Shown: positions 1 to 64,000 of the stretch, in pieces
How the letters are laid out: every line of letters starts with the position of its first letter
How positions within the stretch are numbered: the first letter of the stretch is position 1
Notes under the pieces: generated by a model
What the model saw: only the letters and a program-made list of their open reading frames with translations
Databases searched by the model: none
What the model was told of the DNA's origin: nothing
Virus record (IMG/VR): IMGVR_UViG_2556921664_000001
Span: 8,766 to 72,765 of that record
Length of the DNA stretch: 64,000 nt
Strand: one strand, 5' to 3'
DNA from: a virus
Lineage: Duplodnaviria > Caudoviricetes
Made by a program: the position numbers and the translations under genes

Positions 1-193
1 TATAGGCCCTGTTTGTGAGAATCCTGCCAATACTGCAATGCCATGAGCTAATGCCAACAGCTTCTCCGACACAGTGCAATCCATATCCTTGAAGATAAAG
101 CTCATACATTCTTATGACCTTGGGGCCATCAACCGGATCTATTACCAGTTCCCCATTTTTGATGCAGTAACCAAATGGTATGTGTGAAATCAT
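1..193 (-). CDS. Recombinase-domain accessory protein, 5' part only (runs off the window)
   Basis: Not in the ORF track. ATG at 193 overlaps the TGA of the upstream recombinase (ATGA). Translates MISHIPFGYCIKNGELVIDP...RILTNRAY, with the P(F/Y)GY recombinase-domain start. Confidence 0.75.
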   Translation of the reverse strand, partial: MISHIPFGYCIKNGELVIDPVDGPKVIRMYELYLQGYGLHCVGEAVGISSWHCSIGRILTNRAY

Positions 194-1707
194 GCTCTCA
201 CCAGCCTTTCCCTTAATCTTAGTCCGCATTTCAGCTCAAATATGATTTCCTTTTTGGATAGCACAACTACCCTGTCTACTATTGCTGTAAAAATGTTATC
301 TGAAAACTCTTTCTGTACACCTTTCTTATCACATATGCCGATAAGTTCCCTAAGTGCTGTTTTACGGTCCACTTTACTTCTAATGTTTTCACCCACGCGA
401 ATCTTATCCCTGGCTTTACTTATTTTTATCAGCTCTGGTAATATTACCGAACTGCTGAGATTATGTTTTGCCTGCATCTCAAGAAGTAACGCCTCTTGGG
501 AATTCAGTCTATCCAGTTCAGATTCATTGTTCTCGCAGTGCGGAATCTCAGTGTTACTCAAGTCACTAAGCATTGTTTTTAAAACCCTGTTCTTGATACA
601 TATCAGCTTATTTACCATGGTACAGAATGCGTCCTTCAAGGCTGCCTCTTTTATTGCCTTCATAGAGCACTTTGATTTATCCCTTATGTGCTCCGGGCAG
701 GCCAGCAACGGATACTTAATGTCTCCAGTATGCTGGATTTTATGTCTGAGTACACTATTACATTCTCCGCAACATACTTTGCCGGAAAAAGCATATCTTT
801 TCTTATACTTGGTAGGGGCTTCTTTTGCCTCTTCCCGCAGTTCGGCGAGTTTCTGCAGTCTATCAAATACTTCCTGGGAAATAATTGCATCGTGATGCTT
901 CTCACAGTAATATGCATCCACATTATTTTTGTTCTTGTGGCGTTTCCCGTCACTGCCAATATAGGTGGACTGGAAGATTATATTTCCAGTATAAAAAATG
1001 TTGTTCTGTATCCTTTTTACTGTGGATGCGTCCCACTTTTTTCCTCTTGGGGATGGTATTGAAAGCTCATTTAACTTTTTTGCAATGGCATAACCTCCCA
1101 GTCCATCAAGTCCACATGTAAAGATTTTCTTCACTATTTCCGCCTTTTCATTATCCAATTTAATGACACCTTCTTCATATATGTAGCCGTAAGGCGGTGA
1201 AACCATCTTGTAAGTTCCATCCTGGAATCGTTTCTGAATTCCCCACTTTATATTCTCTGATAACGACTTTGATTCATTTTCAGCCAATGCACTTACAACT
1301 GACATATAGAGCTCTGCATCCATATCCTTTGTATTGATATTATCCTGCTCAAATTTTACATATATGCCTTTTACAGCAAGTGTCCTGACTGTTTCAAGAC
1401 AATCCAATGTATTTCTGGCAAATCTGCTGATTGACTTTGTGAGGATAAAATCTATCTTTCCTGCTATGGCATCACTAACCAACTGCTTAAAACCATCACG
1501 TCTGTTTATGGAGCGTCCGCTGATACCATCATCAGAATACACTCCTACAAAGGACCATTCCGGGTGTGCCCTAATGTACTCCTCATAGTGCTTCTTTTGG
1601 TTATCCAGGCTGGCCAACTGATCAGCGTCTGAGGTAGAAACTCTACAGTATGCAGCAACCTTCAGTTTATTCTCAGGTCTTTTATCAATAATTTTTATTG
1701 TAGGCAT
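190..1707 (-). CDS. Large serine recombinase (integrase)
   Basis: YCRVST catalytic Ser, DDGISG, KSISRFARN, PPYGY recombinase domain, CCGEC...C zinc ribbon, coiled coil. Start at 1707 chosen from the GGAGG RBS. Confidence 0.95.
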   Translation of the reverse strand: MPTIKIIDKRPENKLKVAAYCRVSTSDADQLASLDNQKKHYEEYIRAHPEWSFVGVYSDDGISGRSINRRDGFKQLVSDAIAGKIDFILTKSISRFARNTLDCLETVRTLAVKGIYVKFEQDNINTKDMDAELYMSVVSALAENESKSLSENIKWGIQKRFQDGTYKMVSPPYGYIYEEGVIKLDNEKAEIVKKIFTCGLDGLGGYAIAKKLNELSIPSPRGKKWDASTVKRIQNNIFYTGNIIFQSTYIGSDGKRHKNKNNVDAYYCEKHHDAIISQEVFDRLQKLAELREEAKEAPTKYKKRYAFSGKVCCGECNSVLRHKIQHTGDIKYPLLACPEHIRDKSKCSMKAIKEAALKDAFCTMVNKLICIKNRVLKTMLSDLSNTEIPHCENNESELDRLNSQEALLLEMQAKHNLSSSVILPELIKISKARDKIRVGENIRSKVDRKTALRELIGICDKKGVQKEFSDNIFTAIVDRVVVLSKKEIIFELKCGLRLRERLVRA

Positions 1708-1738
1708 TGGAACCACCTCCCTTCATCAGCATGAGATA

Positions 1739-1984
1739 TTACCTCTGTAAATCAGTTGTATCAAGTGATTTAGGCAACAAGTCCACTGAAATTATAGGAA
1801 AGGAGTCTTTATTTAACTCAGTTATTTCCTTATACTGTGGAACTGAAATTAGGCCTTTATCTAGCAGTCCTTTAGTGAGCTTTGAAGCCAAGAGCCAACC
1901 AACCTCTATATAAAATTCATCCTCGGTAAACGGTATAGCTTCAATATGAGTACAAGCTGTGTTCTCATCCATAATCAAAAACAC
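1739..1984 (-). CDS. Small SHOCT-like protein preceding the recombinase cassette
   Basis: LASKLTKGLLDKGLISVPQYKEITELN pattern and position directly upstream of the serine recombinases. Confidence 0.65.
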   Translation of the reverse strand: MFLIMDENTACTHIEAIPFTEDEFYIEVGWLLASKLTKGLLDKGLISVPQYKEITELNKDSFPIISVDLLPKSLDTTDLQR

Positions 1985-1992
1985 CTCCTGAT

Positions 1993-2023
1993 TATCACTG
2001 GAGGTTCATTCCATTTTTGAGCA
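1993..2023 (-). promoter_or_regulatory. Bipartite motif TGCTCAA-N13-CTCCAGTGATA, copy 1, upstream of the recombinase operon
   Basis: Both arms and the 13-nt spacing are identical to the copies at 57314-57344 and 61447-61477; followed by an AGGAGG RBS. Confidence 0.7.
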
Positions 2024-2054
2024 TAAAAAATTACCGGGTTTAAAACCCGGATAT

Positions 2055-2083
2055 TTGCTTTATCCCACTATAAGGAGTATACT
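2055..2083 (+). promoter_or_regulatory. Sigma70-type promoter for the 133-aa ORF
   Basis: TTGCTT-17 nt-TATACT. Confidence 0.5.
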
Positions 2084-2119
2084 TGCTATTGTTTACTCAA
2101 TATTCACAAAGGATTTTTT

Positions 2120-2521
2120 ATGTATACCTATCTAAAACCAGTAGAGACCAAAAACGAGTTATTAACCCATACCAAAATTGTAGATATGGTACGCGATAAA
2201 TACGACATATGCTCAAGGCAAAATAGTAAATCCAGCGCACCCAAAGGACTAATTTCCGACCTGCTATACATATTCAACGATGAAGCTAATCGAGTATTTT
2301 ACACATGCTATGATTCATTCAACAATAACATCAAGCGCATATTTACAGGGATAGACAGCGTAGAAGCAGTATTTGACAAGATTGATACTCTCCTAAATGA
2401 AAATTCTGCCATATATGTGAGAACAAAAACTAAGGACCACCTTCTTACCCATGCTGAAGTTCTAATCACCCCTGAAATGCGGAAAACTTCCCCAATAATC
2501 GACATATACGATTTAGTATAA
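2120..2521 (+). CDS. Hypothetical protein (133 aa)
   Basis: ORF bracketed by a promoter and a terminator; no recognisable motif. Confidence 0.6.
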   Translation: MYTYLKPVETKNELLTHTKIVDMVRDKYDICSRQNSKSSAPKGLISDLLYIFNDEANRVFYTCYDSFNNNIKRIFTGIDSVEAVFDKIDTLLNENSAIYVRTKTKDHLLTHAEVLITPEMRKTSPIIDIYDLV

Positions 2522-2760
2522 AAAGAAGCCATCGAAGCATCATTGCAACGATGGCTATTTTAATACACGACAACTTTGTATCATTTGTTCTGAGCCCTTA
2601 CTCTGCTTGGCCTCAGAGTCCCATTTACATTACCTAATTGTAGCACCAAAAGCGGCAAGGCCAGCTGCCGCCCATCACTCCTGGTAGTGATGCCGATTAA
2701 GCAGAGAGGTAGTTCCCAGGCGCCAAGACTGCTTAATAGCCTGTTCCGGTTCAGGTGATA
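2521..2760 (-). ncRNA. Candidate structured non-coding RNA (~240 nt), family not recognised
   Basis: Five tandem hairpins (2600-2619, 2652-2671, 2673-2692, 2696-2737, 2740-2755), two complementary loop pairs, an upstream promoter and a downstream U-tailed terminator, and no long ORF. Confidence 0.6.
2527..2556. terminator. Bidirectional intrinsic terminator
   Basis: AGCCATCG/CGATGGCT stem with A/T tracts on both sides. Confidence 0.7.
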
Positions 2761-2765
2761 TGTAT

Positions 2766-2794
2766 ATTGTAGCAGATATTTAGTTTTAAGTTAA
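2766..2794 (-). promoter_or_regulatory. Extended -10 promoter for the candidate ncRNA
   Basis: Minus strand TTAACT-17 nt-TACAAT with TG at the extended -10 position. Confidence 0.55.
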
Positions 2795-2856
2795 TAAAGG
2801 TTTTTAGGATTTAATGTAGAATTGTATAAAGCAATATAGAAAGGCGAGGTGATCGT

Positions 2857-3612
2857 ATGGCTTTTGATCCTGGTTTAAACATAGGAGATGTATTGAATAA
2901 TGCTGATATTGTCGAGAAGTTTAAGTGTAGCAATCAGAGCGGTATGCGTCGGTCAAAAACGACTAATACTTTGGTGCTAGTATCTGATTATACGAAGGGC
3001 ATTTATCACGATAAGTGGATCGGTGGAGTGCTGCACTATACAGGAATGGGGAAAAACGGAGATCAGGATATTAATTATGGTCAAAATGCCACACTTGCTA
3101 GATGTGATCATAATGGTGTTGATGTACACCTTTTTGAGGTTATCGATGAAGGTGAATACATTTATTGTGGAAGAGTAAAACTTGTAGATAAGCCATATAA
3201 TGAGATCCAGACAGGGGAAGATGGTAATCCAAGAAAAGTATGGATGTTTCCTATTAGACCAGTTCCCGATAACGACGTAAAGAAACCTCCAATGTTCGTA
3301 TTTGAGGATATGGAGGATTTCAAGAATAGAGGCAAAGACGTAGAGACTCGATATAGTAAGTATCTTGCTGATAAGAAGAAGAACGGAGGTAAGATTGCTT
3401 TTGTTCAGCCTGTTCCTCTAAAACCACAACCTAAACCGCCGGTGATCATACCAGCAGATATTGTTGGGAAGAAGGTCAGTCATAAATCTTTTGGAACAGG
3501 AGTTATTACAGGTACGGAAGTAGGAACTATTGTTGTCAATTTTGATAAGGTTGGCGAGAAGAAAATGGGATATGAAATTTGTGTGAAGAATAAGCTCCTG
3601 CAATTTCTATAG
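2857..3612 (+). CDS. ScoMcrA-like SRA (modified-cytosine reader) domain fused to a PcrA/UvrD-like C-terminal Tudor domain
   Basis: GMRRSKTTNTLVLVSD...YHDKW...LHYTGMGKNGDQ...VHLFE...YIYCG is SRA-type. A Pro-rich linker follows, then VGKKVSHKSFGTGVITG...VNFDKVGEKK. No HNH motif. Confidence 0.7.
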   Translation: MAFDPGLNIGDVLNNADIVEKFKCSNQSGMRRSKTTNTLVLVSDYTKGIYHDKWIGGVLHYTGMGKNGDQDINYGQNATLARCDHNGVDVHLFEVIDEGEYIYCGRVKLVDKPYNEIQTGEDGNPRKVWMFPIRPVPDNDVKKPPMFVFEDMEDFKNRGKDVETRYSKYLADKKKNGGKIAFVQPVPLKPQPKPPVIIPADIVGKKVSHKSFGTGVITGTEVGTIVVNFDKVGEKKMGYEICVKNKLLQFL

Positions 3613-3745
3613 AAAAACTGGTGTAGGAGCACGTGAACACTAATTATTTTCATAGATATCATAGGGAGAGAGTTGCTTTATGGCTAGTTGAGAACAACTG
3701 CTGGGCATAGTAACAGACTTCCGATAAAATGCCCTTATCATAAAA

Positions 3746-3784
3746 AAATCCCCCGGAAACAGCATCGTTGCTTTCGGGGGATTT
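3746..3784. terminator. Terminator between convergent transcription units
   Basis: AAATCCCCC...GGGGGATTT stem between the + SRA gene and the minus-strand AAA operon. Confidence 0.65.
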
Positions 3785-3953
3785 GGCATTTTTATATGGT
3801 AATTAAGTTGATTTATCAGTGATGTGAATATGGGGTACCGGAAATCAGAGATTATTCTGTGGGACGTAAAATCCAATCTCTCCTATACCATACATCATTA
3901 TTACTAGTATTTCCCCTTCTTTTGGCACATCTTAGGAATCGGGCAAGGAAAAA

Positions 3954-4445
3954 TCAAGAAGGAATTACTGCAACTGTCCCATCTTCACTGACTGCGCGAC
4001 AACAATCCGAATATACTTCAATAAATGCATATCCCCCATGAAGAGCTATTCCTCTGGCCTTCTCCAATCCATCGGGAAGTGGCTGTCCCGCTTTATAGTG
4101 CTCAATAATTCCGCCTATTATGTCCAAAGTATGTACTTCATAAGGCTTTCCTAAATAGCATTTGGAAACATACCCAAGCAAAATCCCCGACATTTCCAGT
4201 TCCGGGAATTCCAGACTGATTTTATTGATAATCTCATCAACTTTACTCTGGTTCATTACATGCCCACCCGCATCAAGCTCATGGATGGCCTCAATATATT
4301 GCTTGCTACGTTTTTTGCGGAGCAAGCGATCCAAGCGAATCTTTTCCGCCTCACTTTGAATACGTTGTGTATTAGGTTGCAGCATTTGATTCAAATTAGT
4401 CTCTGACTTGTTCTTTTCTTGGACACGCAACATAGGCCTCGGCAT
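3954..4445 (-). CDS. Conserved hypothetical protein, last gene of the AAA operon (CYLGxPYEVHTLD motif)
   Basis: ORF with GGAGG RBS and a globular alpha/beta C-terminal region. Confidence 0.75.
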   Translation of the reverse strand: MPRPMLRVQEKNKSETNLNQMLQPNTQRIQSEAEKIRLDRLLRKKRSKQYIEAIHELDAGGHVMNQSKVDEIINKISLEFPELEMSGILLGYVSKCYLGKPYEVHTLDIIGGIIEHYKAGQPLPDGLEKARGIALHGGYAFIEVYSDCCRAVSEDGTVAVIPS

Positions 4446-4497
4446 ATCAATCCCTCCGATGTTTTTTTATTCGGCCGTTTACAAAAGTCTTTTTCAA

Positions 4498-6072
4498 TCA
4501 TAAAAGCACCTTGCGAGTCTTTGGTCCACTTTGCTGGGCAATTTTCTCCCCGCCAATAGGTTTGCCGGAAGCTGGCACAGCACGCTCTTTTCCCCACTCG
4601 CGAATTGCCTCAATTTTTTCTGGGCTGGTCTGGGACAATGGAATTACATTATTAAATGCTGTAATTATATTCTCCGAGGTCAGTGTAAAATTCTCATTTG
4701 CAATTGTCCTATATGCCAAATCGCGTACAGTGGACTCTAAATCAGCACCAGTGAAGCCATCACTGATTTGAACAATTTTATCTGCAAACTCCCCGCTAAA
4801 GTCCATGTCCAAGTATTTTTTCATATAGAGAGCCAATATTTCCCTGCGCTCATCAACTGTAGGAAGATCAACAAAGAACAGCTCGTCAAAACGACCACGC
4901 CGCAAAAGCTCCGATGGAAGCATAGAAACGTCATTCGCCGTTGCAACCACAAACACTTGCTTTTTACATTCCTGAAGCCAGAACAGGAACTGCCCTACCA
5001 TTCTTGTGGATACGCCGCCGTCTCCGGCACCGCCAGTGGCCCCAGACAGACCTTTTTCAATTTCATCAATCCACAAAATACAAGGAGATACATTCTCCGC
5101 AGTAGTCAGAGCATCCTTAAGCTGCTGTTCTGACTGGCCCACATAGCTTCCCTGTACTGTAGCAAAATCCAATCGATAAAGAGGAAGTCTCCAATTAGCA
5201 GATATGGATTTTGCAGATAACGATTTTCCGCACCCTGGAACCCCCACCAGCAATATGCCTCTTGGTGGTAACAGACCCTTGGCACGCAACATATCTCTTT
5301 TTTCAGGCTTCATCAATTCCTTCTTCTCATCCAACCAGCTCTGGAGCCCTTGCAATCCGCCCACATCTTTCAAACTGTCATCCACATCGATTTTTTCCAG
5401 CCCGGATATATCGGAAAATAAGCGATTTTTTGCATACCTAATTTCATCCATATCAGATTTTAAAATACGTTTGTTTGCAATCAGTGCCGCAATTACGTTT
5501 TCTGCCTCGATTTTGCTTACTCCTGCCAACGCAGAGGCTGCTTCCCGAATATCATTATTGTCCCATTCTATTTGGATTTCACTGCGATAATCGTCAATAT
5601 ACTCCTTAATAATGGAATACATTTCATCCTCTGTAGGCAAACCGATTTTTACAATCATCCCTTGCCGCTGCAAATGATTCCATACAGCATTGTGGGTCAT
5701 AACAATCACGACCCCACCTGTTTCATTAGCCAGATTTACCAATGCCAGTAATTGCTTTGATTCGCTGTTTTCAGTACTTATATCCGGAACCTCAGTCAAC
5801 ACAATGGTCAAATATTGTCTGCGCTGCATCTGCTCCGTTATATAATCTATGGCACCATAGAAGGATTTGTCTTCATTGACGACCTTGTCAGTAGTGATAT
5901 CATAAATTCCCCTAGAGGATGTGTGTACTAAAAATGACAGCTGCAGTTCCTCGGCCGTATTCTTGAGGATATCCAGTGTTCGCCCATGTTCTATGGTATG
6001 AATTGCAATAAAAGGTATTCTGGCGATAGAATATCTTTTTAACAGTTCCTTGCTTTTATTGATATCACTCAC
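4498..6072 (-). CDS. AAA+ ATPase, Ycf46-like (degenerate N-terminal AAA-like domain plus active C-terminal AAA)
   Basis: Walker A GVPGCGKS, Walker B ILWIDE, ATAN sensor, LLRRGRFD arginine finger. Confidence 0.9.
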
Positions 6073-6076
6073 AAAA

Positions 6077-6583
6077 CTACACCCCTTTCAAGGAATTTAC
6101 CTTATTGTTACGCACTATGCTCAGCAACTTTCCGCTACGATCCCGTTTGGCGGAATCCTCCAATGAATGTTGCATCTTATCCGCCTGTTCTTGAACCAGC
6201 TCCTGCAGTTTTTCTCGATGCTCTGCTGGCAATACTGGCAAATCGAGAGCCGCAGAAAGAAAACGCATTTCCTTTCTTACAGCCAAAATGGCGCGTACAA
6301 TGGATGACTCACTCCCCATTGTTCTCCCCATGTCCTTTTGAAATTTGTCAGTAGCCTCATTCATCCGATGATTCACCGCATCAATCAATCTCTTGGAAAA
6401 TCGTTCTGCAACACCCGATTGCCATTCCAATTCTCCATGTTGCATTGCCTCCAGTACATCTGTATCGTTTTCCCCGCCCTTAAAGAGCTCAATCACTGTT
6501 ACCCATTCAGAATATTGGCGTGGCGCTGGTATCATGTCTATCGCTTCCTCCTTACCGGCATTTGCGGCGGAACCAAATCCCAT
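6077..6583 (-). CDS. Hypothetical alpha-helical protein (168 aa)
   Basis: Tightly coupled in the operon (4-nt gap to the AAA gene); helical composition. Confidence 0.75.
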   Translation of the reverse strand: MGFGSAANAGKEEAIDMIPAPRQYSEWVTVIELFKGGENDTDVLEAMQHGELEWQSGVAERFSKRLIDAVNHRMNEATDKFQKDMGRTMGSESSIVRAILAVRKEMRFLSAALDLPVLPAEHREKLQELVQEQADKMQHSLEDSAKRDRSGKLLSIVRNNKVNSLKGV

Positions 6584-6750
6584 GAAGGCAAGCCCTGGGC
6601 AAATGCGCCCTTTGCCTCTTCGTTGATTTCTGAACTGTCTGCCTCGTCAGATGCAAATGCCTGTGGATCAACAGTGGCATACCCTGGCTTCTTTTTTTCA
6701 GAGGTGTCGGCTACCCCGTTGATGAAATCAGCCCTCATCTTGGCATCCAT
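6538..6750 (-). CDS. Small acidic hypothetical protein (70 aa)
   Basis: Strong RBS (AAGGAGGAGAGG); C-terminal LPSWDLVPP motif; overlaps the next gene. Confidence 0.65.
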   Translation of the reverse strand: MDAKMRADFINGVADTSEKKKPGYATVDPQAFASDEADSSEINEEAKGAFAQGLPSWDLVPPQMPVRRKR

Positions 6751-6765
6751 AATTTCCTCTCCTCC

Positions 6766-8490
6766 TTATACCCGAATAGTGCGCTTTGCCCCAGCAAGTC
6801 TCTTAACATATTGCTCCGGCTTAATCTGTTCCAGAAAATCCAATACCTTTTGGCTCTCCGAATCCCTATTGGAAAAATCCGCACGGAAGTCGACGACCTC
6901 CGCCAAAACAGCTCTAATCATTTGGCTGCCAGTTTTCACTTTTTTGGCAAATTGTTCCTCAATGTCCGCACGCACTTTTTCCAGTTCTTTCTTGCGTGAA
7001 AAATGCTTTAAGATACATCCGAATCCAGCCAATACTACCACAACTCCCAATTTCCCGGTTTGGGCCATTATCAGGCCGACAACAATGAGCGCACCACCGC
7101 CGTAAAGACAAAATTTGTCAAATAGTGTGAGCACATGAGGCGCAAGTGCCTGTTCTTTTTCGGCATCTACTTCCCCTTGGTATTTCGCTAATAATTCAGC
7201 CTCATTAGTCCCGTCGACGGTTGTCCCTTGGAAGTTATCAATTGTAAAAGGAATCTCATGAGGTATTTTCATCCGGTTTTTCGCAACAATATCTGTATAG
7301 GCATTGTAAATCCAATCCCTCGACAAAGCTATGGCAAGTTTTTGGGTTGATGGGCTGGCATGTGAACTTGCGGCATTCATAGCAGCATCAGTCAAAAGCT
7401 GGGTAAAATCCTTGCGGGATTCAAACGCTGATTTTTCCAAAGTCATATTTCTATTTGCACGGTCCTCATCACCATTGAATTTTACAATCAACATATCCAG
7501 CTGTTCCTGCCTGCGGAGCGGTAATTCTTCTTCATCATAATCTGTCACAAGACTTTTCAATATACTATCCAGTTGTTGCTCAAGTTTCATGCTTGTAGAG
7601 GGCTGGGCAAAAATCTGAGAAAAATATTTCAGAATTTTTTCGTGCAAACTAGCTCCTTCCAAAATATCTGCCATGACAGGCCACAATGCCGTATAGCGTC
7701 TAACATATTGGTAGGAAGACGTGTCGATTGGCGTACGTTTTGCAATGATTGCATTGGACCACTGTCTTGTCTGCTGTTCAACAAAACCTGTTCTTTCAGA
7801 TAAATATGCCAACCATTCGTTCATTTGTCTGGCAACAAGTCCCTCCGTGTCCGCCCCGAACAAGCCGTTGGCATAAGCATCAAGTATTATAACAGCTGTG
7901 CGCTCAAGAGCTGCTGCATCCTGATTTGCCAAATAACGTTGCAACCATTGAATACTTGCTCTTTTACGTGCAGCCCTACGGCATACCAACAGGAAAAATA
8001 AGGACGTCTTTGTGTCGCTTCTCCTGATTCCTTCCTTCAGTGCTCTTTCCGCCAGTTCCGGCTGATCGCTGATCCAGGCCGCCAAAGCAACAAGACAAGG
8101 AGCAAGCCAATATCCTGGTGTAGAAAGCATCAATTCCTCAGTAGCGGTGCTTATTGTTTCCTTTCTTACAATTCCCAAATCGTCCGCCTGTAAAATACCA
8201 GTGGCCGTACGACGAACAAGCTCGTAATGCCCAAATTGACGTTCCAGTGTCTGCCGAACTTCTATAAGGTCAGTCTTTGCCCGTTGCAGATTATTAGCCA
8301 AATGCTGATACTGAATAAACTGTTGCAGGTCGTTTTTTAAAGTATCAAGGGTATCATCTACATCGCGCATGCGTTCATCCAAGCGACCAATGTCATCATT
8401 AATACGTTCCAAATCCCTGCTGATGTCCAGCAAATTATCTTCAATTGTGCTAAGATCAGCTTCCTGAATTATCCGTTCACTCACGACCAT
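6766..8490 (-). CDS. Coiled-coil/helical-repeat membrane protein with a C-terminal transmembrane hairpin (574 aa)
   Basis: N-terminal heptads (IEDNLLDISRDLERINDDIGRLDERM); two hydrophobic segments near residues 460-500. Confidence 0.8.
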   Translation of the reverse strand: MVVSERIIQEADLSTIEDNLLDISRDLERINDDIGRLDERMRDVDDTLDTLKNDLQQFIQYQHLANNLQRAKTDLIEVRQTLERQFGHYELVRRTATGILQADDLGIVRKETISTATEELMLSTPGYWLAPCLVALAAWISDQPELAERALKEGIRRSDTKTSLFFLLVCRRAARKRASIQWLQRYLANQDAAALERTAVIILDAYANGLFGADTEGLVARQMNEWLAYLSERTGFVEQQTRQWSNAIIAKRTPIDTSSYQYVRRYTALWPVMADILEGASLHEKILKYFSQIFAQPSTSMKLEQQLDSILKSLVTDYDEEELPLRRQEQLDMLIVKFNGDEDRANRNMTLEKSAFESRKDFTQLLTDAAMNAASSHASPSTQKLAIALSRDWIYNAYTDIVAKNRMKIPHEIPFTIDNFQGTTVDGTNEAELLAKYQGEVDAEKEQALAPHVLTLFDKFCLYGGGALIVVGLIMAQTGKLGVVVVLAGFGCILKHFSRKKELEKVRADIEEQFAKKVKTGSQMIRAVLAEVVDFRADFSNRDSESQKVLDFLEQIKPEQYVKRLAGAKRTIRV

Positions 8491-8530
8491 CCCCCCTTGT
8501 ATATCAAAAACGATTATTCATACTGCTTTA

Positions 8531-11353
8531 TCATATATTTACAGCTTCACGCAGCTTTTCCCACACTTTAACCATTGCATACGTATCAAGACCACAGTAT
8601 TTAAGCAAATACCCACGATATTTTTCCAGTTCCTCTGGAGACATGTCAGCCATAGCTAGAAATGCATTTGATGCTTCAGTGCCATTATGAATACCTTCAA
8701 GATTGTGATAATCCAGCGCAGGATCATCCGGAAATAGTGCTGGTAACACAAGCTTGATAGAAGAACGTCCCTGCATTTCCTTGACATAATAATGCTCATT
8801 ATGAAACGGCATCTCAAGGTCTTGGATATGGTCATGGATATTCATCAAGTGTTCAGCCAAGTCAGGGAAAAGTTCCGCTAATTCCTTTACACGCCCTTGT
8901 TCGAATGATTTATGATATGCCAACGTACAACCATTCAACGTAATATCCATGCAAAGCTGCTCTGCTATCCCTCTACGTGGGTCTTCTCCAGGATATGCCA
9001 GATATTCCTTGTGTTTTAGTTCCCCTCCCTCCTGTTCAATATAGTGAAGGGAATACTGAAATACTATCTGTGCATAAGGCTTTGCATTATCATATTGTGG
9101 TACGGCCATTTGGCAAGATTCGAAATCAAGGAAATACAATGGATAGGATAACCCCACCAAAAATTTTTGAATCTCCTCTTTTTCAATATGCGGTGCCTTT
9201 TCAAAAAGCTCGTACTCTATCTGTATTTTCTTCACTCCTGCCTTATATAGCTGGTTGAAATCGATTATTCCCTGATGATAATATTGGATTTTTTTCTTCC
9301 ATTGTGGTGAGTTACCCGCGACATCAAATACATTAGGTTGTGGCAGGTGTCCGGTACAGTATTTCCAACAGTCGCACATTACACCATCTCTTTTGCAATG
9401 TTCATCAATGATATCTGGAGATTCGTCCTTTTGCTTCATGTACTCAGTAAATTTACCTAAATTAGCCTCCACCTCATCATGCTTGGCCTTTGCTTGTTCT
9501 GTAAAATCCACCACTGTGAAAAGATCCTGCAAATCAAGTTCTCCATGCCGCACATATTTATTGTTCAAATGCATTAAATAGACTCGATTCACCTCAAAAC
9601 CACACTTTTCCACCACAAAGCACTGGAAAGCTACATCATCATAATAATGATCCTTGATTTTCGCGGTACTCTTTACCTCATAAATATCCACTTTTTTCCC
9701 GCCAAGATGATGTAATATATCAACGCTACAGAAAAGATTGTCTACCGCAAAGGACGCCTCTGCAATGTACTCTTGCCCATTCTCCAAAAGTTCATTTGTC
9801 CGTGTAACCATGCTACCGAGATTGTTCTTATTAAAGGGCACAACAACACAACCATCAAATCGCTTTTGAGCCAGTATCCCCACCTCATTGCCAACAGCAA
9901 TACGTTCTTCAGAGGCCGGCGACTCATCGATAATCTCAGGCTTATTAGTTTTTAACCACAATGCCTTAGGGCACTGTGTCGCCATTACATACTTCGACTT
10001 GGAACAAATCAATGTAGATACCTCTGTAATCATATCGCCATATCCCAAATCTTTCATTTTTTGAATGAACTTTAAAAAATTTTTCTTAGTATTAGCTGCA
10101 CCCCATTCTCTGCAAATAACTACTGTAGTATTATCTCTCAGTACTATAGGATAATCTGTTAAAAATCTTGATTTATCCTTGTCTGGTACTTCAGAAAGAT
10201 TCTTTATCACGCCGTATGACCCCTGCAAATCCTTAGGAAATACTCTGCACAGTCCTTCATAATTAATATCAGGATGTTTTTCAACATAAAGGCCCACAAC
10301 AGATAATACAATTCTTCCTAATGCGGTTTGTTCACCATTAAATAGGTATCTTGAAGTTTTAGATTTGCCAGTTGGTTTATTATCATTATTTTTTTCTTTT
10401 TTAAATGATGTGCCATATTTTAGCGGCTTTGGTAGTTCATCTATGAATGAGCTGCTTACGTTGTTTACCATCGCCAGCTTATTAAATTGTTGCATATTTT
10501 CTTGTCCATACCTTGTATAAAACTGCTGACGCACATAATTTATTACATCAGGATTTTCACCAATCAGATAATTTGAGTTTCCACTTTTCGGGACAAGGAA
10601 ATAATTTAACGGGTCACAAAAACGTAGAAAATGTGCCTTGACAATATTCTTTTCTTCATCAGTCCAAATATCTGGGAGACGTCGTACATGATCTTCATTT
10701 TCTATCCAATCCGCCACCACCCCTCTAGGAAATAATTTATCACTTAAAGCTTCTGGCAAATAGAAATCATCACTTCTATGGTTATTTTCCTTTAAACTAG
10801 CAATATGTGCCAAATACCAACCTTTCCCATTTAAAATCCCCGTTTCTCTAGGATGTCCAAGAAATTGATTTTTGTTGGCTATCAACGCTTCTTCACTTTT
10901 TTTGCCATTATCATAGTGCATTGGATACATATTATCATTTAATAATTTAGCAAATTCCTCTGCTGTGGGAACAATGCCCTTGTGAGCCATATTATAAATC
11001 TCATGTACCTCAAAATTGCTGGCAAACACGTAGGAGCAACCGTCAGCCATAACAGTTTTTGCAGCGCGCCTATTTTTATACGGTCTTAGCCCGCGCTGTT
11101 CCCAATTCTTATTATTTCCGCCTTCATATTTTCTTATCAAAAATACCGCATCCGACCGGTCAATATACTCAACCAACATTTTGTGCCAAGCAATAGCGTA
11201 TTCGCTGTCTATTAGTGTAGGTTTAATACATTTCTCATACAATTCAGTAACGGTTTTTACTTCTTCATATTCTGGTAATGAAATTTCAAAATCAATTATC
11301 TTCTTTTCATTATGCCTTGAAAAATAATCTTGAATTCCTGTAAAAATTGCCAT
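8531..11353 (-). CDS. Multi-domain fusion: possible His-Me/HNH-like N-terminal domain, restriction-associated middle domain, and DUF2779-type PD-(D/E)xK plus RNase H-like nuclease
   Basis: The C-terminal ~490 aa start SKSKYVMATQCPKALWL and contain CSVDILH...IYEVKST (Cas4-like), a Cys cluster and YFLDFE...DTYAM. The N-terminus has WYLAHI...DPLNYFLVPK. Confidence 0.75.
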   Translation of the reverse strand: MAIFTGIQDYFSRHNEKKIIDFEISLPEYEEVKTVTELYEKCIKPTLIDSEYAIAWHKMLVEYIDRSDAVFLIRKYEGGNNKNWEQRGLRPYKNRRAAKTVMADGCSYVFASNFEVHEIYNMAHKGIVPTAEEFAKLLNDNMYPMHYDNGKKSEEALIANKNQFLGHPRETGILNGKGWYLAHIASLKENNHRSDDFYLPEALSDKLFPRGVVADWIENEDHVRRLPDIWTDEEKNIVKAHFLRFCDPLNYFLVPKSGNSNYLIGENPDVINYVRQQFYTRYGQENMQQFNKLAMVNNVSSSFIDELPKPLKYGTSFKKEKNNDNKPTGKSKTSRYLFNGEQTALGRIVLSVVGLYVEKHPDINYEGLCRVFPKDLQGSYGVIKNLSEVPDKDKSRFLTDYPIVLRDNTTVVICREWGAANTKKNFLKFIQKMKDLGYGDMITEVSTLICSKSKYVMATQCPKALWLKTNKPEIIDESPASEERIAVGNEVGILAQKRFDGCVVVPFNKNNLGSMVTRTNELLENGQEYIAEASFAVDNLFCSVDILHHLGGKKVDIYEVKSTAKIKDHYYDDVAFQCFVVEKCGFEVNRVYLMHLNNKYVRHGELDLQDLFTVVDFTEQAKAKHDEVEANLGKFTEYMKQKDESPDIIDEHCKRDGVMCDCWKYCTGHLPQPNVFDVAGNSPQWKKKIQYYHQGIIDFNQLYKAGVKKIQIEYELFEKAPHIEKEEIQKFLVGLSYPLYFLDFESCQMAVPQYDNAKPYAQIVFQYSLHYIEQEGGELKHKEYLAYPGEDPRRGIAEQLCMDITLNGCTLAYHKSFEQGRVKELAELFPDLAEHLMNIHDHIQDLEMPFHNEHYYVKEMQGRSSIKLVLPALFPDDPALDYHNLEGIHNGTEASNAFLAMADMSPEELEKYRGYLLKYCGLDTYAMVKVWEKLREAVNI

Positions 11354-11356
11354 CAG

Positions 11357-11458
11357 TCAGTTCCTCCTAAATCCATGTCCTGAAGTTGTCTGTTTTTTCG
11401 GTCCGCCCCAATTAATACAGGTTGCACATCTTAGAAAATATGTAGGATCCGGTGCCAT
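11357..11458 (-). CDS. 33-aa Cys-rich mini-ORF, truncated paralog of 23650..23838
   Basis: Not in the ORF track. MAPDPTYFLRCATCINWGGPKKQTTSGHGFRRN* with AAGGATGG RBS; shares CxTCxNWGG with the 62-aa protein. Confidence 0.55.
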   Translation of the reverse strand: MAPDPTYFLRCATCINWGGPKKQTTSGHGFRRN

Positions 11459-11583
11459 AAATAACCATCCTTGTAATAAATGTAATACATCTTTAATTTA
11501 AGTTTTTTGACCTCTGCATTCACTTCTATAATCCTGCTATAAGAAGGATATATATTATTTAGCCTACTTTTTTAAGCATCAAA

Positions 11584-12153
11584 TTAAAATTCACACTCAA
11601 GACCGCAATCAAGCAGTTCCTCCTCCAGTTTTCTCTTCATGATAACAACACCGGTCTTCTTCATTGGGCAGTGTTTCTCGGACATGGAATGAATTACATT
11701 GTCGGCAGTAGAAAGAACATTCTCAATTTCTTTGACAGCCTTATTTACAATTTTATTGCAGACCGCATGTATATCAACATCGTTGAAGTCAGTGTTGTCT
11801 ATTTTAAGTGGCTGCATGCTATCTTCTTGGATATTAAAAGTATAGGCAATCCCGTTCTTATATAAAACAGACTCAACATATTTAAAAGCTTCCATCACAT
11901 GTTTTGATGGTACATGTTCCTTAATTTCATTCTCAGTATCAAACATAATTTTTTTGAAATGCTCATCCACCTTCTCAGCAGTTCTTTTGGCAATCTTGTT
12001 ACTCAATTCTCTGGTCTCTAAATACATTTCACGATACCTAGCGCCTTTTCTCTTCAGCATAACAGCTTTGTAAAGCTTTTTCTTGATGTTCTTGCCCCTA
12101 CGTTTAACATTTGCCATTTTATTCAACTCTCCCCTGTCCCCAAAGTAAACCAT
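11584..12153 (-). CDS. Hypothetical basic helical protein (189 aa)
   Basis: Long ORF downstream of the PolC-like gene; Lys/Arg-rich N-terminus. Confidence 0.7.
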   Translation of the reverse strand: MVYFGDRGELNKMANVKRRGKNIKKKLYKAVMLKRKGARYREMYLETRELSNKIAKRTAEKVDEHFKKIMFDTENEIKEHVPSKHVMEAFKYVESVLYKNGIAYTFNIQEDSMQPLKIDNTDFNDVDIHAVCNKIVNKAVKEIENVLSTADNVIHSMSEKHCPMKKTGVVIMKRKLEEELLDCGLECEF

Positions 12154-12258
12154 CCTGCATTTATAATCATTTATTACTTTCTATACACATCTTTAAAATC
12201 CTGCTGTATGGAAAAATATTATTATCCTAAACTATTGAGGAAATGCGGCCATGCTGGT

Positions 12259-14310
12259 TTATTCTGCATATACATCAATATAAGCCTGCTGATACTCTTT
12301 TGGATAGTGAACTTTATAGTACACCATACGATATAAAAGAGCTGTATAGTCAATGGCCTGGGCTCTGGAAACCAAATATCTGATCTTTTGGCAGGAGTCA
12401 ATATACCAATCTGGTATATTATGTTCTTTTAGAATTGCCACCATATCAGGTTTTATGCCACGTCCCTTGCGTACAGCTTCCATTATTTTAACTGCCGTCA
12501 TTGGTTCAATTCCCATCCCAATAAGGTATGTCATAATATCATCACGTGTAGCTATAACCTCTTTGAAGGTACACACCCCATCCTTAAGCAGAAGTTCGGT
12601 ATTATTATTCCATGCCCCGGAATCAAATGATGCCAATGCAATGATTTTTACAAGCTCATTCATACTGCTTGGCTTTACCATGGACATAATCTGGTAAAAC
12701 AGCTTGCTTAGTTGAATTCCCATTTGCCCAGATGTTCCCTTATTCTCTTTCATGACATCACCAAATGATTCTGGCTTCAAGGAACATAAACATGATAGCG
12801 TTTCAGCATCGCTAAGGGATATATCTCTAATCCGGTAATTAGTACTGTCCTCCATTTTTTTCAGAAAATCCATCTCCCTAAGTGGCAGCATATCAAGCTT
12901 TATCAGATCCCCTAATAGTGCGCGATAATCAAAATAAGTTGTTAACCACTGATCATCAGTATCTTCGGATATATACTGAGTGGGCGTAAAACAATGAACA
13001 TCCATATCCTGGGGAATCAGCATCAATGCGGCTGGATGAACGCCTGTATCTGACGGGATATTTATTATCCCCGGTTTAAAGACGTTATTTTCCCCCAATA
13101 TTTCCTTTATATATGAACGAAGCATCGGGATCTGCTGAGCAGAATAACAAATGTCAATATCCGGTATTTTTCTGCCATCAAAGCCAAGAAAAACTGCATA
13201 AGACATGTCCCAGCCGTCTTTTATCAGCGGTTCACCGCAAATAGGACAATTTTGATCAGGTAAATCGGCTCCAAATACGTATTCATTATCAGTAGCAAAT
13301 TCACTGTGTTTACATTTTGGGCAGCGCCAATGGGGCGGAAGAGGATTAATATCCGTAATCCCCAACAGATTTGCAACCAATGAGGAACCTACGGAACCGC
13401 GGGAGGTAGTACTATAACCATTCCCATGGGTTTTATCTGCAAGCTTCCGGGAAATTAAATACAGCGACGAATAACCATTCCTGGTGATAATTGACAGTTC
13501 CTTATCAAGTCTTTCTTTCACCACCGCAGGGAGATTTTGACCATATATCCTGTGCGCTGCTTCGTATGAAAGATTTTTTACAGTTTCTTCCGCCTCAGGC
13601 AAAACAGGCAGATGGATTCCTTCCGGTATTGGTCTTAGTCGGTCAATCATATCTGAAATAAGCTGCGGGTTATTGATCACAACATCATAAGCTGTTTTTT
13701 CTCCAAGATAACTGAAGGATTTCAACATTTCATCTGTTGTTTGTAAAACTTCTATACCTTGGTCAGCAGCCACTACGGACTTATTAATTTTTGCCGCTAA
13801 CTCCACAAGTTTTATATTGGTGTCACACAAATCATCATCTGGCTGAATTTCCAAGTAATCATAAAAGGCGGCAATTTCCAAAAGCCTTTCTTCACTTTTA
13901 TGTGAGGCTATGGCCTGTATAAGCTGACCATCAAGCCCTGCAGCCCCTACGAGTAATCCTTCACGGTGTTGTTCCAAAATTTCTTTTGATATACTATGAG
14001 CCTCGTTTCCTGGCTTGGTATGTAATAATGTAACCAAGTTATACAGATTTTGAAGACCAATCTTATTTTTGGCCAAAACAATCACGTGATATACAGATAA
14101 TAAATCTGCATCTTCCGTCGACAATAAAATTTCCATGCCGTAGATTATTTTGATGTCAAGATTATCCCCCTCAACAATTTGCATAGCCTCCGGAAACGCC
14201 TTTACTGAACAGATATCAGTGATTGCCACAGCTTTCCGACCTCTCCGGGCGGCTGTACTAATATATTCTTTCACGGACATTTCATTAGCTATTTTACTTG
14301 ATAATTTCAT
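12259..14310 (-). CDS. Minimal PolC-like family-C DNA polymerase (degenerate PHP, Zn finger, palm/fingers; no OB, exonuclease or C-terminal duplex/clamp-binding region)
   Basis: RGSVGSS, CPKC...CPIC, KIPDIDI, KLDML, TRDDIM, VRKG, PDWYIDSC and YKVHYP all match PolC motifs, but the protein is only 683 aa. Confidence 0.88.
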   Translation of the reverse strand: MKLSSKIANEMSVKEYISTAARRGRKAVAITDICSVKAFPEAMQIVEGDNLDIKIIYGMEILLSTEDADLLSVYHVIVLAKNKIGLQNLYNLVTLLHTKPGNEAHSISKEILEQHREGLLVGAAGLDGQLIQAIASHKSEERLLEIAAFYDYLEIQPDDDLCDTNIKLVELAAKINKSVVAADQGIEVLQTTDEMLKSFSYLGEKTAYDVVINNPQLISDMIDRLRPIPEGIHLPVLPEAEETVKNLSYEAAHRIYGQNLPAVVKERLDKELSIITRNGYSSLYLISRKLADKTHGNGYSTTSRGSVGSSLVANLLGITDINPLPPHWRCPKCKHSEFATDNEYVFGADLPDQNCPICGEPLIKDGWDMSYAVFLGFDGRKIPDIDICYSAQQIPMLRSYIKEILGENNVFKPGIINIPSDTGVHPAALMLIPQDMDVHCFTPTQYISEDTDDQWLTTYFDYRALLGDLIKLDMLPLREMDFLKKMEDSTNYRIRDISLSDAETLSCLCSLKPESFGDVMKENKGTSGQMGIQLSKLFYQIMSMVKPSSMNELVKIIALASFDSGAWNNNTELLLKDGVCTFKEVIATRDDIMTYLIGMGIEPMTAVKIMEAVRKGRGIKPDMVAILKEHNIPDWYIDSCQKIRYLVSRAQAIDYTALLYRMVYYKVHYPKEYQQAYIDVYAE

Positions 14311-14412
14311 AATTATTCCCCCTAAGTTTAAAACAATAATGTATAATACTAATATACGTTGAAATTTAAATTGCGCTCCAAAATCAATCAGCCTGATACG
14401 GAGGTGTGAGTT

Positions 14413-15588
14413 TTGACAGAAGGTAACAATCTGACAGCTACAGAAAAATTAAGAAAAGCCCGAATCAGAATAATGAACAAACAGCCTTTTTTCGCTTCCC
14501 TTATTATGCTCCTTACACCAGTTGAAGATGATTCTATAGGAACAGCAGCGACTGATTCAAAAAACCTATTCTATGCTCCTTCTTATATAGAAAAATTGTC
14601 TATTGAGGAAGTTATTTTTGTGTATCTGCATGAGATTCTCCACTGTGCCTTAGGACATATCTGGAGACAAAAAGATAAGGATCATAGACTTTGGAATATT
14701 GCCACTGATTATGCAATTAATGGTATGTTACATAACGATATAAAACTAAATCATTTTCTCAAAATGCCACCAAGTCTGCTATATAAAGAAACATATTATG
14801 GTATGTCAGCGGAAGAAATATATGATTCCCTTAAGTCAGATATTGCTAGAGCTTTCGTTAGCGTTAGCGTTGGCAATGGTGATGATGGTGATGATGAGCC
14901 TCAAAACCATGTTTTATGGAAAAATGCTGATAAAAACGAACGGATAAACTGGCAATACAATACCAAGATTGCAATTAAAAATGCAGAAAGATATGGTAAA
15001 GCACCTTCATATCTTACAGAAATAATTAAGCGGTTAAAACCACCACAAAAGGATTGGCGAACTCTATTGAATGAATTTGTCCAAGAGGAAATAAATGATT
15101 TTTCACTTATGCCGCCGGACAACCGTTTTGATGGGGATTTTTTCATTTTTTCCTTTTCCGATACAACAGAAGTGGTAAAAGACTTGCTGTTCTTTGTTGA
15201 TACATCTGGTTCCATGCGAATAAATGAATTAGAGGCTTGTTATTCGGAAATAAACGGTGCCCTCCAGCAATTCAATAGGCAACTACAGGGTAAACTTGTT
15301 TTTTTTGATGCAGTTGTCCATGAACCATTATACGATTTTGACGACATCAAAGATATCAGATCTGTATGTCCTATAGGCAGGGGCGGTACCTGTTTTTATG
15401 CTATATTTGATTTTTTAAAAGAATATAAGAATGCTCATAATCCCATTGCGGGTGTCATTATTTTAACTGATGGACAATGTGACTACGATGACATCGATGC
15501 ACCAGATTTTCCTGTTCTTTGGGTATTTACTACCCATGACAACAATCCACCCTTTGGCTTATCTACTACCATCGAAGTCAGCCCATAA
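14413..15588 (+). CDS. DUF2201-type metallopeptidase-like plus vWA domain protein
   Basis: HEILH (HExxH), NIATDYAIN, MIDAS elements VDTSGSM, GGT and LTDG; TTG start with GGAGG RBS. Confidence 0.88.
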   Translation: MTEGNNLTATEKLRKARIRIMNKQPFFASLIMLLTPVEDDSIGTAATDSKNLFYAPSYIEKLSIEEVIFVYLHEILHCALGHIWRQKDKDHRLWNIATDYAINGMLHNDIKLNHFLKMPPSLLYKETYYGMSAEEIYDSLKSDIARAFVSVSVGNGDDGDDEPQNHVLWKNADKNERINWQYNTKIAIKNAERYGKAPSYLTEIIKRLKPPQKDWRTLLNEFVQEEINDFSLMPPDNRFDGDFFIFSFSDTTEVVKDLLFFVDTSGSMRINELEACYSEINGALQQFNRQLQGKLVFFDAVVHEPLYDFDDIKDIRSVCPIGRGGTCFYAIFDFLKEYKNAHNPIAGVIILTDGQCDYDDIDAPDFPVLWVFTTHDNNPPFGLSTTIEVSP

Positions 15589-15639
15589 CAGTTATCCTAA
15601 TATGACGCATATTAATTTTGTACGAGGGAGGAACATATA

Positions 15640-16755
15640 ATGTCTTATATGGATATGATTAGTAATGAAAATTATTCACAAATTTCCTGTAATAAATTTA
15701 TCAATATCATGTCTGCCCTGTATTCCGAAGGAGATTTTTCCAAACAACCAACCAAAATGTTATGGGGCCAGCCAGGTGTTGGTAAATCCCAGGCAGTACA
15801 ACAATTTGCCAACATACTGTCAGAAAAAACCGGTAAAAAAACTAATGTAAAAACTGTTTCCTTACTGCTGATGAATCCTATTGACCTTAGAGGTATTCCA
15901 GCCAAATCGAAAAATGAACGGAACGAAGATGTGGCCAAATGGTTATCCCCGGATATATTCAAATTGGATCCCAGTGATGATGTTATCAATATCTTATTTT
16001 TGGACGAAATATCAGCGGCTCCACCATCTGTTCAGGCTGCGGCATATCAAATATGCCTTGACAAACGCATCGGCGAGCATGTTCTCCCGACCAATACTAT
16101 AGTAATATGTGCCGGCAACAGGGTTTCAGACAAAGCTGTGGCATTTAAAATGCCTAAGCCCCTGTCCAATCGTCTTACTCATTTTGAAATAATTGCTGAT
16201 TTAGATTCATGGCGTTCATGGGCTTACCAACACAATATCAATGACTCAATCATTGCGTTTATTACATGGCGACCAGATTACCTTAATAAATTTGACCCCT
16301 CAAACGATGATGTGGCTTTTCCTACTCCCCGTTCCTGGGAATTAGTCAACACTTATATGCAATTTGGCTTTGAGGAAATGTTTGAATGTATAGCTGGAAC
16401 CGTCGGACTGGCAACAGCCATTGAATTAAAATCATTTATTGATCTTTCCGTAACACTACCTACTTTTAGTGATATTATTGCCAACAAAGCCGAATTACCA
16501 GCTAATAATGATCCTGCTGTAATGTATGCTATTTCTTCAATGATTACTTCAAATGTAGTGCAAAATGGCTCTACGCTTAAACTGAAAGAAAAGAATAATC
16601 TGTTTAAATATATTGGCTCCTTTAAGCATGATGAATACATTCTCCTTACATTGCAAGATATTATAAAAAATTGCCCTGAATTTAATAAATATCTTTTAAA
16701 AAACAAAGATACCATCAAATTTATTAAGCAATTTCGCAATGATTTAACTAATTAA
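15640..16755 (+). CDS. MoxR-like AAA+ ATPase partnering the vWA protein
   Basis: Walker A GQPGVGKS, Walker B ILFLDE, AGNR, PLSNRLTH, PTPRSWE. Confidence 0.88.
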   Translation: MSYMDMISNENYSQISCNKFINIMSALYSEGDFSKQPTKMLWGQPGVGKSQAVQQFANILSEKTGKKTNVKTVSLLLMNPIDLRGIPAKSKNERNEDVAKWLSPDIFKLDPSDDVINILFLDEISAAPPSVQAAAYQICLDKRIGEHVLPTNTIVICAGNRVSDKAVAFKMPKPLSNRLTHFEIIADLDSWRSWAYQHNINDSIIAFITWRPDYLNKFDPSNDDVAFPTPRSWELVNTYMQFGFEEMFECIAGTVGLATAIELKSFIDLSVTLPTFSDIIANKAELPANNDPAVMYAISSMITSNVVQNGSTLKLKEKNNLFKYIGSFKHDEYILLTLQDIIKNCPEFNKYLLKNKDTIKFIKQFRNDLTN

Positions 16756-16798
16756 TCACCATTAATTAATGCACAGATGTTTGTGGGAGTGATAAGCA

Positions 16799-17908
16799 AT
16801 GGATACAAATATTTCTGCAGAAAATTTAATTTTAGATCACATGGCACTTAATACCATATATATCATCAGCAAAGAAGCATTGGCAAAATTCCCAGATAAA
16901 TCTATAATTATCGGCGTGGACTACAAAATGGAATTTTTAACAGGGACTGAAGATTATGATTTAGTATGCTGTTATAAATTCCAAAGATATGATTATGTAT
17001 ATTATATTTTTTTAAATCTTACAGGTTGGAGACACCTCCTTATAATTAACGAACCAATTAACGAAATTGGCCCCGCAAAAACATATCACAATCCTAATAT
17101 TTGTAGCAAAAAAGCTGTTGAGGAAGCAAAAGAATTACCCCGTGTTTTTTTTAATCACTTTCACCTATACTATGATATAGTCAACGATAAAATTCACTGT
17201 GAATATAATATTAACAGCTATATGTATAGAAATGAAATAAACGCTTTATTTCATTCTCTACTTACTTTTCTTGCACTTAACCCGTCAGAGCATCCAGATG
17301 TTTTACAATTTTTGCAAAATAATATTGTTGATAGATACATAAAAAAAAGAGAAAGCATTCTATTTACCTTTAGCAAAGACAGAACGACTGTTAGCCATTT
17401 TACCTATATTGATTTTTATAATGAATCAGCTAAACATATATTAGTTGCAGCCGTATATATTGATCAAACTGATCAAAAATGCTATTTTTTGGGTGGGCAT
17501 AAAGCAAGGTGTATTGATGATTCATTGAGGTTAAGCAATAATAATAAATACTACATTGACAATCAAAACATGCCCAATAGGAAATATTATGATTTGTCAA
17601 AAATGAATGTTGATGATAATGAATTTAGTTATTTTATCGAAAATTTTTACCCACATAAAGCCTCAATCGCCAAAATAGACTATTACTATGATAGTGGCTT
17701 ATTAATTAGGTCAACTGATGATCGTATTAAAATAATTTTTAATACCTACAAAGAAAAGGAAGATGGTATTTTGTTCCTTTTCAAGCGTAATATAGTAATC
17801 GATGAGAAATTACAACTAAAATTTAAAAAATTACCAAAAAAAGCCAAACGCCTTGATACTGAACACTATCGAAAAGTTATTGATCGTTACTTAGCGACAA
17901 TAATATAA
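16799..17908 (+). CDS. Hypothetical protein (369 aa), very AT-rich
   Basis: Long ORF in the operon with vWA/AAA; Tyr/Ile/Asn-rich; no motif recognised. Confidence 0.7.
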   Translation: MDTNISAENLILDHMALNTIYIISKEALAKFPDKSIIIGVDYKMEFLTGTEDYDLVCCYKFQRYDYVYYIFLNLTGWRHLLIINEPINEIGPAKTYHNPNICSKKAVEEAKELPRVFFNHFHLYYDIVNDKIHCEYNINSYMYRNEINALFHSLLTFLALNPSEHPDVLQFLQNNIVDRYIKKRESILFTFSKDRTTVSHFTYIDFYNESAKHILVAAVYIDQTDQKCYFLGGHKARCIDDSLRLSNNNKYYIDNQNMPNRKYYDLSKMNVDDNEFSYFIENFYPHKASIAKIDYYYDSGLLIRSTDDRIKIIFNTYKEKEDGILFLFKRNIVIDEKLQLKFKKLPKKAKRLDTEHYRKVIDRYLATII

Positions 17909-18498
17909 CCCCGTTTTTTAAAACAATTCATAACCACCCTTGCCCATTTAGAATAATCCTGTCCCCAGGCCCCCTTCATATTGCCATCAGCAAGTTCTTT
18001 TAATATTTCCTTCCGTGACTGGAAAAAGCTGGCAAATTCAGGATAATCACTGCCATATTTTTTCAAAAATTCTTTAATGTTTGCTTTTGCAAATATTTCC
18101 ATTGCAAAGATCAAGCCCTCCAAATCTTCATAACCATGTCCCATAAAATCCCTGTCCATACAGCCAGCAAATATTTTGCTAAGCTGATCCAGAAGGCCAG
18201 GGATTTTTTTCACCCCATTATACTTTGTAAGGGCATGAACAATAATTCCGGTTATCATATATGTTGGTTCATATATGTACATAACACGGGCATCATCCGG
18301 CATATCAGAAATATCTTCCATGTGCCAAAGAAGAATTTTGGAATTATGCTCAGTTCTCTTCGCTGCTTTTAAAACGGTTGAAATAAAATTGACTGACTCC
18401 GCCTCGGAAACCTTATTCTCAATATATTCCTCAAAATTTTCTTTCACAATTTCCAAAAATTTATCCGGTTTGTTCTCATTAATAAAATTAGTGTTCAT
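17887..18498 (-). CDS. Hypothetical protein (203 aa)
   Basis: Overlaps the stop of the MotA-like gene; 3' end overlaps the convergent 369-aa gene. Confidence 0.7.
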   Translation of the reverse strand: MNTNFINENKPDKFLEIVKENFEEYIENKVSEAESVNFISTVLKAAKRTEHNSKILLWHMEDISDMPDDARVMYIYEPTYMITGIIVHALTKYNGVKKIPGLLDQLSKIFAGCMDRDFMGHGYEDLEGLIFAMEIFAKANIKEFLKKYGSDYPEFASFFQSRKEILKELADGNMKGAWGQDYSKWARVVMNCFKKRGYIIVAK

Positions 18499-19396
18499 AA
18501 TTATCCCCCCTATAATTTTCCCAAAACCTTAAATCAGCAGACCAGTTAGGATCAAAGAAAACATCCAAAACCTTGACATCCTTGTACTCGTCCAAAAATG
18601 GCTGTCTGAGCAGTTCATCCTGTTCCTCAGAATTTAAATAAACAAGCTGGCTTCGTAATATTTCAGTTGGAGCAACACCTTCCTGTATCAAAACATGCCC
18701 TCTCATTACCTGCTGCTGAATATTTTTTTCATTGTCCCAGTAGCTGTGTAATCTGCCAGGCAACAAAATACCGATAATAATGCTTAAAAGCAGACTCAAT
18801 ACAGTCAGCAGGCACACACATATAATGCTTTCTGGTGGATTATTCAAACCAATAATTGTGCGAATAGCAAGATCCAGCCCTCCAGCTATTCCCCCAAGCA
18901 GTCCTATTACCAATATACTCATTCCCAACTGCCTCAAGATATTAATTTTTTCATAAATTTTCTGACGGCCGATTGAACCAGCACGCTGCAACGCTCCTTT
19001 AATATCCTCCGGTTTATAGCCATTGAGAACCATTTTTTTGCCCATGTGATATACAAAATTCGGATAATTTTTATCCAAGGAAAATTCAACAGCCGAAGTG
19101 ATTCCCCTCCTTCTGAGAACCCAACATGCCGTAAGAAATAATCTTGCCAAAAATAGAGATTCGCCCTGCATTCTGTTTTGAAGTGGTAGATCACTGGCAA
19201 AAACTTCTTTCCACTTGGCGTTAAAGGATACTGCTGAAAAAACGACAAAGCCTATGCCAAGATATGTGATTAATACAGGCCAAAGGTTATCCAAATACAG
19301 CGTAGCTGTTGCTCCACCGATAAACAGGATAACTCCGAGGATAATATACCATTCTGTTTCCATATTTCTTTTCATAGCAATTCCCTTTCCTTTCAT
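18488..19396 (-). CDS. Divergent MotA/TolQ/ExbB-like membrane protein with no MotB partner
   Basis: Four TM segments. The cytoplasmic loop MGKKMVLNGYKPEDIKGALQ and the tail GHVLIQEGVAPTEILRSQL resemble the MotA GLQLVVDG.DP and EG.L.IQ.G.NP motifs. Confidence 0.65.
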   Translation of the reverse strand: MKGKGIAMKRNMETEWYIILGVILFIGGATATLYLDNLWPVLITYLGIGFVVFSAVSFNAKWKEVFASDLPLQNRMQGESLFLARLFLTACWVLRRRGITSAVEFSLDKNYPNFVYHMGKKMVLNGYKPEDIKGALQRAGSIGRQKIYEKINILRQLGMSILVIGLLGGIAGGLDLAIRTIIGLNNPPESIICVCLLTVLSLLLSIIIGILLPGRLHSYWDNEKNIQQQVMRGHVLIQEGVAPTEILRSQLVYLNSEEQDELLRQPFLDEYKDVKVLDVFFDPNWSADLRFWENYRGDNYEH

Positions 19397-19399
19397 TTA

Positions 19400-21526
19400 C
19401 TACATCATGCAAAAACCAATTTGATGTTTTTCAGCTGGCTCCGAACCAAAAAATTCGTTTTTAAAATCATTAATAGTAAGATTTTTAATCATTTGTCTGT
19501 CAATATTTTCAGCGGAATAAGAATTGACCAGATATTCAGCGTGAGAAAGTACAGCAGCCTCCAACACATTGCGAACAAATCGGCCATTGCCAAAATCCTT
19601 TTTATCAGAAGCTTTTTGGAACAGTTCACGGCAATAATCCATGCTTTCCTCATCCAGCCTGTATCCCTGCTCTTCTGCCATGCACTCAAGAATTCTGCAC
19701 AACTCATGTGCATCATAGTCAGAAAAGTCCAGATGAAACGCTATACGGCTTCTTAGGCCAACATTACGTTCAATAAATGATTTCATTGGCTGTGGGTATC
19801 CTGCAAAAATAACCAGCACATTTTCCCGGCGATTTTCCATTTCCTGCACAATGGTATTTATAGCTTCATCCCCATATAGTCCCTGTCGTTCATCCACCAG
19901 AGAATATGCTTCATCAATAAATAGTATTCCCCCTTCAGCTTCATCAAATTTTTTGATTACAATAGGAGCTGTGTGCCCTACAAACTTGCCTATCAGATCA
20001 GCCCTTCCACACTCCACGAAAGCGCCGGTGGAAAGAATATTACGCTCCTTCAGTATGCCGGCCAGCAGACGTGCCACTGTGGTTTTTGCAGTACCCGGAT
20101 TACCGGTAAAAACCATGTGCAGGGCAGGCTTTTTAAGTTCTATTCCTTTTTTCTTTTGGATCGCCTGTATCTGATGTACAGCCAATATGCGATCAACTAA
20201 TTTTTTTACCTCCTTTAAGCCAATTAATTGCTGCAACTGTTCATAGGAATTATTTTCTACTTTTTCCTCTATTGTTTTATCAGCCGCCTTGATTCTGCGA
20301 TAAGCAGGGTAATGCTCCCATCTTATTAACTCATCAGCAGCTTTTTCGTAGGCTTCCCAGGCTTCTGTTACAGAATACGTTTTTCCGGCTGTAAAGACGT
20401 TTTTCAGTTCCTTGGCCGTGAATTTCCGTTGTCCACGACTAATGGCCAAATAATTTATATACTTTTTCGCTTGTTTTTCCCCTCCAACCCCTTCACTTAT
20501 AGTGACAAAATCAATCGCACCATTTAAGGATTCAATAAAACATCTGGTAGCATCAAGTTCTTTCTTGGCTGGTACAACCAGAATAAACAGCGTATTATTC
20601 CTATGCTGCTTTATTTCAGATACCAGATTATCAATATAATCTTCATGAAATGCATGTTTAAAATGTCCGCCTTTTCCTCTTTTTGTATCCATCCCCTCTG
20701 ACATATACAGTACCATGGTTGATTGCTGGGCCAAGGAAACGATAGAATTCCAAAAAGAAATTTTACTGTCGTGAGGTACAAAATCATAAAAAGAAAAGAT
20801 CCTTTTACTTTTAAGCCGATTCCTTGCATAAAGAGCAGATACCAAAAGGTCAATCATTTCCTGGGCTGTTTCTTGTCTTTCAGCCTGTATTATATAGTGA
20901 ACAGGATGGCCCCAAAATTCATTGCTGTTTTGAGCATCGTATATCCTGTCCAGCTCATCCCGTAAACTTTGATGGGCCATAATATTTTCCGCCTGATGTA
21001 TTGCATTATTGAGTTTTTTGGGAATGGCAGAAACTATATTTTCTTCAATACGATATTGCTTATGAACCGTCGAGTTTTTATTTTCAAAGTACTCCATGGA
21101 AAAATAATTCAAAATGGACCAGTGTGCTCTGATCAAATCTTCTTTATATCCCATTTTCACACACTCACAAAAATCCGAGCAGGTAATTTCTCTCAAATTT
21201 GTAATAAAGATACTTCTGATTCCGGAAATTTTATTATCAAAAATCATTTTTATCCGTTCTTCTACTTTGCTGAAATCCTCAAATTTCTGTTCCCGGTTGT
21301 GGGCCAATATCACACTGATCTTTTTAGCGTTATTATCTATATGATATACAAAGATACTCTGCCCTTCTTCGGCAATTTCCTTCCCCATGTCCATGTTAAT
21401 ATCCCTGAAAGCATCCCGATTATCTTTCCTGGATGCAGTTGATGCAGACTGTTTTGCTTCTGATTCCTCACTCACAGGAATATCCGTAATTTCTTCATAC
21501 TGTAAGTCAAAGTGGTATAGCAGCAT
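19400..21526 (-). CDS. SpoVK/CbbX/EccA-like AAA+ ATPase with a long N-terminal region
   Basis: LHMVFTGNPGTAKTTVAR, LIGKFVGHTA, GILFIDEAYSL, IFAGY, GLRSR, FGNGRFVRN. Confidence 0.9.
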   Translation of the reverse strand: MLLYHFDLQYEEITDIPVSEESEAKQSASTASRKDNRDAFRDINMDMGKEIAEEGQSIFVYHIDNNAKKISVILAHNREQKFEDFSKVEERIKMIFDNKISGIRSIFITNLREITCSDFCECVKMGYKEDLIRAHWSILNYFSMEYFENKNSTVHKQYRIEENIVSAIPKKLNNAIHQAENIMAHQSLRDELDRIYDAQNSNEFWGHPVHYIIQAERQETAQEMIDLLVSALYARNRLKSKRIFSFYDFVPHDSKISFWNSIVSLAQQSTMVLYMSEGMDTKRGKGGHFKHAFHEDYIDNLVSEIKQHRNNTLFILVVPAKKELDATRCFIESLNGAIDFVTISEGVGGEKQAKKYINYLAISRGQRKFTAKELKNVFTAGKTYSVTEAWEAYEKAADELIRWEHYPAYRRIKAADKTIEEKVENNSYEQLQQLIGLKEVKKLVDRILAVHQIQAIQKKKGIELKKPALHMVFTGNPGTAKTTVARLLAGILKERNILSTGAFVECGRADLIGKFVGHTAPIVIKKFDEAEGGILFIDEAYSLVDERQGLYGDEAINTIVQEMENRRENVLVIFAGYPQPMKSFIERNVGLRSRIAFHLDFSDYDAHELCRILECMAEEQGYRLDEESMDYCRELFQKASDKKDFGNGRFVRNVLEAAVLSHAEYLVNSYSAENIDRQMIKNLTINDFKNEFFGSEPAEKHQIGFCMM

Positions 21527-21786
21527 TTTTCTTCCTCCTCAAATTTTGTCTCTGTTAATCTTTGGTTTAATTAAACCAAAACATTTTACATCTGTCAAGA
21601 TTTAAAAAAATCATTTTATACATTTTCTTTTGAGTGCCATAAACCATACCGCATGTAACAGTTAAACAAGCCTGTAAATGCCGTTTTATTGGCATGTGAA
21701 AAAAGTATTTTAAAATGCACGATAAATTTTTCTTGACAAAGATGTGTTTTTTTGGTTTATTTAAACTATAGATTGGAGGAACGGAT

Positions 21787-23568
21787 ATGGAGACTAAAAT
21801 AATCGATAAATTACTTTCCCTGGGATTGCGCCGTATTTGCAGGATTTTAAATGACTGTTTACGGTCTGACTATGCAGATACAAGGCCAGAAGCAATGTTT
21901 GCCTTAGCGGCGTCAGCATATTCCAAAAAGCTTGAAGCATTAAATCTGCTTTCACCTGATACATTTGAAAAACGCATTTCCGATGAAGATACCAGATCAT
22001 ACATGAGAGAATTCTCTCAGCAGCATGAGGGTATCATTGAAGAAATAATACAAAAATTAAGCATTGAAGAATTACAGGCTGCACTTTTGTTTGGAAATAA
22101 TGACTCTGTTATGAGTACATTGAAAACGCTCCCAGCCAGCGCAGCCCGTCTTTCCCTTAAATTATTGGATATACAGGACGGTGACAGTATATTAAATATT
22201 GCTTCCGGAAGAGGAATTTTCTTGCGGGAAGCTATTTTTCAAAATTCAAATATTAAATCATTTGCCCTTGATAGCAACCGCTCCATGTGTCGCATATTAA
22301 ATATCCTTTCAGCCTGCATGGGATGGAACATCAATGTACAGGGGGGTGATATTTTCTCCAGCGATTTAAAATCAATAAAAGCCAATAAGCTCTTTATTGA
22401 TGCACCGCTAGAAGAAAAAGAGATGGACTGGGAAAAATTCCATAACGAAATCGAAAATGATCCTTCGTTCAAGGATTTGGACTTTAATAACATACCTACG
22501 AAGCTGACAACCATGTGGTTTAAGATTATTTCGGCCCTTCGCTTTCAAGCTAAAAAAGCACGAGCCGTTGCAATTATTCGCGACAACTCGGATTTAATTG
22601 GTCCCGATACGGAAATCCTACGCAAAAAGCTAATAAACGAAGGACGTATTGAAGCAGTTATTTCATTACCGGAAAAATTGGATTATAACCGCTCCCCCAT
22701 TTATCTTGTAGTGTTTAGTACCAATAATTCTTCCGTTCGTTTGGTGGATGCCCATGAAATATATACTTCAGCGGATGAGGAACCACCTCAGAAAAAGGTA
22801 TCCATCGGACTTCATCCCCTTCAGACGTTAAAGGAGAAGGATATCGAGGAAATCTTGCAGGAATTAAAGACAGACAGTTCCATCAGCCGCTCTTTTTCCA
22901 ATAAGGAATTGGCTCTCCGCAATTACAAACTGTTGCCAGATGTGGAATACTGGAACAATGATGACTACTGCAGAAGCCTTGCCAATTCGACAATGCCGGC
23001 TATAAAGGAAATCTGTCAGATATATCGCGGCGACATTACTGCCAATGCCAAGAATTTAAAAAATTCCTTCAGTGAAGCTCCTACGGATTTCCAGTATCTT
23101 CAGCTAAAGGATGTACAGGAAGGTATTATTAAAACACCGCTGCAATATCTGAAAAGCATAGATGAAAAGCAGTATCCTTTCTGTGTAGAAAAAGATATTT
23201 TGGTCATGGGCAGAAATGCCCCAATAAGAATAGGATTTTTACAAGTACCCGAAAACACAAAGGTATTATTGAGCGGTAATATATATGCCCTACAAACAAA
23301 TGAGGAAATATATGACCCTGTTTACCTGATGTTATATTTGCAAAGTGATGATGGCATGAGGCAACTTTCTCATATTCTTAGAGGCAGGACTGCAATGCAG
23401 ACCATCGCCTTAAGGGATTTGGAGCAGGTTAAGATACCACTTATACCATTGGAAGAACAAAAGGCTGTTGTGGCAAAATTCTGGGAGCTGCAGGAAAATC
23501 TCCAACAACTTCTCGACAAAACAAACCAGATAAGAGCTTCCATCCGTCAGTTGGTAACAGTTGTTTAG
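21787..23568 (+). CDS. HsdM-like N6-methyltransferase fold fused to an HsdS-like TRD; catalytic motif degenerate
   Basis: Motif I LNIASGRGIFL; motif IV reads IDAPL instead of NPP(F/Y); GRIEAVISLPEK is HsdM-like; the C-terminal IKEICQIYRG...VKIPLIPLEEQKAVV is HsdS-like. Confidence 0.8.
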   Translation: METKIIDKLLSLGLRRICRILNDCLRSDYADTRPEAMFALAASAYSKKLEALNLLSPDTFEKRISDEDTRSYMREFSQQHEGIIEEIIQKLSIEELQAALLFGNNDSVMSTLKTLPASAARLSLKLLDIQDGDSILNIASGRGIFLREAIFQNSNIKSFALDSNRSMCRILNILSACMGWNINVQGGDIFSSDLKSIKANKLFIDAPLEEKEMDWEKFHNEIENDPSFKDLDFNNIPTKLTTMWFKIISALRFQAKKARAVAIIRDNSDLIGPDTEILRKKLINEGRIEAVISLPEKLDYNRSPIYLVVFSTNNSSVRLVDAHEIYTSADEEPPQKKVSIGLHPLQTLKEKDIEEILQELKTDSSISRSFSNKELALRNYKLLPDVEYWNNDDYCRSLANSTMPAIKEICQIYRGDITANAKNLKNSFSEAPTDFQYLQLKDVQEGIIKTPLQYLKSIDEKQYPFCVEKDILVMGRNAPIRIGFLQVPENTKVLLSGNIYALQTNEEIYDPVYLMLYLQSDDGMRQLSHILRGRTAMQTIALRDLEQVKIPLIPLEEQKAVVAKFWELQENLQQLLDKTNQIRASIRQLVTVV

Positions 23569-23649
23569 GAGGTGAAAAAACATATCTAGCTATGTAGTTG
23601 AAGAGTTATTATGATGATAATTTTGTTTAGTGTATAGGAGGAGTTATTT

Positions 23650-23838
23650 ATGAGTTCATCAAGTGTAGATTACCGGATTTGTGTAACATGCAGAAATTGG
23701 GGCGGTTACAGAAAAACAGACGCATGTAAAATGTGGATAGAATACGACAACAATGAAGAAGGTTATTGTGCAAACTGGCAGTCGGACAAAACGGCTGACA
23801 ATACATGCAGTGGGTGGGAACCATTATACAATTCCTGA
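23650..23838 (+). CDS. Small Cys-rich, probably Zn-binding protein (62 aa)
   Basis: CVTCRNWGG...C...YC...C..W; AGGAG RBS. Confidence 0.7.
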   Translation: MSSSSVDYRICVTCRNWGGYRKTDACKMWIEYDNNEEGYCANWQSDKTADNTCSGWEPLYNS

Positions 23839-23891
23839 TAAACCGTTCTATATGAAGTGAATCAGTTTTTCAAAGCAATATAAAGATAAAA

Positions 23892-23938
23892 AATGGGCTG
23901 TCGCGTTTTGATAATTTTTCAACATGCGACAGCCCATT
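23892..23938. repeat. 13-bp inverted repeat (terminator or REP-like hairpin)
   Basis: AATGGGCTGTCGC...GCGACAGCCCATT. Confidence 0.65.
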
Positions 23939-24094
23939 CAACCCTAAAGGATTTTTCTGAAACTATTAAGGGATACGCCAAGATTAAAACGTGTTTAAAT
24001 CGGCAGAAATAGATTATAAACGTCAATCATAATTTGAGCCACATTTAGATTAGCATTTATAATAGATAGTTGATAACTATGTGCAGGTGATAAT

Positions 24095-24616
24095 ATGAAG
24101 AAATTGCTGAATGTAAGGGAAGTTAGAAAAATTGTGTTCGGAAGCCCGTCTGCTCAATTGAGAGATAAAACAAATTCTATTACAGAAATCTCAAAAGCAA
24201 TTAACCACTATAAAAATAAACTTCATGAATTATCGGATGAAGATTATAAAAAAATTGTTGCTCTGGCCGAAAATGCCAAACCAGACTTTGCCCATTACGG
24301 TTGTTATTATGCAGGAGAAAATGAAATATTCTTCGTCGTAGAATTTTATAAATTTAACACTAATAGCAATATAGAAAATTGCTTATTTGTTATCATTGCA
24401 AAACCGTTTACATGTGAGTTTTGTGGCGGCAAAACCGCCAATGATGTAATTGTAGATTATAACGGTGAGATTGAAAGTGATTGTTTCTTTGGAAATTATG
24501 CAAATTTTGTTTCTAAAAATGAAATAGCGATTAACAAGAGAACCATAAAATTAATTAAAAATATTCCAATTGATACTGTGCCTGAAGAATTTTATGCTAT
24601 GATGAATAATGTGTGA
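24095..24616 (+). CDS. Hypothetical protein (173 aa)
   Basis: ORF with GCAGGTG RBS, convergent with the lysis cassette. Confidence 0.65.
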   Translation: MKKLLNVREVRKIVFGSPSAQLRDKTNSITEISKAINHYKNKLHELSDEDYKKIVALAENAKPDFAHYGCYYAGENEIFFVVEFYKFNTNSNIENCLFVIIAKPFTCEFCGGKTANDVIVDYNGEIESDCFFGNYANFVSKNEIAINKRTIKLIKNIPIDTVPEEFYAMMNNV

Positions 24617-24690
24617 ATAATACTGGGGAGCCCATTCTAAGGAAATAATTATGAAGACCTCGGCAACTACTGCAACCAATAAAAAAAGCA

Positions 24691-24720
24691 GGCCCCATCA
24701 GAGAACTCTCCGACGGGGCC
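24691..24720 (-). terminator. Terminator of the late/lysis transcript
   Basis: GGCCCC...GGGGCC stem followed on the minus strand by a run of seven T. Confidence 0.75.
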
Positions 24721-24725
24721 ACAAA

Positions 24726-25145
24726 TCATTTTCCTATACAAACGCAAAGCAGCAGTCCGGCTATGATCCAGGCTGCTGTTTTCACTTGCTTGGCTCTATT
24801 CAGTTTTGCTTGCTCCTCTTTCTCGAACTGTTTTAAGGATGCTCTGGCAGTCTCTAATGAGTTCTCCTGCTCTATCATTTCCTTCCTTAAGCTGTAGATT
24901 TGATTTTGTAGCTTCTCGGACTCCTGCTCTGCCCGACTCAATTTCTCCTCGGACTCCTGCAGCTGTATCTGCTGCTGACTCAACATCTCTGATTGTCTGT
25001 CGTTCAAGTCGGATAGCTCCATCAAGTTGTTCTCTAAATGTGTCAACTCCGACTCCGTTATCTGGTACGTTGCTTCTGAGGCAAAGGACAACTGCGGCAC
25101 CGATAATAAAACCAATAACAACAACCACCAATATCTTTTTAACAT
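24726..25145 (-). CDS. Spanin-like coiled-coil protein with signal peptide and C-terminal hydrophobic anchor (139 aa)
   Basis: MLKRYWWLLLLVLLSVPQLSFA signal, long heptad region, AAWIIAGLLLCVCIGK tail; lies downstream of the endolysin. Confidence 0.65.
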   Translation of the reverse strand: MLKRYWWLLLLVLLSVPQLSFASEATYQITESELTHLENNLMELSDLNDRQSEMLSQQQIQLQESEEKLSRAEQESEKLQNQIYSLRKEMIEQENSLETARASLKQFEKEEQAKLNRAKQVKTAAWIIAGLLLCVCIGK

Positions 25146-25149
25146 TCAT
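24796..25149 (-). CDS. i-spanin-like protein with N-terminal TM and coiled coil (117 aa), overlapping the 139-aa gene in another frame
   Basis: MNVKKILVVVVIGFIIGAAVVLCL TM segment; its ATG is 4 nt before the other ATG, and both share one GGAGG. Confidence 0.6.
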   Translation of the reverse strand: MNVKKILVVVVIGFIIGAAVVLCLRSNVPDNGVGVDTFREQLDGAIRLERQTIRDVESAADTAAGVRGEIESGRAGVREATKSNLQLKEGNDRAGELIRDCQSILKTVRERGASKTE

Positions 25150-25159
25150 AAGCCCTCCA

Positions 25160-25696
25160 TCACATATAGTCCGTTACACCGCGGGCAATGGCCCTCGCAA
25201 ACTCATCCTGGTTAAACCGTAAAAGCTTCTCATCATCCTCATTGGAAATAAATGCCAACTCCACAAGGACTGCTGGCATATCCGTATTGGTAAGGACATA
25301 GAGTCCGTTCTTACCCGGGGTTGCCATCTTAACTCCCCTGTCCACGGTTCCAAGGTGATCTACAATCTGGGACTGGATGCATTCAGCCAGATGCTTTCCA
25401 TCACTGGAACCAGCACAGTACCATGTTTCAGTTCCCTCCGCATATGGGGACTCCACACTGTTACAGTGAATGGAAATAAAAAGATCTGCATCAAGGTTAT
25501 TAGCCTCACTGCAGACCTCATATAATTCATCACTCTGTAACACAGCAGTTTCAATCCCCACGGCATTAAGGTAATGCTCTACCAGCTTACCAACGCTTAG
25601 TACCACATCACATTCCCTAAGACCTGTGACATCACTTACCGCCCCCGGATCTGGTACTCCATTTGGCGCATGGCCTGGATTAATAAATACCTTCAT
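25160..25696 (-). CDS. Endolysin, N-acetylmuramoyl-L-alanine amidase (Amidase_3 type)
   Basis: INPGH, E, ISIHCN and LVELAFISN zinc-amidase motifs; no cell-wall-binding domain. Confidence 0.92.
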   Translation of the reverse strand: MKVFINPGHAPNGVPDPGAVSDVTGLRECDVVLSVGKLVEHYLNAVGIETAVLQSDELYEVCSEANNLDADLFISIHCNSVESPYAEGTETWYCAGSSDGKHLAECIQSQIVDHLGTVDRGVKMATPGKNGLYVLTNTDMPAVLVELAFISNEDDEKLLRFNQDEFARAIARGVTDYM

Positions 25697-25697
25697 A

Positions 25698-25871
25698 TTA
25701 CTTCTCTCCTCTCTTTTCAACATGGTGCTTTCCAGCACCGCCAATATAACCTAAAAGACCGCTGGCAATACTCATGCTAAGCTCATTAAGATTTGAGTAA
25801 ATGGCTATGATGAGAGCTGCGGATAAGGCTACAACTACAACCAAGTCTGTAACATTAATTCTTTCTATCAC
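25698..25871 (-). CDS. Holin-like two-TM protein
   Basis: Two hydrophobic segments and a basic C-terminus; GTG start at 25871 with GGAGGT RBS; directly upstream of the endolysin. Confidence 0.65.
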   Translation of the reverse strand: MIERINVTDLVVVVALSAALIIAIYSNLNELSMSIASGLLGYIGGAGKHHVEKRGEK

Positions 25872-26340
25872 TATGACCACCTCCGACATCAAAAGGGGAA
25901 ACAATAGGCACGTCCTGGTCAATCGGAAGGTTCATCATTTCATCAAAGAAATACTCCCCATCACCATTGCCACCGAATTCGTCATGATAGCATTTGTACA
26001 TATCCCGGATATTATTTCTTGCGGTGATGGTAATACTCCCACGCTCAATAAAGGCACGACAGGACTGAATAATCCTATCCCTGAGAAGGACAAGGCCACC
26101 CTTACAGATACGGTCAACCCCTATCTGGAGAGCCCTTATCTCCTTTTTCATCTCAGCATTCTGATTGTTGATTTCTTCCTGCCAGGCTATAAACTTCTTC
26201 TGATTTTCCATCATTTCCATAAATAGCTGTTCTTTCTTTGCCACTGCCTCATCATGCTTATTTGCCATGCTCTGGGCTCGGCCAGAAAAGAAACTAAGCA
26301 CTGCCGTGGCCAGCATAATGAGAATCTGCTCTGATGTCAT
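25855..26340 (-). CDS. Lysis-region membrane-anchored phage protein (161 aa)
   Basis: N-terminal TM, coiled coil, and an LLRDRI...Y..YH..GGNG motif typical of siphophage pre-holin genes. Confidence 0.65.
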   Translation of the reverse strand: MTSEQILIMLATAVLSFFSGRAQSMANKHDEAVAKKEQLFMEMMENQKKFIAWQEEINNQNAEMKKEIRALQIGVDRICKGGLVLLRDRIIQSCRAFIERGSITITARNNIRDMYKCYHDEFGGNGDGEYFFDEMMNLPIDQDVPIVSPFDVGGGHSDRKN

Positions 26341-26344
26341 TTAA

Positions 26345-26584
26345 TCACGCTCCTATAATTACTGCTTGTGAATTTGATGTAAGCTGGCACCACACCATTG
26401 CTCCCGGATACATATTTACCTGAGTGCCGGCTATTGCATGGTAGGTCTTTCCCTCAATAAGGACAGTATCTCTTGAGACCATAGTTCCCCGCAAAGCCCC
26501 GATATTGGTTGACTTCTTGTTGGCTACATCCAATATTGCTTTAACTGCGTCATGTAGTTTTTGTAAATTATCCATTTTCAACAC
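26345..26584 (-). CDS. Small tail-associated protein (79 aa)
   Basis: Short beta-rich region similar to the N-terminus of the upstream 607-aa ORF. Confidence 0.6.
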   Translation of the reverse strand: MLKMDNLQKLHDAVKAILDVANKKSTNIGALRGTMVSRDTVLIEGKTYHAIAGTQVNMYPGAMVWCQLTSNSQAVIIGA

Positions 26585-28382
26585 CTGCCAACTGTTTTAT
26601 TTTTTTCAAGTCCTTCATGTTTTTTATTCTTGTATTCCTTCCTTGATATTCGTCAACAAGCATTGACTGCAAAGTTTTTTTATTTTTCCCGTCCCAATAG
26701 ATTAATTCAATTCTATAAAACTCATTTTCAATATTTTCAAGAGTCTGCAACGTGGAAAAAAGCCAACACCATTTTTTGATTTTATAGGCGTCTGTAATAT
26801 ATCTGCTGTCAGTAAACGTACACCCTTCAATTGTTGTTTTAAAGTAATATGGATTATCAGCGGAATAGGTGGCGGTGGTTTCGTCTAATTTCCATTCATA
26901 ACTCTCGCAGGAATAATCCTCTATAACCGCTTCAGTAACAATATTGTCCAATATTGCTTCAGCCTGTTCTTTTCCGTAATAATCCTCTAACTGTTGCCAA
27001 AAAGCCCCTTTTATAAATTGTAGTGGTCGGGTGTCTTGCCCGTCGTCTTGGTTTTCGGGGGATACGGGCCAAGGAACAAGTACAACGTTATATATCCAAT
27101 GTTCATCTTTTAGTAATTTATCCATTATTTTTTGCGAATTAACACACGCCCACCAGTTAGATTTATACTCATGTTTTGGTTTATATGTAAAATTTCGTAC
27201 TTTTGTACTTGTCGGGTTCCCGTATGTATAGGTCATTAATTTTAGTTCGGGGTCTTCAATCGTTACCCATATAGGTTTGTCACTGCTCCGTATTGCAGGA
27301 CTATTCATATAACAATCGACGCCCTTAAAAAGTCCGTTGCCATATTCAAAAACAATAAAATCGTCTTGGTTTTCAGGCTGTTCTTCCTCGGTGGGTGTAT
27401 GGTTACAATTAGGCATAGGCGTTTTTATAACTTTTGCCCGTGTATTGCTGTATATGATTTTTTCTTTTTCGTTGGTGACAATATAACGGGCTTCTGATAT
27501 AACGCTAACCATGTTGCAGAATCTATAATCAAAAGAATTCCAAGAATTGATAAAAACGATATGAAACGAGCCAACCCAAAAATCAATCTGATATGAGCCA
27601 TCGGGATGACAAGACATATTATTAATTTTTGCTATACTCTGTATATGTTCATGGTCAAACCCGTTCAATGAATTTACAGCAGTTAAGGCTTTTTGGTTTA
27701 CTTTGTCTATATAGCTATCAAGGTTTATATTGTCTAAATTGTCCCCATCTTTTTTTACATATATACCGCCCGTGTTTTGTGCCTTTTCAAATCCTTCATA
27801 GTGAAAGATATACATTTCGTGATTGACGCCGTTAGAATAATATTTTTTTACGGTTTCAGAAAAGTCGTCTAATACCGCTGTGCATACTGCATAATAGCCC
27901 ATTCTGTAGGAATTGCTTTTTTTCCTTAATCCTTGTGGATAGTACAAATTTTTGCACGTATGCCCAACTTCAAAAAGGCTTGTATTATCTATAAAACAAG
28001 CGTCTTTTATATGCCAATTTTGCGGGGTTTGTATTGTGTTTTGATTTTGTCCATTAGTCCAGATCCCTTGATTAATGTAGAATTGTGACTTGTTGCCACA
28101 AGTTATATATTGTGCGTTCGTATCGCATAACTTTTGAAATGGTTTCAGTTTCGTGTCCGTATGCCATATAGATTTGTTAGGAATAAGCCATATAATACCG
28201 CCATTTGTTGGCGTTGGAATATAAGGCTGTGCCCCCGTGAAGGTATTTCCATAGATAACCTTACCGTCGGTCCATACCTGCTGCCCTGGCGTTACAATAC
28301 TGCTACCGGCGATATAGAAAGAGCGGCCGTTAATATCGGCCGCCATATTTCCACTTACAGATGCAATTGTCGTCTGATACAT
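26568..28382 (-). CDS. Tail tip / receptor-binding candidate
   Basis: Position after the tail hub gene; ATG at 28382 coupled to the upstream TGA; beta-rich sequence. Confidence 0.6.
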   Translation of the reverse strand: MYQTTIASVSGNMAADINGRSFYIAGSSIVTPGQQVWTDGKVIYGNTFTGAQPYIPTPTNGGIIWLIPNKSIWHTDTKLKPFQKLCDTNAQYITCGNKSQFYINQGIWTNGQNQNTIQTPQNWHIKDACFIDNTSLFEVGHTCKNLYYPQGLRKKSNSYRMGYYAVCTAVLDDFSETVKKYYSNGVNHEMYIFHYEGFEKAQNTGGIYVKKDGDNLDNINLDSYIDKVNQKALTAVNSLNGFDHEHIQSIAKINNMSCHPDGSYQIDFWVGSFHIVFINSWNSFDYRFCNMVSVISEARYIVTNEKEKIIYSNTRAKVIKTPMPNCNHTPTEEEQPENQDDFIVFEYGNGLFKGVDCYMNSPAIRSSDKPIWVTIEDPELKLMTYTYGNPTSTKVRNFTYKPKHEYKSNWWACVNSQKIMDKLLKDEHWIYNVVLVPWPVSPENQDDGQDTRPLQFIKGAFWQQLEDYYGKEQAEAILDNIVTEAVIEDYSCESYEWKLDETTATYSADNPYYFKTTIEGCTFTDSRYITDAYKIKKWCWLFSTLQTLENIENEFYRIELIYWDGKNKKTLQSMLVDEYQGRNTRIKNMKDLKKIKQLAGVENG

Positions 28383-30403
28383 CAATACCACCTCACAAGC
28401 TGAACGCTCTGCTTCAGCTCTCTTGTTGTCTGGCTTACAGCGTTGCTTACCAGATAATACTCATGCCCACGGAATCTGACTCTTTCGGAAAAATCGACAA
28501 CGTGGCCATAGCAATAAATATCCATGGTTACAGTTTCCTTGATCTTTCTGTTAAGCCATTTCAGTTCGTTTAGATAAGCCTTCAACTTATCCCTGTCAGA
28601 TGTAGGTACTTCAATTGATTCTTTTAGGCGATTACCTCTTCCCAGGGGATTATCATTATCACCATAATTTGCTCCACCCAATGTAATTGATTCCTGATTC
28701 TGAAGGTATCTGGATGCAGCTGCAGCTGGGGAACCGGTGCCTATTGAACTGCCTGCAAATTCTCCATCGATATAAACCGATGTACCATAGAAACCTCCAC
28801 CCAAAGGAGCGTGGATTGTCTTTCTGACAGTCTCATTGTCATTCTTGTCCGTGGTAGTTTCCACTTCCTGCCCCAGAACAAGGACACCACTTTTGCTGTG
28901 GGAATATTCATAGGTTGTAACTGTCTTGGAGCCATCTGTATGCTGAGTCGTTTTTCTTCTCAAATACTTGCTGGTTCCAAAGCCATCACCTATATAGTCA
29001 TAAGTTGTTACTTCGCCGTTGATTTCTTCCCTGCGTAAATATCCTGATTCATACGAACAGAGGGCATCACCAAATTTAAGTGTTCCCCAGAACGGAAGTG
29101 GCTCGATATAAAGTCCCCGGCCGGCATCATTACCGCTATCCAGATCACTGCCAGAATAATTAATCATGCTTCGCTCAATGACACGGTTTATTATAGGGTG
29201 GGTATGTGCCGTATCTGTAATATCAATTGTTCTGCTCTCATGACCACGCTGAATTATGTTCAGGGAATTATCACCGGCCCGCATAAACACATTTATTGCC
29301 TTATGAGGGATAGAACTGGACCACCCAAAAAGGCTGGATATGATATTTTCATAGGTCTGCCCCTCACCTATCCATGTTCCAGAATGAACGAAATCATCAC
29401 AGCAATAAACCAGCTTCTTACCCAAGGCGCTGGCAATATATGATGCGTGTTCAGACAGCCTATGTGTTTTCTGCCCAGGCCCATAGTTAATGCTCCGATA
29501 CAGAATTTCATCAACATCATACATTCCCTTGGCAGTAATAACCCTGTCCTGCTGTGTGGTTTCCCCCACACGATAAAGATAAGGAAAATCCAGTATCTTG
29601 CCACTGATATAATCCAGAATATTGATATTATCCGTGGTCTCCAAAGTGAAGGTATCTGCCAGGGTTAACTCCTGGAGATTCAAAGAAATGGACACCATAC
29701 CGGACTTTTCCTTCTGTGCTGCTGGCTTAAACGGATCACTGATAATTTTATCCGTTGGAATTGTCGTGTCACGAGGAATACTGATTTGGGTATCATAATA
29801 ATATTTGGCTGCTGCCATTGCTTTTACAGTAGTATCAAAATGCTGGGTTACTGTCTGAGCCGTGGTATCTCTTAATATTACAGCCGTATCATGGTATTGT
29901 TTTACATCAGCCTTGATAACTGTATTAGTATCATAATGCTGCACCACTTCATCACGTAAGCTAATGGCTGTATCCGCACTAATACTTATATCCTGCTGTA
30001 TATTGGTATAAGCATCAAAATAATAGGCTTGTTTATCCTTGCTTTCAATACCTAAAGCAGTATCAAAATAATTTGCAGTATCAGCCTTTAAGGTTATAGC
30101 TGTACTATAATGCTTTACTGTGTCAGTCCGTAATTTGATAAAGGTATCAGCATTAACGTTTATATCCTGCTGCAAAGTTAGGGCAGTATCATAGGTTTGT
30201 TCTGTGTCTGTATTGGCTTTTATGGCCGTATCAAAATAATAGCTTGTATCTGTGGACGATACGACGGTAGCCAATATTCTTGGCGTGCTAATACTAGATT
30301 TTTTTATGATTGCCGTTGTTAAAATTCTTGGCGTGCTTACAGCAGAATTTTTTATAATACCTGTGGTTAATATTCGGGGAGTGCTTATTGAGCTATTAGA
30401 CAT
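28382..30403 (-). CDS. Tail/baseplate protein with N-terminal repeats
   Basis: STPRIL x3 followed by ~14-aa (Y/F/A)DT repeats; position in the tail module. Confidence 0.65.
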   Translation of the reverse strand: MSNSSISTPRILTTGIIKNSAVSTPRILTTAIIKKSSISTPRILATVVSSTDTSYYFDTAIKANTDTEQTYDTALTLQQDINVNADTFIKLRTDTVKHYSTAITLKADTANYFDTALGIESKDKQAYYFDAYTNIQQDISISADTAISLRDEVVQHYDTNTVIKADVKQYHDTAVILRDTTAQTVTQHFDTTVKAMAAAKYYYDTQISIPRDTTIPTDKIISDPFKPAAQKEKSGMVSISLNLQELTLADTFTLETTDNINILDYISGKILDFPYLYRVGETTQQDRVITAKGMYDVDEILYRSINYGPGQKTHRLSEHASYIASALGKKLVYCCDDFVHSGTWIGEGQTYENIISSLFGWSSSIPHKAINVFMRAGDNSLNIIQRGHESRTIDITDTAHTHPIINRVIERSMINYSGSDLDSGNDAGRGLYIEPLPFWGTLKFGDALCSYESGYLRREEINGEVTTYDYIGDGFGTSKYLRRKTTQHTDGSKTVTTYEYSHSKSGVLVLGQEVETTTDKNDNETVRKTIHAPLGGGFYGTSVYIDGEFAGSSIGTGSPAAAASRYLQNQESITLGGANYGDNDNPLGRGNRLKESIEVPTSDRDKLKAYLNELKWLNRKIKETVTMDIYCYGHVVDFSERVRFRGHEYYLVSNAVSQTTRELKQSVQLVRWY

Positions 30404-30416
30404 TTAAGCCACCCCC

Positions 30417-31268
30417 TTATTTTTTCGCCGTTAATGTAATATCTTTTATGTTTGTTGGCAGTTCGTCAAAATACATTCCATTACCATTGGCGGGAATTTC
30501 CTTTGTATCTGAATAATTGCCCATTGAACATTGAATATTTTTAATCGTGTCGCCTAATACGGTCGTCGCCATGCCTACGTTACAGCCCGTTACCTTATAG
30601 CCGTTTAAAACCGATAAGTCGGGTTGTAATTTTAATGTGCTGTTTTCTGCTTCTGAACCGTAAGAATCACCACTACTATCAAAGGTAAAACCATTATTTG
30701 TAATGGTTGCTGGTACTTCTATAACGGTTTCGTTCATAGGAAAATATTGGTCAGAGATGATTATATTTTTCATTGTTGGAATATAATTACTCCAAAATGT
30801 ACTTGCTATTTTGCAACTTATAGCTTTTACGCCTGTTTTTACATAATCCGTATATGTCCCGATTTTATCGCCGTCAAGGTAAAAATTAACTGTCCCCGCT
30901 ACCGTATCAATAACTAAATATATTCTATGCCATACATTCATATAAATTGACGCAGAAAACACATCATTGCTTGTATTACGGAATTTTATTAGTTTTTTAC
31001 TCGCATCCAAATATACCTGTATGGTTGATTTAATTACTTTATCATAAGCCCCGTCACTCATGTATACTTGTATTGGGTAACAATTTATGTAGTTATAATT
31101 TGTGTCATAAAACAGGTCAAAAGCAACATACAACTTTGTATTTTGTACGTTAGGTAATGTGAGTTTAGCCTCACCGTTACCAATACATTTATACTTTTTA
31201 TTATTTGTATAAGATTTTAAAGTGCTGTTGTCAAAAAGTGTCGGTATGCTTGAATTTATATATTTCAT
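30417..31268 (-). CDS. LamG/concanavalin-like tail protein (possible receptor binding)
   Basis: WHRIYLVIDTVAGTVNFYLDG is LamG-like; start moved to the ATG at 31268 on the GAGGTGG RBS. Confidence 0.6.
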   Translation of the reverse strand: MKYINSSIPTLFDNSTLKSYTNNKKYKCIGNGEAKLTLPNVQNTKLYVAFDLFYDTNYNYINCYPIQVYMSDGAYDKVIKSTIQVYLDASKKLIKFRNTSNDVFSASIYMNVWHRIYLVIDTVAGTVNFYLDGDKIGTYTDYVKTGVKAISCKIASTFWSNYIPTMKNIIISDQYFPMNETVIEVPATITNNGFTFDSSGDSYGSEAENSTLKLQPDLSVLNGYKVTGCNVGMATTVLGDTIKNIQCSMGNYSDTKEIPANGNGMYFDELPTNIKDITLTAKK

Positions 31269-31281
31269 AACAAACCACCTC

Positions 31282-31734
31282 TTAAACAGCTTCAACAGTA
31301 GCTTTTAAGCACACGGCGGTGCTATTGTCGTTTATTGGTGTTGTGGCGTTGCTTGCGTCGTACTTTACCCAAAGGATAGTATTTACATCCGTTACATCAT
31401 CACTAATATCTGCGCTATGTCCCCATGTGCCTTTACTAAGAGCATCCTCAGCACTGGAGTAGTTATTATCTAGGCACACATACCAATTAGCGACATTGCC
31501 GCCAGTAGCCTGATATTCTGTACCATCCCAATAAGCAAATGAAATATTGACACCATCAGTTGTTTTATAGCCAGAATCAGTTCTTACAGCTACCTTTACA
31601 GCCTTTTGTTCTGACAGCTTCAATGTTAATGCCAGTGGGCTGGTCTGGGTATTATCCTGTGAAATAGCTGTACCGTCCTTCTTGCCAGCCGTTGGATTAT
31701 TGCAATATAGATTAATCATAGTCATATCCTCCAT
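31282..31734 (-). CDS. Tail protein (150 aa)
   Basis: Coupled ORF in the tail module. Confidence 0.65.
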   Translation of the reverse strand: MEDMTMINLYCNNPTAGKKDGTAISQDNTQTSPLALTLKLSEQKAVKVAVRTDSGYKTTDGVNISFAYWDGTEYQATGGNVANWYVCLDNNYSSAEDALSKGTWGHSADISDDVTDVNTILWVKYDASNATTPINDNSTAVCLKATVEAV

Positions 31735-32057
31735 AACTCAATCTCACAATTGATGTAATTCTCGAATCTTTCCTTATAGCCATAGGCAAGAATCCTCACC
31801 CTCATCCTGGGCCATACCACACCGGAAGAATCAGTAAAATCAATGAGTTCCCGGCTCTGGTAATAATTCCAGACCTTCAAAAATTCATCCCGTTTAAACA
31901 CGGCATTAAGTGTAATCTTGTCCCCACTGGCTACACTCCCAAAATCCTGCACCACATTTCCGCCATCAGTCTGTACCAAAGTTTGGCGATCATCTGGGTG
32001 GAATTTAAAATCAATCGGAGTGGTCAAAGAGACTGCATCACCTATCCTAATCTTCAT
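31722..32057 (-). CDS. Distal-tail-like protein (111 aa)
   Basis: Directly downstream of the tape measure gene. Confidence 0.6.
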   Translation of the reverse strand: MKIRIGDAVSLTTPIDFKFHPDDRQTLVQTDGGNVVQDFGSVASGDKITLNAVFKRDEFLKVWNYYQSRELIDFTDSSGVVWPRMRVRILAYGYKERFENYINCEIELWRI

Positions 32058-32061
32058 CTGC

Positions 32062-34452
32062 TTATCCTCCTCCGTAGCTTATGTTTACATTGCTGTTTTG
32101 TGGCAGCATATCAAGTATCTTCTTGGCCGCTGTATCGGCCACTTCATGGGACACATCCTCAAGGCCATGAACATCCACATTGAGGTTGTAGTTGATATTC
32201 TCCTGAGATGCCGTAACAGGAGAAGGCGCCGGGGTATTACCAATCTTGCTCATGACTTCTTCGTTGTAATCAGGAGCAAACATTGGAACTGCATCCGTTC
32301 CTTTCAGGATAAACCGGGTAGGCATCTTGTCATAAATCGGAATGATGTTTTCCTTGGCGTTCTTAAATACCTGTTCAAAGCCGGCTATTTCCTCTCTTGA
32401 TGTCCAGGCATCAGCAGGAAGATTGGCATCCTTTCTAAGCTGCTCCACAATAGCCTGCATAGCATTGGCCTGCTTTTCCTCCATACTTCCGCCACCGGCC
32501 ATAGCCTTACGATAGAGTTTGAGGTATTTATAATTCTCCTTGAACATATGGAGCGCAGTTTCCTGTTGGAGCTGACGCTTCTGCTCCTCCGCCCATTTGG
32601 TTGCCTTGACCTCATCAAGACCTTTCTTTTCCCAGGCTTCTTTTTCACGGTCAATTTCATCCATTCTATTCTGGAATGCTGACTTCCAGACAGAGTCAAT
32701 GGATCGGGCAACATCATCATTGAACTGCTTAATTACCTTTGCCTTTTGGGCTTCAGTAGCTTTTGCCAGCTCAACCTCAGATACGCCCGCCTCTTTATAC
32801 TTTTCCATAGCCTTATCAATGGAATGAAGCTGTGTTTCAAGTTCCATATGAGTAAGACCGTAAATGCTCTCCTGCATTTCCCTACTGGCCTTGGCCACAT
32901 CCCCAAGACGGTTCTTTTCCGCCTGCTCCTGGGCCTTAATCTGGGCCACTTCTTTTTGCCGGGCCTTGCTACGCTTTTCAATGTCAGCATAATATTCCTT
33001 CTCTGCCTTGCTGGATCTTTCAGCATCATCATTTTTGGAGCGCTGCTGCTGTACATCATCAAATGTACGCAAGGTTGCCCCCACAAGAGGTAGCATTGTC
33101 GGGTTTCCTGCATAAGCAAGCAATGCCGTACCATAGCCGGCATCGAATTCAGCCTTAATATCACGTAATACCTCACCGACATTTCTGGCATTTACGCCAA
33201 TAGCATCCAGCCCGCTTGCCACAAGGTCAATGGCTTTACCAGCCTCATGCATCACGTCAATGAGGATTTCCCCCATCAGCTTTATTTCTTCCTTGTTATC
33301 TGAAATCAGCTTTATCCAGGACACGAACATTTCCGTAATCTCAGGAAGAAGTTCCCGTGACACTGGCAGAAGTGCCGCCCCCAAAGCCATCTTGAGCTGA
33401 CCCATTTCCATTTCCATCTTTTGCCACTCAAGGTAAGTTTCATGAGCCTCGGCAGGATTTAAAAGTCCTGTCGTTTTCACGCTCTTGGAAATAGCCATCA
33501 GGTCATTATATTCTTCAAGGACCGGGATAAGTGCCGCACCCTTTGCACCAAGAACTTCAGCCGTAAAGGCCTCAACCTCACCAGCTTCAGCCGCATTCCT
33601 ATACCCCTTTGCTAATTGCTCCAGCTGTTCATTTATCTGTAGTAAGTTTCCACCTTCATCAGTAATGGTGACACCAAATTTTTGAAGAGCCTTTGATGTG
33701 GCATTACCGGATGCACCGGCAGATAACAGCTGTTTATCTATCCTAGCAATAAAAGGCGTAAGGCTGTTGATGTTAGAACCTGCCAATGAAAAAACCCTGC
33801 TCAGCTCCGCGGCTTCACCAGTTGTCATATTAAGTCGGGTCTGCAGCTTATAGAGGTTATTACCCGCCATCATGGCATCCTTGGTAATATTAAAAAGACC
33901 GGCGCCAGTACCGGCTACAGCCATAAATGCTGCCAGCTTCGCATTAAGCAGGGTATAACCTTCAGTCAGCTTGCCGATTCCAGTTCTTGCCATTCCCGCC
34001 CCTTTGGATATGGAGCTAAAAGCCCTGTTGGACTTAGGTGGTATGGCATTTAAGGAATTACCAAGGGTTCTTAGCTGTGCCTCAAGACCAGCGATGTTCT
34101 TCTGCTGATAGAGGAGATTCATCTCAGCCCTTTGGGTTATACCATGACCAATGCCATGATCTTTTACAGACCTCTGGTACTGGGCCTGAAGGATAGCTTC
34201 CTTCTGCCTTTGGATATCCAGCTGTTTATTGATGGCCTCATATTTCAGTTTTATCTTATCCAGCTCAGAGCCAACACCTGTCAGCTTTGACAAATCTACA
34301 TCTGTCTTGAGCTGGATTTTCTTATTTTGGTTATTGAGCTTGGTGATGGCCTGATTGACTGTTTTCCCGGCAGTATCAAAGCCAAGTTTCAGGTCATTAA
34401 TATTAAGCCCAAGACTGATATAAAGTTCTTCAATTTCCTGCCCCTTAGCCAT
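32062..34452 (-). CDS. Tail tape measure protein
   Basis: 796 aa, Ala/Gly/Lys-rich helical sequence with hydrophobic segments; follows the tail chaperones. Confidence 0.88.
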   Translation of the reverse strand: MAKGQEIEELYISLGLNINDLKLGFDTAGKTVNQAITKLNNQNKKIQLKTDVDLSKLTGVGSELDKIKLKYEAINKQLDIQRQKEAILQAQYQRSVKDHGIGHGITQRAEMNLLYQQKNIAGLEAQLRTLGNSLNAIPPKSNRAFSSISKGAGMARTGIGKLTEGYTLLNAKLAAFMAVAGTGAGLFNITKDAMMAGNNLYKLQTRLNMTTGEAAELSRVFSLAGSNINSLTPFIARIDKQLLSAGASGNATSKALQKFGVTITDEGGNLLQINEQLEQLAKGYRNAAEAGEVEAFTAEVLGAKGAALIPVLEEYNDLMAISKSVKTTGLLNPAEAHETYLEWQKMEMEMGQLKMALGAALLPVSRELLPEITEMFVSWIKLISDNKEEIKLMGEILIDVMHEAGKAIDLVASGLDAIGVNARNVGEVLRDIKAEFDAGYGTALLAYAGNPTMLPLVGATLRTFDDVQQQRSKNDDAERSSKAEKEYYADIEKRSKARQKEVAQIKAQEQAEKNRLGDVAKASREMQESIYGLTHMELETQLHSIDKAMEKYKEAGVSEVELAKATEAQKAKVIKQFNDDVARSIDSVWKSAFQNRMDEIDREKEAWEKKGLDEVKATKWAEEQKRQLQQETALHMFKENYKYLKLYRKAMAGGGSMEEKQANAMQAIVEQLRKDANLPADAWTSREEIAGFEQVFKNAKENIIPIYDKMPTRFILKGTDAVPMFAPDYNEEVMSKIGNTPAPSPVTASQENINYNLNVDVHGLEDVSHEVADTAAKKILDMLPQNSNVNISYGGG

Positions 34453-34545
34453 TATTACACTTCCTTTATTTCAAACAGGATTTATTTAATTATTGTCGAA
34501 TTGTTTTCTTAAAAAATCTTTTAGTAGAATGTACAGGAGAATAAA

Positions 34546-34788
34546 ATGAAATCACTAATATGTACTAGCTGTGGAGCATCTGAATTTATCAAAAGAGATG
34601 GATATCAAGAATGTGCCTACTGTGGTGTGAAGTACAAACTTGAAGTTAATACTAAGGGCACTTTCATGGAAGATGAAATTGCAACCCTGCTTCAAAAATG
34701 TAAGTTAGAACCACACAATGCCAGGAAATATGCAAATCTTATCTTGGATATCGATCCAGGCAATAAAGAGGCCATGAGATATTTATAA
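34546..34788 (+). CDS. Moron: Zn-ribbon protein with a TPR-like tail (80 aa)
   Basis: CTSCG...CAYCG and LILDIDPGN; opposite strand to the tail operon. Confidence 0.75.
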   Translation: MKSLICTSCGASEFIKRDGYQECAYCGVKYKLEVNTKGTFMEDEIATLLQKCKLEPHNARKYANLILDIDPGNKEAMRYL

Positions 34789-34800
34789 GGGGGATTATTT

Positions 34801-35388
34801 ATGATTACCAGAAAAGAAATATCCAAAAGATATAATTTTAACATGAATGATTTTGATGAATTCTTGCGTAGAAACAATATTAAATGGGAATCAGAAGGAT
34901 TCTTTGGAGATAAGTTTCTTCCAGATGGTTTAGAGGAATGGATAACTAGATATCAAAATGTTTTAACCGCTCGAGCTGATGAAGCTAGGAGGATGCAGGA
35001 ACAAGAAAATGCAAAACAGCAAGCACTCGCTCAAATGCTCATTAGCTCCGGATTTAATTTTGAAGGATACAAAATTGTAAAATACTCTGGCTACATCTCT
35101 GGTGATGATGTTATCCAAATTCCACGTGGCCAGGGTGGATATCTGTTTGATACTACAGCAGATGTAGGCGAAGAATTATCAAAAGCTTTACGTCAAATTC
35201 GTAGACAAGCAATTCAAGAATTAAAAGAAGCAGCATATAACTTAGGATGCAACGCAGTTATCGGTGTCGATTTTGATTACATAACTATGGACCCAGAAAC
35301 TGCAAGTGCAGCTGGCGGAACGTTATACCTACCGTATGTTTTTTGTGTAACTGCAAATGGTAATGCTGTCGTTATTGAAAAGGAATAA
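34801..35388 (+). CDS. Moron: YbjQ/UPF0145-like domain protein
   Basis: GFNFEGYKIVKYSG...AIQELKEAAYNLGCNAVIGVDFDY. Confidence 0.8.
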   Translation: MITRKEISKRYNFNMNDFDEFLRRNNIKWESEGFFGDKFLPDGLEEWITRYQNVLTARADEARRMQEQENAKQQALAQMLISSGFNFEGYKIVKYSGYISGDDVIQIPRGQGGYLFDTTADVGEELSKALRQIRRQAIQELKEAAYNLGCNAVIGVDFDYITMDPETASAAGGTLYLPYVFCVTANGNAVVIEKE

Positions 35389-35391
35389 TAG

Positions 35392-35588
35392 TTATCCCAT
35401 CACATCCTCAATATACGCCGGTTTATAATTCTTCTTGGTGATTATTACCATCTGCTCCAAAAGCACTTCCAGGTCGGACTCATCAATCTCGCTGATTGTC
35501 CATCCATAGGCTGACTGGAGCCGTTCATAATAACTTAATATATGTTCATACGGAGACAACTCTACTGAGCTGTCTCCGTTTCTGCATT
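35392..35588 (-). CDS. Tail assembly chaperone T segment, expressed as a GT fusion by -1 frameshift
   Basis: Not in the ORF track. The -1 frame reads KCRNGDSSVELSPYEHILSYYERLQSAYGWTISEIDESDLEVLLEQ...VMG* with no start codon of its own near an RBS. Confidence 0.8.
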
Positions 35589-35592
35589 TGGG
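35550..35592 (-). promoter_or_regulatory. Programmed -1 ribosomal frameshift signal
   Basis: In-frame C CCA AAT heptamer (35586-35592), 6-nt spacer, ACGGAGACA/TGTCTCCGT stem (35550-35579). Confidence 0.8.
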
Positions 35593-35879
35593 GCTTTAGC
35601 AAGTTTTTCAAATGTCATTGTTTGAATCCACTTGAATAGCTTTCTTACCATAGGGACTACATCTGCAATCTCCATATACTCATCAATAGATTCCTCATTG
35701 ACCACATCAGGCTTACCGAAGGCAAGCACAATAAGATCAATCTGCTCTTTCAAAAAATCATCCAGCTGTTCCTTGCTTCTGTCCCTGTCCGCAGACTTCA
35801 AAAAAGCCCGCCACACCTTCATCTTGGGTGCAGCGGGTTCGATTTTTTTTCCGTTGATTATGATAAAAGGTGTATCCAT
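35562..35879 (-). CDS. Tail assembly chaperone G
   Basis: Lies between the major tail protein and TMP genes and ends in a slippery site. Confidence 0.85.
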   Translation of the reverse strand: MDTPFIIINGKKIEPAAPKMKVWRAFLKSADRDRSKEQLDDFLKEQIDLIVLAFGKPDVVNEESIDEYMEIADVVPMVRKLFKWIQTMTFEKLAKAPNAETETAQ

Positions 35880-35882
35880 AAA

Positions 35883-36461
35883 TTACACCTCCGTATACCA
35901 CGCAGCAGCAGTTTCAGCTGTAAAGCCGGTAGCTTCCTCATCAGCCTGACGGTAGGAAAGGCCATCAGCAGTACGATAAATAGCCTTGGCGCCAAGAGTT
36001 GGTGTGTTGTAGCTGATATTCTCTGCCTTGGTCTGTGGGTTCTCATCCGGCTCATTAAACTGAACCTTGAAGAACTTGCAGAACCTCTTCTTTCCATTCT
36101 TCTTGGTGGATTCAAACATCACAGCAAAGTATGGCGAAACATCATCCTTGCTGGCTGTCATCACGCCATCCTTAATTTCATGCCCAAGAAGGTATGCCTT
36201 GTACTCCAAAGGCAGGGTGGCAATATCCACGGTCAGTTCATACTCACTGGTTGTGCTGGCGGTGTCCACTGCCTGGTTATCTGCATAAAGGGTTGCAGAT
36301 GAATTCTGTGGCTTAATAGACACCTGCCGGATATGAGGAATGGAAATAATCTCTTCATAGGTTGGGGTACCGTCTTTTGGGTCATCAATGAGCTTTGCTA
36401 CATGAAATCCCTTAAGCCCGATAAAAGGAGAATTGGTAATCCCCGTCTGTGGTGCTGTCAT
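35883..36461 (-). CDS. Major tail protein (phi13-like)
   Basis: IGLKGFHVAKL...ATLYADN...YFAVMFES...F.EPDENPQTK pattern and position. Confidence 0.88.
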   Translation of the reverse strand: MTAPQTGITNSPFIGLKGFHVAKLIDDPKDGTPTYEEIISIPHIRQVSIKPQNSSATLYADNQAVDTASTTSEYELTVDIATLPLEYKAYLLGHEIKDGVMTASKDDVSPYFAVMFESTKKNGKKRFCKFFKVQFNEPDENPQTKAENISYNTPTLGAKAIYRTADGLSYRQADEEATGFTAETAAAWYTEV

Positions 36462-36796
36462 AATGCATCAACTCCTGTTCTGTAATCTATGACCTTCATT
36501 TTAAGGCCATCTTCAATCATATCTACTGCCTGAACCCGCATAAATCCGAGGTCAGTCATTGTTCTGTTTACCCGTCTATAAATATTGTGATAGTTCCCGT
36601 CCTTGGTTATGATATGTATTCTTACAGTCACCCTGGACTGAAGCTCCACGTTGTCCCCATGAAGGGCTGGGACATCAGATATTACCTTATAGACGATATT
36701 GGGGTATTTACATCCATGAGGACTAAGCTGATGATAGATCCCCTTCACTCCCAGAAGGATATCTGTCCTTAGTGCCTCAACAATTTTTTCAATCAT
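36458..36796 (-). CDS. Tail completion/terminator protein
   Basis: Position, and YPNIVY...DLGFMR pattern. Confidence 0.7.
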   Translation of the reverse strand: MIEKIVEALRTDILLGVKGIYHQLSPHGCKYPNIVYKVISDVPALHGDNVELQSRVTVRIHIITKDGNYHNIYRRVNRTMTDLGFMRVQAVDMIEDGLKMKVIDYRTGVDAL

Positions 36797-36800
36797 GCTC

Positions 36801-37145
36801 TCACCTCTTTAGGCTTTCCTGCACAGCTTCGGCTATATTTTCCCTTATGGTGTTTCGCAAAGCATCCAACGCCGGATACAAAAATGGTTCATTTATCATA
36901 GGCGAGAACTCAACAAACCTACCATAAGGTACGCCATTATCATTAGTGGCATCTGCCACAACCTTTATTTTAGTTCCGCCCCGCAAAACCACTTTATGAA
37001 TGGATTCCTTAAGGGCTCCAGTTCTCACCGGACATCTGGTTTTTGCATCATTTACTACCATATCCGCCCCATTACTTAGTGCATCCTTGGCAGCCTTTGT
37101 AGCTTTTTCACCAATATCCTGAAAAACATCGGATAAAGAACTCAT
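36801..37145 (-). CDS. HK97 gp10-like protein
   Basis: AKTRCPVRTGALKESI...YGRFVEF...PFLYPA. Confidence 0.82.
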   Translation of the reverse strand: MSSLSDVFQDIGEKATKAAKDALSNGADMVVNDAKTRCPVRTGALKESIHKVVLRGGTKIKVVADATNDNGVPYGRFVEFSPMINEPFLYPALDALRNTIRENIAEAVQESLKR

Positions 37146-37456
37146 ACTATCACCTTCACCATAAGAGTCAGCCTGCCAATGCGTTTATCCCCGAGCACAG
37201 TCAGGATTTCATAAGCCACATTACCATGTAGTATCCGCATTTTCTGTGTTACTCCATCAAGGTAGCGGATATAGATTTTAAACTGTGTTTCAGACATAGC
37301 CTGCTCAGCGGCAAAGTATTCTCTGCCGCTTACAGGAACTATATCCGCCCAGACTTCCTTAAAATCTGTCCACTCCTCCTTGGGATTGGCATACATATCT
37401 GTTTCATCTGTTGGAATTTGAAGTGTTATACGATAACGCATTTTCCCTACCTTCAT
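37142..37456 (-). CDS. Head closure / head-tail adaptor protein
   Basis: GKMRYRITLQ...EVWADIVPVSGREYFAA. Confidence 0.85.
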   Translation of the reverse strand: MKVGKMRYRITLQIPTDETDMYANPKEEWTDFKEVWADIVPVSGREYFAAEQAMSETQFKIYIRYLDGVTQKMRILHGNVAYEILTVLGDKRIGRLTLMVKVIV

Positions 37457-37731
37457 CAGAAGCCCTCCTTACGGAGTCCGGACAGTAGGTCACGGAGGGT
37501 TAAGGCTAACCCTCTATGATCTGCTTCATCACGGTGCTCATACAGATAAGTCACCGCATAAAAAATAGCCGTTCTCAGCCGAGGATTTTCCCCGTCCAAT
37601 TCCGACTCGTCCTGTCTTAAGATTGCCAGGCATAAATCATTTGCTGTGGCCATAAGCCCTTCAATCAGCTCATCATCATAGTCGCCATCAATCCTAAGAT
37701 ACTGTTTGGTTTCCTCAAGAGTTACCAGCAT
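37456..37731 (-). CDS. Head-tail connector (gp6-like)
   Basis: VTLEETKQYLRID...DDELI...LYEHR. Confidence 0.85.
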   Translation of the reverse strand: MLVTLEETKQYLRIDGDYDDELIEGLMATANDLCLAILRQDESELDGENPRLRTAIFYAVTYLYEHRDEADHRGLALTLRDLLSGLRKEGF

Positions 37732-37745
37732 TTACCTCACCTCTA

Positions 37746-38945
37746 TTATGGCTTGGAAGAAGTACCCTTCATAGAAAGAATCTGAACTGCTTCTGGGAGG
37801 ATAAGGCGCCCATCGACACGTTCTTTCATCACATATCCCACCATACCGTTACCAGCGAAGAGTTCCTTCAGTTCCTGCATGGAACGTGTACCGCGGTCAC
37901 CGATGTTATAGTAGGAGTAATCACCAAATGCCATAGCTGGCTTTCCTGTCGCAGATTCTGGTGCATATTCAGAGGTGTGTACCTCATACCCTAAAATACG
38001 ATCTGGTTCACCTGCAGTAAGTGCCGGCTGCCACATATACACGCCATTGTTATCCTTCAGCTTACGAATAGAAGCCAAAGTCTTATCGTTAGTGATAAAT
38101 GCCGCATTCTTGCGGTACGGACGCTTAAGGTTATAAATCAGGGTGATGATATCATCGGCACTAATGCTATTGCTGGAAGTCGTGGTATTAAACTGTCCAC
38201 CCTTTTCAGCATCAAAAATGCCTGTAGGCTTACCTTTGCCATCACCATTAAGGAAGGCATCTTCTTCTGCATTGGCCAGTGCTTTACCAAACTGGTCGAT
38301 GATGTAACTTTCGAGGTTAAAGGCATTATCGTAGAGAAGCTCCTCAGTAATCTTGATAGCCACATGGAGCTTATATGCATCAAGCATAATCTGGTCAAAG
38401 GTTGCCTCACCAAAACCGAGGGTCTCTCCTTCTTCAATCCAGGCAGCTGCTGGCTTTGTGGCAGCAATATTGATTTTGTGCTGCCCGGAGGTGGTAATCT
38501 TAGTAGAAAGATTACGCATAATGTTTTCTGCATTCAACACATCAACGAGACGCTTATCATACTCAACTGGCACGAGATAACCACCCTGCTGGTCATCACC
38601 TTCCTTAAGAACATTACTGATATTGCGGAAGCGGCTGCGGGTTGCTGCCAACATTTCCTTACGGTATTCATCCGTAGCACGGAAATTGGCTGGTGCCTTA
38701 CCAGAAGATGGTTCATTGGTAATAGGCGTACTAGTTGGCTTATCAAGCTCCCTATCAATAACCGCCTGACGCTGCAGGCGATCGATGGACTTTTTCATAT
38801 CCACCACATCAGCCTCCATCTTCTCATAGGTGGCAGCATCTTCAGCAGAGAGCTTACCATCTTCATCAGTATGAGTATCAAGGAAATTCTTGGCCTCTGC
38901 CCAAAGCTTAGCACGTTTTTCAATCAGTTCATTAATCTTATCCAT
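37746..38945 (-). CDS. Major capsid protein, HK97 fold
   Basis: N-terminal coiled-coil delta domain, GGYLVP, WIEEG, ITEELLYD, FGDYS, RVDG. Confidence 0.95.
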   Translation of the reverse strand: MDKINELIEKRAKLWAEAKNFLDTHTDEDGKLSAEDAATYEKMEADVVDMKKSIDRLQRQAVIDRELDKPTSTPITNEPSSGKAPANFRATDEYRKEMLAATRSRFRNISNVLKEGDDQQGGYLVPVEYDKRLVDVLNAENIMRNLSTKITTSGQHKINIAATKPAAAWIEEGETLGFGEATFDQIMLDAYKLHVAIKITEELLYDNAFNLESYIIDQFGKALANAEEDAFLNGDGKGKPTGIFDAEKGGQFNTTTSSNSISADDIITLIYNLKRPYRKNAAFITNDKTLASIRKLKDNNGVYMWQPALTAGEPDRILGYEVHTSEYAPESATGKPAMAFGDYSYYNIGDRGTRSMQELKELFAGNGMVGYVMKERVDGRLILPEAVQILSMKGTSSKP

Positions 38946-38946
38946 T

Positions 38947-39642
38947 TTACATTCCTCCTAAAATAACTAAACGCTTCTGAAGTTCAGAAGCGTCAATACG
39001 ATTATCTGCTACCTTTTTGGCAGCTTTAAATTTATCCAAGAATGAATTGGTCACCGCAGCCCTTGAAAAAATCATGGCCTCCGGCTCATCATCCTCATCG
39101 GTGTCATAAAGAATACTGTCGGCAAATCCAAGCTCCACAGCCTTTTTGGCATTGAACCAGGACTCGGCATTCATCATGTTGGACAGCTGCTTTCTTGGAA
39201 GTCCAGTCTTAAGCTCGTAAGCATTGATGATGGATTCCTTTACTTCGGAAAGCATCTCTATGGCTTTCTTCATTTCCCGTTCATCCCCGATGGAGACAGT
39301 AGCAGGATTATGAATCATCATCATGCCAACAGGGGATATGGCCACATGACTTCCAGCCATAGCAATTACCGAAGCTGCTGAAGCAGCAATGCCATCAATG
39401 TGAACATCAACGCATCCTGGGTATTCCATGAGCATGTTATATATCTGTGCAGCAGCAAAACAATCCCCGCCAGGAGAATTAATCCAAACAGTGACTTTAC
39501 CCTGGCAACTGTTAAGCTCGTTTCTAAATTCTTCAGGTGTGACTTCATCACCGAACCAAGTCTGGTCAGAGATTTCCCCATTGAGCATAAGTATTCTTTC
39601 ATCATTATCATTCCTCACCCAATTCCAAAATTTACGACTCAT
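38947..39642 (-). CDS. ClpP-like prohead maturation protease
   Basis: INSPGG, GIAASAASVIAM, MMIHNP, ESWFNAKKAVELGFAD. Confidence 0.92.
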   Translation of the reverse strand: MSRKFWNWVRNDNDERILMLNGEISDQTWFGDEVTPEEFRNELNSCQGKVTVWINSPGGDCFAAAQIYNMLMEYPGCVDVHIDGIAASAASVIAMAGSHVAISPVGMMMIHNPATVSIGDEREMKKAIEMLSEVKESIINAYELKTGLPRKQLSNMMNAESWFNAKKAVELGFADSILYDTDEDDEPEAMIFSRAAVTNSFLDKFKAAKKVADNRIDASELQKRLVILGGM

Positions 39643-40888
39643 CTAAATCATTCCTTTCAGCAGGCTTTGCAAAAATACCCGCGTCTTTTAACTTTGTAAG
39701 ATTTCCGTTAATAAGGTATAGATTACCTCCTTCCTCAGCAGGAATAGGATTCATGTTCTCCAGCTCCCTTATGTCATTTGCTGACATCCAGCCATTCTGC
39801 CTTGCCACAGCATAGCCATTCATCCGGCTCTGATAGTCCCCACGAAGAAGACCATCCACATTGAACCTGAAGAACAGCTGACTCTTTTCTGATGGCAGCA
39901 AAAGTGCCTGCTGCATTGCTTGTTCCCAGCGAACTATCCAAGGATTAAGGGTGTACATTACAAAATCCAAGGACTGCTGCTCAATATTAGAAAAGCTCGA
40001 CTTTTCAAGATCACCTACCATGTGTGGCGGTACTCTGAAAATTCGAGCTATCTCATTGATTTGAAATTTTCTGGTTTCAAGGAACTGTGCTTCATTAGGC
40101 GGTATGGCCATCTGCTTGAAAGTCATTCCTTCCTCCAGAACAGCAACGCTGTGACTGTTCTTACCAGAGAACTGGGACTTCCAGCTTTGGCGAAGTTTCT
40201 CAGGATCTTTAACAACACCTGGGTGTTCAAGTATTCCTCCCGGAGTGGCTCCATTGGCAAAGAAGGTAGCTCCATATTCCTCAGTGGCTATCGCAATACC
40301 GATGGCATTCTTGGCCATGGCAATAGGGCTGTATCCTATAAGGCCATCAAATCCAAGGCCCGGAATATGAAGCACATCCTCTCTTTTGAGAACCACTTCT
40401 TCATCCCGCTTCTCGGATCCTGCTTCATCAGAATTGCGTCTGTAGGTATATATCAGCCGCCCAGCCTTATTACGGCTTACATCCATCTTGTTTGGAAGAA
40501 GCGGATAAAGGCCGACCACCTCACCTTTGCCATTCCTTATAATCTGGGCATAGGCATTCCCCCAGAGAAGCAGATGGCTCATCATAGTCTCCCTGAAGAT
40601 AAAGCTGGTCATCTCAGGATTTGGCTCATCATGCAAAAGATGATAAAGCGGATGGCTGTAGAGCTTTTCCTTGCTGCCCTCCGCCCCGTACTGGTACACA
40701 TTAAGGGGCAGACTGGCTATTGCCTCAGAAAGTATTCTGACACAGGCATATACAGCAGTAACCTGCATGGATGTCCGTTCATTGACATTTCTCCCTGCGG
40801 TAGTGCCGCCAAATAAAAAAGGCCAATGGACTGATAAATAATCCTTTGGCTTATCCCTTGAACGAAACAGTTTAGAAAATAGATTCAT
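39632..40888 (-). CDS. Portal protein, HK97 family
   Basis: AVYACVRILSEAIASLP, LLLWGNAY, VLHIPGLGFDG, QFLETRKF, EIARIFRVPP. Confidence 0.95.
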   Translation of the reverse strand: MNLFSKLFRSRDKPKDYLSVHWPFLFGGTTAGRNVNERTSMQVTAVYACVRILSEAIASLPLNVYQYGAEGSKEKLYSHPLYHLLHDEPNPEMTSFIFRETMMSHLLLWGNAYAQIIRNGKGEVVGLYPLLPNKMDVSRNKAGRLIYTYRRNSDEAGSEKRDEEVVLKREDVLHIPGLGFDGLIGYSPIAMAKNAIGIAIATEEYGATFFANGATPGGILEHPGVVKDPEKLRQSWKSQFSGKNSHSVAVLEEGMTFKQMAIPPNEAQFLETRKFQINEIARIFRVPPHMVGDLEKSSFSNIEQQSLDFVMYTLNPWIVRWEQAMQQALLLPSEKSQLFFRFNVDGLLRGDYQSRMNGYAVARQNGWMSANDIRELENMNPIPAEEGGNLYLINGNLTKLKDAGIFAKPAERNDLDES

Positions 40889-40936
40889 AGGCTGATGCCT
40901 CCTTTACATATTCACAATCCTATGATAATATCTATA

Positions 40937-40965
40937 TTGACCAACCCTACTGAATAGGGTAAAAT
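40937..40965 (+). promoter_or_regulatory. TA promoter with a palindromic operator in the spacer
   Basis: TTGACC-17 nt-TAAAAT; ACCCTA/TAGGGT inverted repeat at 40944-40960. Confidence 0.7.
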
Positions 40966-40983
40966 TTAAATAGGGGTAATCAA

Positions 40984-41337
40984 ATGAAAGTAAGCAGAAA
41001 ATTTATCCACGGTGAATTGTTTGAAAAACAGTGGAAAGAACTTGGACTAACGGATGAAAATCTTAGAGAACTTCAATCCATTCTTTTAGAAAATCCTAAA
41101 ATTGGCCCTGTTATGTCTGGTACTGGCCGCCTTAGAAAGCTTCGATATAGCTATGGAAACAGAGGAAAATCTCATTGTGCCAGAGTATGTTATGTAGATT
41201 TTGAAATTAGTGGAACGATTTTCTTAATCATGGTATTCGCTAAAAATGAGATGGAAAACCTCTCCAAAACCGAGAGGAACAACATCAAATTGTTAATTGA
41301 TAAACTTGAGAAGATCTATGCCAGAAAGGATGTGTAA
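40984..41337 (+). CDS. RelE/HigB-family toxin
   Basis: LQSILLENPKIG..MSGTGRLRKLR...RGKSHCARVCY...FAKNEMENL; toxin-first order. Confidence 0.85.
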   Translation: MKVSRKFIHGELFEKQWKELGLTDENLRELQSILLENPKIGPVMSGTGRLRKLRYSYGNRGKSHCARVCYVDFEISGTIFLIMVFAKNEMENLSKTERNNIKLLIDKLEKIYARKDV

Positions 41338-41340
41338 GAT

Positions 41341-41652
41341 ATGAGTAAAGCATATGATATGATAAGTGCATCTTTAAATGAAATTATTGATGATATTGAA
41401 GTTACCAATGGTGCCAATCTAAAACAAACAGTATTGACAATTGATGTCGATACCGTACGTAACTTCACTCCAAGTGAAATACGAAATATCCGTATGGAAA
41501 ATAATCTTACTCAAAACCTGCTTGCCAAGTTTTTATGTGTAAGCAAAAAAACTATAGAAGCATGGGAATCTGGCAGAAATACTCCAAACGGACCATCCAA
41601 GCGTCTGCTTGAGTTATTGGCTAAAAAAGCTGTAGCACCTGTTGTGTCTTAA
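41341..41652 (+). CDS. HigA-like XRE HTH antitoxin
   Basis: LTQNLLAKFLCVSKKTIEAWESGRNTPNG. Confidence 0.85.
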   Translation: MSKAYDMISASLNEIIDDIEVTNGANLKQTVLTIDVDTVRNFTPSEIRNIRMENNLTQNLLAKFLCVSKKTIEAWESGRNTPNGPSKRLLELLAKKAVAPVVS

Positions 41653-43241
41653 ATCAACAATATTCCACGCTCATCATATACACTTTCACCATTATCCAAT
41701 CCACAGCGGATTGCTCGGTCAAGAGCCATTATCGTGGCCACAACACCGTCAATCTTCTCTGTGGATTTTTCTTTGTCCGGTTTTATGTTCCCGGCTGGAT
41801 CTGTCTTTATGAAGATGTTGTCCATCATCCATCTAAGGACCGGATGGCCGCCATGGGCCAATTTCTGCTCCAGGGTCAGCTTCATCAATTCCTTGGTTGG
41901 TGGGTTCATATCCTTAAAGCCCTGCCCAAACGGAACCACAGTAAAACCCATACCCTCAAGATTCTGCACCATCTGCACAGCTCCCCAGCGGTCATAGGCA
42001 ATTTCCCGGATATTGAACCTTTCATTCAGCTTCTCGATAAACTGCTCAATATATCCGTAATGGACCACATTTCCTTCAGTTGTAAGAAGCGTCCCCTGCT
42101 TCTCCCACACATCATAAGGCACATGATCGCGCCTTACCCTAAGGTCAACATTGTCCTCCGGAATCCAAAAATAAGGGAGAATGTAGTATTTATCCTCCTC
42201 ATCAAGTGGCGGGAACACCAGCACAAAGGCTGTAATATCTGTTGTACTGGAAAGGTCAAGACCTCCATAGCAGACACGTCCTTCCAGTTCATCCTCATTG
42301 ACTGTAAAAGCACATTTATCCCATTTATCCATCGGCATCCATCTGACAGCCTGCTTTACCCATTGGTTTAGGCGAAGCTGCCTGAAGGAGTTCTCCTCTG
42401 CCGGGTTCTGCTTGGCTGACTCGCAGGCCGCCACCACCTTATCTATTGTGATTGTTTCACCAAGTGAAGGATTAGCCTTTTTCCACACTTCCGGGCTCGT
42501 CCAATCCTCGGACTCGGCAGCACCATAAATGACAGGATAAAATGTGGGGTCAAACTTCCGCCCCTCAATGATATCCAATGCCTTTTGGTGAAGCTCGTAA
42601 CAAATGGAGTTGGTGTCGTTCCCAGCTGTGGTAATCAAAAAGTACAGAGGCTGTTCTCTTGCATCTCCGGAGCCTTTCGTAAGAACATCGTAGAGTTTTC
42701 TGTTTGGCTGGGTGTGTACCTCATCCAGCACCAGCCCTGAAACATTTAGGCCATGCTTGGTCCCTACCTCTGCAGAAAGCACTTGATAAAATCCATTATT
42801 CAGATGGGACACAATACGTTTATTGGCTCCAAGGCTCTTTGACCTCTTCGCCAATGCCGGGGTCAGTTTCACCATCTGATTGGCAACATCAAACACAATG
42901 GCCGCCTGTTGCCTATCCGCCGCCGCCCCATAAACCTCCGGGGCTGCCTCACCATCGGCAAACAAAAGATAAAGTGCAACGGCAGCGGCTAATTCGCTTT
43001 TACCATTCTTCTTTGGTATTTCAATATAGGCTGTGGTAAACTGCCTGTGGCCATCTTCCTTAACAGTTCCAAAAATATCCCTTATAATCTGTTCCTGCCA
43101 AGGGAGCAGCTTAAAAGGCTTACCGGCCCACCTGCCCTTTGTGTGGCAAAGGCACTCAATAAAGCCTACCGCAAAGTCAGCCTGCCCTTTATCATAATGG
43201 GATGTATCCAGTTTGAATTTTGTAGGCTTATAACCTTCCAT
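41649..43241 (-). CDS. terL: Terminase large subunit
   Basis: LLPWQ, PKKNGKS Walker A, LVLDE Walker B, GLDLS nuclease motif, KIDG. Confidence 0.95.
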   Translation of the reverse strand: MEGYKPTKFKLDTSHYDKGQADFAVGFIECLCHTKGRWAGKPFKLLPWQEQIIRDIFGTVKEDGHRQFTTAYIEIPKKNGKSELAAAVALYLLFADGEAAPEVYGAAADRQQAAIVFDVANQMVKLTPALAKRSKSLGANKRIVSHLNNGFYQVLSAEVGTKHGLNVSGLVLDEVHTQPNRKLYDVLTKGSGDAREQPLYFLITTAGNDTNSICYELHQKALDIIEGRKFDPTFYPVIYGAAESEDWTSPEVWKKANPSLGETITIDKVVAACESAKQNPAEENSFRQLRLNQWVKQAVRWMPMDKWDKCAFTVNEDELEGRVCYGGLDLSSTTDITAFVLVFPPLDEEDKYYILPYFWIPEDNVDLRVRRDHVPYDVWEKQGTLLTTEGNVVHYGYIEQFIEKLNERFNIREIAYDRWGAVQMVQNLEGMGFTVVPFGQGFKDMNPPTKELMKLTLEQKLAHGGHPVLRWMMDNIFIKTDPAGNIKPDKEKSTEKIDGVVATIMALDRAIRCGLDNGESVYDERGILLI

Positions 43242-43343
43242 AAAATTCCCCCAATAAAATAAGCCCCAATCGGGGCCGATACTTTAGTATAGTAAAACTT
43301 TCAAATCCAACACACAGAGTATACTGTGCTCAGTCGTCATCGG

Positions 43344-43403
43344 GCGAAAGTTATTACCATACCATAACAAATGGTATTCTTATTGTATGGTAATAATTTT
43401 CGC
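43344..43403. repeat. 19-bp inverted repeat upstream of terL
   Basis: GCGAAAGTTATTACCATAC ... GTATGGTAATAATTTTCGC, one mismatch, 22-nt loop. Confidence 0.8.
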
Positions 43404-43448
43404 TACGACCAAAAGGCCTCCGAAGAGGGCCTTCCGGCTTTTTTTGTT

Positions 43449-43679
43449 TTAATCCTCGCTGTTTTCCATGGTTGTCAGGATTGTGGCGGCTGACATCAAG
43501 CCCTGTGCCAAGGCGAGCTGCAAGTCCTTAGGTGGTATTGTGTCCCAACCCTTCATCAATGCTTTGTCGATGTTTTCCAAAACCGCCTTCTGGTTGCTGA
43601 GGCGTGGTCCGTCCCAAAGGATCAATGCTACTTCCTCGGTTGCCAATTTGATTTCTTCCAAAATTTCCTGCTTTTCCAT
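43449..43679 (-). CDS. Small hypothetical protein in a promoter cassette (76 aa)
   Basis: Start moved to 43679 on the AAGGAGG RBS; has its own promoter and a downstream hairpin. Confidence 0.7.
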   Translation of the reverse strand: MEKQEILEEIKLATEEVALILWDGPRLSNQKAVLENIDKALMKGWDTIPPKDLQLALAQGLMSAATILTTMENSED

Positions 43680-43713
43680 TTTCTTGTTCCTCCTTTTATT
43701 TTGGGGCTGTTCC

Positions 43714-43771
43714 CCTTTGGTTGTGTACATATTAGCTCTGCTTCGGAGGTATAGCAAGTTATTTAGTACAT
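43714..43771 (-). promoter_or_regulatory. Conserved cassette promoter, copy A
   Basis: TTGCTA-N12-AGAGC-TAATAT; 54 of 58 bases identical to copy B. Confidence 0.8.
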
Positions 43772-43829
43772 AAGTTTTGTATACTTCACTACGAGAAAAC
43801 AACCCTGAATGGGCTGTTTTCATTTGGTT

Positions 43830-44054
43830 TCAGTTAAATCTGCTTTTGAGAATTTCAAGTGCCTTGATGGCAAGTTCCGTCTGTGGTTCAAGATCCCAAC
43901 CCCGGTCGTAATTCAAAATTCTCTCCCCGTCTACCCGGCAGTCCAGCTTGGAAATCCTGCCCTCATCGATTCCGAATTCGGAGCCTTTCTCATAATGCTT
44001 TACCCAATACTCTATCTTGGTTCCATCGATTTCAAGTGTAGCCTTGTCCCACAT
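43830..44054 (-). CDS. Small phage protein (DUF7678-like)
   Basis: YWVKHYEKGSEFGIDEGRISKL...NYDRGWD. Confidence 0.75.
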   Translation of the reverse strand: MWDKATLEIDGTKIEYWVKHYEKGSEFGIDEGRISKLDCRVDGERILNYDRGWDLEPQTELAIKALEILKSRFN

Positions 44055-44069
44055 TGCTGTTTCCTCCCT

Positions 44070-44264
44070 TCAAATCATCTCGTCAAGTTCGCGGTATTCT
44101 CTCTGCCGGCGTTCAATTTCCTGCCTAAGGCACTGGGCCCTGAACCCGTTGCGGCATTCCCTGAGTTCTTTCTCTAGCTTTTTGAGCTCCTCTTTTCTCC
44201 CGGCCATCACCTCGCGGCTGTTGCCTTCCAAAATCTCCTGCTTGTCTTTTTGAAACCTTGTCAT
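44070..44264 (-). CDS. Small coiled-coil phage protein (64 aa)
   Basis: RBS AAGGAGG; charged helical sequence. Confidence 0.75.
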   Translation of the reverse strand: MTRFQKDKQEILEGNSREVMAGRKEELKKLEKELRECRNGFRAQCLRQEIERRQREYRELDEMI

Positions 44265-44282
44265 TTCCTTGTTCCTCCTTTT

Positions 44283-44340
44283 CCTTTGGTTGTGTGTATA
44301 TTAGCTCTGGTTCGGAGGAATAGCAAGTTATTTAGTACAT
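44283..44340 (-). promoter_or_regulatory. Conserved cassette promoter, copy B
   Basis: TTGCTA-N12-AGAGC-TAATAT. Confidence 0.8.
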
Positions 44341-44353
44341 TTATTCTGTTTTA

Positions 44354-44809
44354 TTATTTGCTGTAATCCAAGGCTTCATAAAGGATTTTTAGGTCCAGCC
44401 CGAAGCGCTGGTAGCCTTCCAGCAAAACATCAAAGTACCTCTGGCTTGGAAGGCCAAGGGTTGATTCATCCGGGGGCATTATATAAACCATGCCTTCTCC
44501 CTTCACTCGCCTTCCTGGGCGGTCACCGATGTAATCGAACTCCACGGTTTCCTTGACATAAAAGTGTGGCCAGCCTTCGTAGCGGTCGAGGCGTTCCTCG
44601 TCCTTTTCACTGATTGCCCAAACTACCACCGGAACTGTGCAGCCTTCCTCTTTTTCGATTGTGGCATAGTTCCCGCTTTGGGAGCCCTTGAACATCAGCC
44701 GCCATCCTTTTATAATCCCCTTGCCGACTGGCTCGGCATCAGGGCAACGATGGTACATCTGCTGGAGGCTCATGTTACTTCCGTAGGCTAAATAAATTGA
44801 TTTTTTCAT
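44354..44809 (-). CDS. Gamma-glutamylcyclotransferase (AIG2-like)
   Basis: YLAYGSNM, LMFKGS...ATIE, LDRYEG. Confidence 0.88.
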   Translation of the reverse strand: MKKSIYLAYGSNMSLQQMYHRCPDAEPVGKGIIKGWRLMFKGSQSGNYATIEKEEGCTVPVVVWAISEKDEERLDRYEGWPHFYVKETVEFDYIGDRPGRRVKGEGMVYIMPPDESTLGLPSQRYFDVLLEGYQRFGLDLKILYEALDYSK

Positions 44810-44892
44810 AATCTGAAACTCCCTTCCTAAAAGAAATCACTATCGGCTTCTACCACCCAAAGGCCCCCGAAGGGGCTGGTGTGTGGTTTCCT

Positions 44893-45783
44893 TTAGGAAA
44901 GGCGTCTCCATGCTGAGTTTCCTTCAAGGTTCTTCAAAAGGTGGTGGCGGCAGGTCTTGAACTCGTCACCGTTAAGGCCAAGGCGGAGGAGCCAGCATCT
45001 GAAGGTGTATTTTTCGTTGTCGCTTACGCTTGGCTTGCTGGATGCCTTGGAGGTGTTTATTGCCTTTGCGGTAACCGCCAGGCAAAACTGTATGTAGGCT
45101 TTGAGCTCCCCTGCGTGGAGGGTGCTGTTGAAAAGCCTAAACTCAACCGTTCCCTTGGTGAAGTAGGCGTGAAGGTTAAGGCCGTGGTATCTGCTCTCGT
45201 TGTAATGGCGTTCCCTTCCGTAAGGTGCTTCTTGGTACCAAAGGTCGGCCAGCTTTTCCCTTGTTGTTGGGCGGTGCTTTTCAATCATTTCAATCAGGGC
45301 TTGGTTTGTTTTCTTGCAATAGTATACTCTGGAATTCTTTACCTGGATGGCTTTGTAAAGGATGTCCTCCTTGCTTCTGATGTTCTTTAAAAGGTTGCAA
45401 AGGGTGGCTGGGGTGAAATTCTCGGCTCCGATGTGGATGTGAATTCCTGTGCTTTCGTTTACAATGGCCCCTGCCTTTCTGAGCCTTCTCAAAACTTCCT
45501 GCAGGTCTTCAATGTCCTCGTATCTGAGGATTGGGGTTACAACCTCTGTTTTGTAAAGGTCGCTTGCCCGGCCGCCGTTTTTCTTTTCTGCCTTGATGCT
45601 TGAGTCGCTCATGGCCTTCCAAGTTCTGCCCTTGCTGTCCCCGGCCTGGTAGGTGTCGTAGGTTCCGCCGTAGTGGGTGCTTTCTTTTCCGAAGTAGGCT
45701 GCGATTGTCTTTGCTGCCTTGCTTCTCGTAATCCCTGTCATCTCAATTTCTACCCCAAAGGTCTGTGCTCTTAAATCCATCAT
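44893..45783 (-). CDS. Putative amidoligase (COOH-NH2 ligase type)
   Basis: FGVEIEMTG, DSSI, EVVTPIL, STGIHIH, YHGLNLH, GTVEFRLFNST. Confidence 0.88.
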   Translation of the reverse strand: MMDLRAQTFGVEIEMTGITRSKAAKTIAAYFGKESTHYGGTYDTYQAGDSKGRTWKAMSDSSIKAEKKNGGRASDLYKTEVVTPILRYEDIEDLQEVLRRLRKAGAIVNESTGIHIHIGAENFTPATLCNLLKNIRSKEDILYKAIQVKNSRVYYCKKTNQALIEMIEKHRPTTREKLADLWYQEAPYGRERHYNESRYHGLNLHAYFTKGTVEFRLFNSTLHAGELKAYIQFCLAVTAKAINTSKASSKPSVSDNEKYTFRCWLLRLGLNGDEFKTCRHHLLKNLEGNSAWRRLS

Positions 45784-45832
45784 GTTTTGTCATCCTTTCT
45801 GCTTTTTGCCTTGCTTTGCTTTTGTTGTGTGT

Positions 45833-45861
45833 ATATTGCCATACATGTGTTCTAATAGCAA
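45833..45861 (-). promoter_or_regulatory. Cassette promoter, copy C (variant)
   Basis: TTGCTA-17 nt-CAATAT; same flanks as A and B, but AGAG is replaced by TATG. Confidence 0.65.
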
Positions 45862-45962
45862 GTTATTTACAGAAAGAATCTGTGTTTATTTTTGTATACT
45901 TAAAGCCTTGAAGCAACTAGGGTTACGGGCTTTTTTGCCCGCTTCCCCAGCTGTTTTTTTGC

Positions 45963-46136
45963 TTACTCCCCATGAAGAATGAAATTCACATACTCGGCCT
46001 TGTTTTCAGGAAGGAACTCCGCCAGCTCGGTAAATTCCATAAGTTCCGCAATTTCCTTCACCCTTATGATGTCGAACATATTTGTTGCCCCGGTCTGCCT
46101 GATGTCCAGTATCTGGTTTTTGATTTCCTCGGTCAT
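45963..46136 (-). CDS. DUF5049-like small protein (57 aa)
   Basis: Not in the ORF track. MTEEIKNQILDIRQTGATNMFD...YVNFILHGE*. Confidence 0.75.
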   Translation of the reverse strand: MTEEIKNQILDIRQTGATNMFDIIRVKEIAELMEFTELAEFLPENKAEYVNFILHGE

Positions 46137-46138
46137 GA

Positions 46139-46366
46139 TCAGCCCTCCTCTACCAAATGGCAGCTGTCTTCTCCGTAGACCACATGAAGGCCGCTGCCGT
46201 TGTCCCAGGCAACCATGATGCTGCCTATGTCATCAACCCCCAGCACCGTCCCTCTGGTGCCCTGTGGTGGGGCCTGTGGGTCATCCATGGAATCCAGTTC
46301 CACCCGGCTCCCTTTGGTGTAAATCCTCCGCATTTTTGCAATCAGTTCCCTGCTTGGCATTTTCAT
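46139..46366 (-). CDS. DUF4314-like protein, copy 1
   Basis: GSRVELDSMDDPQAPPQGTRGTVLGVDDIGSIMVAWDNGS; start moved to 46366 on the GGAGG RBS. Confidence 0.85.
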   Translation of the reverse strand: MKMPSRELIAKMRRIYTKGSRVELDSMDDPQAPPQGTRGTVLGVDDIGSIMVAWDNGSGLHVVYGEDSCHLVEEG

Positions 46367-46407
46367 TTTCCGAATCCTCCTAATATGTTGTATTTGCCTT
46401 TTGGCAT

Positions 46408-46441
46408 GTACATACATCACTCTAAAGCACATAATTATCAA
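46408..46441 (-). promoter_or_regulatory. Cassette promoter, copy D
   Basis: TTGATA-N12-AGAGT-GATGTATG. Confidence 0.7.
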
Positions 46442-46494
46442 GCGATTTTGAAAGTATGCATAAGGCCACCCTGAGGGGCGGCCCTTGTTTTTTC

Positions 46495-46725
46495 TTAATC
46501 ATGCACTGGATGGCACTTATCTACACCGTAGGTCACATTAAGCTCACTGCCGTTATCCCAATCAACAATTATGCTCCCTGCGAGATCTACACCAAGTACC
46601 GTTCCTCTGGTTCCCTTTGGTGGTGCCTTGGGTTTCTCCATAAAATCCAGTTCCACCCTACTTCCTTCCGGATAGCATTCCCGCATTCTGTAGATGATAC
46701 TCCACTTTGGCATTCTCATTTTCAA
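46495..46725 (-). CDS. DUF4314-like protein, copy 2
   Basis: GSRVELDFMEKPKAPPKGTRGTVLGVDLAGSIIVDWDNGS. Confidence 0.85.
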   Translation of the reverse strand: MKMRMPKWSIIYRMRECYPEGSRVELDFMEKPKAPPKGTRGTVLGVDLAGSIIVDWDNGSELNVTYGVDKCHPVHD

Positions 46726-46759
46726 AATTCTCCTTAAGTGTTGTATTGCCTTCTGGCAC

Positions 46760-46793
46760 TTATATACATCACTCTAAAGCACACTATTATCAA
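46760..46793 (-). promoter_or_regulatory. Cassette promoter, copy E
   Basis: TTGATA-N12-AGAGT-GATGTATA. Confidence 0.7.
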
Positions 46794-46842
46794 GCGTTTT
46801 AGCAAGTATACAAAAGGCCGCCCAAAGGGCAGCCCGTTATTT

Positions 46843-47547
46843 TCACTCTGGTTTACCAGTTTTGAATGCACTGGAGCCTTCAAGTTTGCTCAGGAGAAGT
46901 TTTCTGTGAGGCTTATAAAAATTACCGATAAATCCAAGTCTTAAAAGGAAACACCTGAAGGCATATTTCTCATTCGTTACTTCCTTTTCCTTGGCACTAA
47001 TGCGTTTTTGGCACTTGGCCATTTTTGCAAGTTTTGAAATGAAGGTTGCGTAGATTATTTTTTCCCTATCTTCCAATGGATTCTGGAACCAAGGAAATCT
47101 TATTTGATTCCCCTCCACCTTTATTGGAAGTTCCTCAATTCCGAGGGCCTTCTTTATAAGGCTGCCCTTTGCTTTTATCAGGTTCTCCAGGTTTTGGAGG
47201 GAATTTTCATCGAAGCCCTCATAAGGGATTGCCATTTTGATTTCCTCTTCGCTGTCGGCCTCCTGTTGGCTGTCTGCCCCGTCAAGCTGCTCCAGCACCT
47301 TTCCGATGTTCTCGTTCTTTCCCCCGGCGAACCCGGCTTCGAGGAGTCCGTCAACTACCTTCTTGGCGATTTCGTTATCCCCTACTTCGTCAAATTCCAA
47401 GGTTCCTTCCTTGTCCAAGTGGAATGGGCCAATCTGGTAGGCGCAACTTGGCATTCCAAGGTACTTTGCCTTTTCCCCGGTAACCTTGCTGATCACCTTC
47501 ACCATTTCCTTGCGCTGTGCGCCTGTTCTGTCGTAATGAATCTTCAT
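46843..47547 (-). CDS. Conserved phage protein (234 aa), C-terminus similar to the amidoligase tail
   Basis: Ends NEKYAFRCFLLRLGFIG...RKLLLSKLEGSSAF, compared with NEKYTFRCWLLRLGLNG...RHHLLKNLEGNSAW in the amidoligase. Confidence 0.8.
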   Translation of the reverse strand: MKIHYDRTGAQRKEMVKVISKVTGEKAKYLGMPSCAYQIGPFHLDKEGTLEFDEVGDNEIAKKVVDGLLEAGFAGGKNENIGKVLEQLDGADSQQEADSEEEIKMAIPYEGFDENSLQNLENLIKAKGSLIKKALGIEELPIKVEGNQIRFPWFQNPLEDREKIIYATFISKLAKMAKCQKRISAKEKEVTNEKYAFRCFLLRLGFIGNFYKPHRKLLLSKLEGSSAFKTGKPE

Positions 47548-47585
47548 TTCTGATTTCCTCCTTTTTGGTGATGTTTATTTTGGTA

Positions 47586-47619
47586 TGTGTATGATTGCTC
47601 TAAGCAACATTTATAGCAA
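47586..47619 (-). promoter_or_regulatory. Cassette promoter, copy F
   Basis: TTGCTA-N12-AGAGC-AATCATAC. Confidence 0.65.
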
Positions 47620-47663
47620 GTTGTTTTTCGATAAATAATAATTATTTATTTTGCACATATTAC

Positions 47664-47700
47664 TTGCTAATTATGTGCTTTAGAGTGATATATACAGTAC
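47664..47700 (+). promoter_or_regulatory. Cassette promoter, copy G (divergent from F)
   Basis: TTGCTA-N12-AGAGT-GATATATAC. Confidence 0.7.
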
Positions 47701-47718
47701 CGAAAGAAAAGCACACCT

Positions 47719-48165
47719 TTGAAGGAGGAAAACAGCATGATTAAGGATTTTTACAACGAACTCAAGAACCTGAGAAGCCGCTACAAGGAGGCAACCACCG
47801 AAGAAGAAAAGAACCAGCTCAAAGCAGAATACAAAGACCTTGAGGCAAGGATCAAGGAACGCGGCGAAGGCTTCGCCTGGGTGTTCAGCCTTTACGAAAC
47901 AAGCCAGGAAAGAGAAAACAGCCGCCTCGACCTTGGCCAGGACTGCATTTGGGAAAAAGACATCCCGATGCTTTTAAAGGGCCTTGAGGACGCGGGAATC
48001 AAGGAATTTACCTTCAGCTCAACCTGGAGCAGCTCCAACAAGATTGCCTGGGAATTCACAAAATCAGGCTGGAAGCTGGAAGGAATGACCTTGGTGAACA
48101 CCCACAAGGCTTGGCCAGGCGAAGACTACCAGCAGGAACCGGCCTTCATTTTCACCCGCGGCTGA
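47719..48165 (+). CDS. Conserved phage protein (DUF7698-like)
   Basis: GIKEFTFSSTWSS...GWKLEGMTLVN...PAFIF; has its own promoter, RBS and GC hairpin. Confidence 0.75.
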   Translation: MKEENSMIKDFYNELKNLRSRYKEATTEEEKNQLKAEYKDLEARIKERGEGFAWVFSLYETSQERENSRLDLGQDCIWEKDIPMLLKGLEDAGIKEFTFSSTWSSSNKIAWEFTKSGWKLEGMTLVNTHKAWPGEDYQQEPAFIFTRG

Positions 48166-48279
48166 AAAGCCGCAGCCCCCGCCCCCTGCGAGGGGGCCTT
48201 TCCTCGTCTTATGAGAATATACAGTATACTCGCATTTCTAGTCTTCTCGAGTTTGCCATGCTAAAGTATCCGGGCCTAT

Positions 48280-49596
48280 TCAAGCTGAATGAGAACCCTT
48301 CTGCTTATCGGTTACTGAGGATTCCTTAAATTCAAGTTCCTCGTCTGTCGGGATATACACATCGTTGCAAGGAAGTTCCTCGCCATCTCTGATTACCCGC
48401 ACATCATCTGTTCCGTAGCTTGCCACAAATCTTCTGACAATGGCAGATGCGTATTTGGGATCAAGCTCCATGAGATAGGCTTTTCTATTCAGCTGGGCGG
48501 CTGCCATCATAGTAGAACCGCTGCCACCAAACAGGTCAAGAACTATGCCGTTCTCCTGGCAGGAGTTCTGCATCGGATAAGCTATCAACGGCAGTGGTTT
48601 CTGTGTCGGATGAAGCTTTGATTTCGTTGGCTTATCAAATTCCCAGACCGTGGTCTGCTTACGGTCACCATAGAATTTATGCTTGGCTGTGTCCTTAAAA
48701 GCATAAAGCACTGGCTCATGCCGCATCTGATAATCCATTCTCCCAATAACCAGAGCATTCTTTACCCAAATGCAGGTCGTGGAATAATGGAACCCAGCAT
48801 CCACAGAAGCATTGAAGAAGTTACATTTTTCCGCATCCGAATGGAACGCATAAAATGCGCCGCCATCAACCAGGCTGTTATAGGCATTCTTGAATGCGTC
48901 CAACAGGAAGTGATAGAAGGCTTCTCCATCACTCCATTTATCATTCATGATGGTCATTCCGGTACCGCCTTTATAAGCACAGTTATAAGGCGGGTCGGTA
49001 ATACACACATTTGCCTTCTGGCCGTTCATAAGTGTAGCTACATCTTTTGGATTTGTGGAATCACCACACAAAAGACGGTGTTCGCCCAGGAGCCAAAGGT
49101 CACCAGATTTAACAAAAGCCGCCGCATCAAGGGCGGCATTGACATCAAAGTCATCGTCCTCGGTGTCTTTATCATCTGTGCCAAAGAGATCGGCCAGTTC
49201 CTTTTCATCAAAGCCTGTAAGGCCAATATCGAAGCCCTCACTTTCAAGGGACTCAATCTCAATCTTTAAAAGCTCATCATCCCAGCCAGCATCCAAAGAC
49301 AATCTGTTGTCTGCCAGGATATAAGCTTTCTTCTGTGCTTCAGTAAGATAAGCAGCGGAGACACATGGTACCTGTTTCAAACCCAGTTGCTTTGCAGCGG
49401 CAATTCTGCCATGTCCTGCCAAAATGCCATGTTCTCCGTCTGTTATCACCGGATTAATAAACCCAAACTCTTTGATAGCACTTGCCAGCTTGGTCACCTG
49501 TTCAGGCGAGTGTGTTCTGGCATTGTTCACATAAGGAATAAGCTGGTCAACATCGACCAGCTCGTATTTCAATTTTTCCAAACAAATCACTTCCAA
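48280..49596 (-). CDS. ParB-like domain plus N4/N6 DNA methyltransferase
   Basis: NNARTH...ILAGHGR...LADNRL (ParB-like), TDPPY, HPTQKP, LDLFGGSGST. Confidence 0.92.
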   Translation of the reverse strand: MEVICLEKLKYELVDVDQLIPYVNNARTHSPEQVTKLASAIKEFGFINPVITDGEHGILAGHGRIAAAKQLGLKQVPCVSAAYLTEAQKKAYILADNRLSLDAGWDDELLKIEIESLESEGFDIGLTGFDEKELADLFGTDDKDTEDDDFDVNAALDAAAFVKSGDLWLLGEHRLLCGDSTNPKDVATLMNGQKANVCITDPPYNCAYKGGTGMTIMNDKWSDGEAFYHFLLDAFKNAYNSLVDGGAFYAFHSDAEKCNFFNASVDAGFHYSTTCIWVKNALVIGRMDYQMRHEPVLYAFKDTAKHKFYGDRKQTTVWEFDKPTKSKLHPTQKPLPLIAYPMQNSCQENGIVLDLFGGSGSTMMAAAQLNRKAYLMELDPKYASAIVRRFVASYGTDDVRVIRDGEELPCNDVYIPTDEELEFKESSVTDKQKGSHSA

Positions 49597-49633
49597 TCCT
49601 TCAAATGGTTGTTTTTTTAACCAGCACTCAATT

Positions 49634-50089
49634 GTGCTTCTTGCCCTAATGTATTACAATTTTTTTAAAGGGAGGTGCATTATTATGTGGCATTATTTGG
49701 TATTCCTTTTCCCGATAAAAATACCTAGTTTTGTGGCAATTATCATCTTTCTGGTAATCACACCGTGGATAATTTATAAGCTAATAAGTATCTTCTTTAC
49801 GGGTGCCGTTCCTGGTGTTTTGCATTGCTACCAAAGACTCTACAGGAGCATGGAAGAATACCTTGATGACCTCCATTGCAAAGAACTGCATAAACAGGCT
49901 GCAGCTTTAAGTGCCAAGGCAGCAAAAGAACGTTCAATATCTGCAGTAATCCCCGAAGATAAAAGACCATTAATCGATTATGAACCCAGCAATGAAATTC
50001 CACTAAGAGCAAAATTAGTAACATTGTATTTCTTTATTTGTGCAACTGTCGTACTGTTTGCCTTATACACATTTATCAAGAACCATTAG
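49634..50089 (+). CDS. Moron: membrane protein
   Basis: N- and C-terminal TM segments; opposite strand; own terminator at 50089-50109. Confidence 0.65.
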   Translation: MLLALMYYNFFKGRCIIMWHYLVFLFPIKIPSFVAIIIFLVITPWIIYKLISIFFTGAVPGVLHCYQRLYRSMEEYLDDLHCKELHKQAAALSAKAAKERSISAVIPEDKRPLIDYEPSNEIPLRAKLVTLYFFICATVVLFALYTFIKNH

Positions 50090-50115
50090 ACCTCACACCG
50101 TGTGAGGTCTTTTTT
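50089..50115 (+). terminator. Intrinsic terminator of the membrane moron
   Basis: GACCTCACA/TGTGAGGTC stem followed by a T tract. Confidence 0.75.
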
Positions 50116-50692
50116 ATTTCCTTTCCCTGGCTCTTAGCAGGCGCTCCATCAAATCATCTGACGGGGTGTCTCCCTCATAGCCGGTAACGCAGTTCTCTTT
50201 TACTATTTGGAATATCTCATTCCACAGCCTGTTGGCTTGGTTCATGTAGTTTATACCGATGTTTATGAATGGCGAGGTTATTGGCTTGCCGGAAGTCGGG
50301 TGTTTACTGAGCATACCCATACGGCTTGTCAGCTCCTCACACTGAATCCATCTGGCAGAGCACATGGCATAACGCTCCAAGAGCTGTTTACTAATCTTGG
50401 TATGCATACCGAGACGTTTCAGCCAGTTCCATGTTTCTGTATAAATCTCCTTAGCCTCAAGTTCACTTCCATCACGCTGCTGGGCGGAGAGGAACTCTCT
50501 TGGCTCCGGCATATCAGCACCTTCAAGTTCGACTGGTTCAGGCATATCAGGAATATCTAAGACAACTAACGGTCTGCCGCCTGGATTGCCTGTGGCCACC
50601 TTGTCAGCCAGTGCTTTTTTCTTACGACCAGCACCCGGCCTAGCACCTCCACGCCCTCCAATATTATTTGATTTAGTCGGCAAACCGAACAC
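50114..50692 (-). CDS. terS: Terminase small subunit (P27-like)
   Basis: GGARPGAGRK, LERYAMCSARWIQCE, HPTSGKPITSPFI; follows the HNH gene. Confidence 0.85.
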   Translation of the reverse strand: MFGLPTKSNNIGGRGGARPGAGRKKKALADKVATGNPGGRPLVVLDIPDMPEPVELEGADMPEPREFLSAQQRDGSELEAKEIYTETWNWLKRLGMHTKISKQLLERYAMCSARWIQCEELTSRMGMLSKHPTSGKPITSPFINIGINYMNQANRLWNEIFQIVKENCVTGYEGDTPSDDLMERLLRARERK

Positions 50693-50714
50693 TCCTTCCT
50701 TTTACCCTTCTGAA

Positions 50715-50795
50715 ATCGCACTTTTTCTGCGCGAGGGGGGTGCCCGCTGGACAAGCGTCCGCTCCACAGAGATTTTAGGCCCCCCTCCCCCTCAG
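50715..50795. other. Likely cos/packaging-initiation region
   Basis: GC-rich element with G/C runs between HNH and terS, the usual cos position in HNH-terS-terL phages. The cut site itself was not determined. Confidence 0.45.
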
Positions 50796-51166
50796 TACGT
50801 GTATTCCTTCTGCTTGTTCCACCTATCGCCCATGAGTGCCGTAATACGACTGTGACAAGCCTTACACAGACTCATGAGGTTCAGTGGATTATGATTACCA
50901 CCGTGATCCAGTGGCAGGATATGATGCACTTCCTCGACAGGTGTTACCCGCTTATTAAGCAGGCACATCTCACAGACAGGGTGTGCAGCTACATATCTCT
51001 TACGAGCCTTCTTCCATTGGTAACCGTAACGTTTACGTTCCTCTGGGGTTCGCTCGTAGTCTTTTTGATGCATGGCTTCATGTTCCTTGCAGTAGTTCCC
51101 GGCGGTCAGCTTCGGACAGCCAGGGTGCTTGCAAGGCTTCATTGGTTTCCTTGGCATACTAATCAC
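50792..51166 (-). CDS. HNH endonuclease (terminase-associated)
   Basis: CEMC...EVHHILPL..GG...NLMSLCKACH. Confidence 0.92.
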   Translation of the reverse strand: MISMPRKPMKPCKHPGCPKLTAGNYCKEHEAMHQKDYERTPEERKRYGYQWKKARKRYVAAHPVCEMCLLNKRVTPVEEVHHILPLDHGGNHNPLNLMSLCKACHSRITALMGDRWNKQKEYTY

Positions 51167-51233
51167 TCCAATAGAAAAGCCACCAAGGATTGCTCCCTGA
51201 TGGCTCGTCTTATCTTACTTTCTCTAGTTTATA

Positions 51234-51686
51234 CTATATCACACTACCAGTCGGACATTCTCGGACATTTTCGGACAAGATTTTGTCAGCTTCATTTAAT
51301 GCCTCGGTTTTAAACCTCCTCACCTGACGCTCCTCATACTTCATCTCAACAGCAATCTGTTCCCATCTCTTTCTTTGAAGATAACGCTTTGCTAAAACAA
51401 TACGATGCTCTAGTCTTGGTAACTTACCAATAACATCATTTATCTCCTGCTTAAGATTAACCAATTCATCAATCCTTGAATTAATCTTTCGCTCATAATC
51501 TATCAAGGAAACCATTGTGTCTTGGAACCTATCGTTGTTCTTTAATGGAGCTCCAGGCATATCATTTATCGTTGATGTAACTCGTGTGGCCATGTCACGA
51601 ATTGATTGTGATTCCTCAATAAGGGTATCAATCTCCATGTCCAATAATCTAGCTTTATTAAAAAGCTCTACAGCCTTCACCATCAA
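51234..51686 (-). CDS. ArpU/RinA-like late transcriptional activator
   Basis: C-terminal HTH RYLQRKRWEQIAVEMKYEERQVRRF; position before HNH/terS. Confidence 0.8.
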   Translation of the reverse strand: MMVKAVELFNKARLLDMEIDTLIEESQSIRDMATRVTSTINDMPGAPLKNNDRFQDTMVSLIDYERKINSRIDELVNLKQEINDVIGKLPRLEHRIVLAKRYLQRKRWEQIAVEMKYEERQVRRFKTEALNEADKILSENVRECPTGSVI

Positions 51687-51877
51687 TCACCTGCCTTAAG
51701 CCTACCCAGAACCATCTCGCCATCAAGCCCAGTGAGGTCACTGAACCACTTGGAAAGGAAGAACTTCTCCAGCTTATCCTTTTCGTATGATTCCTTCTCG
51801 TGTCTGACAGCTCTGTAATCCTTGGCTGCCTGTTTTACAATGGCCTGCACGAGGTTAAAAATGCCATTTTCACACAT
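51683..51877 (-). CDS. Small phage protein (64 aa)
   Basis: AIVKQAAKDYR...FFLSKWFSDLTGLDG. Confidence 0.7.
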   Translation of the reverse strand: MCENGIFNLVQAIVKQAAKDYRAVRHEKESYEKDKLEKFFLSKWFSDLTGLDGEMVLGRLKAGD

Positions 51878-53215
51878 CTATATCACCGCCTTAACCGCAT
51901 CTATTAGTGCCGACTGAGTTGTATCTTTTGCCTTTAAAGCCTTAAGGATTCTCCCATCAACTGTGTCCTTGCAGATAATGTGCTGGATGACAACAGTACC
52001 TGCTGACTGTCCCTGCCGCCAGAGTCTTGCGTTGGTCTGCTGGTAAAGTTCCAAAGACCAGGTAAGACCGAACCACACCAGTGTGTTTCCTCCTGCCTGA
52101 AGGTTCAGTCCATGGCCAGCTGAAGCGGGATGAATAACAGCCACAGGGATTTTGCCTTCATTCCAGTCAGCAATATCAGCACTGGTCTTTATCTCTCGTA
52201 CCTTGAACCGACTGCTGATAGCTTCAAGGTCATGCTTAAACCAATATGCAATTAGCAGGGGCTGGCCGTTGGCTGACTCGATAATGTCCTCAAGGGCATC
52301 CAGCTTTCGGTCGTGGATTTTCACCACATTCTTACTCTCATCATAGATCCTGCCATTGGACATCTGACACAGCTTGTTGGTAAGACTTGCAGCATTGGCG
52401 GCAGTAATAGCTCCATCCGGGAGTTCCATAACCATCTCATCTTTGAGTTCATCATATTTGGCTCGTTCCTTTGGGCTCATCTCCACTTCTATCTCGTTGG
52501 TGATGAGTTCCGGCATATCAAGGTGGTCAATGGCTGACATTGATATGGTGATGTCCGAGATTTTCTCATAGATTTCCTTTTCAGCAAATGGAAGTGGCTT
52601 GTAAGAATACACAATATATCCGTTCATCTTGTCCGGCCGGAAATACCACTCACGGTAATTTCCGATGAACCGCCCCAGTCTCTTTCCATAATCCAGAATC
52701 TTGAACTGCGCCCAAAGGTCCATCAGTCCGTTGCTGGAAGGTGTTCCAGTAAGACCTACAATCCTTTTAACAAACGGCCGCATCCTGCACATTGCTTTGA
52801 AGCGCTTGCTTCTGTGGTTCTTAAACGAACTCAGCTCATCGATTACAACCATATCAAAGTTCCAATCACAGTGTTTTACCAGCCAATCAACATTCTCCCT
52901 GTTGATGATAACTATCTGGGCTGAGCTGTCATTAATGGCTGCCATTCTTTCCTTGGTGCTGCCAACAGCAACAGTGTGTCGGAGCCCACTAATATGATCC
53001 CACTTCTTTATCTCAGCCGGCCATGTATCTCGTGCAACTCTCAGTGGTGCGATAACAAGAACACGCTTCACCACTCCTTTATCCAGCAAATCCTTTAATG
53101 CTGTGAGGGTTATTGCTGTCTTGCCCAAGCCCATATCAAGCAGCAGGCAGGATATTTCATTGTTTTCCACAAAGTCGATGGCATATTGCTGATAGCCATG
53201 TGGTTTAAACTCCAT
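51878..53215 (-). CDS. SNF2-family helicase
   Basis: LDMGLGKT, VIDELS, LTGTP, GHGLNLQ, QQTNARLWRQGQ. Confidence 0.93.
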   Translation of the reverse strand: MEFKPHGYQQYAIDFVENNEISCLLLDMGLGKTAITLTALKDLLDKGVVKRVLVIAPLRVARDTWPAEIKKWDHISGLRHTVAVGSTKERMAAINDSSAQIVIINRENVDWLVKHCDWNFDMVVIDELSSFKNHRSKRFKAMCRMRPFVKRIVGLTGTPSSNGLMDLWAQFKILDYGKRLGRFIGNYREWYFRPDKMNGYIVYSYKPLPFAEKEIYEKISDITISMSAIDHLDMPELITNEIEVEMSPKERAKYDELKDEMVMELPDGAITAANAASLTNKLCQMSNGRIYDESKNVVKIHDRKLDALEDIIESANGQPLLIAYWFKHDLEAISSRFKVREIKTSADIADWNEGKIPVAVIHPASAGHGLNLQAGGNTLVWFGLTWSLELYQQTNARLWRQGQSAGTVVIQHIICKDTVDGRILKALKAKDTTQSALIDAVKAVI

Positions 53216-53483
53216 CGGCTATCACCTCCAGCATCGGCTTAATCTGCTCTGCTCCATCAATCACATAACACTTGAAGCCCAGCTTCTTAAGCTGTTTCAT
53301 TCTTATCTGTTGCAGTTTTCTTGGTTTTTCCCCGGGAGCCTTAAGCTCCACAAAGGCACACTTGCCATTTGGGAGAAGCACCAGTCTGTCTGGGATACCA
53401 GCCAGTCCAGTCTGCTTTAAGCACATACCATTTCTATTCTTAACTTCATCACAAAGTTTTCGTTCAATCTGCTTCTCAAGCAT
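53205..53483 (-). CDS. VRR-NUC domain nuclease
   Basis: GIPDRLV...FVELKAPG. Confidence 0.9.
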   Translation of the reverse strand: MLEKQIERKLCDEVKNRNGMCLKQTGLAGIPDRLVLLPNGKCAFVELKAPGEKPRKLQQIRMKQLKKLGFKCYVIDGAEQIKPMLEVIADGV

Positions 53484-53494
53484 CTAAATCACCT

Positions 53495-53815
53495 CAATTT
53501 ATAGTTTTGTCACGAAAAAACAGGCTTCTGTCAAAGGCTGTCTTGTTTTCAAAAAAGTGGCCTTAAGCTCCGACATCAGTGTTTTAAAGCCTGATTTAGT
53601 CATTTTGGCACCCATAGTCCAGCGAATATATAAATTTTCCGATATCTTAATATCTAGAAAATTAGTAAATATATATATATTTAAAAAAGGGTTTTTATAT
53701 TCTCTATAAGCGACAAAATGACAATAATCAGACATCACAGAATTGATGCGGTATGAAGTGTCAAAATCATGCCTTGCACAAGCCAGACAAAAACTGACAC
53801 AAGCCCATTGTCACA
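53495..53815. other. Candidate replication origin downstream of the primase gene
   Basis: AT-rich core (~53640-53705) flanked by many TGTC/GACA half-sites in both orientations. Confidence 0.4.
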
Positions 53816-56030
53816 CCTTAGGGTTGACTAAATAAGATGGTAATGGTGGACGCCCGTAATACTTGACTGTGACGGGTTCCTGGCGAATATATCCGTAATC
53901 ATCGAGGAAGTTCAAAATTGGCTGGATGACCTCTGTACGCTTAAATCTGGAACAATAACGCATCATATCCCTACGGGTAAAACGTTCCAACTTCTTTTCA
54001 CGAATCTTGTCCAATATTACTTTTGCCTGTTCCCTAATCTGTTCCTCAGGCATTGCTGAAAAAGCCACCCTTGCATGTACCAGAAAATAGTTAGCCAGTC
54101 TGATGGCTCTACTCATAGTAGCTTTGCTTACCACCAATGGCACATCCTCATCTACCTGATCACCCTCATACTGCTCACAAAAGTCATGGCATACATACTT
54201 CTCTGCCCTGCAAAGAAGACCAGCTATTCTCAAGGTCGTCCCGCCCAGCTTACCTACCCATGCAGAAAACTCGGTGTATTCTTTAAGAAGGTCAGCTTCA
54301 AGGTTCATGGAAAACTGATAGAATAACTCCCTTGCGGCATCAGAAAGTGTGATGATTTTATTGCCGTAAGGGTCATCAAGCATATTGGTAATGAGTGTCT
54401 CGTATCTTGCTTTAACATCCTCCGGGACAGTCTTACTGTTGATGTTTCTCTCACCCAGCCTTGAACTTGGAATGCAGTAAAGAAATCTGGCCGTAAGTCC
54501 ACGTCCCTGGAAATTCTTATTGCCTAACACCTGCGATGCCACACTTGGCTGCGCCATCAGCATCACTGTAAGAGCCGGGTTGAGTACATACTCACTGTCC
54601 CTGCCCACGCGGTCAACCTTGATGGTGTCCCCGGAGTATGCTTTAAGCATGACATCAATATTTACGGTCTTTGTATAGATACCAGCCAAGGTGTCAAAAA
54701 TGCCGCCCTCACTTGATATGATGGCTGCATGGCCATCATTTTTGGCCAGAATGGATACCAGTTTTTCAGTCGTAACATCATCTACATAAAGCTGCAGAGG
54801 ATTGATTTCCTTGAAGCTGGCAATCTCCTCGGTTACATTCTCCAGTTCATCCATGGTAGCTTTACCCATGGCAATTCTGTCCTCTATGGATTTCTGCTGT
54901 TTCTGTAACATCCTCAAACGGGACTTGTTCTTTTCCACTGTAGCCGCATGAACTCTGTTGTACTCAATCTCGTAAAGGCAGATGGCATTGCACATAAGTT
55001 TTATGACTGCCGACTTTCGCTCAGATGGCTGTGCTACCTCAAGCGCATAAATGTTAAGTGGTTCAATCCAGTCAGCTTTGCCTGCAATGGAGTATTTACC
55101 CTGTATGCACACAGCAATCGCAGGAAGTGCCAGAACGCCTGCCATATCAAGAGGTGTCTGCGTACTCTCAGATACTGCCAGCACATAATCTGCTATTGGC
55201 TTTGGCAGTGCATCAACCGGAAAAGGTGGCATAACATATTCCTCAAAAGGAATAGGGTCATCCCATTCGGTGTCATCATATTTCTCAGGTGGAATGTAGG
55301 ATGGGTCTGTCAGTACCTTCTCGTTATAAAACTTGATGGCACTTCTCCAAATGGTCCTGAGTTCATCCTTTTCCAGGGGCGGAACGCACTCATCATTGGC
55401 CTTAAGGAATAAATCCCTCGCCTCGTCTGTGTCTCCATAGCGTTTAAGGAGACTAGCAGCCTTCCTGGAAAGTGAGCTATTACGGGAACCCTCACGCACC
55501 GAGTCAAAATCCTCATCTCCAAAAAGCTGATCAATGGTCATACTGCCTTTATTCCAATAAATGTCCTCAGATTCAGTTGCATAGATAAACCTCGCAGCTC
55601 CCAGAGCTTCTGGGTCAAAAAACGGATACATCTTTTGTAGTCTCTTTTTTAAGGACTCATAGTGCTCAGCTGAATTGGTCTTGGTAATCCTAAAATAAAC
55701 ATGCCACTTTGGCCGTGCTGACTTCCCATCCTTTTCCTTCATGTGGTTACGGCTTGGAACCAGTACGAAATCATAATCCTTGAAAGTTTCAATAATGCGT
55801 TCCTGGGTCATCCACATGGCGGGATTATCTGAGCCACTGTTATCAATATCCATTGGAATGACATCAGCTTCAATGAAGTTATCCTTGCTGCGATAGTTAT
55901 TGGTGTAGTTAGCACACACATGGTCAAAGGCAATTACATCTTTCATGCCCTCAATATCAGTAACCTCAACACTATATGGATACCTACAATTTTTCTGAGC
56001 GTATTTAACGCCCGCCCTGTTAAATATCAT
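53811..56030 (-). CDS. Primase-like protein with PriCT-type domain and DUF3987/YfjI-like P-loop domain
   Basis: IPMDIDN, SRNH, WHVYF, EGSRNSSL...PPLEKDEL, QPSERKS, VDDVTTEKL, GLTARFL. Confidence 0.8.
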   Translation of the reverse strand: MIFNRAGVKYAQKNCRYPYSVEVTDIEGMKDVIAFDHVCANYTNNYRSKDNFIEADVIPMDIDNSGSDNPAMWMTQERIIETFKDYDFVLVPSRNHMKEKDGKSARPKWHVYFRITKTNSAEHYESLKKRLQKMYPFFDPEALGAARFIYATESEDIYWNKGSMTIDQLFGDEDFDSVREGSRNSSLSRKAASLLKRYGDTDEARDLFLKANDECVPPLEKDELRTIWRSAIKFYNEKVLTDPSYIPPEKYDDTEWDDPIPFEEYVMPPFPVDALPKPIADYVLAVSESTQTPLDMAGVLALPAIAVCIQGKYSIAGKADWIEPLNIYALEVAQPSERKSAVIKLMCNAICLYEIEYNRVHAATVEKNKSRLRMLQKQQKSIEDRIAMGKATMDELENVTEEIASFKEINPLQLYVDDVTTEKLVSILAKNDGHAAIISSEGGIFDTLAGIYTKTVNIDVMLKAYSGDTIKVDRVGRDSEYVLNPALTVMLMAQPSVASQVLGNKNFQGRGLTARFLYCIPSSRLGERNINSKTVPEDVKARYETLITNMLDDPYGNKIITLSDAARELFYQFSMNLEADLLKEYTEFSAWVGKLGGTTLRIAGLLCRAEKYVCHDFCEQYEGDQVDEDVPLVVSKATMSRAIRLANYFLVHARVAFSAMPEEQIREQAKVILDKIREKKLERFTRRDMMRYCSRFKRTEVIQPILNFLDDYGYIRQEPVTVKYYGRPPLPSYLVNPKV

Positions 56031-56388
56031 GTTTTTCTTTCAACTCCTCCGTAAAATAGCGGATAGGCTTATCCTTCGCCCATTCTATCTCCTGCTTCAT
56101 ACCCTCAGAGATAACTTCCCCAAACACCCACAGCTCATCACACCACTCAAGAAGCTCTCTGTTCATCTCCATGGCCATATCACGCTCCTCCGGGACATGG
56201 TCACGAAGAAACTGCGTAAAATAGATATGCGGTGCTATCGGCAGATGCCCGCGCTCTGCTACAAAACGGGCATACCACTGGGCCTTGGAGATATTGGACT
56301 TAACATTTCCCCTAAGTTGGCTTGAGACATAAACTTTCTTCATTTTGCTACCTCCCTGAAGAACTTCTTGGAACACTTCTTGCAGCAA
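56020..56388 (-). CDS. Nucleoside deoxyribosyltransferase-like (DUF4406/DUF7768-like) protein
   Basis: VYVSSQLRG...PIAPH...CDELWVFG..ISEGMKQEI. Confidence 0.75.
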   Translation of the reverse strand: MLQEVFQEVLQGGSKMKKVYVSSQLRGNVKSNISKAQWYARFVAERGHLPIAPHIYFTQFLRDHVPEERDMAMEMNRELLEWCDELWVFGEVISEGMKQEIEWAKDKPIRYFTEELKEKHDI

Positions 56389-56555
56389 ACAGAACTGCCG
56401 TAGAGATCAAAGTCCTCATCCCCGATAAAGTCCGATAAATCGACCTCAACCTCTGCACCACACTTTGGGCACTGGCAGAACACATTGTCAGCAATTTCGA
56501 TTGTTACCTCCACCGCATCATTGATTTTTTCCTTAACGTAAAACATTGTTTTCAC
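56340..56555 (-). CDS. Small Zn-finger phage protein
   Basis: CQCPKC...CCKKC. Confidence 0.75.
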   Translation of the reverse strand: MKTMFYVKEKINDAVEVTIEIADNVFCQCPKCGAEVEVDLSDFIGDEDFDLYGSSVCCKKCSKKFFREVAK

Positions 56556-57195
56556 CCCTATAATTCATAAGACTCCATTCAAGCATTCTCTTTCTCTGAC
56601 TGTAATCAGGCACAGCGACCAAAAGGCCGATATCCACGTCCTGCAAATAATCAAGGTCAGCAATCTGCTCATCTGTGAGATATGGTCTTATAGACTCACC
56701 CTTCTCAATTCCATTAGCTGTTCTGAACTGCTTTGCACTCATGCCAAGAACAATACGGTTAAGAAGGTCACACTCATTTGAGTAATGGTACGGCTTCGGA
56801 TTTTCATGGATAGCTCTGACCATTTTGGTGAGCTTTGGAAACTGCTGTCTGGCATTAACCAATGACCTGATTTGGGATTCCATCTCATTAAAGCGGTTGA
56901 TGTAGAATTCCTTGAACTGGGCGGCCTTCTTGCCTGTAAACCCCATGACCAAAAAAACAAATCCATCCCTGGTCATCTGATAACATGGCATATTGTGCCC
57001 TTGAGAATTAACATATTTCGACTGCGCAAAATTGCGCTGGCGAAATTCATCCGAGCAATCCAAATTCCTTATTGCCCTCAGCACATCTCTATGCTCTTTG
57101 TTAAAAAACTTAGCCACATACAGGCTGTCGACTCGGACGGTATCATGGCAATCAACAAAAATGCCATAATCGTCCATTGGTACTAATGCTTTCAT
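56533..57195 (-). CDS. rha: Rha-family regulatory protein
   Basis: DSLYVAKFFNKEHRDVLRAI...YQMTRDGFVFLVMGFTGKKAAQFKEFYINRFNEME. Confidence 0.88.
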   Translation of the reverse strand: MKALVPMDDYGIFVDCHDTVRVDSLYVAKFFNKEHRDVLRAIRNLDCSDEFRQRNFAQSKYVNSQGHNMPCYQMTRDGFVFLVMGFTGKKAAQFKEFYINRFNEMESQIRSLVNARQQFPKLTKMVRAIHENPKPYHYSNECDLLNRIVLGMSAKQFRTANGIEKGESIRPYLTDEQIADLDYLQDVDIGLLVAVPDYSQRKRMLEWSLMNYRGENNVLR

Positions 57196-57272
57196 ATGAA
57201 CCTCACTTTCCGGCCATCTGGCCACGTCTTCACTTGTAAAAGGACACTTAGTTCAATTTTTAGAACTAAAAA

Positions 57273-57301
57273 AGAGCACTTTTTCCGAAGATAAGTGCTC
57301 T
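57273..57301 (-). terminator. Intrinsic terminator after the DNA polymerase gene
   Basis: AGAGCACTT/AAGTGCTCT stem with a T tract on the minus strand. Confidence 0.7.
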
Positions 57302-57313
57302 TACCCTCCTAGT

Positions 57314-57344
57314 TATCACTGGAGAATGAGGCTCAATTTGAGCA
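57314..57344 (-). promoter_or_regulatory. Bipartite motif TGCTCAA-N13-CTCCAGTGATA, copy 2
   Basis: Exact arms and spacing; starts immediately after the polymerase stop codon. Confidence 0.7.
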
Positions 57345-59294
57345 TTACTTTTTATAAAATTTTCCTTCATAGCCTTCAGCTTTGAGCTGCAGTCCAGCCG
57401 CCCAAGGAGGGGTCTTGCTCATAAGCTGGCAGATGGTTTCTACATCTGTACTTTCAGGGCACTCCACTATAATTTCATCATGCACATGAGCTACAATGCG
57501 GTATTCCTTAAATGTCGCCATGGCATACATCAGAATATCCCTGCTCATGCCCTGCACTATGTTCTCCACAAATTTGGGGCCATAGCTTTCAAGCCGCTCC
57601 CACTTCTTTGTGGTACCATTTGAACCTTCATAGGTAACAGACTCACTGCCAAATTTATTGACTCCCATTTTGGGCTTCACATAAGACAGTCTTCTTCCGC
57701 TTGGAAGTTCAATAAAGAGCATACCGCTCTTGCAAATAAACTTAATTCCGTGTGTGCTTGTTGTGGTATGCTGGATGACAGCTTCTTTTACGGCCCTATC
57801 AACGGCCCACCAGAAATTTACGATATTTGGATTTGCATTTCTCCACGCATCCACAAGTGGCTGGAGCTCTTCTTCCTTCATGCCGGACTCCAATGCTCCC
57901 ATTGCAATAAGAGCACCTACAGCCCCTCCATATCCGCAGCTAAGCGTTGCCTGTTTACCTTTTTGCCTGAGTTCCCCGTTCTCGCCATTTTTTACGACCT
58001 TACAATGAAACATTCTTGAAGCCGTGGCACAGTATATATCTTCCCCGCGAGCAAAGGTATCCAGCACCCACTGTTCTCCTGCAAGGTAAGCCAACACTCT
58101 GGCTTCTATAGCGCTAAAGTCAGCCACTATAAACTTATACCCATCCTGAGGAACAAAGGCTGTGCGGATGAGCTGTGAGAGCGTATCCGGGATATCATCA
58201 TAGAGCAACTCCATTACTTTAAACGGGGCGGTTTTTACAAGCTGTCTTGCTTCTGCAAGGTCGCTGATATGGTTCTGGGGAAGGTTCTGTAATTGAATCA
58301 GCCGCCCCGCGAAACGCCCAGTCCTGTTTGCCCCATAAAACCTGAACATTCCCCTGGCCCTGCCATCACTGCATACTGCATTTTCCATTGCCTGATACTT
58401 CTTTACAGATGACTTCGCCAGCTTCTTCCTTATTCCCAATACCTTCTGTACATGGGGCGGTGCTGTCGGGAGCATTGCACTAACAGCCTTTTTATCCAGG
58501 CTGGTAACTTCCATCCCCTGCTCAATAAGCCAGTCTTTTAACTGCATAACGCTGTTTGGGTTCTCAAGCCCCGTTATATCCTTAATCTCGTTCATAAGAG
58601 CATCACGTGACTTGGCATCAAAGCAAATTGCATTTTTTGCAAATTCCATATCCACGGCAATGCCCCTGTCGTTTATCTGCTGATCCAGCCAAAACTCCTC
58701 CCACACAGAATCTGGTACTGGGAACTTTTGAAGCCTATCCTGTATGGCCATCTCGACCTCTACATCGCGGATATTGTATTTCTTGAATCTGTCCCACTTA
58801 TCCTTATCATGCATTGGCATGTTCCGGGTTCGGCCCCCATTGGCCTTAGTAGGCTTGCACGGAACACAGAAATACCTTATCAGCTCCTTACCCTCGGTTA
58901 TTTTCTGCTGCTCTAATCCCAGTACCGCCCCGGCACCTGCAAGAGACATTGGAAGTCCCATATAAGCACACCATGTCATGGAGCACTTCCACGATGCGGG
59001 ACTCAGATAATGTGTATCAAGGGAATAATACCTGCGAAGGTACTCGGACAGGCAGACACGTTCAAACTGGCTATTGAAAGCCCATTTTGTAATACTTGGG
59101 TCAGACAAAGCACCAATTATCTCATCTGGGATTTTCTCTCCCTGGGCGATATCAATGACAGTCACATTGCCGCCATCAACCGAGTAAGCAAATAACAGGA
59201 TTTCAAAATTGGGTGACTCAGCATATTTATAGACACCACATTTAGCAATATCCACATCAGAATACGTTTCCAAATCGATACTGATTGTATTCAT
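57345..59294 (-). CDS. Family-A DNA polymerase with 3'-5' exonuclease
   Basis: IDLET, AFNSQFE, RDVEVE, TGRFAG, ADFSAIEAR, KQATLSCGYG, HVHDE; start moved to MNTISIDLE. Confidence 0.93.
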   Translation of the reverse strand: MNTISIDLETYSDVDIAKCGVYKYAESPNFEILLFAYSVDGGNVTVIDIAQGEKIPDEIIGALSDPSITKWAFNSQFERVCLSEYLRRYYSLDTHYLSPASWKCSMTWCAYMGLPMSLAGAGAVLGLEQQKITEGKELIRYFCVPCKPTKANGGRTRNMPMHDKDKWDRFKKYNIRDVEVEMAIQDRLQKFPVPDSVWEEFWLDQQINDRGIAVDMEFAKNAICFDAKSRDALMNEIKDITGLENPNSVMQLKDWLIEQGMEVTSLDKKAVSAMLPTAPPHVQKVLGIRKKLAKSSVKKYQAMENAVCSDGRARGMFRFYGANRTGRFAGRLIQLQNLPQNHISDLAEARQLVKTAPFKVMELLYDDIPDTLSQLIRTAFVPQDGYKFIVADFSAIEARVLAYLAGEQWVLDTFARGEDIYCATASRMFHCKVVKNGENGELRQKGKQATLSCGYGGAVGALIAMGALESGMKEEELQPLVDAWRNANPNIVNFWWAVDRAVKEAVIQHTTTSTHGIKFICKSGMLFIELPSGRRLSYVKPKMGVNKFGSESVTYEGSNGTTKKWERLESYGPKFVENIVQGMSRDILMYAMATFKEYRIVAHVHDEIIVECPESTDVETICQLMSKTPPWAAGLQLKAEGYEGKFYKK

Positions 59295-59317
59295 ATATTT
59301 CCTCCATAGAAAGCAAA

Positions 59318-59342
59318 GCGGTAGAGGAAAATCCTCTACCGC
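59318..59342 (-). terminator. Hairpin/attenuator between the SSB and polymerase genes
   Basis: Perfect 11-bp stem GCGGTAGAGGA/TCCTCTACCGC followed by TTTGCTTT on the minus strand. Confidence 0.65.
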
Positions 59343-59380
59343 CGCCTTCATATACTCAGCTATATTCCATACTGGATACC

Positions 59381-59944
59381 TTAACTCAGGAAATCCTCAT
59401 TTGACTCAGTTGCAAAATCATCCTCTGCACTGCTGCGACCACCAAGAGGCTCGCCATCCTTAATCTTCTGCAGATTATTGAGCCCGCAAGCGATGCCCTT
59501 ATTGCCATTCTTGTTATAAGCGTAGAAGTTGATGCTGGCACGACCATAAACACCGCTATAGACTTCACTACGGTCGATGATAGGCTGGCAAGACGCATCT
59601 ACGATTCCCGGCGGATTTGGGCTGTTAGCATTTACGAAATAGCTGTTGGCATAAGCTGCATCATCAGGACGCTCAGTATCACCATCACGAAGCGGAGTCT
59701 TAATAGCAGACAGAGCTGGAACGGTACGGCCATTGCCCTTGAGCTTACCAGCGCCTTCGGTATAAGCTGCCTGAATGGCCTTTTCGATTTTTTCGATTGT
59801 CTCGGTATCATCCTTCGGGATAATAAGACTTACAGAACACTTAGGAGCACTTCCATTGATTGACTTTGGTTCCCACACATTTGCGTAACTCCAACGGGTA
59901 CGCTCACCAGTAATAACCTTCATTGGATTGTTCAATTTTGCCAT
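59381..59944 (-). CDS. DUF2815-type single-stranded DNA-binding protein
   Basis: RWSYANVWEP, PLRDGD, VYSGVYGR, ACGLNNLQK; acidic C-terminus. Confidence 0.88.
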   Translation of the reverse strand: MAKLNNPMKVITGERTRWSYANVWEPKSINGSAPKCSVSLIIPKDDTETIEKIEKAIQAAYTEGAGKLKGNGRTVPALSAIKTPLRDGDTERPDDAAYANSYFVNANSPNPPGIVDASCQPIIDRSEVYSGVYGRASINFYAYNKNGNKGIACGLNNLQKIKDGEPLGGRSSAEDDFATESNEDFLS

Positions 59945-59946
59945 AA

Positions 59947-61068
59947 TTAATTTTCCTCCTTAAAATCACTGTTCATTGCTTCTCTTTTGTCATTTTCCGG
60001 TACCAGGGTAGGTTTCCCCGGTGGCTTAACTACATACTGCCCAATAAGCTCATTGAACTTAGTCTTACCCAGCAGTTTCTCCAGGGCTGTAACCCCCAAG
60101 AGTTTCTTCTCGAATGGGTCTTTGCCCATAGCAGTTACTGCTTTAATGACGGCTTCTTCATTGGAAATCTTACGGTTGGAGCGACCTTCCACCAGTTTCC
60201 ATCCTTGCCATTCCTTCCCTGCTATGGCCATCTGCAGAGCATAGGCCTTAATATCGTTTGCCCAGGAAACCAGTTCGTCTGCCTTATCCAAAATTACCGC
60301 TATCTCTGAATCAGAAAGCGTTGGTGGCATCTGGAAGTCATATTTGGCAAGGAGCATATTAGCCTCGGCTCTCGCTCGACACTCATGCTTTGCCTTACAG
60401 AACCTGCACCACTCACCGCAGGAAAAGTCTCCCTCGCCCTTATAGGCAAGAGCGGCTCTTGGGCGGAGTTCCTCTTCAGCCCATTTGTATAGAGCGTCTT
60501 TGCCTATATCGAACTCGGAGATATTCTCCCTGCGGGGCTGGTAGATTACCAGATGGACAGTATCAATGTCATATATGCTGTCAAACATGGAGAGGGCTCC
60601 CAGGGCGTAGCACTTCAGTTGGGCATTTTCTGTGGCATCAACGGCTACACCCTTACCGTGCTTATAATCGCAAATGGTAAGTACACCATCGGCAACTATC
60701 AGAGCATCAGCTGTACCAAATCCCTCTGGAACCCAGTTAGAAAAATCTACTCTCTGCTCCACCATGATTAATGGGTCAGCGCACTTTTCCTTTGCCATTC
60801 TGACCAATTCCATGACAATGTCACGGTAACCATCAGTGAAGTTTTCCATTTCCTCACAGTAGTATTTCAGCTTCTTGGTAGGGTTGGTTGCTTTACGCTT
60901 AAGTGCTTTAAGCACCTTATATTCTCCCAAGGCATGTGCTTCAGTGCCCTCTGCAGCATATTCACTTGGCTGGTCTTGGTAGGACTCTCCCAGCCTGGCT
61001 GATGGTGGACAATGAAGCCACCTTGGGGCGGATGAAGCGGATAATAATGCGTGACCTTTAGTTGGCAT
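59947..61068 (-). CDS. DUF2800-type Cas4-like exonuclease
   Basis: HALLSASSAPRW..C, FGTADAL, DYKHG, QLKCYALG, GEWCRFC...C. Confidence 0.88.
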   Translation of the reverse strand: MPTKGHALLSASSAPRWLHCPPSARLGESYQDQPSEYAAEGTEAHALGEYKVLKALKRKATNPTKKLKYYCEEMENFTDGYRDIVMELVRMAKEKCADPLIMVEQRVDFSNWVPEGFGTADALIVADGVLTICDYKHGKGVAVDATENAQLKCYALGALSMFDSIYDIDTVHLVIYQPRRENISEFDIGKDALYKWAEEELRPRAALAYKGEGDFSCGEWCRFCKAKHECRARAEANMLLAKYDFQMPPTLSDSEIAVILDKADELVSWANDIKAYALQMAIAGKEWQGWKLVEGRSNRKISNEEAVIKAVTAMGKDPFEKKLLGVTALEKLLGKTKFNELIGQYVVKPPGKPTLVPENDKREAMNSDFKEEN

Positions 61069-61315
61069 CGCCTATCGCCTCCGCTTCTTTGACCACATCT
61101 GCATACTCAGACTCAGGAATATCAGAGAGCTTGGCTGCATTATGCTTCTTGATTAATGCCTTTACTTCATCAGCAAATCCCTTACCAGCTTTATCTGCCA
61201 GGATAGTTCTTACATCAGTAAAGGTAACCGGCTTCTCTTCAGATTTGCCAAGTTTGTCTGCCACTTCATTAATTAACTGGGCGGCTTTTCTGAGCTTCGT
61301 AACCATATCTTCCAT
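61058..61315 (-). CDS. Small replication-module protein (85 aa)
   Basis: VRTILADKAGKG...VKALIKKHNAAKLSDI. Confidence 0.8.
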   Translation of the reverse strand: MEDMVTKLRKAAQLINEVADKLGKSEEKPVTFTDVRTILADKAGKGFADEVKALIKKHNAAKLSDIPESEYADVVKEAEAIGDAN

Positions 61316-61406
61316 TGTCGTGCTTCTCCTCTCTTTTCATGATGTTTTTTGCCAGCCTTGCGCTCACCTCACTGATGGCACAAAGCACTTCTACAATTTC
61401 TCGCAT
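61269..61406 (-). CDS. Small phage protein (45 aa)
   Basis: Not in the ORF track. MREIVEVLCAISEVSARLAKNI...; AGGAGGTGAGG RBS. Confidence 0.55.
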   Translation of the reverse strand: MREIVEVLCAISEVSARLAKNIMKREEKHDNGRYGYEAQKSRPVN

Positions 61407-61446
61407 TTTCCTCACCTCCTGACTGCAGGCTCATTCGCCTCACACC

Positions 61447-61477
61447 TATCACTGGAGATTAGGAATCAATTTGAGCA
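61447..61477 (-). promoter_or_regulatory. Bipartite motif TGCTCAA-N13-CTCCAGTGATA, copy 3
   Basis: Overlaps the last codons of the sigma-like gene and precedes the DUF2800/SSB/polymerase operon. Confidence 0.7.
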
Positions 61478-61944
61478 GTTATTTTTAAAATTTTTCTGAT
61501 TCTTTTTATCTGATTAGCAAATGTGCGCTGTTTGCGTCCCAGTTTCTCAGCAATTTTACGGTCTGAGAGATTAGGATCCGACATCCAAAGTTTGGCAATC
61601 TTCTCACCATCAGGGTCCAACTCTTTGAGCTTATCAAAAAGCTCATCTAAAAGGGCAGAATCTGCCACAATCTGTTCGAGTTCCATATCACCTGGAATAT
61701 TGTCAGCCAAACTCATTCCTTCCTCATTTTCATAATCCAAAGACACAAAATCTCCTTTACTGTGGAATTGACAGATATCACAATCACCGTCACACTTCCA
61801 TAAATATTCTTTTGTGCAGTAACAACGATGGTGGTACTGCTCCCGTTTACGCTTTGCGTCTACTCCACGGTAGAAGTCACGATATTCTTCATCGGTGACA
61901 TAAAATTTTTCCTTTGCTGCATTGACATAGATGTACTTTTTCAT
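61459..61944 (-). CDS. Sigma-70 region-4-like HTH transcription factor
   Basis: C-terminal LSDRKIAEKLGRKQRTFANQIKRIRKIL HTH; N-terminal Cys cluster. Confidence 0.75.
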   Translation of the reverse strand: MKKYIYVNAAKEKFYVTDEEYRDFYRGVDAKRKREQYHHRCYCTKEYLWKCDGDCDICQFHSKGDFVSLDYENEEGMSLADNIPGDMELEQIVADSALLDELFDKLKELDPDGEKIAKLWMSDPNLSDRKIAEKLGRKQRTFANQIKRIRKILKITAQIDS

Positions 61945-61948
61945 TGTT

Positions 61949-62124
61949 TGTCATCCTCCCTGTCCAGGCGTAGGACGGAAAGGATGACATTAGCTTAGAA
62001 ACTGTTGTGAGCTGTACCGAAGCACTAAAAAAGCGCATAGAAATAACGGTAGAGCTTACAATAGCTTCACTTCTCCTGTGATAATGAAGTATCAGCTATA
62101 TGTAATCCCTGCCGCCCTATGCGC
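61949..62124 (-). promoter_or_regulatory. Structured 5' leader of the sigma-like gene
   Basis: GCGCATAG/CTATGCGC long-range stem followed by a T tract; TGTCATCCT/AGGATGACA hairpin overlapping the RBS. Confidence 0.55.
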
Positions 62125-62296
62125 ATCTTGGACTGCATTTGATTATCTTTTTGGAAACACTACTAGGTGCTCCTATCAGGCTCCAATACTACTGGGACAT
62201 GATAGCAACATCTAGCATTGGTTATTATGCATCAATTTGAACTCAGAAAAGTTCCACAAAATTAAAACTTTCTCATTTTTTCTTACAAAATAAAAA

Positions 62297-62338
62297 AGCC
62301 TGGCAAATAAAGTACTAATGTACTCTACTTGCCAGGCT
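62297..62338 (-). terminator. Intrinsic terminator
   Basis: AGCCTGGCAA/TTGCCAGGCT stem with inner AGTAC/GTACT, then a T tract on the minus strand. Confidence 0.75.
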
Positions 62339-62369
62339 CGTATGTCAGTTTATCGCATCGTGCTCAGTG

Positions 62370-62567
62370 CTAAGCAAATTTATTATGTTTTACAGAAATG
62401 GGATTTCGACACCTTACACACTTATGATACTCATCATAATTAGCAAGGGCACCCTGGGCTGTAACATATTGCCTCAGTAACAGGTTACTTTTGACAAAAA
62501 ATAATGGGTTACCACATACAGGGCATTTTACTGGACATTTGCTTTCGGTCATTAACAAACTAGCCAC
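62370..62567 (-). CDS. Zn-ribbon protein (65 aa)
   Basis: CPVCG...CVRC. Confidence 0.65.
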   Translation of the reverse strand: MASLLMTESKCPVKCPVCGNPLFFVKSNLLLRQYVTAQGALANYDEYHKCVRCRNPISVKHNKFA

Positions 62568-62575
62568 CTTTCATT

Positions 62576-63370
62576 TTAAAACGGGATTTCGTCATCCGAT
62601 ACAGCATATAAATCATCTGTTAAGTCATCTTGCATAAATGCATCAATTGCCTTGGTGATAGGCTCGGCTATCTTAGGCATTTTAAAATATTCTTTAATCG
62701 AGGCATATAAACTCTCAACCAAAACACCAAGTGATGATTCTTTTGCGCTGTTAGTTATATACTGACTTGAACCATTTTCAGGATTATACATCCAAACTTC
62801 AAAAATTTGACTGTTATCAATTTCTACCAGATTCCCCCATGAAAGTTCAATACTCATAATGTAAAATGTTATACCATTTTTAAGGCGAAAATTATAGCAT
62901 GGGCCTTTTATATCGGTTCTACATTCATAAGTACGCGACTTAAATATAACGCGATTTACCAAACCTTCTTCTGCTGGCACATAAAATTCTTCCTCACTCA
63001 ACAGAGGATGGTTAACTCTACCCATACGATCTGGTTCTAACCTATTGAGATAATCAGCAGTTTCCAGTTGCCAATCAATTTTTCTGTCGTCCGTATCCTT
63101 TTTTAATTTTTCAAGAAAACTAGAAAAATACTCCTCCGTTGGATTAAGAGCTGATAAATCTATTTTTAGGATAGTATCTATACTCACCCCCAATAATTCA
63201 GCAGCTCTCATAACAAACTCTATACCTGGTTTTGTAGTCGTCTCCTTACTTACCCTAGATATATATCCGGGATTAACGCCGGCATCAGTTTCAAATTTTC
63301 CTGTTCTTTTATTCTGAACTTGCAGGAGATAATTTATATTGCTAAAAAAAATACTATTGTCAAATTCCAT
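62576..63370 (-). CDS. XRE-type HTH regulator with an unknown C-terminal domain (repressor candidate)
   Basis: N-terminal FFSNINYLL...GVNPGYISRV...PGIEFVMRAAELLGVSIDTIL; no S24 peptidase motif seen. Confidence 0.75.
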   Translation of the reverse strand: MEFDNSIFFSNINYLLQVQNKRTGKFETDAGVNPGYISRVSKETTTKPGIEFVMRAAELLGVSIDTILKIDLSALNPTEEYFSSFLEKLKKDTDDRKIDWQLETADYLNRLEPDRMGRVNHPLLSEEEFYVPAEEGLVNRVIFKSRTYECRTDIKGPCYNFRLKNGITFYIMSIELSWGNLVEIDNSQIFEVWMYNPENGSSQYITNSAKESSLGVLVESLYASIKEYFKMPKIAEPITKAIDAFMQDDLTDDLYAVSDDEIPF

Positions 63371-63703
63371 ATTTATCGCCTCCCCTTACCATAAACTATT
63401 ATATAGTTACTTGTTGAATATGTCAAATCAAACGTTAGTTTTTGCAAAATTGCAATATATTTTTCATGTTTTACATTATATTTTGCTTTTTTGCAATATT
63501 TTATGTTTATTTTTCCATTTTTTACTGCATTTTTCCTGTAATTTGCTTTTAATGGTGTTTTTTAGTATATTTTCCGCATATTTGCATATAATGTCATTTT
63601 TTATCATTCTTTCCGTATATTTTTATTAAATGCCATTTTATACCGTTATTTCCGTCTATTTAATTAATTTTCAAACTCAACGTTCTAAAATTCTAGAACA
63701 AAA

Positions 63704-63723
63704 AAGCAGCCCGAAGGCTGCTT
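63704..63723 (-). terminator. Intrinsic terminator
   Basis: AAGCAGCC/GGCTGCTT stem with a T tract on the minus strand. Confidence 0.65.
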
Positions 63724-63767
63724 GAAATGACTGTATTATACGATTATTTAATTTCTTTTGAAAAAAC

Positions 63768-63805
63768 TTGCTTTGTACTTGTTGTAGAGCGAATATCATA
63801 CGTAC
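63768..63805 (+). promoter_or_regulatory. Cassette promoter, copy H
   Basis: TTGCTT-N12-AGAGC-GAATATCATAC; same architecture as copies A-G. Confidence 0.65.
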
Positions 63806-63820
63806 CAGGAGGTAATAACT

Positions 63821-64000
63821 ATGATTACAAAAAGAAAAATATTTAAGACCGAGAATAGAGCAATGAAATTCTCAGATAAATTAAAAAAAGCCGGGCAGCT
63901 CGACGTACAAATCTGGGAGCTACCCGGTAATTCTAGCAAAAACATTTATGCAGTCATTTGGACCGAAGCAAAAATCAATCCTTCATATTGTCAAACATAA
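63821..64000 (+). CDS. Small hypothetical protein (59 aa)
   Basis: Not in the ORF track. AGGAGGT RBS; MITKRKIFKTENRAMKFSDKLKK...YCQT* ends at the last base of the window. Confidence 0.65.
   Translation: MITKRKIFKTENRAMKFSDKLKKAGQLDVQIWELPGNSSKNIYAVIWTEAKINPSYCQT

What the first reader, a model, noticed from the sequence alone, without database searches (positions are those of the whole stretch)
12259..14310. Prophage-borne minimal PolC: catalytic core intact, processivity and proofreading parts removed
Seen: one uninterrupted 683-codon ORF keeps the PolC catalytic aspartates (PDID, KLD), RGSVGSS, the Zn finger, TRDD and VRKG. It lacks the N-terminal/OB region, the exonuclease insertion (IIYGME runs straight into YHVIVLAK) and the PHP metal ligands (TDH becomes TDI; the DVH segment is missing). 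It also lacks most of the segment between the VF.(A/P)G and TG.HP motifs (thumb region) and everything after YKVHYP; FPKAH has become VSRAQ. Several clean in-frame deletions suggest selection rather than decay. Established: family-C polymerases have a Pol-beta-like nucleotidyltransferase palm. Inference: a non-replicative, possibly template-independent or signal-synthesising nucleotidyltransferase repurposed for conflict. The phage already has its own family-A polymerase.
Basis: partly seen in the sequence, partly recalled or inferred. Interest (0 to 1): 0.8.

Follow-up and report, generated by a model that had tools for sequence, protein, structure and literature searches.

The report
Pruned PolC paralog on prophage island
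A prophage cargo island in a rumen Selenomonadaceae bacterium carries an intact, selected but heavily cut-down copy of the replicative DNA polymerase PolC; it belongs to a large family of "mini-PolC" proteins of mobile elements that I could not find described in print, is almost certainly not a replicase, and has an untested function.

Summary
The ORF is real. It is a PolC derivative (NF001688, 656.6 bits, below the 873 cut-off), and its AlphaFold model is confident (pLDDT 88; TM 0.88 to G. kaustophilus PolC).

Three corrections apply:
- The missing exonuclease is a lineage trait. Both host PolCs lack it too, and this has been in print since 2013.
- The N-terminal, OB and C-terminal losses are shared with a diverged family of short PolC paralogs (683-961 aa) found in prophage and mobile-element islands, often behind a WYL regulator.
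- The "core" is not intact. Only about 59% of PolC-invariant positions survive, 3 of 9 PHP ligands remain, the thumb is cut by 36 residues, and the nucleotide pocket is remodelled.

The gene is selected: dN/dS is 0.36 against 684-aa relatives from gut metagenomes. Six of 28 family members have lost catalytic aspartates independently, so polymerisation is not the family's common function. This member keeps its aspartates.

Best reading: a non-replicative replicase-derived accessory protein. A signal-making or template-independent activity is neither supported nor excluded. This scan has met mini-PolC families before on other DNA.

The parts
12259..14310 (-). Gene for the 683-aa pruned PolC paralog (P0001), stop codon included
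   Evidence: ORF list and translation. NCBIfam PolC NF001688 scores 656.6 bits against a cut-off of 873; Pfam finds PHP, DNA_pol3_alpha and finger. AlphaFold model: pLDDT 88.2, pTM 0.87. Foldseek TMq 0.88 to 3F2B.
14311..14412 (-). Own 5' region: RBS AGGGGG 8 nt before the ATG, inside a divergent intergenic spacer shared with the DUF2201 operon; one weak promoter-like site at 14370-14343
   Evidence: Sequence and consensus scan. The scan is not evidence of function.
13750..14310 (-). Degenerate PHP domain (aa 1-187). It keeps 3 of the 9 metal ligands (D32, E60, H75). HxH, DVH and two internal stretches of 18 and 27 aa are missing, and TDH reads TDI.
   Evidence: Alignments. The nine-residue motif HHDHEH[C/H]DH is taken from PMC12926913.
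13063..13749 (-). Palm, first part (aa 188-416), with SRGSVGSS (13381-13404), the four-Cys zinc finger (13234-13323) and PDID (13153-13164)
   Evidence: This is one of the two most constrained regions (dN/dS 0.18-0.22 for codons 301-450).
13048..13062 (-). Junction NIPSD, where 36 thumb residues of PolC are missing; modelled as a tight beta-hairpin
   Evidence: Pairwise alignment with host PolC. The model has strands at 410-417, 421-424 and 428-431.
12811..13047 (-). Palm, second part (aa 422-500), with the third catalytic aspartate in KLD (12892-12900); the GHDD that follows in PolC reads PLRE
12262..12810 (-). Fingers (aa 501-683) with TRDD and VRKG. The pocket motif FPRAH reads VSRAQ (12358-12372), and the protein ends 13 aa after KVHYP.
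   Evidence: Pocket residues are from PMC12592400. dN/dS is 0.16 for codons 551-650.
11584..12153 (-). Downstream same-strand gene of 189 aa (probably starting at 12117). It is helical, matches no family, and is kept next to the PolC paralog in all four loci of this clade.
   Evidence: No Pfam, PHROG or PADLOC match. The Atlas gives no usable hit.
8531..11353 (-). Next same-strand gene: a 940-aa protein with a C-terminal DUF2779 (Cas4-like nuclease) domain, conserved after the 189-aa gene in the related loci
   Evidence: Pfam PF11074, E 6.6e-45. Weak Cas4 match in PADLOC. Synteny in L009, L023 and L024.
57345..59351 (-). The prophage's own family-A DNA polymerase (context, not part of the island)
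   Evidence: phrog_17, E 3.2e-146.
190..1716 (-). Large serine recombinase, the first of three in a row at the left end of the element (context)
   Evidence: Pfam Resolvase, Recombinase and Zn_ribbon_recom. Two more lie upstream in the contig.

Best explanation
The gene encodes a folded, selected, non-replicative derivative of PolC. It is the most heavily pruned member seen here of a large family of 'mini-PolC' paralogs (PHP-palm-fingers only) carried by prophages and other mobile islands of Selenomonadaceae and other Bacillota.

Most likely mechanism: it acts as a replicase-like scaffold rather than a DNA-copying enzyme. The palm and fingers could still hold a nucleotide, a primer end or a PolC partner. 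It cannot be tethered to the clamp, cannot grip duplex DNA (no thumb, OB or HhH) and cannot proofread. On the prophage it would sense, titrate or interfere with PolC-dependent replication of competing elements, while the phage itself replicates with its own family-A polymerase.

Shown: descent from PolC, the anatomy, the fold, purifying selection, mobile-island context, and repeated loss of catalytic residues in relatives.

Inferred: that it works by binding rather than catalysis, and that the target is replication of competitors.
For: Descent and anatomy:
- PolC match of 656.6 bits; 41% identity to host PolC.
- No OB, thumb or C-terminal clamp motif (host PolC ends QMSLF); PHP keeps 3 of 9 ligands.
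- 118 of 290 PolC-invariant columns are changed or deleted. These include three of the four pocket aromatics: H->F562, F->V647, H->Q651 (PMC12592400).

Fold:
- pLDDT 88, TMq 0.88 to 3F2B.

Selection:
- dN/dS 0.36-0.37 against three 684-aa variants, Fisher p = 4e-9.
- Chance of no stop among 159 neutral substitutions: 4e-4.
- Differences avoid columns conserved in the other short PolCs (13/213 versus 76/470, p = 2e-4).

Family:
- Short forms group apart from real PolCs.
- 6 of 28 lost catalytic Asp in four clades. One is the sister form, found in cultured Schwartzia succinivorans (WP_072935869.1).
- About 10 of 21 more distant short representatives are also degenerate.

Context:
- The gene lies between serine recombinases and the lysis/tail genes of a prophage.
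- Relatives sit beside recombinases, GmrSD, type I R-M, NACHT, AntA, DUF2779 and AAA ATPases.
- In five loci relatives lie downstream of a WYL/WCX regulator.
- The 683-aa form was found in none of 200 other genomes of the family.
Against: - This member keeps all three catalytic aspartates, the SRGSVGSS phosphate-binding motif and the zinc finger.
- Its most constrained parts are the active-site palm and the fingers (dN/dS 0.16-0.22). That is what an active enzyme would show.
- No partner, ligand or target is known.
- No PADLOC model matches it or its immediate neighbours convincingly.
- The mobile/defence context was not compared with control loci.
- The selection estimate is really one independent comparison (the window against one closely knit group).
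- In this clade the gene has left the WYL-headed operon of its relatives, so its role may have changed.
Confidence: 0.45

Rival explanations
1. It is still an enzyme: a distributive, clamp-independent, proofreading-free nucleotidyltransferase. Possible activities are short-patch or template-independent DNA synthesis, or synthesis of a small nucleotide product. It would work alone or with the 189-aa protein and the DUF2779 nuclease encoded downstream.
For: - The catalytic triad (PDID, KLD), SRGSVGSS, TRDD, VRKG and the zinc finger are all kept in the window and in the three 684-aa variants.
- The lowest dN/dS falls on the palm (0.18-0.22) and the fingers (0.16).
- Substitutions at the pocket phenylalanine leave PolC active in vitro (PMC12592400), so V647 alone does not kill activity.
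- The model keeps the PolC palm-fingers fold.
Against: - The sister lineage and five other family members lost the aspartates yet remain intact. About half of the distant short representatives did too.
- The thumb, OB and duplex-binding parts that hold primer-template DNA are gone.
- About 40% of PolC-invariant positions are changed, including pocket residues.
- There is no neighbouring receptor or effector of a known signalling defence system, and no PADLOC hit.
- Retention of motifs across only 13% divergence is weak evidence.
Confidence: 0.27
2. It is a functionless relic: an old mini-PolC gene that left its WYL-headed operon and is decaying slowly as prophage cargo.
For: - It has the highest dN/dS of the measurable island genes (0.36 against 0.02-0.26).
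- It has extra deletions compared with every relative.
- The operon partners of its relatives (the 313/315-aa and 278-aa proteins, WYL) are absent from the window.
- The 683/684-aa form is rare: one genome of 201, plus a few ruminant gut metagenomes.
Against: - dN/dS is well below 1 (p = 4e-9).
- There is no stop or frameshift in four diverged copies (chance 4e-4 for stops alone).
- Substitutions avoid family-conserved columns (p = 2e-4).
- The deletions remove whole structural elements and leave a confidently folded model.
- The RBS is strong.
Confidence: 0.13
3. It is a non-catalytic accessory part of the element's own replication or maintenance machinery, for example recruiting or modulating host replisome parts for the prophage, and has no role in conflict with other elements.
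For: - It descends from a replisome protein.
- Some relatives lie next to further PolC-derived fragments in tandem (L018/L028: 467 aa plus 863 aa; L019: 481, 895 and over 719 aa).
- Earlier notes of this scan report DnaB-like partners in other lineages. I did not test that here.
Against: - In the window it lies about 40 kb from the phage replication module (45-63 kb).
- It sits in the cargo region between the lysis genes and the recombinases.
- All known PolC contact sites for the clamp and the C-terminal region are missing.
- The same family occurs in chromosomal islands with no replication genes nearby.
Confidence: 0.12

Closest known systems
PolC, the replicative C-family DNA polymerase III alpha of Bacillota (G. 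kaustophilus PolC, PDB 3F2B/3F2C; E. faecium PolC 9QPC; NCBIfam NF001688)
   Same: Clear homology over PHP, palm, zinc finger and fingers (E 4.7e-148 to 3F2B; TMq 0.88). The catalytic triad and the RGS motif are kept.
   Different: - About half the length.
- No N-terminal domain, OB, thumb (36 residues cut), (HhH)2 domain or C-terminal clamp motif.
- PHP metal site destroyed.
- 41% of invariant positions changed.
- Below the family's curated cut-off.
- Encoded in prophage cargo, in addition to two full PolCs and a DnaE in the same genome.
Naturally exonuclease-less PolC of Clostridia and Negativicutes (Timinskas et al., NAR, PMC3919608)
   Same: The PHP domain is not interrupted by a DnaQ-type exonuclease. 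This trait is shared with both host PolCs.
   Different: Those are full-length replicases of about 1250-1330 aa with an intact nine-residue PHP site and all DNA- and clamp-binding parts. This protein has none of these.
Short PolC paralogs of mobile islands (683-961 aa; for example WP_072935869.1, 'PHP domain-containing protein' of Schwartzia succinivorans). I found no description of them in print. They may be among the unclassified 'DnaEX' extra copies that PMC3919608 set aside.
   Same: - The protein starts at the PHP domain and ends after the fingers.
- Long branches, placed apart from real PolCs.
- Island/prophage context.
- P0001 groups with P0009/P0128 and P0003.
   Different: - P0001 has four further losses: HxH, two PHP stretches, the thumb, and the last roughly 50-100 residues.
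- It is not behind a WYL regulator.
- Unlike its sister, it keeps the catalytic aspartates.
DnaE2/ImuC, the error-prone C-family polymerase with an inactive PHP site
   Same: An extra, non-essential C-family copy with a degenerate PHP active site (PMC12926913).
   Different: - Different branch: it is DnaE-type (NF004225 scores only 67.5 bits against a cut-off of 939).
- DnaE2 keeps the thumb, the HhH domain and usually the OB domain, and works with ImuA/ImuB. No such partners are present here.
Inactive polymerase homologs used as scaffolds (ImuB and other inactivated Y-family proteins, PMC12926913)
   Same: A precedent for a polymerase fold kept under selection for a non-catalytic role. Several mini-PolC relatives are likewise catalytically dead.
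   Different: An unrelated fold and pathway. This member has not lost its catalytic residues.

Membership tests
PolC-type DNA polymerase III (NF001688 / TIGR01405 equivalogs) | Score at or above the curated whole-protein cut-off | tested here: not met
   656.6 bits against 873; 604.4 against 1043.
PolC-type DNA polymerase III | Catalytic acidic triad in the Pol-beta-like palm, plus the RGS phosphate-binding motif | tested here: met
   PDID at aa 383-386, KLD at 471-473, SRGSVGSS at 303-310.
PolC-type DNA polymerase III | N-terminal domain and OB fold before the PHP domain | tested here: not met
   The protein starts about 7 residues after the position of the HxH motif. The host PolC has 391 residues before that motif.
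PolC-type DNA polymerase III | Nine-residue PHP metal site HHDHEH[C/H]DH | tested here: not met
   Only D32, E60 and H75 remain. The motif is taken from PMC12926913.
PolC-type DNA polymerase III | DnaQ-type exonuclease inserted in the PHP domain | tested here: not met
   Absent, but also absent from both host PolCs and known to be absent in this lineage. This row therefore does not discriminate.
PolC-type DNA polymerase III | Thumb subdomain splitting the palm | tested here: not met
   36 of 48 residues between VF.PG and TG.HP are missing.
PolC-type DNA polymerase III | (HhH)2 duplex-binding domain and C-terminal clamp-binding motif | tested here: not met
   The protein ends 13 aa after KVHYP. 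The host PolC continues for about 150 aa and ends QMSLF. There is no PF14579 match.
Short PolC paralogs of mobile islands (family defined here, not a curated one) | PHP-palm-fingers only; branches with the other short forms, apart from full-length PolCs | tested here: met
   FastTree with SH-like support 100 for P0001/2 + P0009 and 85 with P0003. Long-branch attraction is not excluded.
Short PolC paralogs of mobile islands | Location in a WYL/WCX-headed same-strand gene row | tested here: not met
   Five related loci have it. The window, L009, L023 and L024 do not.
Known anti-phage defence systems (PADLOC-DB 2.0) | Match of the protein to any defence-system model | tested here: not met
   No match for P0001 or the 189-aa neighbour. 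The DUF2779 protein has only a weak Cas4 hit, and an AAA gene about 6 kb away has IetA-like hits.
DnaE2/ImuC error-prone polymerase | Membership of the DnaE2 branch with ImuA/ImuB-type partners | tested here: not met
   NF004225 scores 67.5 bits against a cut-off of 939. No such neighbours are present.
Signal-synthesising nucleotidyltransferases (CD-NTase-like) | Production of a nucleotide second messenger and a linked receptor-effector gene | not testable with these tools
   No biochemical data. No recognisable receptor or effector domain was found next to the gene.

The most novel reading that the evidence does not exclude
The thumb-less, clamp-less PolC core is a live nucleotidyltransferase or a replicase decoy. 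It would be the sensing or signalling part of an undescribed prophage-borne anti-phage system, together with the 189-aa protein and the DUF2779 multi-nuclease. More broadly, the mini-PolC proteins of Bacillota mobile elements would form a new class of immune or interference modules built from replisome parts.
Probability: 0.12. Interest if true: 0.85.

Novelty: new variant of a known kind. Interest (0 to 1): 0.52.

Why it matters
C-family polymerases are regarded as dedicated bacterial replicases and are antibiotic targets. A widespread family of cut-down PolC copies on mobile elements, many of them catalytically dead, would show the replicase core being reused for something other than copying chromosomes. 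Possible uses are interference with, or sensing of, rival replication. No such role is documented for this fold.

This member is the smallest seen here and still has its active site. That makes it a convenient protein for asking what a bare PHP-palm-fingers core can do. The family also matters for annotation: these proteins are easily mislabelled as PolC or as fragments.

Tried and rejected
- RNA evidence: no RNA holder was listed for the stretch. Only DNA runs of ruminant gut metagenomes hold parts of it.
- Synonymous-difference test on contigs encoding identical relatives: only 0-3 differences, uninformative.
- IMG/VR scan with the short-family alignment: one distant hit only; the scan depends on two peptide patterns.
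- tblastn against phage records: only matches of about 35% identity to unannotated short 'Bacteriophage sp.' contigs and a few large phages; no close relative.
- PADLOC and relaxed Pfam searches of the unknown operon partners in related loci: nothing significant.
- ESM Atlas for the 189-aa neighbour: no usable hit.
- Literature searches for truncated or mini PolC, WYL plus Pol III, and C-family polymerase plus anti-phage: no description found.
- The first maximum-likelihood tree run did not finish, so FastTree was used instead.
- Evans et al. 2008 (PolC structure paper) is not held. Domain limits are therefore approximate and come from alignment to 3F2B and to the host PolC.
- No complex prediction was run. 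A pair with the stand-alone DnaQ-like exonuclease would probably pass merely by likeness to solved PolC structures. I make no claim that the protein binds the 189-aa neighbour.
- Rejected idea: that the missing C-terminus is encoded by the downstream gene. The 189-aa protein has no similarity to PolC.
Full report
**The object.** The finding's coordinates hold one open frame of 683 codons, on the minus strand (12259-14310). The ATG is the first possible start after an upstream stop. It lies 8 nt after AGGGGG, in a 103-nt spacer that separates it from a divergently transcribed DUF2201/MoxR operon.
- Pfam finds PHP, DNA_pol3_alpha and DNA_pol3_finger.
- The NCBIfam PolC equivalog NF001688 scores 656.6 bits, far above noise but below its 873-bit cut-off.
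- The nearest solved structures are G. kaustophilus PolC (3F2B, E 4.7e-148) and E. faecium PolC (9QPC).
- An AlphaFold model built on 122 homologs is confident (pLDDT 88.2, pTM 0.87). It superposes on 3F2B with a TM-score of 0.88 over the query.

**What is kept and what is missing.** I compared the protein with the host's own PolC, P0121 (41% identity; alignment A1). It lacks the following:
- everything before the PHP domain, plus the first PHP strand with HxH
- 18 and 27 residues inside the PHP domain, the second including DVH
- 36 of the 48 residues between VF.PG and TG.HP, which form the thumb
- all but 13 residues after KVHYP. This removes the end of the fingers, the (HhH)2 domain and the C-terminal QMSLF clamp motif.

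Of the nine PHP metal ligands (motif from PMC12926913), three remain.

I counted columns that are invariant, with at most one exception, in 80 full-length PolCs. P0001 keeps 172 of 290:
- PHP: 57 of 91
- palm: 71 of 115
- fingers: 36 of 68

PMC12592400 describes four pocket aromatics as strictly conserved in PolC. By alignment, three of them appear changed here: SHGT->SFDS, and FPRAH->VSRAQ. That paper also shows that substitutions of the phenylalanine leave PolC active, so this change is not proof of inactivity. 'Catalytic core intact' is therefore only partly right. The acidic triad and the phosphate-binding loop are intact. The DNA-holding parts are gone and the nucleotide pocket is remodelled.

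**Which losses are specific to this gene.** The genome (2.68 Mb, 31 contigs) has two full-length PolC genes (1298 and 1272 aa, 78% identical) and a DnaE on the same contig.
- Both PolCs lack the exonuclease insertion and keep a perfect PHP site.
- In about 200 genomes of the same family, PolC open frames are about 1250-1330 aa.
- Exonuclease-less PolCs of Clostridia and Negativicutes were catalogued in PMC3919608.

The exonuclease 'deletion' is therefore inherited from the lineage.

The terminal truncations are also not unique. A protein search found a 684-aa protein at 87% identity and many proteins of 832-961 aa at 41-48% identity. These begin just before the PHP domain and end soon after the fingers. 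In a FastTree phylogeny they sit apart from the full-length PolCs on long branches. P0001/P0002 group with P0009 (863 aa) and P0003 (843 aa) (long-branch effects are not excluded).

A search of 1.84 billion cluster representatives found many more such short forms of 740-1000 aa, including ones with the FPKAH motif that the G. kaustophilus PolC also carries. The ESM Atlas also lists several large clusters of PHP + DNA_pol3_alpha proteins of 650-900 aa in Bacillota and phages.

Specific to the P0001 clade are the loss of HxH, the two PHP deletions, the thumb deletion and the shorter C-terminus.

**Selection.** Three 684-aa variants occur in gut metagenomes (P0002/L009, P0123/L023, P0125/L024).
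- Against the window they give dS 0.17, dN 0.06 and dN/dS 0.36-0.37. The excess of synonymous change is significant (Fisher p = 4e-9).
- The chance that 159 random substitutions create no stop codon is 4e-4.
- Differences avoid columns that are at least 90% conserved in the other short PolCs (13/213 against 76/470, p = 2e-4).
- Constraint is strongest on the active-site palm (codons 301-450, 0.18-0.22) and the fingers (551-650, 0.16). It is weakest at the PHP N-terminus and at codons 451-550 (0.76-0.86).
- The gene is nevertheless the least constrained of the measurable island genes (neighbours 0.02-0.26). dS varies from 0 to about 2 along the island, which shows recombination.

This amounts to one independent comparison, so it shows selection somewhere on these two lineages and nothing finer.

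**Catalytic residues in the family.** Among 28 short paralogs, six have lost at least one catalytic aspartate:
- P0005: PDIV
- P0024: PDIN and KMN
- P0015: PDIV
- P0009: EMIEI and LLS, with the RGS motif also lost
- P0019: PLIE and KFN
- P0068: PVID and KFN

These six lie in four clades. None of the full-length PolCs whose motifs were printed shows a loss. The dead forms are not sequencing accidents: their 90% clusters hold 15-49 members. The P0009 type occurs in the cultured Schwartzia succinivorans DSM 10502 as WP_072935869.1, named only 'PHP domain-containing protein'. Among more distant short representatives, about ten of 21 with complete ends are degenerate at these sites. Polymerisation therefore cannot be the function that keeps the family as a whole. 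P0001 and its three variants do keep every motif.

**Context.**
- To the right of the gene lie a lysis amidase (25160-25744) and then tail, head, portal and terminase genes.
- Further right is a replication module with a helicase-primase and a family-A polymerase (57345-59351).
- To the left lie three large serine recombinases (window 190-1716 and two more upstream in the contig).

The gene thus sits in a roughly 23-kb cargo stretch of a prophage, or of a composite element. Its neighbours there include a DUF2779 fusion protein, two AAA ATPase operons, a DUF2201/MoxR pair and a methyltransferase-specificity fusion. L023 shows the same island order without the DUF2201/MoxR pair.

More distant short PolCs lie in the following settings:
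- in another PolA-encoding prophage beside serine recombinases, GmrSD and a type I R-M system (L010)
- beside a NACHT protein, AntA and DUF3987 (L012)
- in a chromosomal island with DUF2779 and AAA genes (L015)
- next to further PolC-derived fragments in tandem (L018/L028, L019)

In five of these loci a WYL/WCX regulator heads the same-strand gene row that ends with the short PolC. The window's clade lacks this. I did not compare these contexts with control loci, so 'defence island' is an impression, not a statistic. No PADLOC model matches the protein. The 683-aa form was found in none of 200 other genomes of the family. Open frames of short-paralog length (821-928 aa) appear in at least five of them: G085, G046, G025 twice, G070 and G122.

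**Interpretation.** A replicase role can be set aside. The parts that hold DNA and the clamp are missing, the host has two PolCs and a DnaE, and the phage has its own polymerase. Decay is unlikely given the selection tests and the clean fold.

Two live readings remain. The family-wide pattern of repeated loss of catalytic residues, with the fold retained, favours a binding or scaffold role. I take that as the most likely reading (0.45): a replicase look-alike that binds a nucleotide, a primer end or a PolC partner, and is used by the element to sense or disturb the replication of competitors. The target is inferred, not shown.

The retained active site and the pattern of constraint in this clade keep the enzyme reading alive (0.27). 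A relic (0.13) and a role in the element's own replication (0.12) cannot be excluded.

**Novelty.** I found no paper describing these short PolC paralogs. PMC3919608 set aside strongly diverged extra copies as 'DnaEX' without study, and these may include some of them.

Earlier notes of this scan report 'mini-PolC' genes in many other genomes, some behind WYL regulators or next to nucleases. One later check there warned that polymerases in such gene rows are often live and that the defence context lacked a control. My own results agree with both points.

Relative to print this is a new variant of a known protein kind. Within the scan it is a further member, notable for being the smallest and for keeping its active site.

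Noticed in passing
own genome, contig C1:133042-136815 and C1:166203-169979 (outside the window; loci L001, L002): There are two full-length exonuclease-less PolC genes (1298 and 1272 aa, 78% identical, both with an intact PHP site and a C-terminal Q-M-[ST]-L-F). They lie 33 kb apart with the DnaE gene between them. Two same-genus genomes (G027, G111) each show a second PolC-length match at another place.
   Followed up: partly
own genome, contig C2:107848-108333 (locus L007): A stand-alone 196-aa frame matches the exonuclease segment of the PolC model (positions 423-583, E 9.3e-42). It is a candidate trans-acting proofreader for the exonuclease-less PolCs.
   Followed up: no
L018:899-2302 and L028:8247-9650; L019:8522-9967 and 12934-15090: Further PolC-derived ORFs stand in tandem with the short PolC. 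One is a 467-aa palm+fingers-only protein. In L019 a 481-aa and a >719-aa very diverged copy (25-39% identity) flank the 895-aa one.
   Followed up: partly
L010, L012, L019, L015, L028 (related loci): A WYL/WCX regulator (328-398 aa) heads a same-strand gene row that ends in the short PolC. Conserved unknown 313/315-aa and 278-aa proteins lie between them in L010 and L028, and the 278-aa protein is also present in L018. In L015 the WYL gene ends 1 nt before the PolC paralog starts.
   Followed up: partly
window 11524-11538 and 12191-12205 (minus strand): The motif AGCAGGATT[AT]TA[AG]A[AG] occurs exactly in the two spacers that follow the PolC paralog and the 189-aa gene. A 2-mismatch copy lies at 21838-21852, just inside the start of the methyltransferase ORF (21787). 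It may be a shared regulatory site. With up to 2 mismatches there are 7 matches in all, against 1.8 expected.
   Followed up: partly
window 16799-17908 versus L009:566-1651 and L023:6776-7861: The 369-aa gene next to the PolC paralog is replaced in the related islands by an allele with only 44% amino-acid identity (dS about 2), while flanking genes are 86-99% identical. The island is a recombination mosaic. The DUF2201/MoxR pair (14413-16755) is absent from L023.
   Followed up: partly
window 190-1716 and own genome C1:7070-8629, C1:3094-4962 (locus L025): Three large serine recombinase genes lie in a row on the minus strand at the left end of the element, with an AAA_25/KaiC-like ATPase gene between the second and third.
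   Followed up: partly
window 4498-6072: A 524-aa AAA ATPase matches the PADLOC IetA models (E 4e-32). It lies in a tightly conserved five-gene row (dN/dS 0.02-0.05 against L023). No IetS-like protease was looked for.
   Followed up: no

Follow-up and report, generated by a model that had tools for sequence, protein, structure and literature searches.

What can a homologue of the flagellar stator protein MotA do in a prophage when no MotB partner is encoded beside it? The question is raised by a Selenomonadaceae prophage whose cargo region, part of a 64,000-nucleotide stretch of viral DNA (the window), contains three genes closely coupled on the minus strand. The genes lie in a mosaic region past the lysis genes and encode an ATPase of 708 amino acids (19400..21526), a MotA-like protein with four transmembrane (TM) helices (full ORF 18488-19396, 302 amino acids) and a soluble orphan protein of 203 amino acids (17887..18498). 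To our knowledge, all characterised members of the MotA/ExbB/TolQ/ZorA/GldL superfamily form 5:2 complexes with a dedicated single-TM partner that bears an essential aspartate. An original prediction, made from the sequence alone, described the trio as a coupled operon and proposed either an unplugged or AAA-gated ion channel acting in abortive infection, or a dominant-negative stator subunit. Our preferred answer, held tentatively at somewhat less than an even chance, is that the locus may be an undescribed conflict (defence-type) module of the mobile element, with the MotA-like protein as its putative membrane part. In its favour stand the prophage setting, the sporadic occurrence and fast evolution of the family, its gene neighbourhoods, the linkage of ATPase and MotA-like genes and the family-specific invariant residues. 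Homology, predicted fold, residue pattern, gene linkage and the island or prophage context are shown by the analysis, whereas pentamer formation, the defence role and an interaction between the ATPase and the MotA-like protein are inferred.

In the window, the ATPase stop codon lies 3 nt ahead of the first ATG of the MotA-like gene, and the MotA-like gene and the gene for the 203-residue protein overlap by 11 nt, a geometry of translational coupling. The MotA-like protein most likely starts at the second ATG, M8, at 19375, because a strong AAAGGAAAGGG ribosome site stands upstream of it and the homologues have 292-297 residues and begin with MK; the predicted four-TM protein thus probably has 295 residues (18488..19375) rather than 302. 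A divergent intergenic region of 260 bp (21527..21786, no strand assigned) lies upstream of the ATPase gene, and direct reading of its sequence reveals a GAGGAGG ribosome site. A minus-strand TTGACA-17-TTTAAT in this region is a possible promoter, put forward as a candidate because a consensus scan of 21527..21786 gives only weaker sites.

Sequence and predicted structure together indicate that the four-TM protein is a true MotA homologue, with MotA a nearer relative than either ExbB/TolQ or ZorA. The hydropathy scan and the AF2 model (pLDDT 86) give a topology of 2+2 TM helices with a large cytoplasmic domain between them. BLASTP matches the protein to the host's own MotA with 23% identity (E 5e-11), and a profile of its family matches canonical Selenomonadaceae MotA over the full length at about 1e-40 and the MotA of PDB entry 6YSL at E 7e-24, which bears out the originally noticed likeness. 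The general models fall short of their cut-offs, with 32.7 bits (3.7e-8) against 340 bits for the NCBIfam MotA model PRK08124 and 12.4 bits (E 0.14) against 22.9 bits for Pfam MotA_ExbB. The top 20 Foldseek matches of the model are all MotA or PomA, and in VIA the MotA and PomA chains reach Z 13.2-16.3 with an rmsd of 2.8-3.5 Å over 194-221 residues, as compared to Z 7-8 for ExbB/TolQ chains and 6.2-6.7 for ZorA chains. The predicted MotA fold therefore holds, and the topology and the large cytoplasmic domain are shared with the MotA of MotA5B2 complexes (B. subtilis 6YSL, C. sporogenes 6YSF/8UCS, Vibrio PomA 8BRD). Approximately 40 conserved residues are added C-terminally beyond the MotA core.

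The residues of the family bear directly on the first alternative, in which a MotA-like pentamer would capture host MotB dimers or dock on FliG, braking or remodelling swimming, and the ATPase would load or remove the pentamer. The lysogen might then, for example, be shielded from flagellotropic phages or have its lifestyle switched. We consider this unlikely, though deserving of a full hearing. Key residues were tabulated for 22 aligned family members, with 8 genuine canonical MotAs for comparison. The equivalent of Arg90, a rotor-contact charge, is present in 19 of the 22; at the site of Thr209, the TM4 residue of E. coli MotA that engages the MotB aspartate (10.1101/2020.05.15.096610), 17 have Thr or Ser (T198 in the window protein); and the small-residue (glycine) pattern of TM3 is retained, all as a stator mimic would lead one to expect. 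The C-terminal LQxGDSP helix is also retained. Against such a role, the equivalent of Glu98, a rotor contact, occurs in just 10 of 22 members (Val or Glu in the window protein, depending on the alignment, owing to a one-residue insertion), and the TM3 proline (P173 in E. coli, P155 in B. subtilis and the host) is found in none of the 22 but in all 8 canonical MotAs. In 20 of these members the column instead holds Leu, Phe, Ala or Thr, and TM3 of the window protein reads SILVIG (Leu162) where host MotA has YAPTLG; the TM motif that the original prediction pointed out as missing has lost its proline in all 22. Relative to MotA, the TM4 proline is shifted by two residues and the TM1-TM2 periplasmic loop is shortened, and shortened periplasmic loops likewise tell against a place at the motor. 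Residues R179, Q229, Q250, P266 and E79 are invariant and family-specific, which indicates selection acting on a new surface.

The absence of a MotB/OmpA-domain gene, also claimed originally, was confirmed at the locus. In the bacterium's own 2.68-Mb genome, MotB_plug and the OmpA domain match a single protein, the flagellar MotB encoded on contig 8, and the window accordingly has no MotB-like gene; too little space is left at the locus for a small ORF, and the MotA-like gene has no single-TM neighbour in the window. Six other loci from the Selenomonadaceae species genomes searched served for comparison, and in none of them does a MotB-like or single-TM gene adjoin the MotA-like gene (no single-TM neighbour at L032, L033, L037 and L039; just unrelated TM proteins two genes upstream at L031). 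The ExbB-ExbD-TonB genes of the host are on a different contig from the operon, and the host has no third gene of the MotA_ExbB family. In each of the six carrier genomes checked, FliG and a canonical MotA are present along with a single significant MotB_plug match, the flagellar MotB; since ExbD was not found in one carrier genome that is 99% complete, MotB is the sole B subunit found in all six, a circumstance that favours a stator mimic. Ions pass through 5:2 motors along the A/B interface, and the B-subunit aspartate is required (10.1101/2020.05.15.096610; PMC11946911). A pentamer devoid of a B subunit would therefore have no known proton path, which leaves the unplugged channel of the original prediction mechanistically weak. 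Since the flagellar MotB of the host is the only B-type subunit that turned up in these genomes, a pentamer that conducts ions or turns has to borrow it.

An exhaustive homologue search recovered a small, fast-evolving clade of approximately 20 clusters with intact full-length ORFs at 25-56% identity; a word-index search with the MotA-like protein gave near-identical proteins only. Carriers are sporadic (7 of 262 Selenomonadaceae species genomes, 5 genera), and the two closest lineages, P0007 and P0008, are 56% and 41% identical to the window's protein. The clade is monophyletic, with support of 92/100; its stem measures 2.3 substitutions per site and its terminal branches 0.3-1.5, as against 0.01-0.25 for the canonical MotAs of this bacterial family. 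That the clade derives from flagellar MotA rather than from ExbB/TolQ or ZorA suits a stator mimic, but a protein that must fit the near-invariant MotB and FliG would not be expected to diverge this fast. GTDB contigs yielded no relative when searched with the single protein and one, in Selenomonas sp. AE3005, when searched with a 3-sequence alignment. The queries used retrieved no family member from IMG/VR, nor, by tblastn, from INPHARED phages or the 72,556 plasmid records of PLSDB. The literature on PcfJ, MotA-like defence and phage-encoded stators held nothing on the family, and the clade is undescribed.

Large soluble PcfJ-like proteins (PF14284) flank the MotA-like gene in all six other loci. 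Further neighbours there include WYL-WCX regulators, a DUF2779/Cas4-like nuclease, Metallophos, a RelB antitoxin, a GAP1/double-GTPase conflict system and an integrase. Constant PcfJ-like partners in conflict islands, rather than among motility or chemotaxis genes, count further against a stator mimic, and this neighbourhood together with the weakly kept Glu98 leaves the originally suggested dominant-negative stator possible but not favoured. The trio of ATPase, MotA-like and 203-residue genes is not conserved at the other loci, where the ATPase gene is linked but often not co-transcribed; the coupled operon accordingly stands as an arrangement of the window, not as a conserved unit, and the co-occurrence of the three genes proposed as a check did not hold. 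The window's own operon has no PcfJ-like gene. The 203-residue protein, the N-terminal half of the ATPase and a neighbouring 369-residue ORF were tried as hidden PcfJ-like relatives and rejected (hhalign probabilities of about 1% or less), and in a search for a FliG C-terminal domain within the PcfJ-like partners only canonical FliG was matched.

The name PcfJ comes from a conjugative plasmid, and for this reason a second alternative would assign the pentamer and the PcfJ-like proteins to DNA transfer, entry or establishment of the mobile element, with the ATPase as an assembly chaperone. The invariable PcfJ-like flanks, the integrase or prophage near by and the CbbX/SpoVK/EccA type of the ATPase are in keeping with such housekeeping. 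Nevertheless, none of the loci examined showed conjugation, relaxase or T4SS genes, and together with the lack of a match among the plasmid records and of a PcfJ-like gene in the window's operon this makes the proposal improbable.

The ATPase consists of an N-terminal alpha/beta domain (residues ~1-130), a degenerate AAA-like domain that lacks a P-loop and has a conserved GHPVHY (~160-410), and an intact CbbX/SpoVK-type AAA+ domain with its lid (~425-695), in which Walker A reads GNPGTAKT and Walker B FIDEAY. The predicted SpoVK/CbbX likeness is well founded: Pfam finds AAA (6.9e-16) and AAA_lid_6 (9e-12), and the best NCBIfam models are SpoVK (2.3e-77), CbbX (1.2e-68) and EccA (1e-55), none of which reaches its equivalog cut-off (259/423, 231/459 and 189/467 bits, respectively). 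The AF2 model (pLDDT 81.5) is matched by VIA to CbbX 3SYK with Z 25.4 and an rmsd of 4.1 over 268 residues at 38% identity, and type II AAA proteins (p97, NVL, VAT, Rix7) align to its residues 160-695. The motifs are invariant in an alignment of 47 sequences. Unlike CbbX, the red-type Rubisco activase, and SpoVK and EccA, the protein has an additional 420-residue N-terminal half containing the degenerate AAA-like domain, and family members adjoin WYL regulators and nucleases rather than genes for Rubisco, sporulation or type VII secretion. The family occurs in 7 of 7 MotA-like carriers and, overall, in 90 of the 262 species genomes; being far commoner than the MotA-like gene, it cannot serve that gene alone. 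The ATPase gene lies within ~4 kb of the MotA-like gene in 4 of the 7 carrier genomes, representing 4 genera (3 of 6 loci if the window's is left aside), and the three best matches to the N-terminal half are all from carriers, two of them being copies adjacent to the MotA-like gene. A WYL regulator adjoins the family gene in 10 of 17 loci; other, variable partners are Metallophos, HD, NERD-helicase and PD-(D/E)XK.

The 203-residue protein has no Pfam, NCBIfam, PHROG or PADLOC family over threshold, its nearest being Colicin/pyocin-immunity (19.2 bits against a cut-off of 21.2). Among 5.8 billion proteins it has homologues in only two clusters, at 98% and 71% identity, by which the gene is judged to be lineage-specific. 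PADLOC has no model for the MotA-like, 203-residue or PcfJ-like proteins, PHROGs has nothing for the first two, and the ESM Atlas models of the 203-residue and PcfJ-like proteins are of low confidence and uninformative. A scan of JGI metagenomes found just two copies, both near-identical to the window's. In a 98%-identical copy on JGI contig L078 the gene for the 203-residue protein is present and the 369-residue neighbour has been exchanged for another gene; the MotA-like gene there shows 2 synonymous and 6 non-synonymous codon differences, a number too small for a usable measure of selection. These codon changes, the exchanged neighbour and the confinement of the trio to the window's lineage would fit three chance neighbours in mosaic cargo with the MotA-like gene as a decaying duplicate, but that reading is very improbable in view of the intact ORFs and invariant family-specific residues of the clade, the confident MotA-like model, the translational-coupling geometry and the recurrent proximity to an AAA gene in four genera.

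The preferred reading of a conflict module is best seen beside the known systems. As compared to flagellar MotA, with which it shares the TM3 glycine pattern, the LQxGDSP helix and, in most family members, the Arg90 and Thr209 equivalents, the MotA-like protein lacks an adjacent MotB and the TM3 proline, does not consistently conserve Glu98 and has a displaced TM4 proline; it also resides in a mobile element, diverges very fast and scores far under the Pfam and NCBIfam cut-offs. Zorya ZorA is likewise a MotA-superfamily membrane protein used beyond motility, in defence islands or prophages and beside soluble partners, and the Zorya system illustrates that such a pentamer can serve as an infection sensor (PMC11946911). 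ZorA, however, extends into a coiled-coil tail of 70 nm and depends on ZorB, which contributes Asp26 and a peptidoglycan-binding domain (PMC11946911), while the MotA-like protein has neither tail nor B subunit and gives no PADLOC ZorA match. We also weighed an anti-Zorya decoy but rejected it, as the fold is far from that of ZorA and the host has no third MotA_ExbB-family gene. ExbB/TolQ share the superfamily and the pentameric 5:2 logic but match the fold more distantly, and no ExbD/TolR gene is near the MotA-like gene. Partnerless apo assemblies of TolQ and MotA have been reported (PMC11970459, PMC4987623), and one partnerless (apo) assembly, PDB 8GQY, is among the structures compared with the MotA-like model.

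As a conflict module, the locus would be an accessory prophage unit belonging to a set of conflict-type genes that are mobile among Selenomonadaceae islands. At its core would stand a flagellar MotA paralog that has departed from the motor and most probably still assembles into an inner-membrane pentamer of the MotA type. The canonical power stroke would have been lost, as the TM3 proline it needs is gone and the rotor-contact glutamate is no longer constrained, and the conserved cytoplasmic surface and C-terminal extension would serve other, soluble partners: PcfJ-like proteins in most lineages, and in the window the 203-residue protein and the ATPase. The pentamer may act as a membrane-embedded sensor or effector of the defence or superinfection-exclusion type, and the ATPase, as a CbbX-type hexameric remodeller of the kind that threads protein tails, might switch the pentamer or its partner on or off. 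In a related proposal with a slim chance of being correct, the MotA-like pentamer would surround a host MotB dimer, turn on the energy of the proton gradient and relay the signal or force to the soluble PcfJ-like, AAA or 203-residue partners, as a Zorya-like infection sensor that brings no B subunit with it and also drains flagellar stators.

The clade is conserved and arose out of flagellar MotA, and while no dedicated B partner was found for it at its locus or, the flagellar MotB aside, elsewhere in its genome, it keeps the threonine that meets the aspartate. Should the protein work alone, it would be a new use of the pentamer scaffold; should MotB be borrowed, a mobile element would for the first time be seen to draw on a motor subunit of its host. 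The locus also joins two uncharacterised families that circulate in gut and rumen Firmicutes, the PcfJ-like proteins and the tandem AAA proteins with a dead first and a CbbX-type second domain, and is a tractable handle on both. Against a conflict module, a DNA-damage regulon would explain the WYL-linked nuclease, polymerase and helicase neighbours just as well, and the lack of PADLOC models, the searches of IMG/VR, INPHARED and PLSDB that retrieved no family member and the much wider occurrence of the ATPase family tell the same way. In the prophage itself, the portal protein is ~70% identical to the portals of gut phages, and an Amidase_3 endolysin is encoded near by.

The MotA homology of the operon's middle protein is real: against host MotA it scores E 5e-11 with 23% identity over residues 73-265, and against the NCBIfam model of MotA it scores 3.7e-8, falling far short of the cut-off. 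An exhaustive search gathers a family of 23 proteins in ~19 clusters, each of ~290 aa. The profile of this family aligns from end to end with canonical MotA from the same bacterial class (~1e-40); for the B. subtilis and Clostridium MotA of known structure the matches are at 1e-21 to 7e-24. The single-chain AF2 model (pLDDT 86) superposes on MotA/PomA chains with Z 13.2-16.3 and rmsd 2.8-3.5 Å over ~200-220 residues, whereas Z is 7-8 for ExbB/TolQ and 6-7 for ZorA. The MotA likeness put forward in the original prediction is thus upheld both by homology and by structural comparison with MotA and ZorA. A tree places the whole family in a single clade with a long stem (support 92/100), and its internal branches exceed those of canonical MotA many-fold in length; the protein's own subclade is known from the present prophage lineage only.

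The usual TM motif was reported missing from this gene; across the family, the TM3 proline is absent from 22/22 members, and the TM4 proline is displaced by two residues. In the numbering of the host and B. subtilis proteins, which coincides with that of E. coli at R90 and E98, Arg90 is retained in 19/22 members and Glu98 in 10/22. The TM3 small-residue pattern and the C-terminal LQxGDSP helix are retained, and the TM4 threonine (E. coli T209), which in MotA engages the MotB aspartate (10.1101/2020.05.15.096610), is Thr or Ser in 17/22. Invariants new and specific to the family comprise R179, at the periplasmic end of TM3, together with Q229, Q250, P266, and E79, and the family carries a C-terminal extension of ~40 residues. 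The operon indeed has no MotB/OmpA-domain gene, the sole MotB_plug and OmpA matches in the whole host genome being flagellar MotB. Five other genomes carrying the family have one significant MotB_plug match each, adjoining canonical MotA; ExbD has no match in one carrier genome (99% complete), and at no locus does a single-TM gene, or room for one, adjoin the MotA-like gene.

The operon lies on the minus strand; the divergent intergenic region upstream of it spans 260 bp and contains a GAGGAGG ribosome site. A distance of 3 nt separates the stop of the 708-aa ATPase ORF (19400-21526) from the first ATG of the MotA-like ORF (18488-19396), which overlaps the 203-aa protein ORF (17887-18498) by 11 nt. 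Translation of the MotA-like gene probably begins at its second ATG (19375), which follows a strong ribosome site and corresponds to the start of homologues of 292-297 aa. In the ATPase model (AF2, pLDDT 81.5), a small domain at the N-terminus is followed by a second domain, of alpha/beta type, and then by the AAA+ domain. The second domain may be read as a dead first AAA domain, since type II AAA proteins align over residues 160-695 and a conserved GHPVHY replaces the P-loop. CbbX is the closest match to the AAA+ domain (Z 25.4, 38% identity); it remodels its client by threading a C-terminal tail.

The MotA-like family occurs in 7/262 Selenomonadaceae species genomes, from 5 genera. At 6/6 other loci the MotA-like gene comes directly after a gene for a large soluble protein (415-690 aa), always of the same family (PcfJ-like PF14284, weak Sel1), and at 4/6 a member of that family also follows it; further neighbours include RelB, a GAP1/double-GTPase system, and an integrase. 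This flanking family is absent from the window; the 203-aa protein and the N-terminal half of the ATPase were considered as its relatives and rejected as unrelated. The ATPase is present in 7/7 carriers versus 90/262 genomes overall, and the three best matches to its N-terminal half are all from carriers. Two genomes encode full-length homologues (37% identity) at 0.3-2.3 kb from the PcfJ-like/MotA-like cassette, or 2-4 kb when measured from the MotA-like gene, and a third has a truncated copy beside the cassette. The proposed three-gene co-occurrence holds only in part: the ATPase is near the MotA-like gene in these three genomes, and the 203-aa protein has two homologue clusters only. A WYL-WCX regulator adjoins the ATPase more often than any other gene does (10 of 17 loci), and the remaining partners differ from locus to locus (Metallophos, HD, NERD-helicase, PD-(D/E)XK, DUF2779 nuclease, PolC-like gene, vWA/MoxR pair).

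Our preferred reading, held tentatively at somewhat short of an even chance, is that the operon is a mobile-element conflict module, in which a flagellar MotA paralog would be re-used as a membrane platform for soluble partners and the ATPase, linked to it yet separable, would act as a remodeller. MotA can assemble without MotB (PMC4987623; PDB 8GQY). Borrowing of MotB is possible, given the retained TM4 threonine, and would merge the defence and stator-mimic ideas. A pure motility brake is less likely, because Glu98 is unconstrained, the family evolves fast, and its neighbours are island genes. The unplugged channel originally proposed is weak, since the known ion path requires the B-subunit aspartate (PMC11946911; 10.1101/2020.05.15.096610). 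The conflict module, so read, sits in a prophage with an Amidase_3 endolysin (25160-25744) and an ORF (39632-40888) that shares ~70% identity with proteins annotated as portals in gut phages. The operon occupies a mosaic cargo stretch past the lysis genes, together with a PolC-like gene, a vWA-peptidase/MoxR pair, a DUF2779 nuclease, and an M-S methylase fusion. The host, a 2.68-Mb Selenomonadaceae genome, encodes a MotA-MotB of its own (contig 8) as well as ExbB-ExbD-TonB (contig 10).

Several further loci merit record. In Selenomonas sp. AE3005, itself a carrier, GAP1-N2/GAP1-M and double-GTPase conflict-system genes (L031, 1893-5444) lie directly upstream of a PcfJ-like, MotA-like, PcfJ-like cassette, with an integrase downstream. 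At another MotA-like locus (L033, 7301-7969), a 222-aa calcineurin-like phosphoesterase, weakly matching PADLOC candidate system PDC-S10 (E 7.8e-7), lies between the ATPase and the PcfJ-like/MotA-like pair; its family adjoins the ATPase in three other loci. Host contig 8 encodes a solitary 698-aa PcfJ-like/Sel1 protein (L042, 8565-10661), of the family that elsewhere flanks MotA-like genes; a Fic gene lies on one side of it and a Cas9-Cas1-Cas2 locus on the other. ATPases of this type recur in Selenomonadaceae with the same few genes in changing combinations (DUF2779 nuclease, PolC-like gene, vWA-peptidase and MoxR pair, WYL-WCX regulator, Metallophos, NERD-helicase; window 8531-16755, L032, L064, L067, L072, L076), suggestive of either one pool of shared cargo or a larger regulon under WYL control. 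One of these loci is a second family copy in the host (L064, 7146-9407; contig 1, ~157-159 kb), whose N-terminal half shows ~29% identity and whose neighbours are a WYL-WCX regulator, a PDDEXK_4 nuclease, a pentapeptide-repeat protein, and a 1139-aa PolC-like gene. Convergent with the operon is a 369-aa ORF (window 16799-17908) with no family match; a JGI metagenome contig elsewhere 90-98% identical to the window has unrelated DNA in its place, so this position is a variable slot.

Follow-up and report, generated by a model that had tools for sequence, protein, structure and literature searches.

A dual-coding gene pair closing a prophage lysis cassette in Negativicutes as a candidate lipoprotein-free spanin analogue

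We describe two genes, here termed A and B, that are encoded by the same stretch of DNA in two reading frames and that together close the lysis cassette of a prophage of Anaerovibrio. Comparing the window, i.e. the whole stretch of 64,000 nucleotides analysed here, with related loci, we conclude on sequence grounds that A and B are a genuine dual-coding gene pair. We regard a lipoprotein-free analogue of the two-component spanins, disrupting the outer membrane of diderm Firmicutes, as the most likely role of this pair, a reading which we hold with moderate confidence. The outer-membrane role is inferred from position, host range and architecture and is not demonstrated; there is no experiment on translation of both frames, on localisation or on function, and contact with the outer membrane is without direct evidence.

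Negativicutes possess an envelope with an LPS-containing outer membrane, and any phage of a two-membraned bacterium has to break through this outer layer. To our knowledge, all described spanins rely on an outer-membrane lipoprotein.

Results

Host and lysis cassette

Homologue records name Anaerovibrio (Selenomonadaceae, Negativicutes) as the host, a diderm Firmicute as the initial annotation had inferred. The host genome (2.68 Mb, 100% complete) contains two matches to Omp85 as well as LpxC and signal peptidase II, and a search of this complete genome gave no match to LolA. Neither LolA nor LolB is present in any Negativicutes genome as reported by Antunes et al. 2016 (PMC5007114).

The lysis genes of the window are arranged in the order 161-aa transmembrane protein, holin-like gene, Amidase_3 endolysin, A/B pair and terminator (Table 1). 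The 161-aa gene, whose product may be another lysis factor, ends 17 nt inside the holin-like gene, past its GTG start. The 57-aa gene, for which no family match was obtained in Pfam or PHROG, is a holin candidate standing in the holin slot, as inferred from its architecture. The amidase gene ends with a TGA stop codon (25162-25160), and the Shine-Dalgarno sequence of the pair begins two bases further on. Of 25 related loci, 16 have a gene for a peptidoglycan hydrolase directly upstream of the pair, these enzymes being distributed over five Pfam families, i.e. Amidase_3 (nine loci), GH25, Peptidase_M15_3 and Amidase_2 (two loci each) and Peptidase_M15_2 (one locus). As these five endolysin families are unrelated, the pair travels with the lysis function and not with one particular enzyme.

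Organisation of the A/B locus

Read directly on the minus strand, the sequence runs GGAGG (25158-25154), GCTT, ATG (25149), A and ATG (25145), giving a spacing from the Shine-Dalgarno sequence of 4 nt for A and of 8 nt for B. This reading bears out the initial annotation, which had noted two start codons 4 nt apart behind a single GGAGG and two frames staying open together for 350 nt, the latter being the extent shared by the ORFs of A (117 aa) and B (139 aa). The shared stretch lies at 25145-24796 within a total of 424 bases (24726-25149, minus strand), and B extends 70 nt past the end of A. About 84% of the codons of B lie in A, and A is free of overlap only for its first two codons. The third sense frame contains 17 stops across the shared span of the window.

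Table 1. Features of the lysis cassette and of the A/B pair, in positions of the window
Feature	Position	Strand	Evidence and remarks
161-aa protein with N-terminal TM, first gene of the block	25855..26340	-	PHROG 4105/4257, unknown function; hydropathy
Holin-like gene, 57 aa, GTG start after GGAGGTGG	25698..25871	-	Two hydrophobic segments, basic tail
Amidase_3 endolysin, likely start ATG 25696	25160..25696	-	Pfam 8.7e-41; PHROG endolysin 1e-59
Shared Shine-Dalgarno sequence GGAGG	25154..25158	-	Direct reading; 2 nt past the amidase stop
Gene A, 117 aa + stop	25149..24796	-	ORF; candidate inner-membrane, i-spanin-like subunit
Putative transmembrane helix of A, residues 6-24, after basic MNVKK	25078..25134	-	Hydropathy 3.3 over 17 residues; AF2 helix
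C-terminal motif of A, residues 97-112, L-I-x-x-C-Q-x-I-L-x-x-V-R-x-R-G	24814..24861	-	Alignments
Gene B, 139 aa + stop	25145..24726	-	ORF, +1 frame of A; candidate exported subunit
Putative signal peptide of B, residues 1-22, VPQLSFA then SE	25080..25145	-	Pattern in 31/31 relatives
Motif near the mature N-terminus of B, residues 27-41, Y-x-I-T-E-x-E-L-x-x-L-E-x-N-L	25023..25067	-	Alignments
C-terminal hydrophobic tail of B, residues 123-138	24732..24779	-	After a basic cluster; within the A-free part 24726-24795
Intrinsic terminator, 13-bp stem + T-run	24691..24720	-	5 nt past the B stop

In about half of the relatives the start of A precedes that of B by 4 nt (ATGNATG or ATGATTG), in several others B leads by 2 nt (ATGTG or TTGTG), and in further loci A starts 10 nt ahead. 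Whatever the start geometry, one Shine-Dalgarno sequence serves both starts in all relatives.

Evidence for dual coding

The openness of both frames was assessed against a shuffle null in which one protein was kept and synonymous codons were redrawn with the codon usage of the prophage itself. For the window, fixing the B protein results in about 10 stops expected in frame A, none of 2000 trials being stop-free, and fixing the A protein likewise results in about 10 stops expected in frame B. Over the full range, 7.7-10.5 stops are expected in frame A if B is fixed (P(none) ≤0.0005) and 5.4-9.9 stops in frame B if A is fixed (P(none) ≤0.002). Even under a conservative null, in which only those codons were redrawn that differ between the window and diverged clades, 5-7 stops are still expected (P(none) = 0.0002-0.0016).

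The same openness is found among relatives. DNA was fetched for 27 related loci, and both frames are of full length in 20 of the 24 usable close loci, one of the remainder running off the contig end and three containing frame switches; the third sense frame of these loci carries 13-17 stops. Across Negativicutes, both frames are open in 33 of 33 loci, one of them being the window's own, at identities of A down to about 30%. The +1 frame holds a B-like ORF of 134-169 codons in all 33 class-wide loci, with L045 representing a variant, and the +2 frame is interrupted by 6-17 stops.

The substitution pattern points in the same direction. Differences between the window and L014 are distributed over the three codon positions of B as 35/30/47 (117 codons), compared with 33/31/91 (185 codons) for the adjacent amidase in the same comparison, and in closer pairs changes at the third position are two to three times rarer in B than in the amidase. 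For a deep selection test, the pairwise identity over 21 diverse loci was compared with the null imposed by the other frame. The identity in frame A is 0.270, against 0.155 expected from the conservation of B alone (z ~30), and in frame B 0.342, against 0.182 expected from the conservation of A (z ~35). Since both frames lie above their nulls, each protein is under purifying selection of its own. Judged from these sequence comparisons, A/B is a genuine dual-coding pair and not a product of chance, meeting the membership test for an overprinted pair. Conservation of both frames in homologues had been named in the initial annotation as the check on dual coding, and shuffle nulls, identity nulls and substitution pattern agree in supporting it; interruption of one frame in close homologues, named there as one of the outcomes that would refute the reading, did not occur at any depth, the only switches being those in L002, L012 and L020.

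These three loci, all metagenome or MAG assemblies, and the proteins P0154, P0155 and P0157 show a mid-gene switch of frame yielding chimeric predicted proteins. The switches in the three loci are probably assembly indels, real frameshift variants not being excluded. A programmed frameshift fusion of A and B was considered and ruled out, as each frame has its own start at the Shine-Dalgarno sequence and chimeras occur only in metagenome or MAG assemblies.

On the opposite strand, an ORF of 138 codons (24806-25222, +) overlaps the pair. It was rejected as a gene: among relatives, its open run can be as short as 79 or as long as 140 codons and up to 3 stops occur, and this variability marks it as a compositional by-product of the double coding. 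In a comparison with four RNA-library runs, short contigs from two studies, 90-97% alike, cover the stretch in part; such contigs can demonstrate neither transcription nor strand nor translation.

Predicted structure of A and B

The AF2 model of A comprises a transmembrane helix (residues 3-25) and one further helix (residues 33-116) with a pLDDT of 79, exceeding 90 in the last third, and a Pro/Gly/Asn turn lies between the two. The sequence D-N-G-x-G-A-x-x-V-R-x-x-L forms this turn and the start of the long helix, and it is encoded by the same bases as the motif near the mature N-terminus of B. The C-terminal 18 residues form an amphipathic helix (hydrophobic moment 0.4-0.75). Within the C-terminal motif, C101 is kept in most members and replaced by Ser or Gly in several; the periplasmic part of B is without Cys. 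A V-L-C sequence at the end of the transmembrane helix of A was rejected as a lipobox, as it is neither conserved nor in agreement with the [LVI][ASTVI][GAS]C consensus.

The signal sequence of B is composed of a basic n-region, a 12-residue hydrophobic core, a helix breaker, a small residue at -3 and Ala at -1. Ala at -1 and a small residue at -3 were read in 31 of 31 relatives, in which the residues vary and the pattern stays; by this pattern the signal is predicted to be of the signal-peptidase-I type and looks cleavable. A Cys present at -3 in some B signals was dismissed as a lipobox, as it stands behind bulky residues, departs from the [LVI][ASTVI][GAS]C consensus and is not conserved. 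The motif Y-x-I-[TS]-E-x-E-L, nearly invariant, follows 0-8 residues past the signal, this distance being longer in L054. AF2 models B as a single, heptad-rich helix (residues 6-138, pLDDT 88). Across the family, the C-terminal tail has 11-16 residues, is rich in Gly/Ala, is preceded by a basic flank (K-x-Q-R-N, net charge +2 to +5) and ends with K/R.

No canonical lipobox is present in A or B, and a pattern scan covering 20 to 64 kb of the window gave no ORF with a credible lipobox. The architecture proposed in the initial annotation thus fits the data: its N-terminal transmembrane segment plus coiled coil of A is recovered as a transmembrane segment plus long helix by hydropathy and AF2, its cleavable-looking signal, coiled coil and hydrophobic tail of B by the family pattern and AF2, and its missing lipobox by the signal patterns of the relatives and by the scan.

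Database searches contribute little to the assignment of function. Pfam and PHROG searches with A and B of the window gave nothing beyond weak matches of coiled-coil type, regarded as noise (DUF7201, EssA; for B, phrog_214 at 0.007), A having no PHROG match. Five of 39 relatives of A match the 'Rz-like spanin' phrog_214 (best 1e-5), and a few match PHROGs 739, 8821 or 1026. The Rz-like matches extend only over the transmembrane segment and about 60 further residues, i.e. the N-terminal ~70, at E-values of 1e-4 to 1e-5, and could be an effect of composition; the sole full-length PHROG match in the A family is to phrog_18860, which is of unknown function. Members of the B family gave no consistent PHROG match, two B relatives weakly matching a holin PHROG. 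Foldseek searches with the AF2 models of A and B against viral structures returned nothing usable, single long helices being uninformative, and the ESM Atlas returned only clusters that are unnamed or mis-named ('peptidase M23/M24').

Relatives and distribution

Homologue searches found 212 proteins related to B, which have 139-142 aa and identities as low as 57%, and 37 related to A (117-120 aa); both are named in the databases 'hypothetical' or, wrongly, 'peptidase M24'. A profile of the A family compared with 1.84 billion proteins resulted in 305 cluster representatives, 43 of them at E ≤1e-10; the matches all have 100-150 aa, an N-terminal transmembrane segment, the D-N-G turn motif and the C-terminal sequence L-I-x-E-C-Q-x-I-L-x-x-V-R-x-R-G. 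Of the 301 genomes (93 genera) searched within the class of the host, 95 genomes, belonging to 42 genera, contain the A family, often in several copies. By tblastn with B and two A relatives, no match was found in 50,697 genomes of isolated phages.

The named sources on long contigs, Anaerovibrio, Pectinatus, Phascolarctobacterium (three times) and a Veillonellaceae MAG, are all diderm. The family also occurs on three short MAG contigs labelled Lachnospiraceae, Acholeplasmataceae and Coprobacillus; one of these shares a 90% cluster with an 864 kb Phascolarctobacterium contig, which makes mis-binning likely but does not prove it.

Several relatives deviate in their surroundings or extent. In the MRKSF clade (L019, L023, L027) the upstream gene encodes an unidentified Cys/Trp-rich protein of 191 aa and no amidase, and frame A is open for about 100 nt further upstream, into the preceding gene. 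A pair-bearing phage (L062:924-5005, and L061) has the signature of a diversity-generating retroelement (faint RVT_1 and Mtd_N matches), with a 3D-domain gene (PF06725) after the pair instead of an endolysin before it. In L004:4001-4276 and L006:4001-4297, the 5' third of the pair is missing and the remainder is joined to an unrelated ORF upstream of it (e.g. P0151, 132 aa); these truncated copies look like prophage remnants.

A hybrid lineage and a second family without lipobox

One lineage, consisting of L045 (1323-1838, minus strand) and nine protein clusters (P0401-P0409) at 81-99% identity, keeps the signal and the coiled coil of B and has the basic flank and tail swapped for a module of about 50 residues. 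Some of its members carry different signal peptides, and in this lineage the C-terminus of A is altered too and the start geometry is TTGTG. Pfam has no match to the variant tail of L045. The module of this lineage shares 33-35% identity with the C-terminal end of a second family (L064:1105-1677, L067:1159-1674, also L065, L066 and L068-L079), whose members have 171-240 aa, an N-terminal transmembrane segment and a conserved C-terminal region of about 50 residues ending R-Y-[ST]-[FW]. By analogy, this aromatic C-terminus resembles an outer-membrane beta-signal.

Among the 301 genomes of Negativicutes, 32 genomes from 19 of the 93 genera carry the second family, which belongs to no Pfam or PHROG family and is also without a lipobox. 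It is not dual coded, consisting of a single gene with 8-27 stops in the other frames. Its upstream neighbours are Amidase_3, glucosaminidase, a VgrG3-like lysozyme or small transmembrane genes at prophage ends, and it may be a unimolecular spanin analogue. It shares with A/B the slot after the endolysin, the host class and the missing lipobox, and differs in being a single gene that is not coiled coil throughout. Since the module is the end distant from the inner-membrane anchor in the second family, by analogy the C-terminus of B would be its outward end. The hybrid lineage and the second family suggest the C-terminus of B being the outer-membrane end; this is an inference, and it is weakened by the hybrid lineage being shallow (at least 81% identity) and by its C-terminus not being aromatic.

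Comparison with known lysis proteins

Two-component spanins with overlapped or embedded genes are known, such as Rz/Rz1 of lambda and LysB/LysC of P2 (Kongari et al. 2018, PMC6139136), and in about 70% of the embedded cases the o-spanin begins at 0.4-0.5 of the length of its i-spanin (PMC6139136). Like Rz/Rz1 and LysB/LysC, A/B stands last in the lysis cassette of a phage whose host has two membranes; both points are supported by the gene order of the window, by Omp85 and LpxC of the host and by the hydrolases upstream in the 16 of 25 loci. As in 'overlapped' spanins, the second protein is encoded in the +1 frame and runs beyond the first, the unusual feature being an overlap that starts right at the start codon. 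A resembles i-spanins in having an N-terminal transmembrane segment and a helical periplasmic domain, which is fulfilled by prediction only. Of the periplasmic cysteines that would serve intermolecular disulfides in such spanins, the A family has one that is kept in most but not all members and B has none. Resemblance in sequence to Rz-like families is limited to the weak, partial matches of some A relatives. The pair meets four spanin criteria (PMC6139136), i.e. the place in the cassette, the diderm host, the i-spanin-like first protein and the overlapped +1 genes, and to judge from these points it would work in the manner of a two-component spanin.

B differs from o-spanins in several respects. 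It is not a lipoprotein, lacking the lipobox with Cys at +1 and carrying instead an SPase-I type signal, a coiled coil of about 95 residues and, at its C-terminus, a hydrophobic tail; rather than being short and rich in proline, it is structured and exceeds its partner in length; and unlike embedded o-spanins it starts only 2-10 nt from the start of A, on a common Shine-Dalgarno sequence. With the lipoprotein criterion failed, we do not file A/B as a member of the o-spanins or u-spanins. B alone resembles the u-spanin gp11 of T1 (PMC6139136) in its export signal, its periplasmic domain without Cys and its C-terminal hydrophobic segment. It does not meet the criterion for this type, having no lipobox, and it also differs by an alpha-helical and not beta domain, by a tail of only 11-16 residues and by always being paired with A. 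The disruptin gp28 of phiKT (bioRxiv 10.1101/515445) is a single small cationic peptide and, unlike A/B, has no membrane anchors, coiled coil or dual coding. Holins are small proteins with one or more transmembrane segments and a charged C-terminus, which form lesions in the inner membrane and are usually encoded before the endolysin. A and B sit after the endolysin and carry long predicted periplasmic helices, a separate candidate with two transmembrane segments precedes the endolysin, and two B relatives weakly match a holin PHROG.

Discussion

Our data suggest a model in which A and B would be produced from the same mRNA by one Shine-Dalgarno sequence serving two start codons a few bases apart. 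A would reside in the inner membrane with its N-terminal helix, its helix of about 84 residues projecting into the periplasm, as inferred from the prediction. B would be exported by Sec, its signal would be cut by signal peptidase I, and its helix of about 95 residues would pair with A, all of these steps including the binding being inferred. The C-terminus of B, consisting of a basic cluster and a short hydrophobic tail and reaching about 22 residues beyond A, would engage the outer membrane and thereby replace the lipid anchor of Rz1. Upon removal of the peptidoglycan by the amidase, the complexes would cluster and collapse, resulting in the outer membrane being broken or fused.

Two topologies of B have to be weighed. 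The tail could be a stop-transfer anchor in the inner membrane, both proteins standing there with their tips reaching outward. Alternatively, B would be the outer subunit with its C-terminus at the outer membrane, A and B being parallel and the ~22 extra residues serving as the anchor. We moderately favour the outer-subunit topology over B being anchored in the inner membrane, because the tail is short and Gly/Ala-rich with its basic flank on the periplasmic side, and because flank and tail are naturally swapped for the ~50-residue module in the L045 lineage. Going beyond this, A and B might form a parallel, in-register coiled coil in which contacting residues are encoded by the same nucleotides, their ratio being set by start-codon competition on the one Shine-Dalgarno sequence and B being held in the outer membrane through a short hydrophobic helix at its C-terminus, for which one lineage would use a beta-signal-like module instead. 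We offer this detailed version only as a speculation and consider it improbable as it stands. If true, it would represent outer-membrane anchoring without a lipid or the Lol system, evolved by phages of a class lacking Lol.

Among the alternatives, the one surviving best, which we consider unlikely, assumes that both proteins are made and act at the inner membrane, as a holin regulator or antiholin, as a helper of endolysin release or as a timing device. The inner-membrane-type targeting signals of both A and B and the absence of a lipobox are in line with it, and additional membrane factors in lysis cassettes are known, the helper function having its model in Lcc6 of LambdaSo (bioRxiv 10.1101/2024.01.23.576932). 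However, a separate holin-like gene already occupies the usual place before the endolysin, and the pair, following the endolysin as the last gene, takes the slot of a spanin. The predicted periplasmic helices of about 12-14 nm are suited to spanning the periplasm, all named hosts on long contigs are diderm, and the hybrid with its beta-signal-like module points outward.

A non-lytic membrane role of the prophage genes, e.g. in superinfection exclusion or envelope modification, with the adjacency to the endolysin being incidental, appears very improbable to us. It could be supported by the position of the pair at the prophage edge, adjoining cargo genes on the opposite strand, and by the lack of any annotated function in Pfam, PHROG or the ESM Atlas; it is opposed by the pair sharing the strand of the endolysin, by the Shine-Dalgarno sequence lying 2 nt past the amidase stop, by the operon terminator following the pair and by the link to endolysins of five families, which holds across the class. 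That only one frame is translated and the other is open as a by-product of composition, e.g. of coiled-coil codon bias, can practically be dismissed: although gene callers pick just one gene per record (212 B vs 37 A) and the antisense frame is also open in part, the shuffle nulls reject this in both directions, at identities as low as about 30% both frames are still open and each has its own conserved motifs, and the antisense openness is not kept among relatives (79-140 codons, up to 3 stops).

A full-text literature search on spanins together with Negativicutes or diderm Firmicutes found no description of the A/B module, and nothing was found in the literature on how phages of Negativicutes exit through the outer membrane. 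As gene callers annotate only one of the two genes per record, half of the module is missing from the databases. The overlap is extreme in that two helical proteins, conserved across the class down to about 30% identity, are served by one ribosome-binding site, making the pair suitable for studying, in a natural setting, how sequences evolve under double constraint and how start codons are chosen. As a lipoprotein-free spanin analogue, the A/B module would fill a gap by accounting for the outer-membrane exit of phages infecting the Lol-less Negativicutes, and it would help to study how proteins get to this membrane, or attack it, in diderm Firmicutes.
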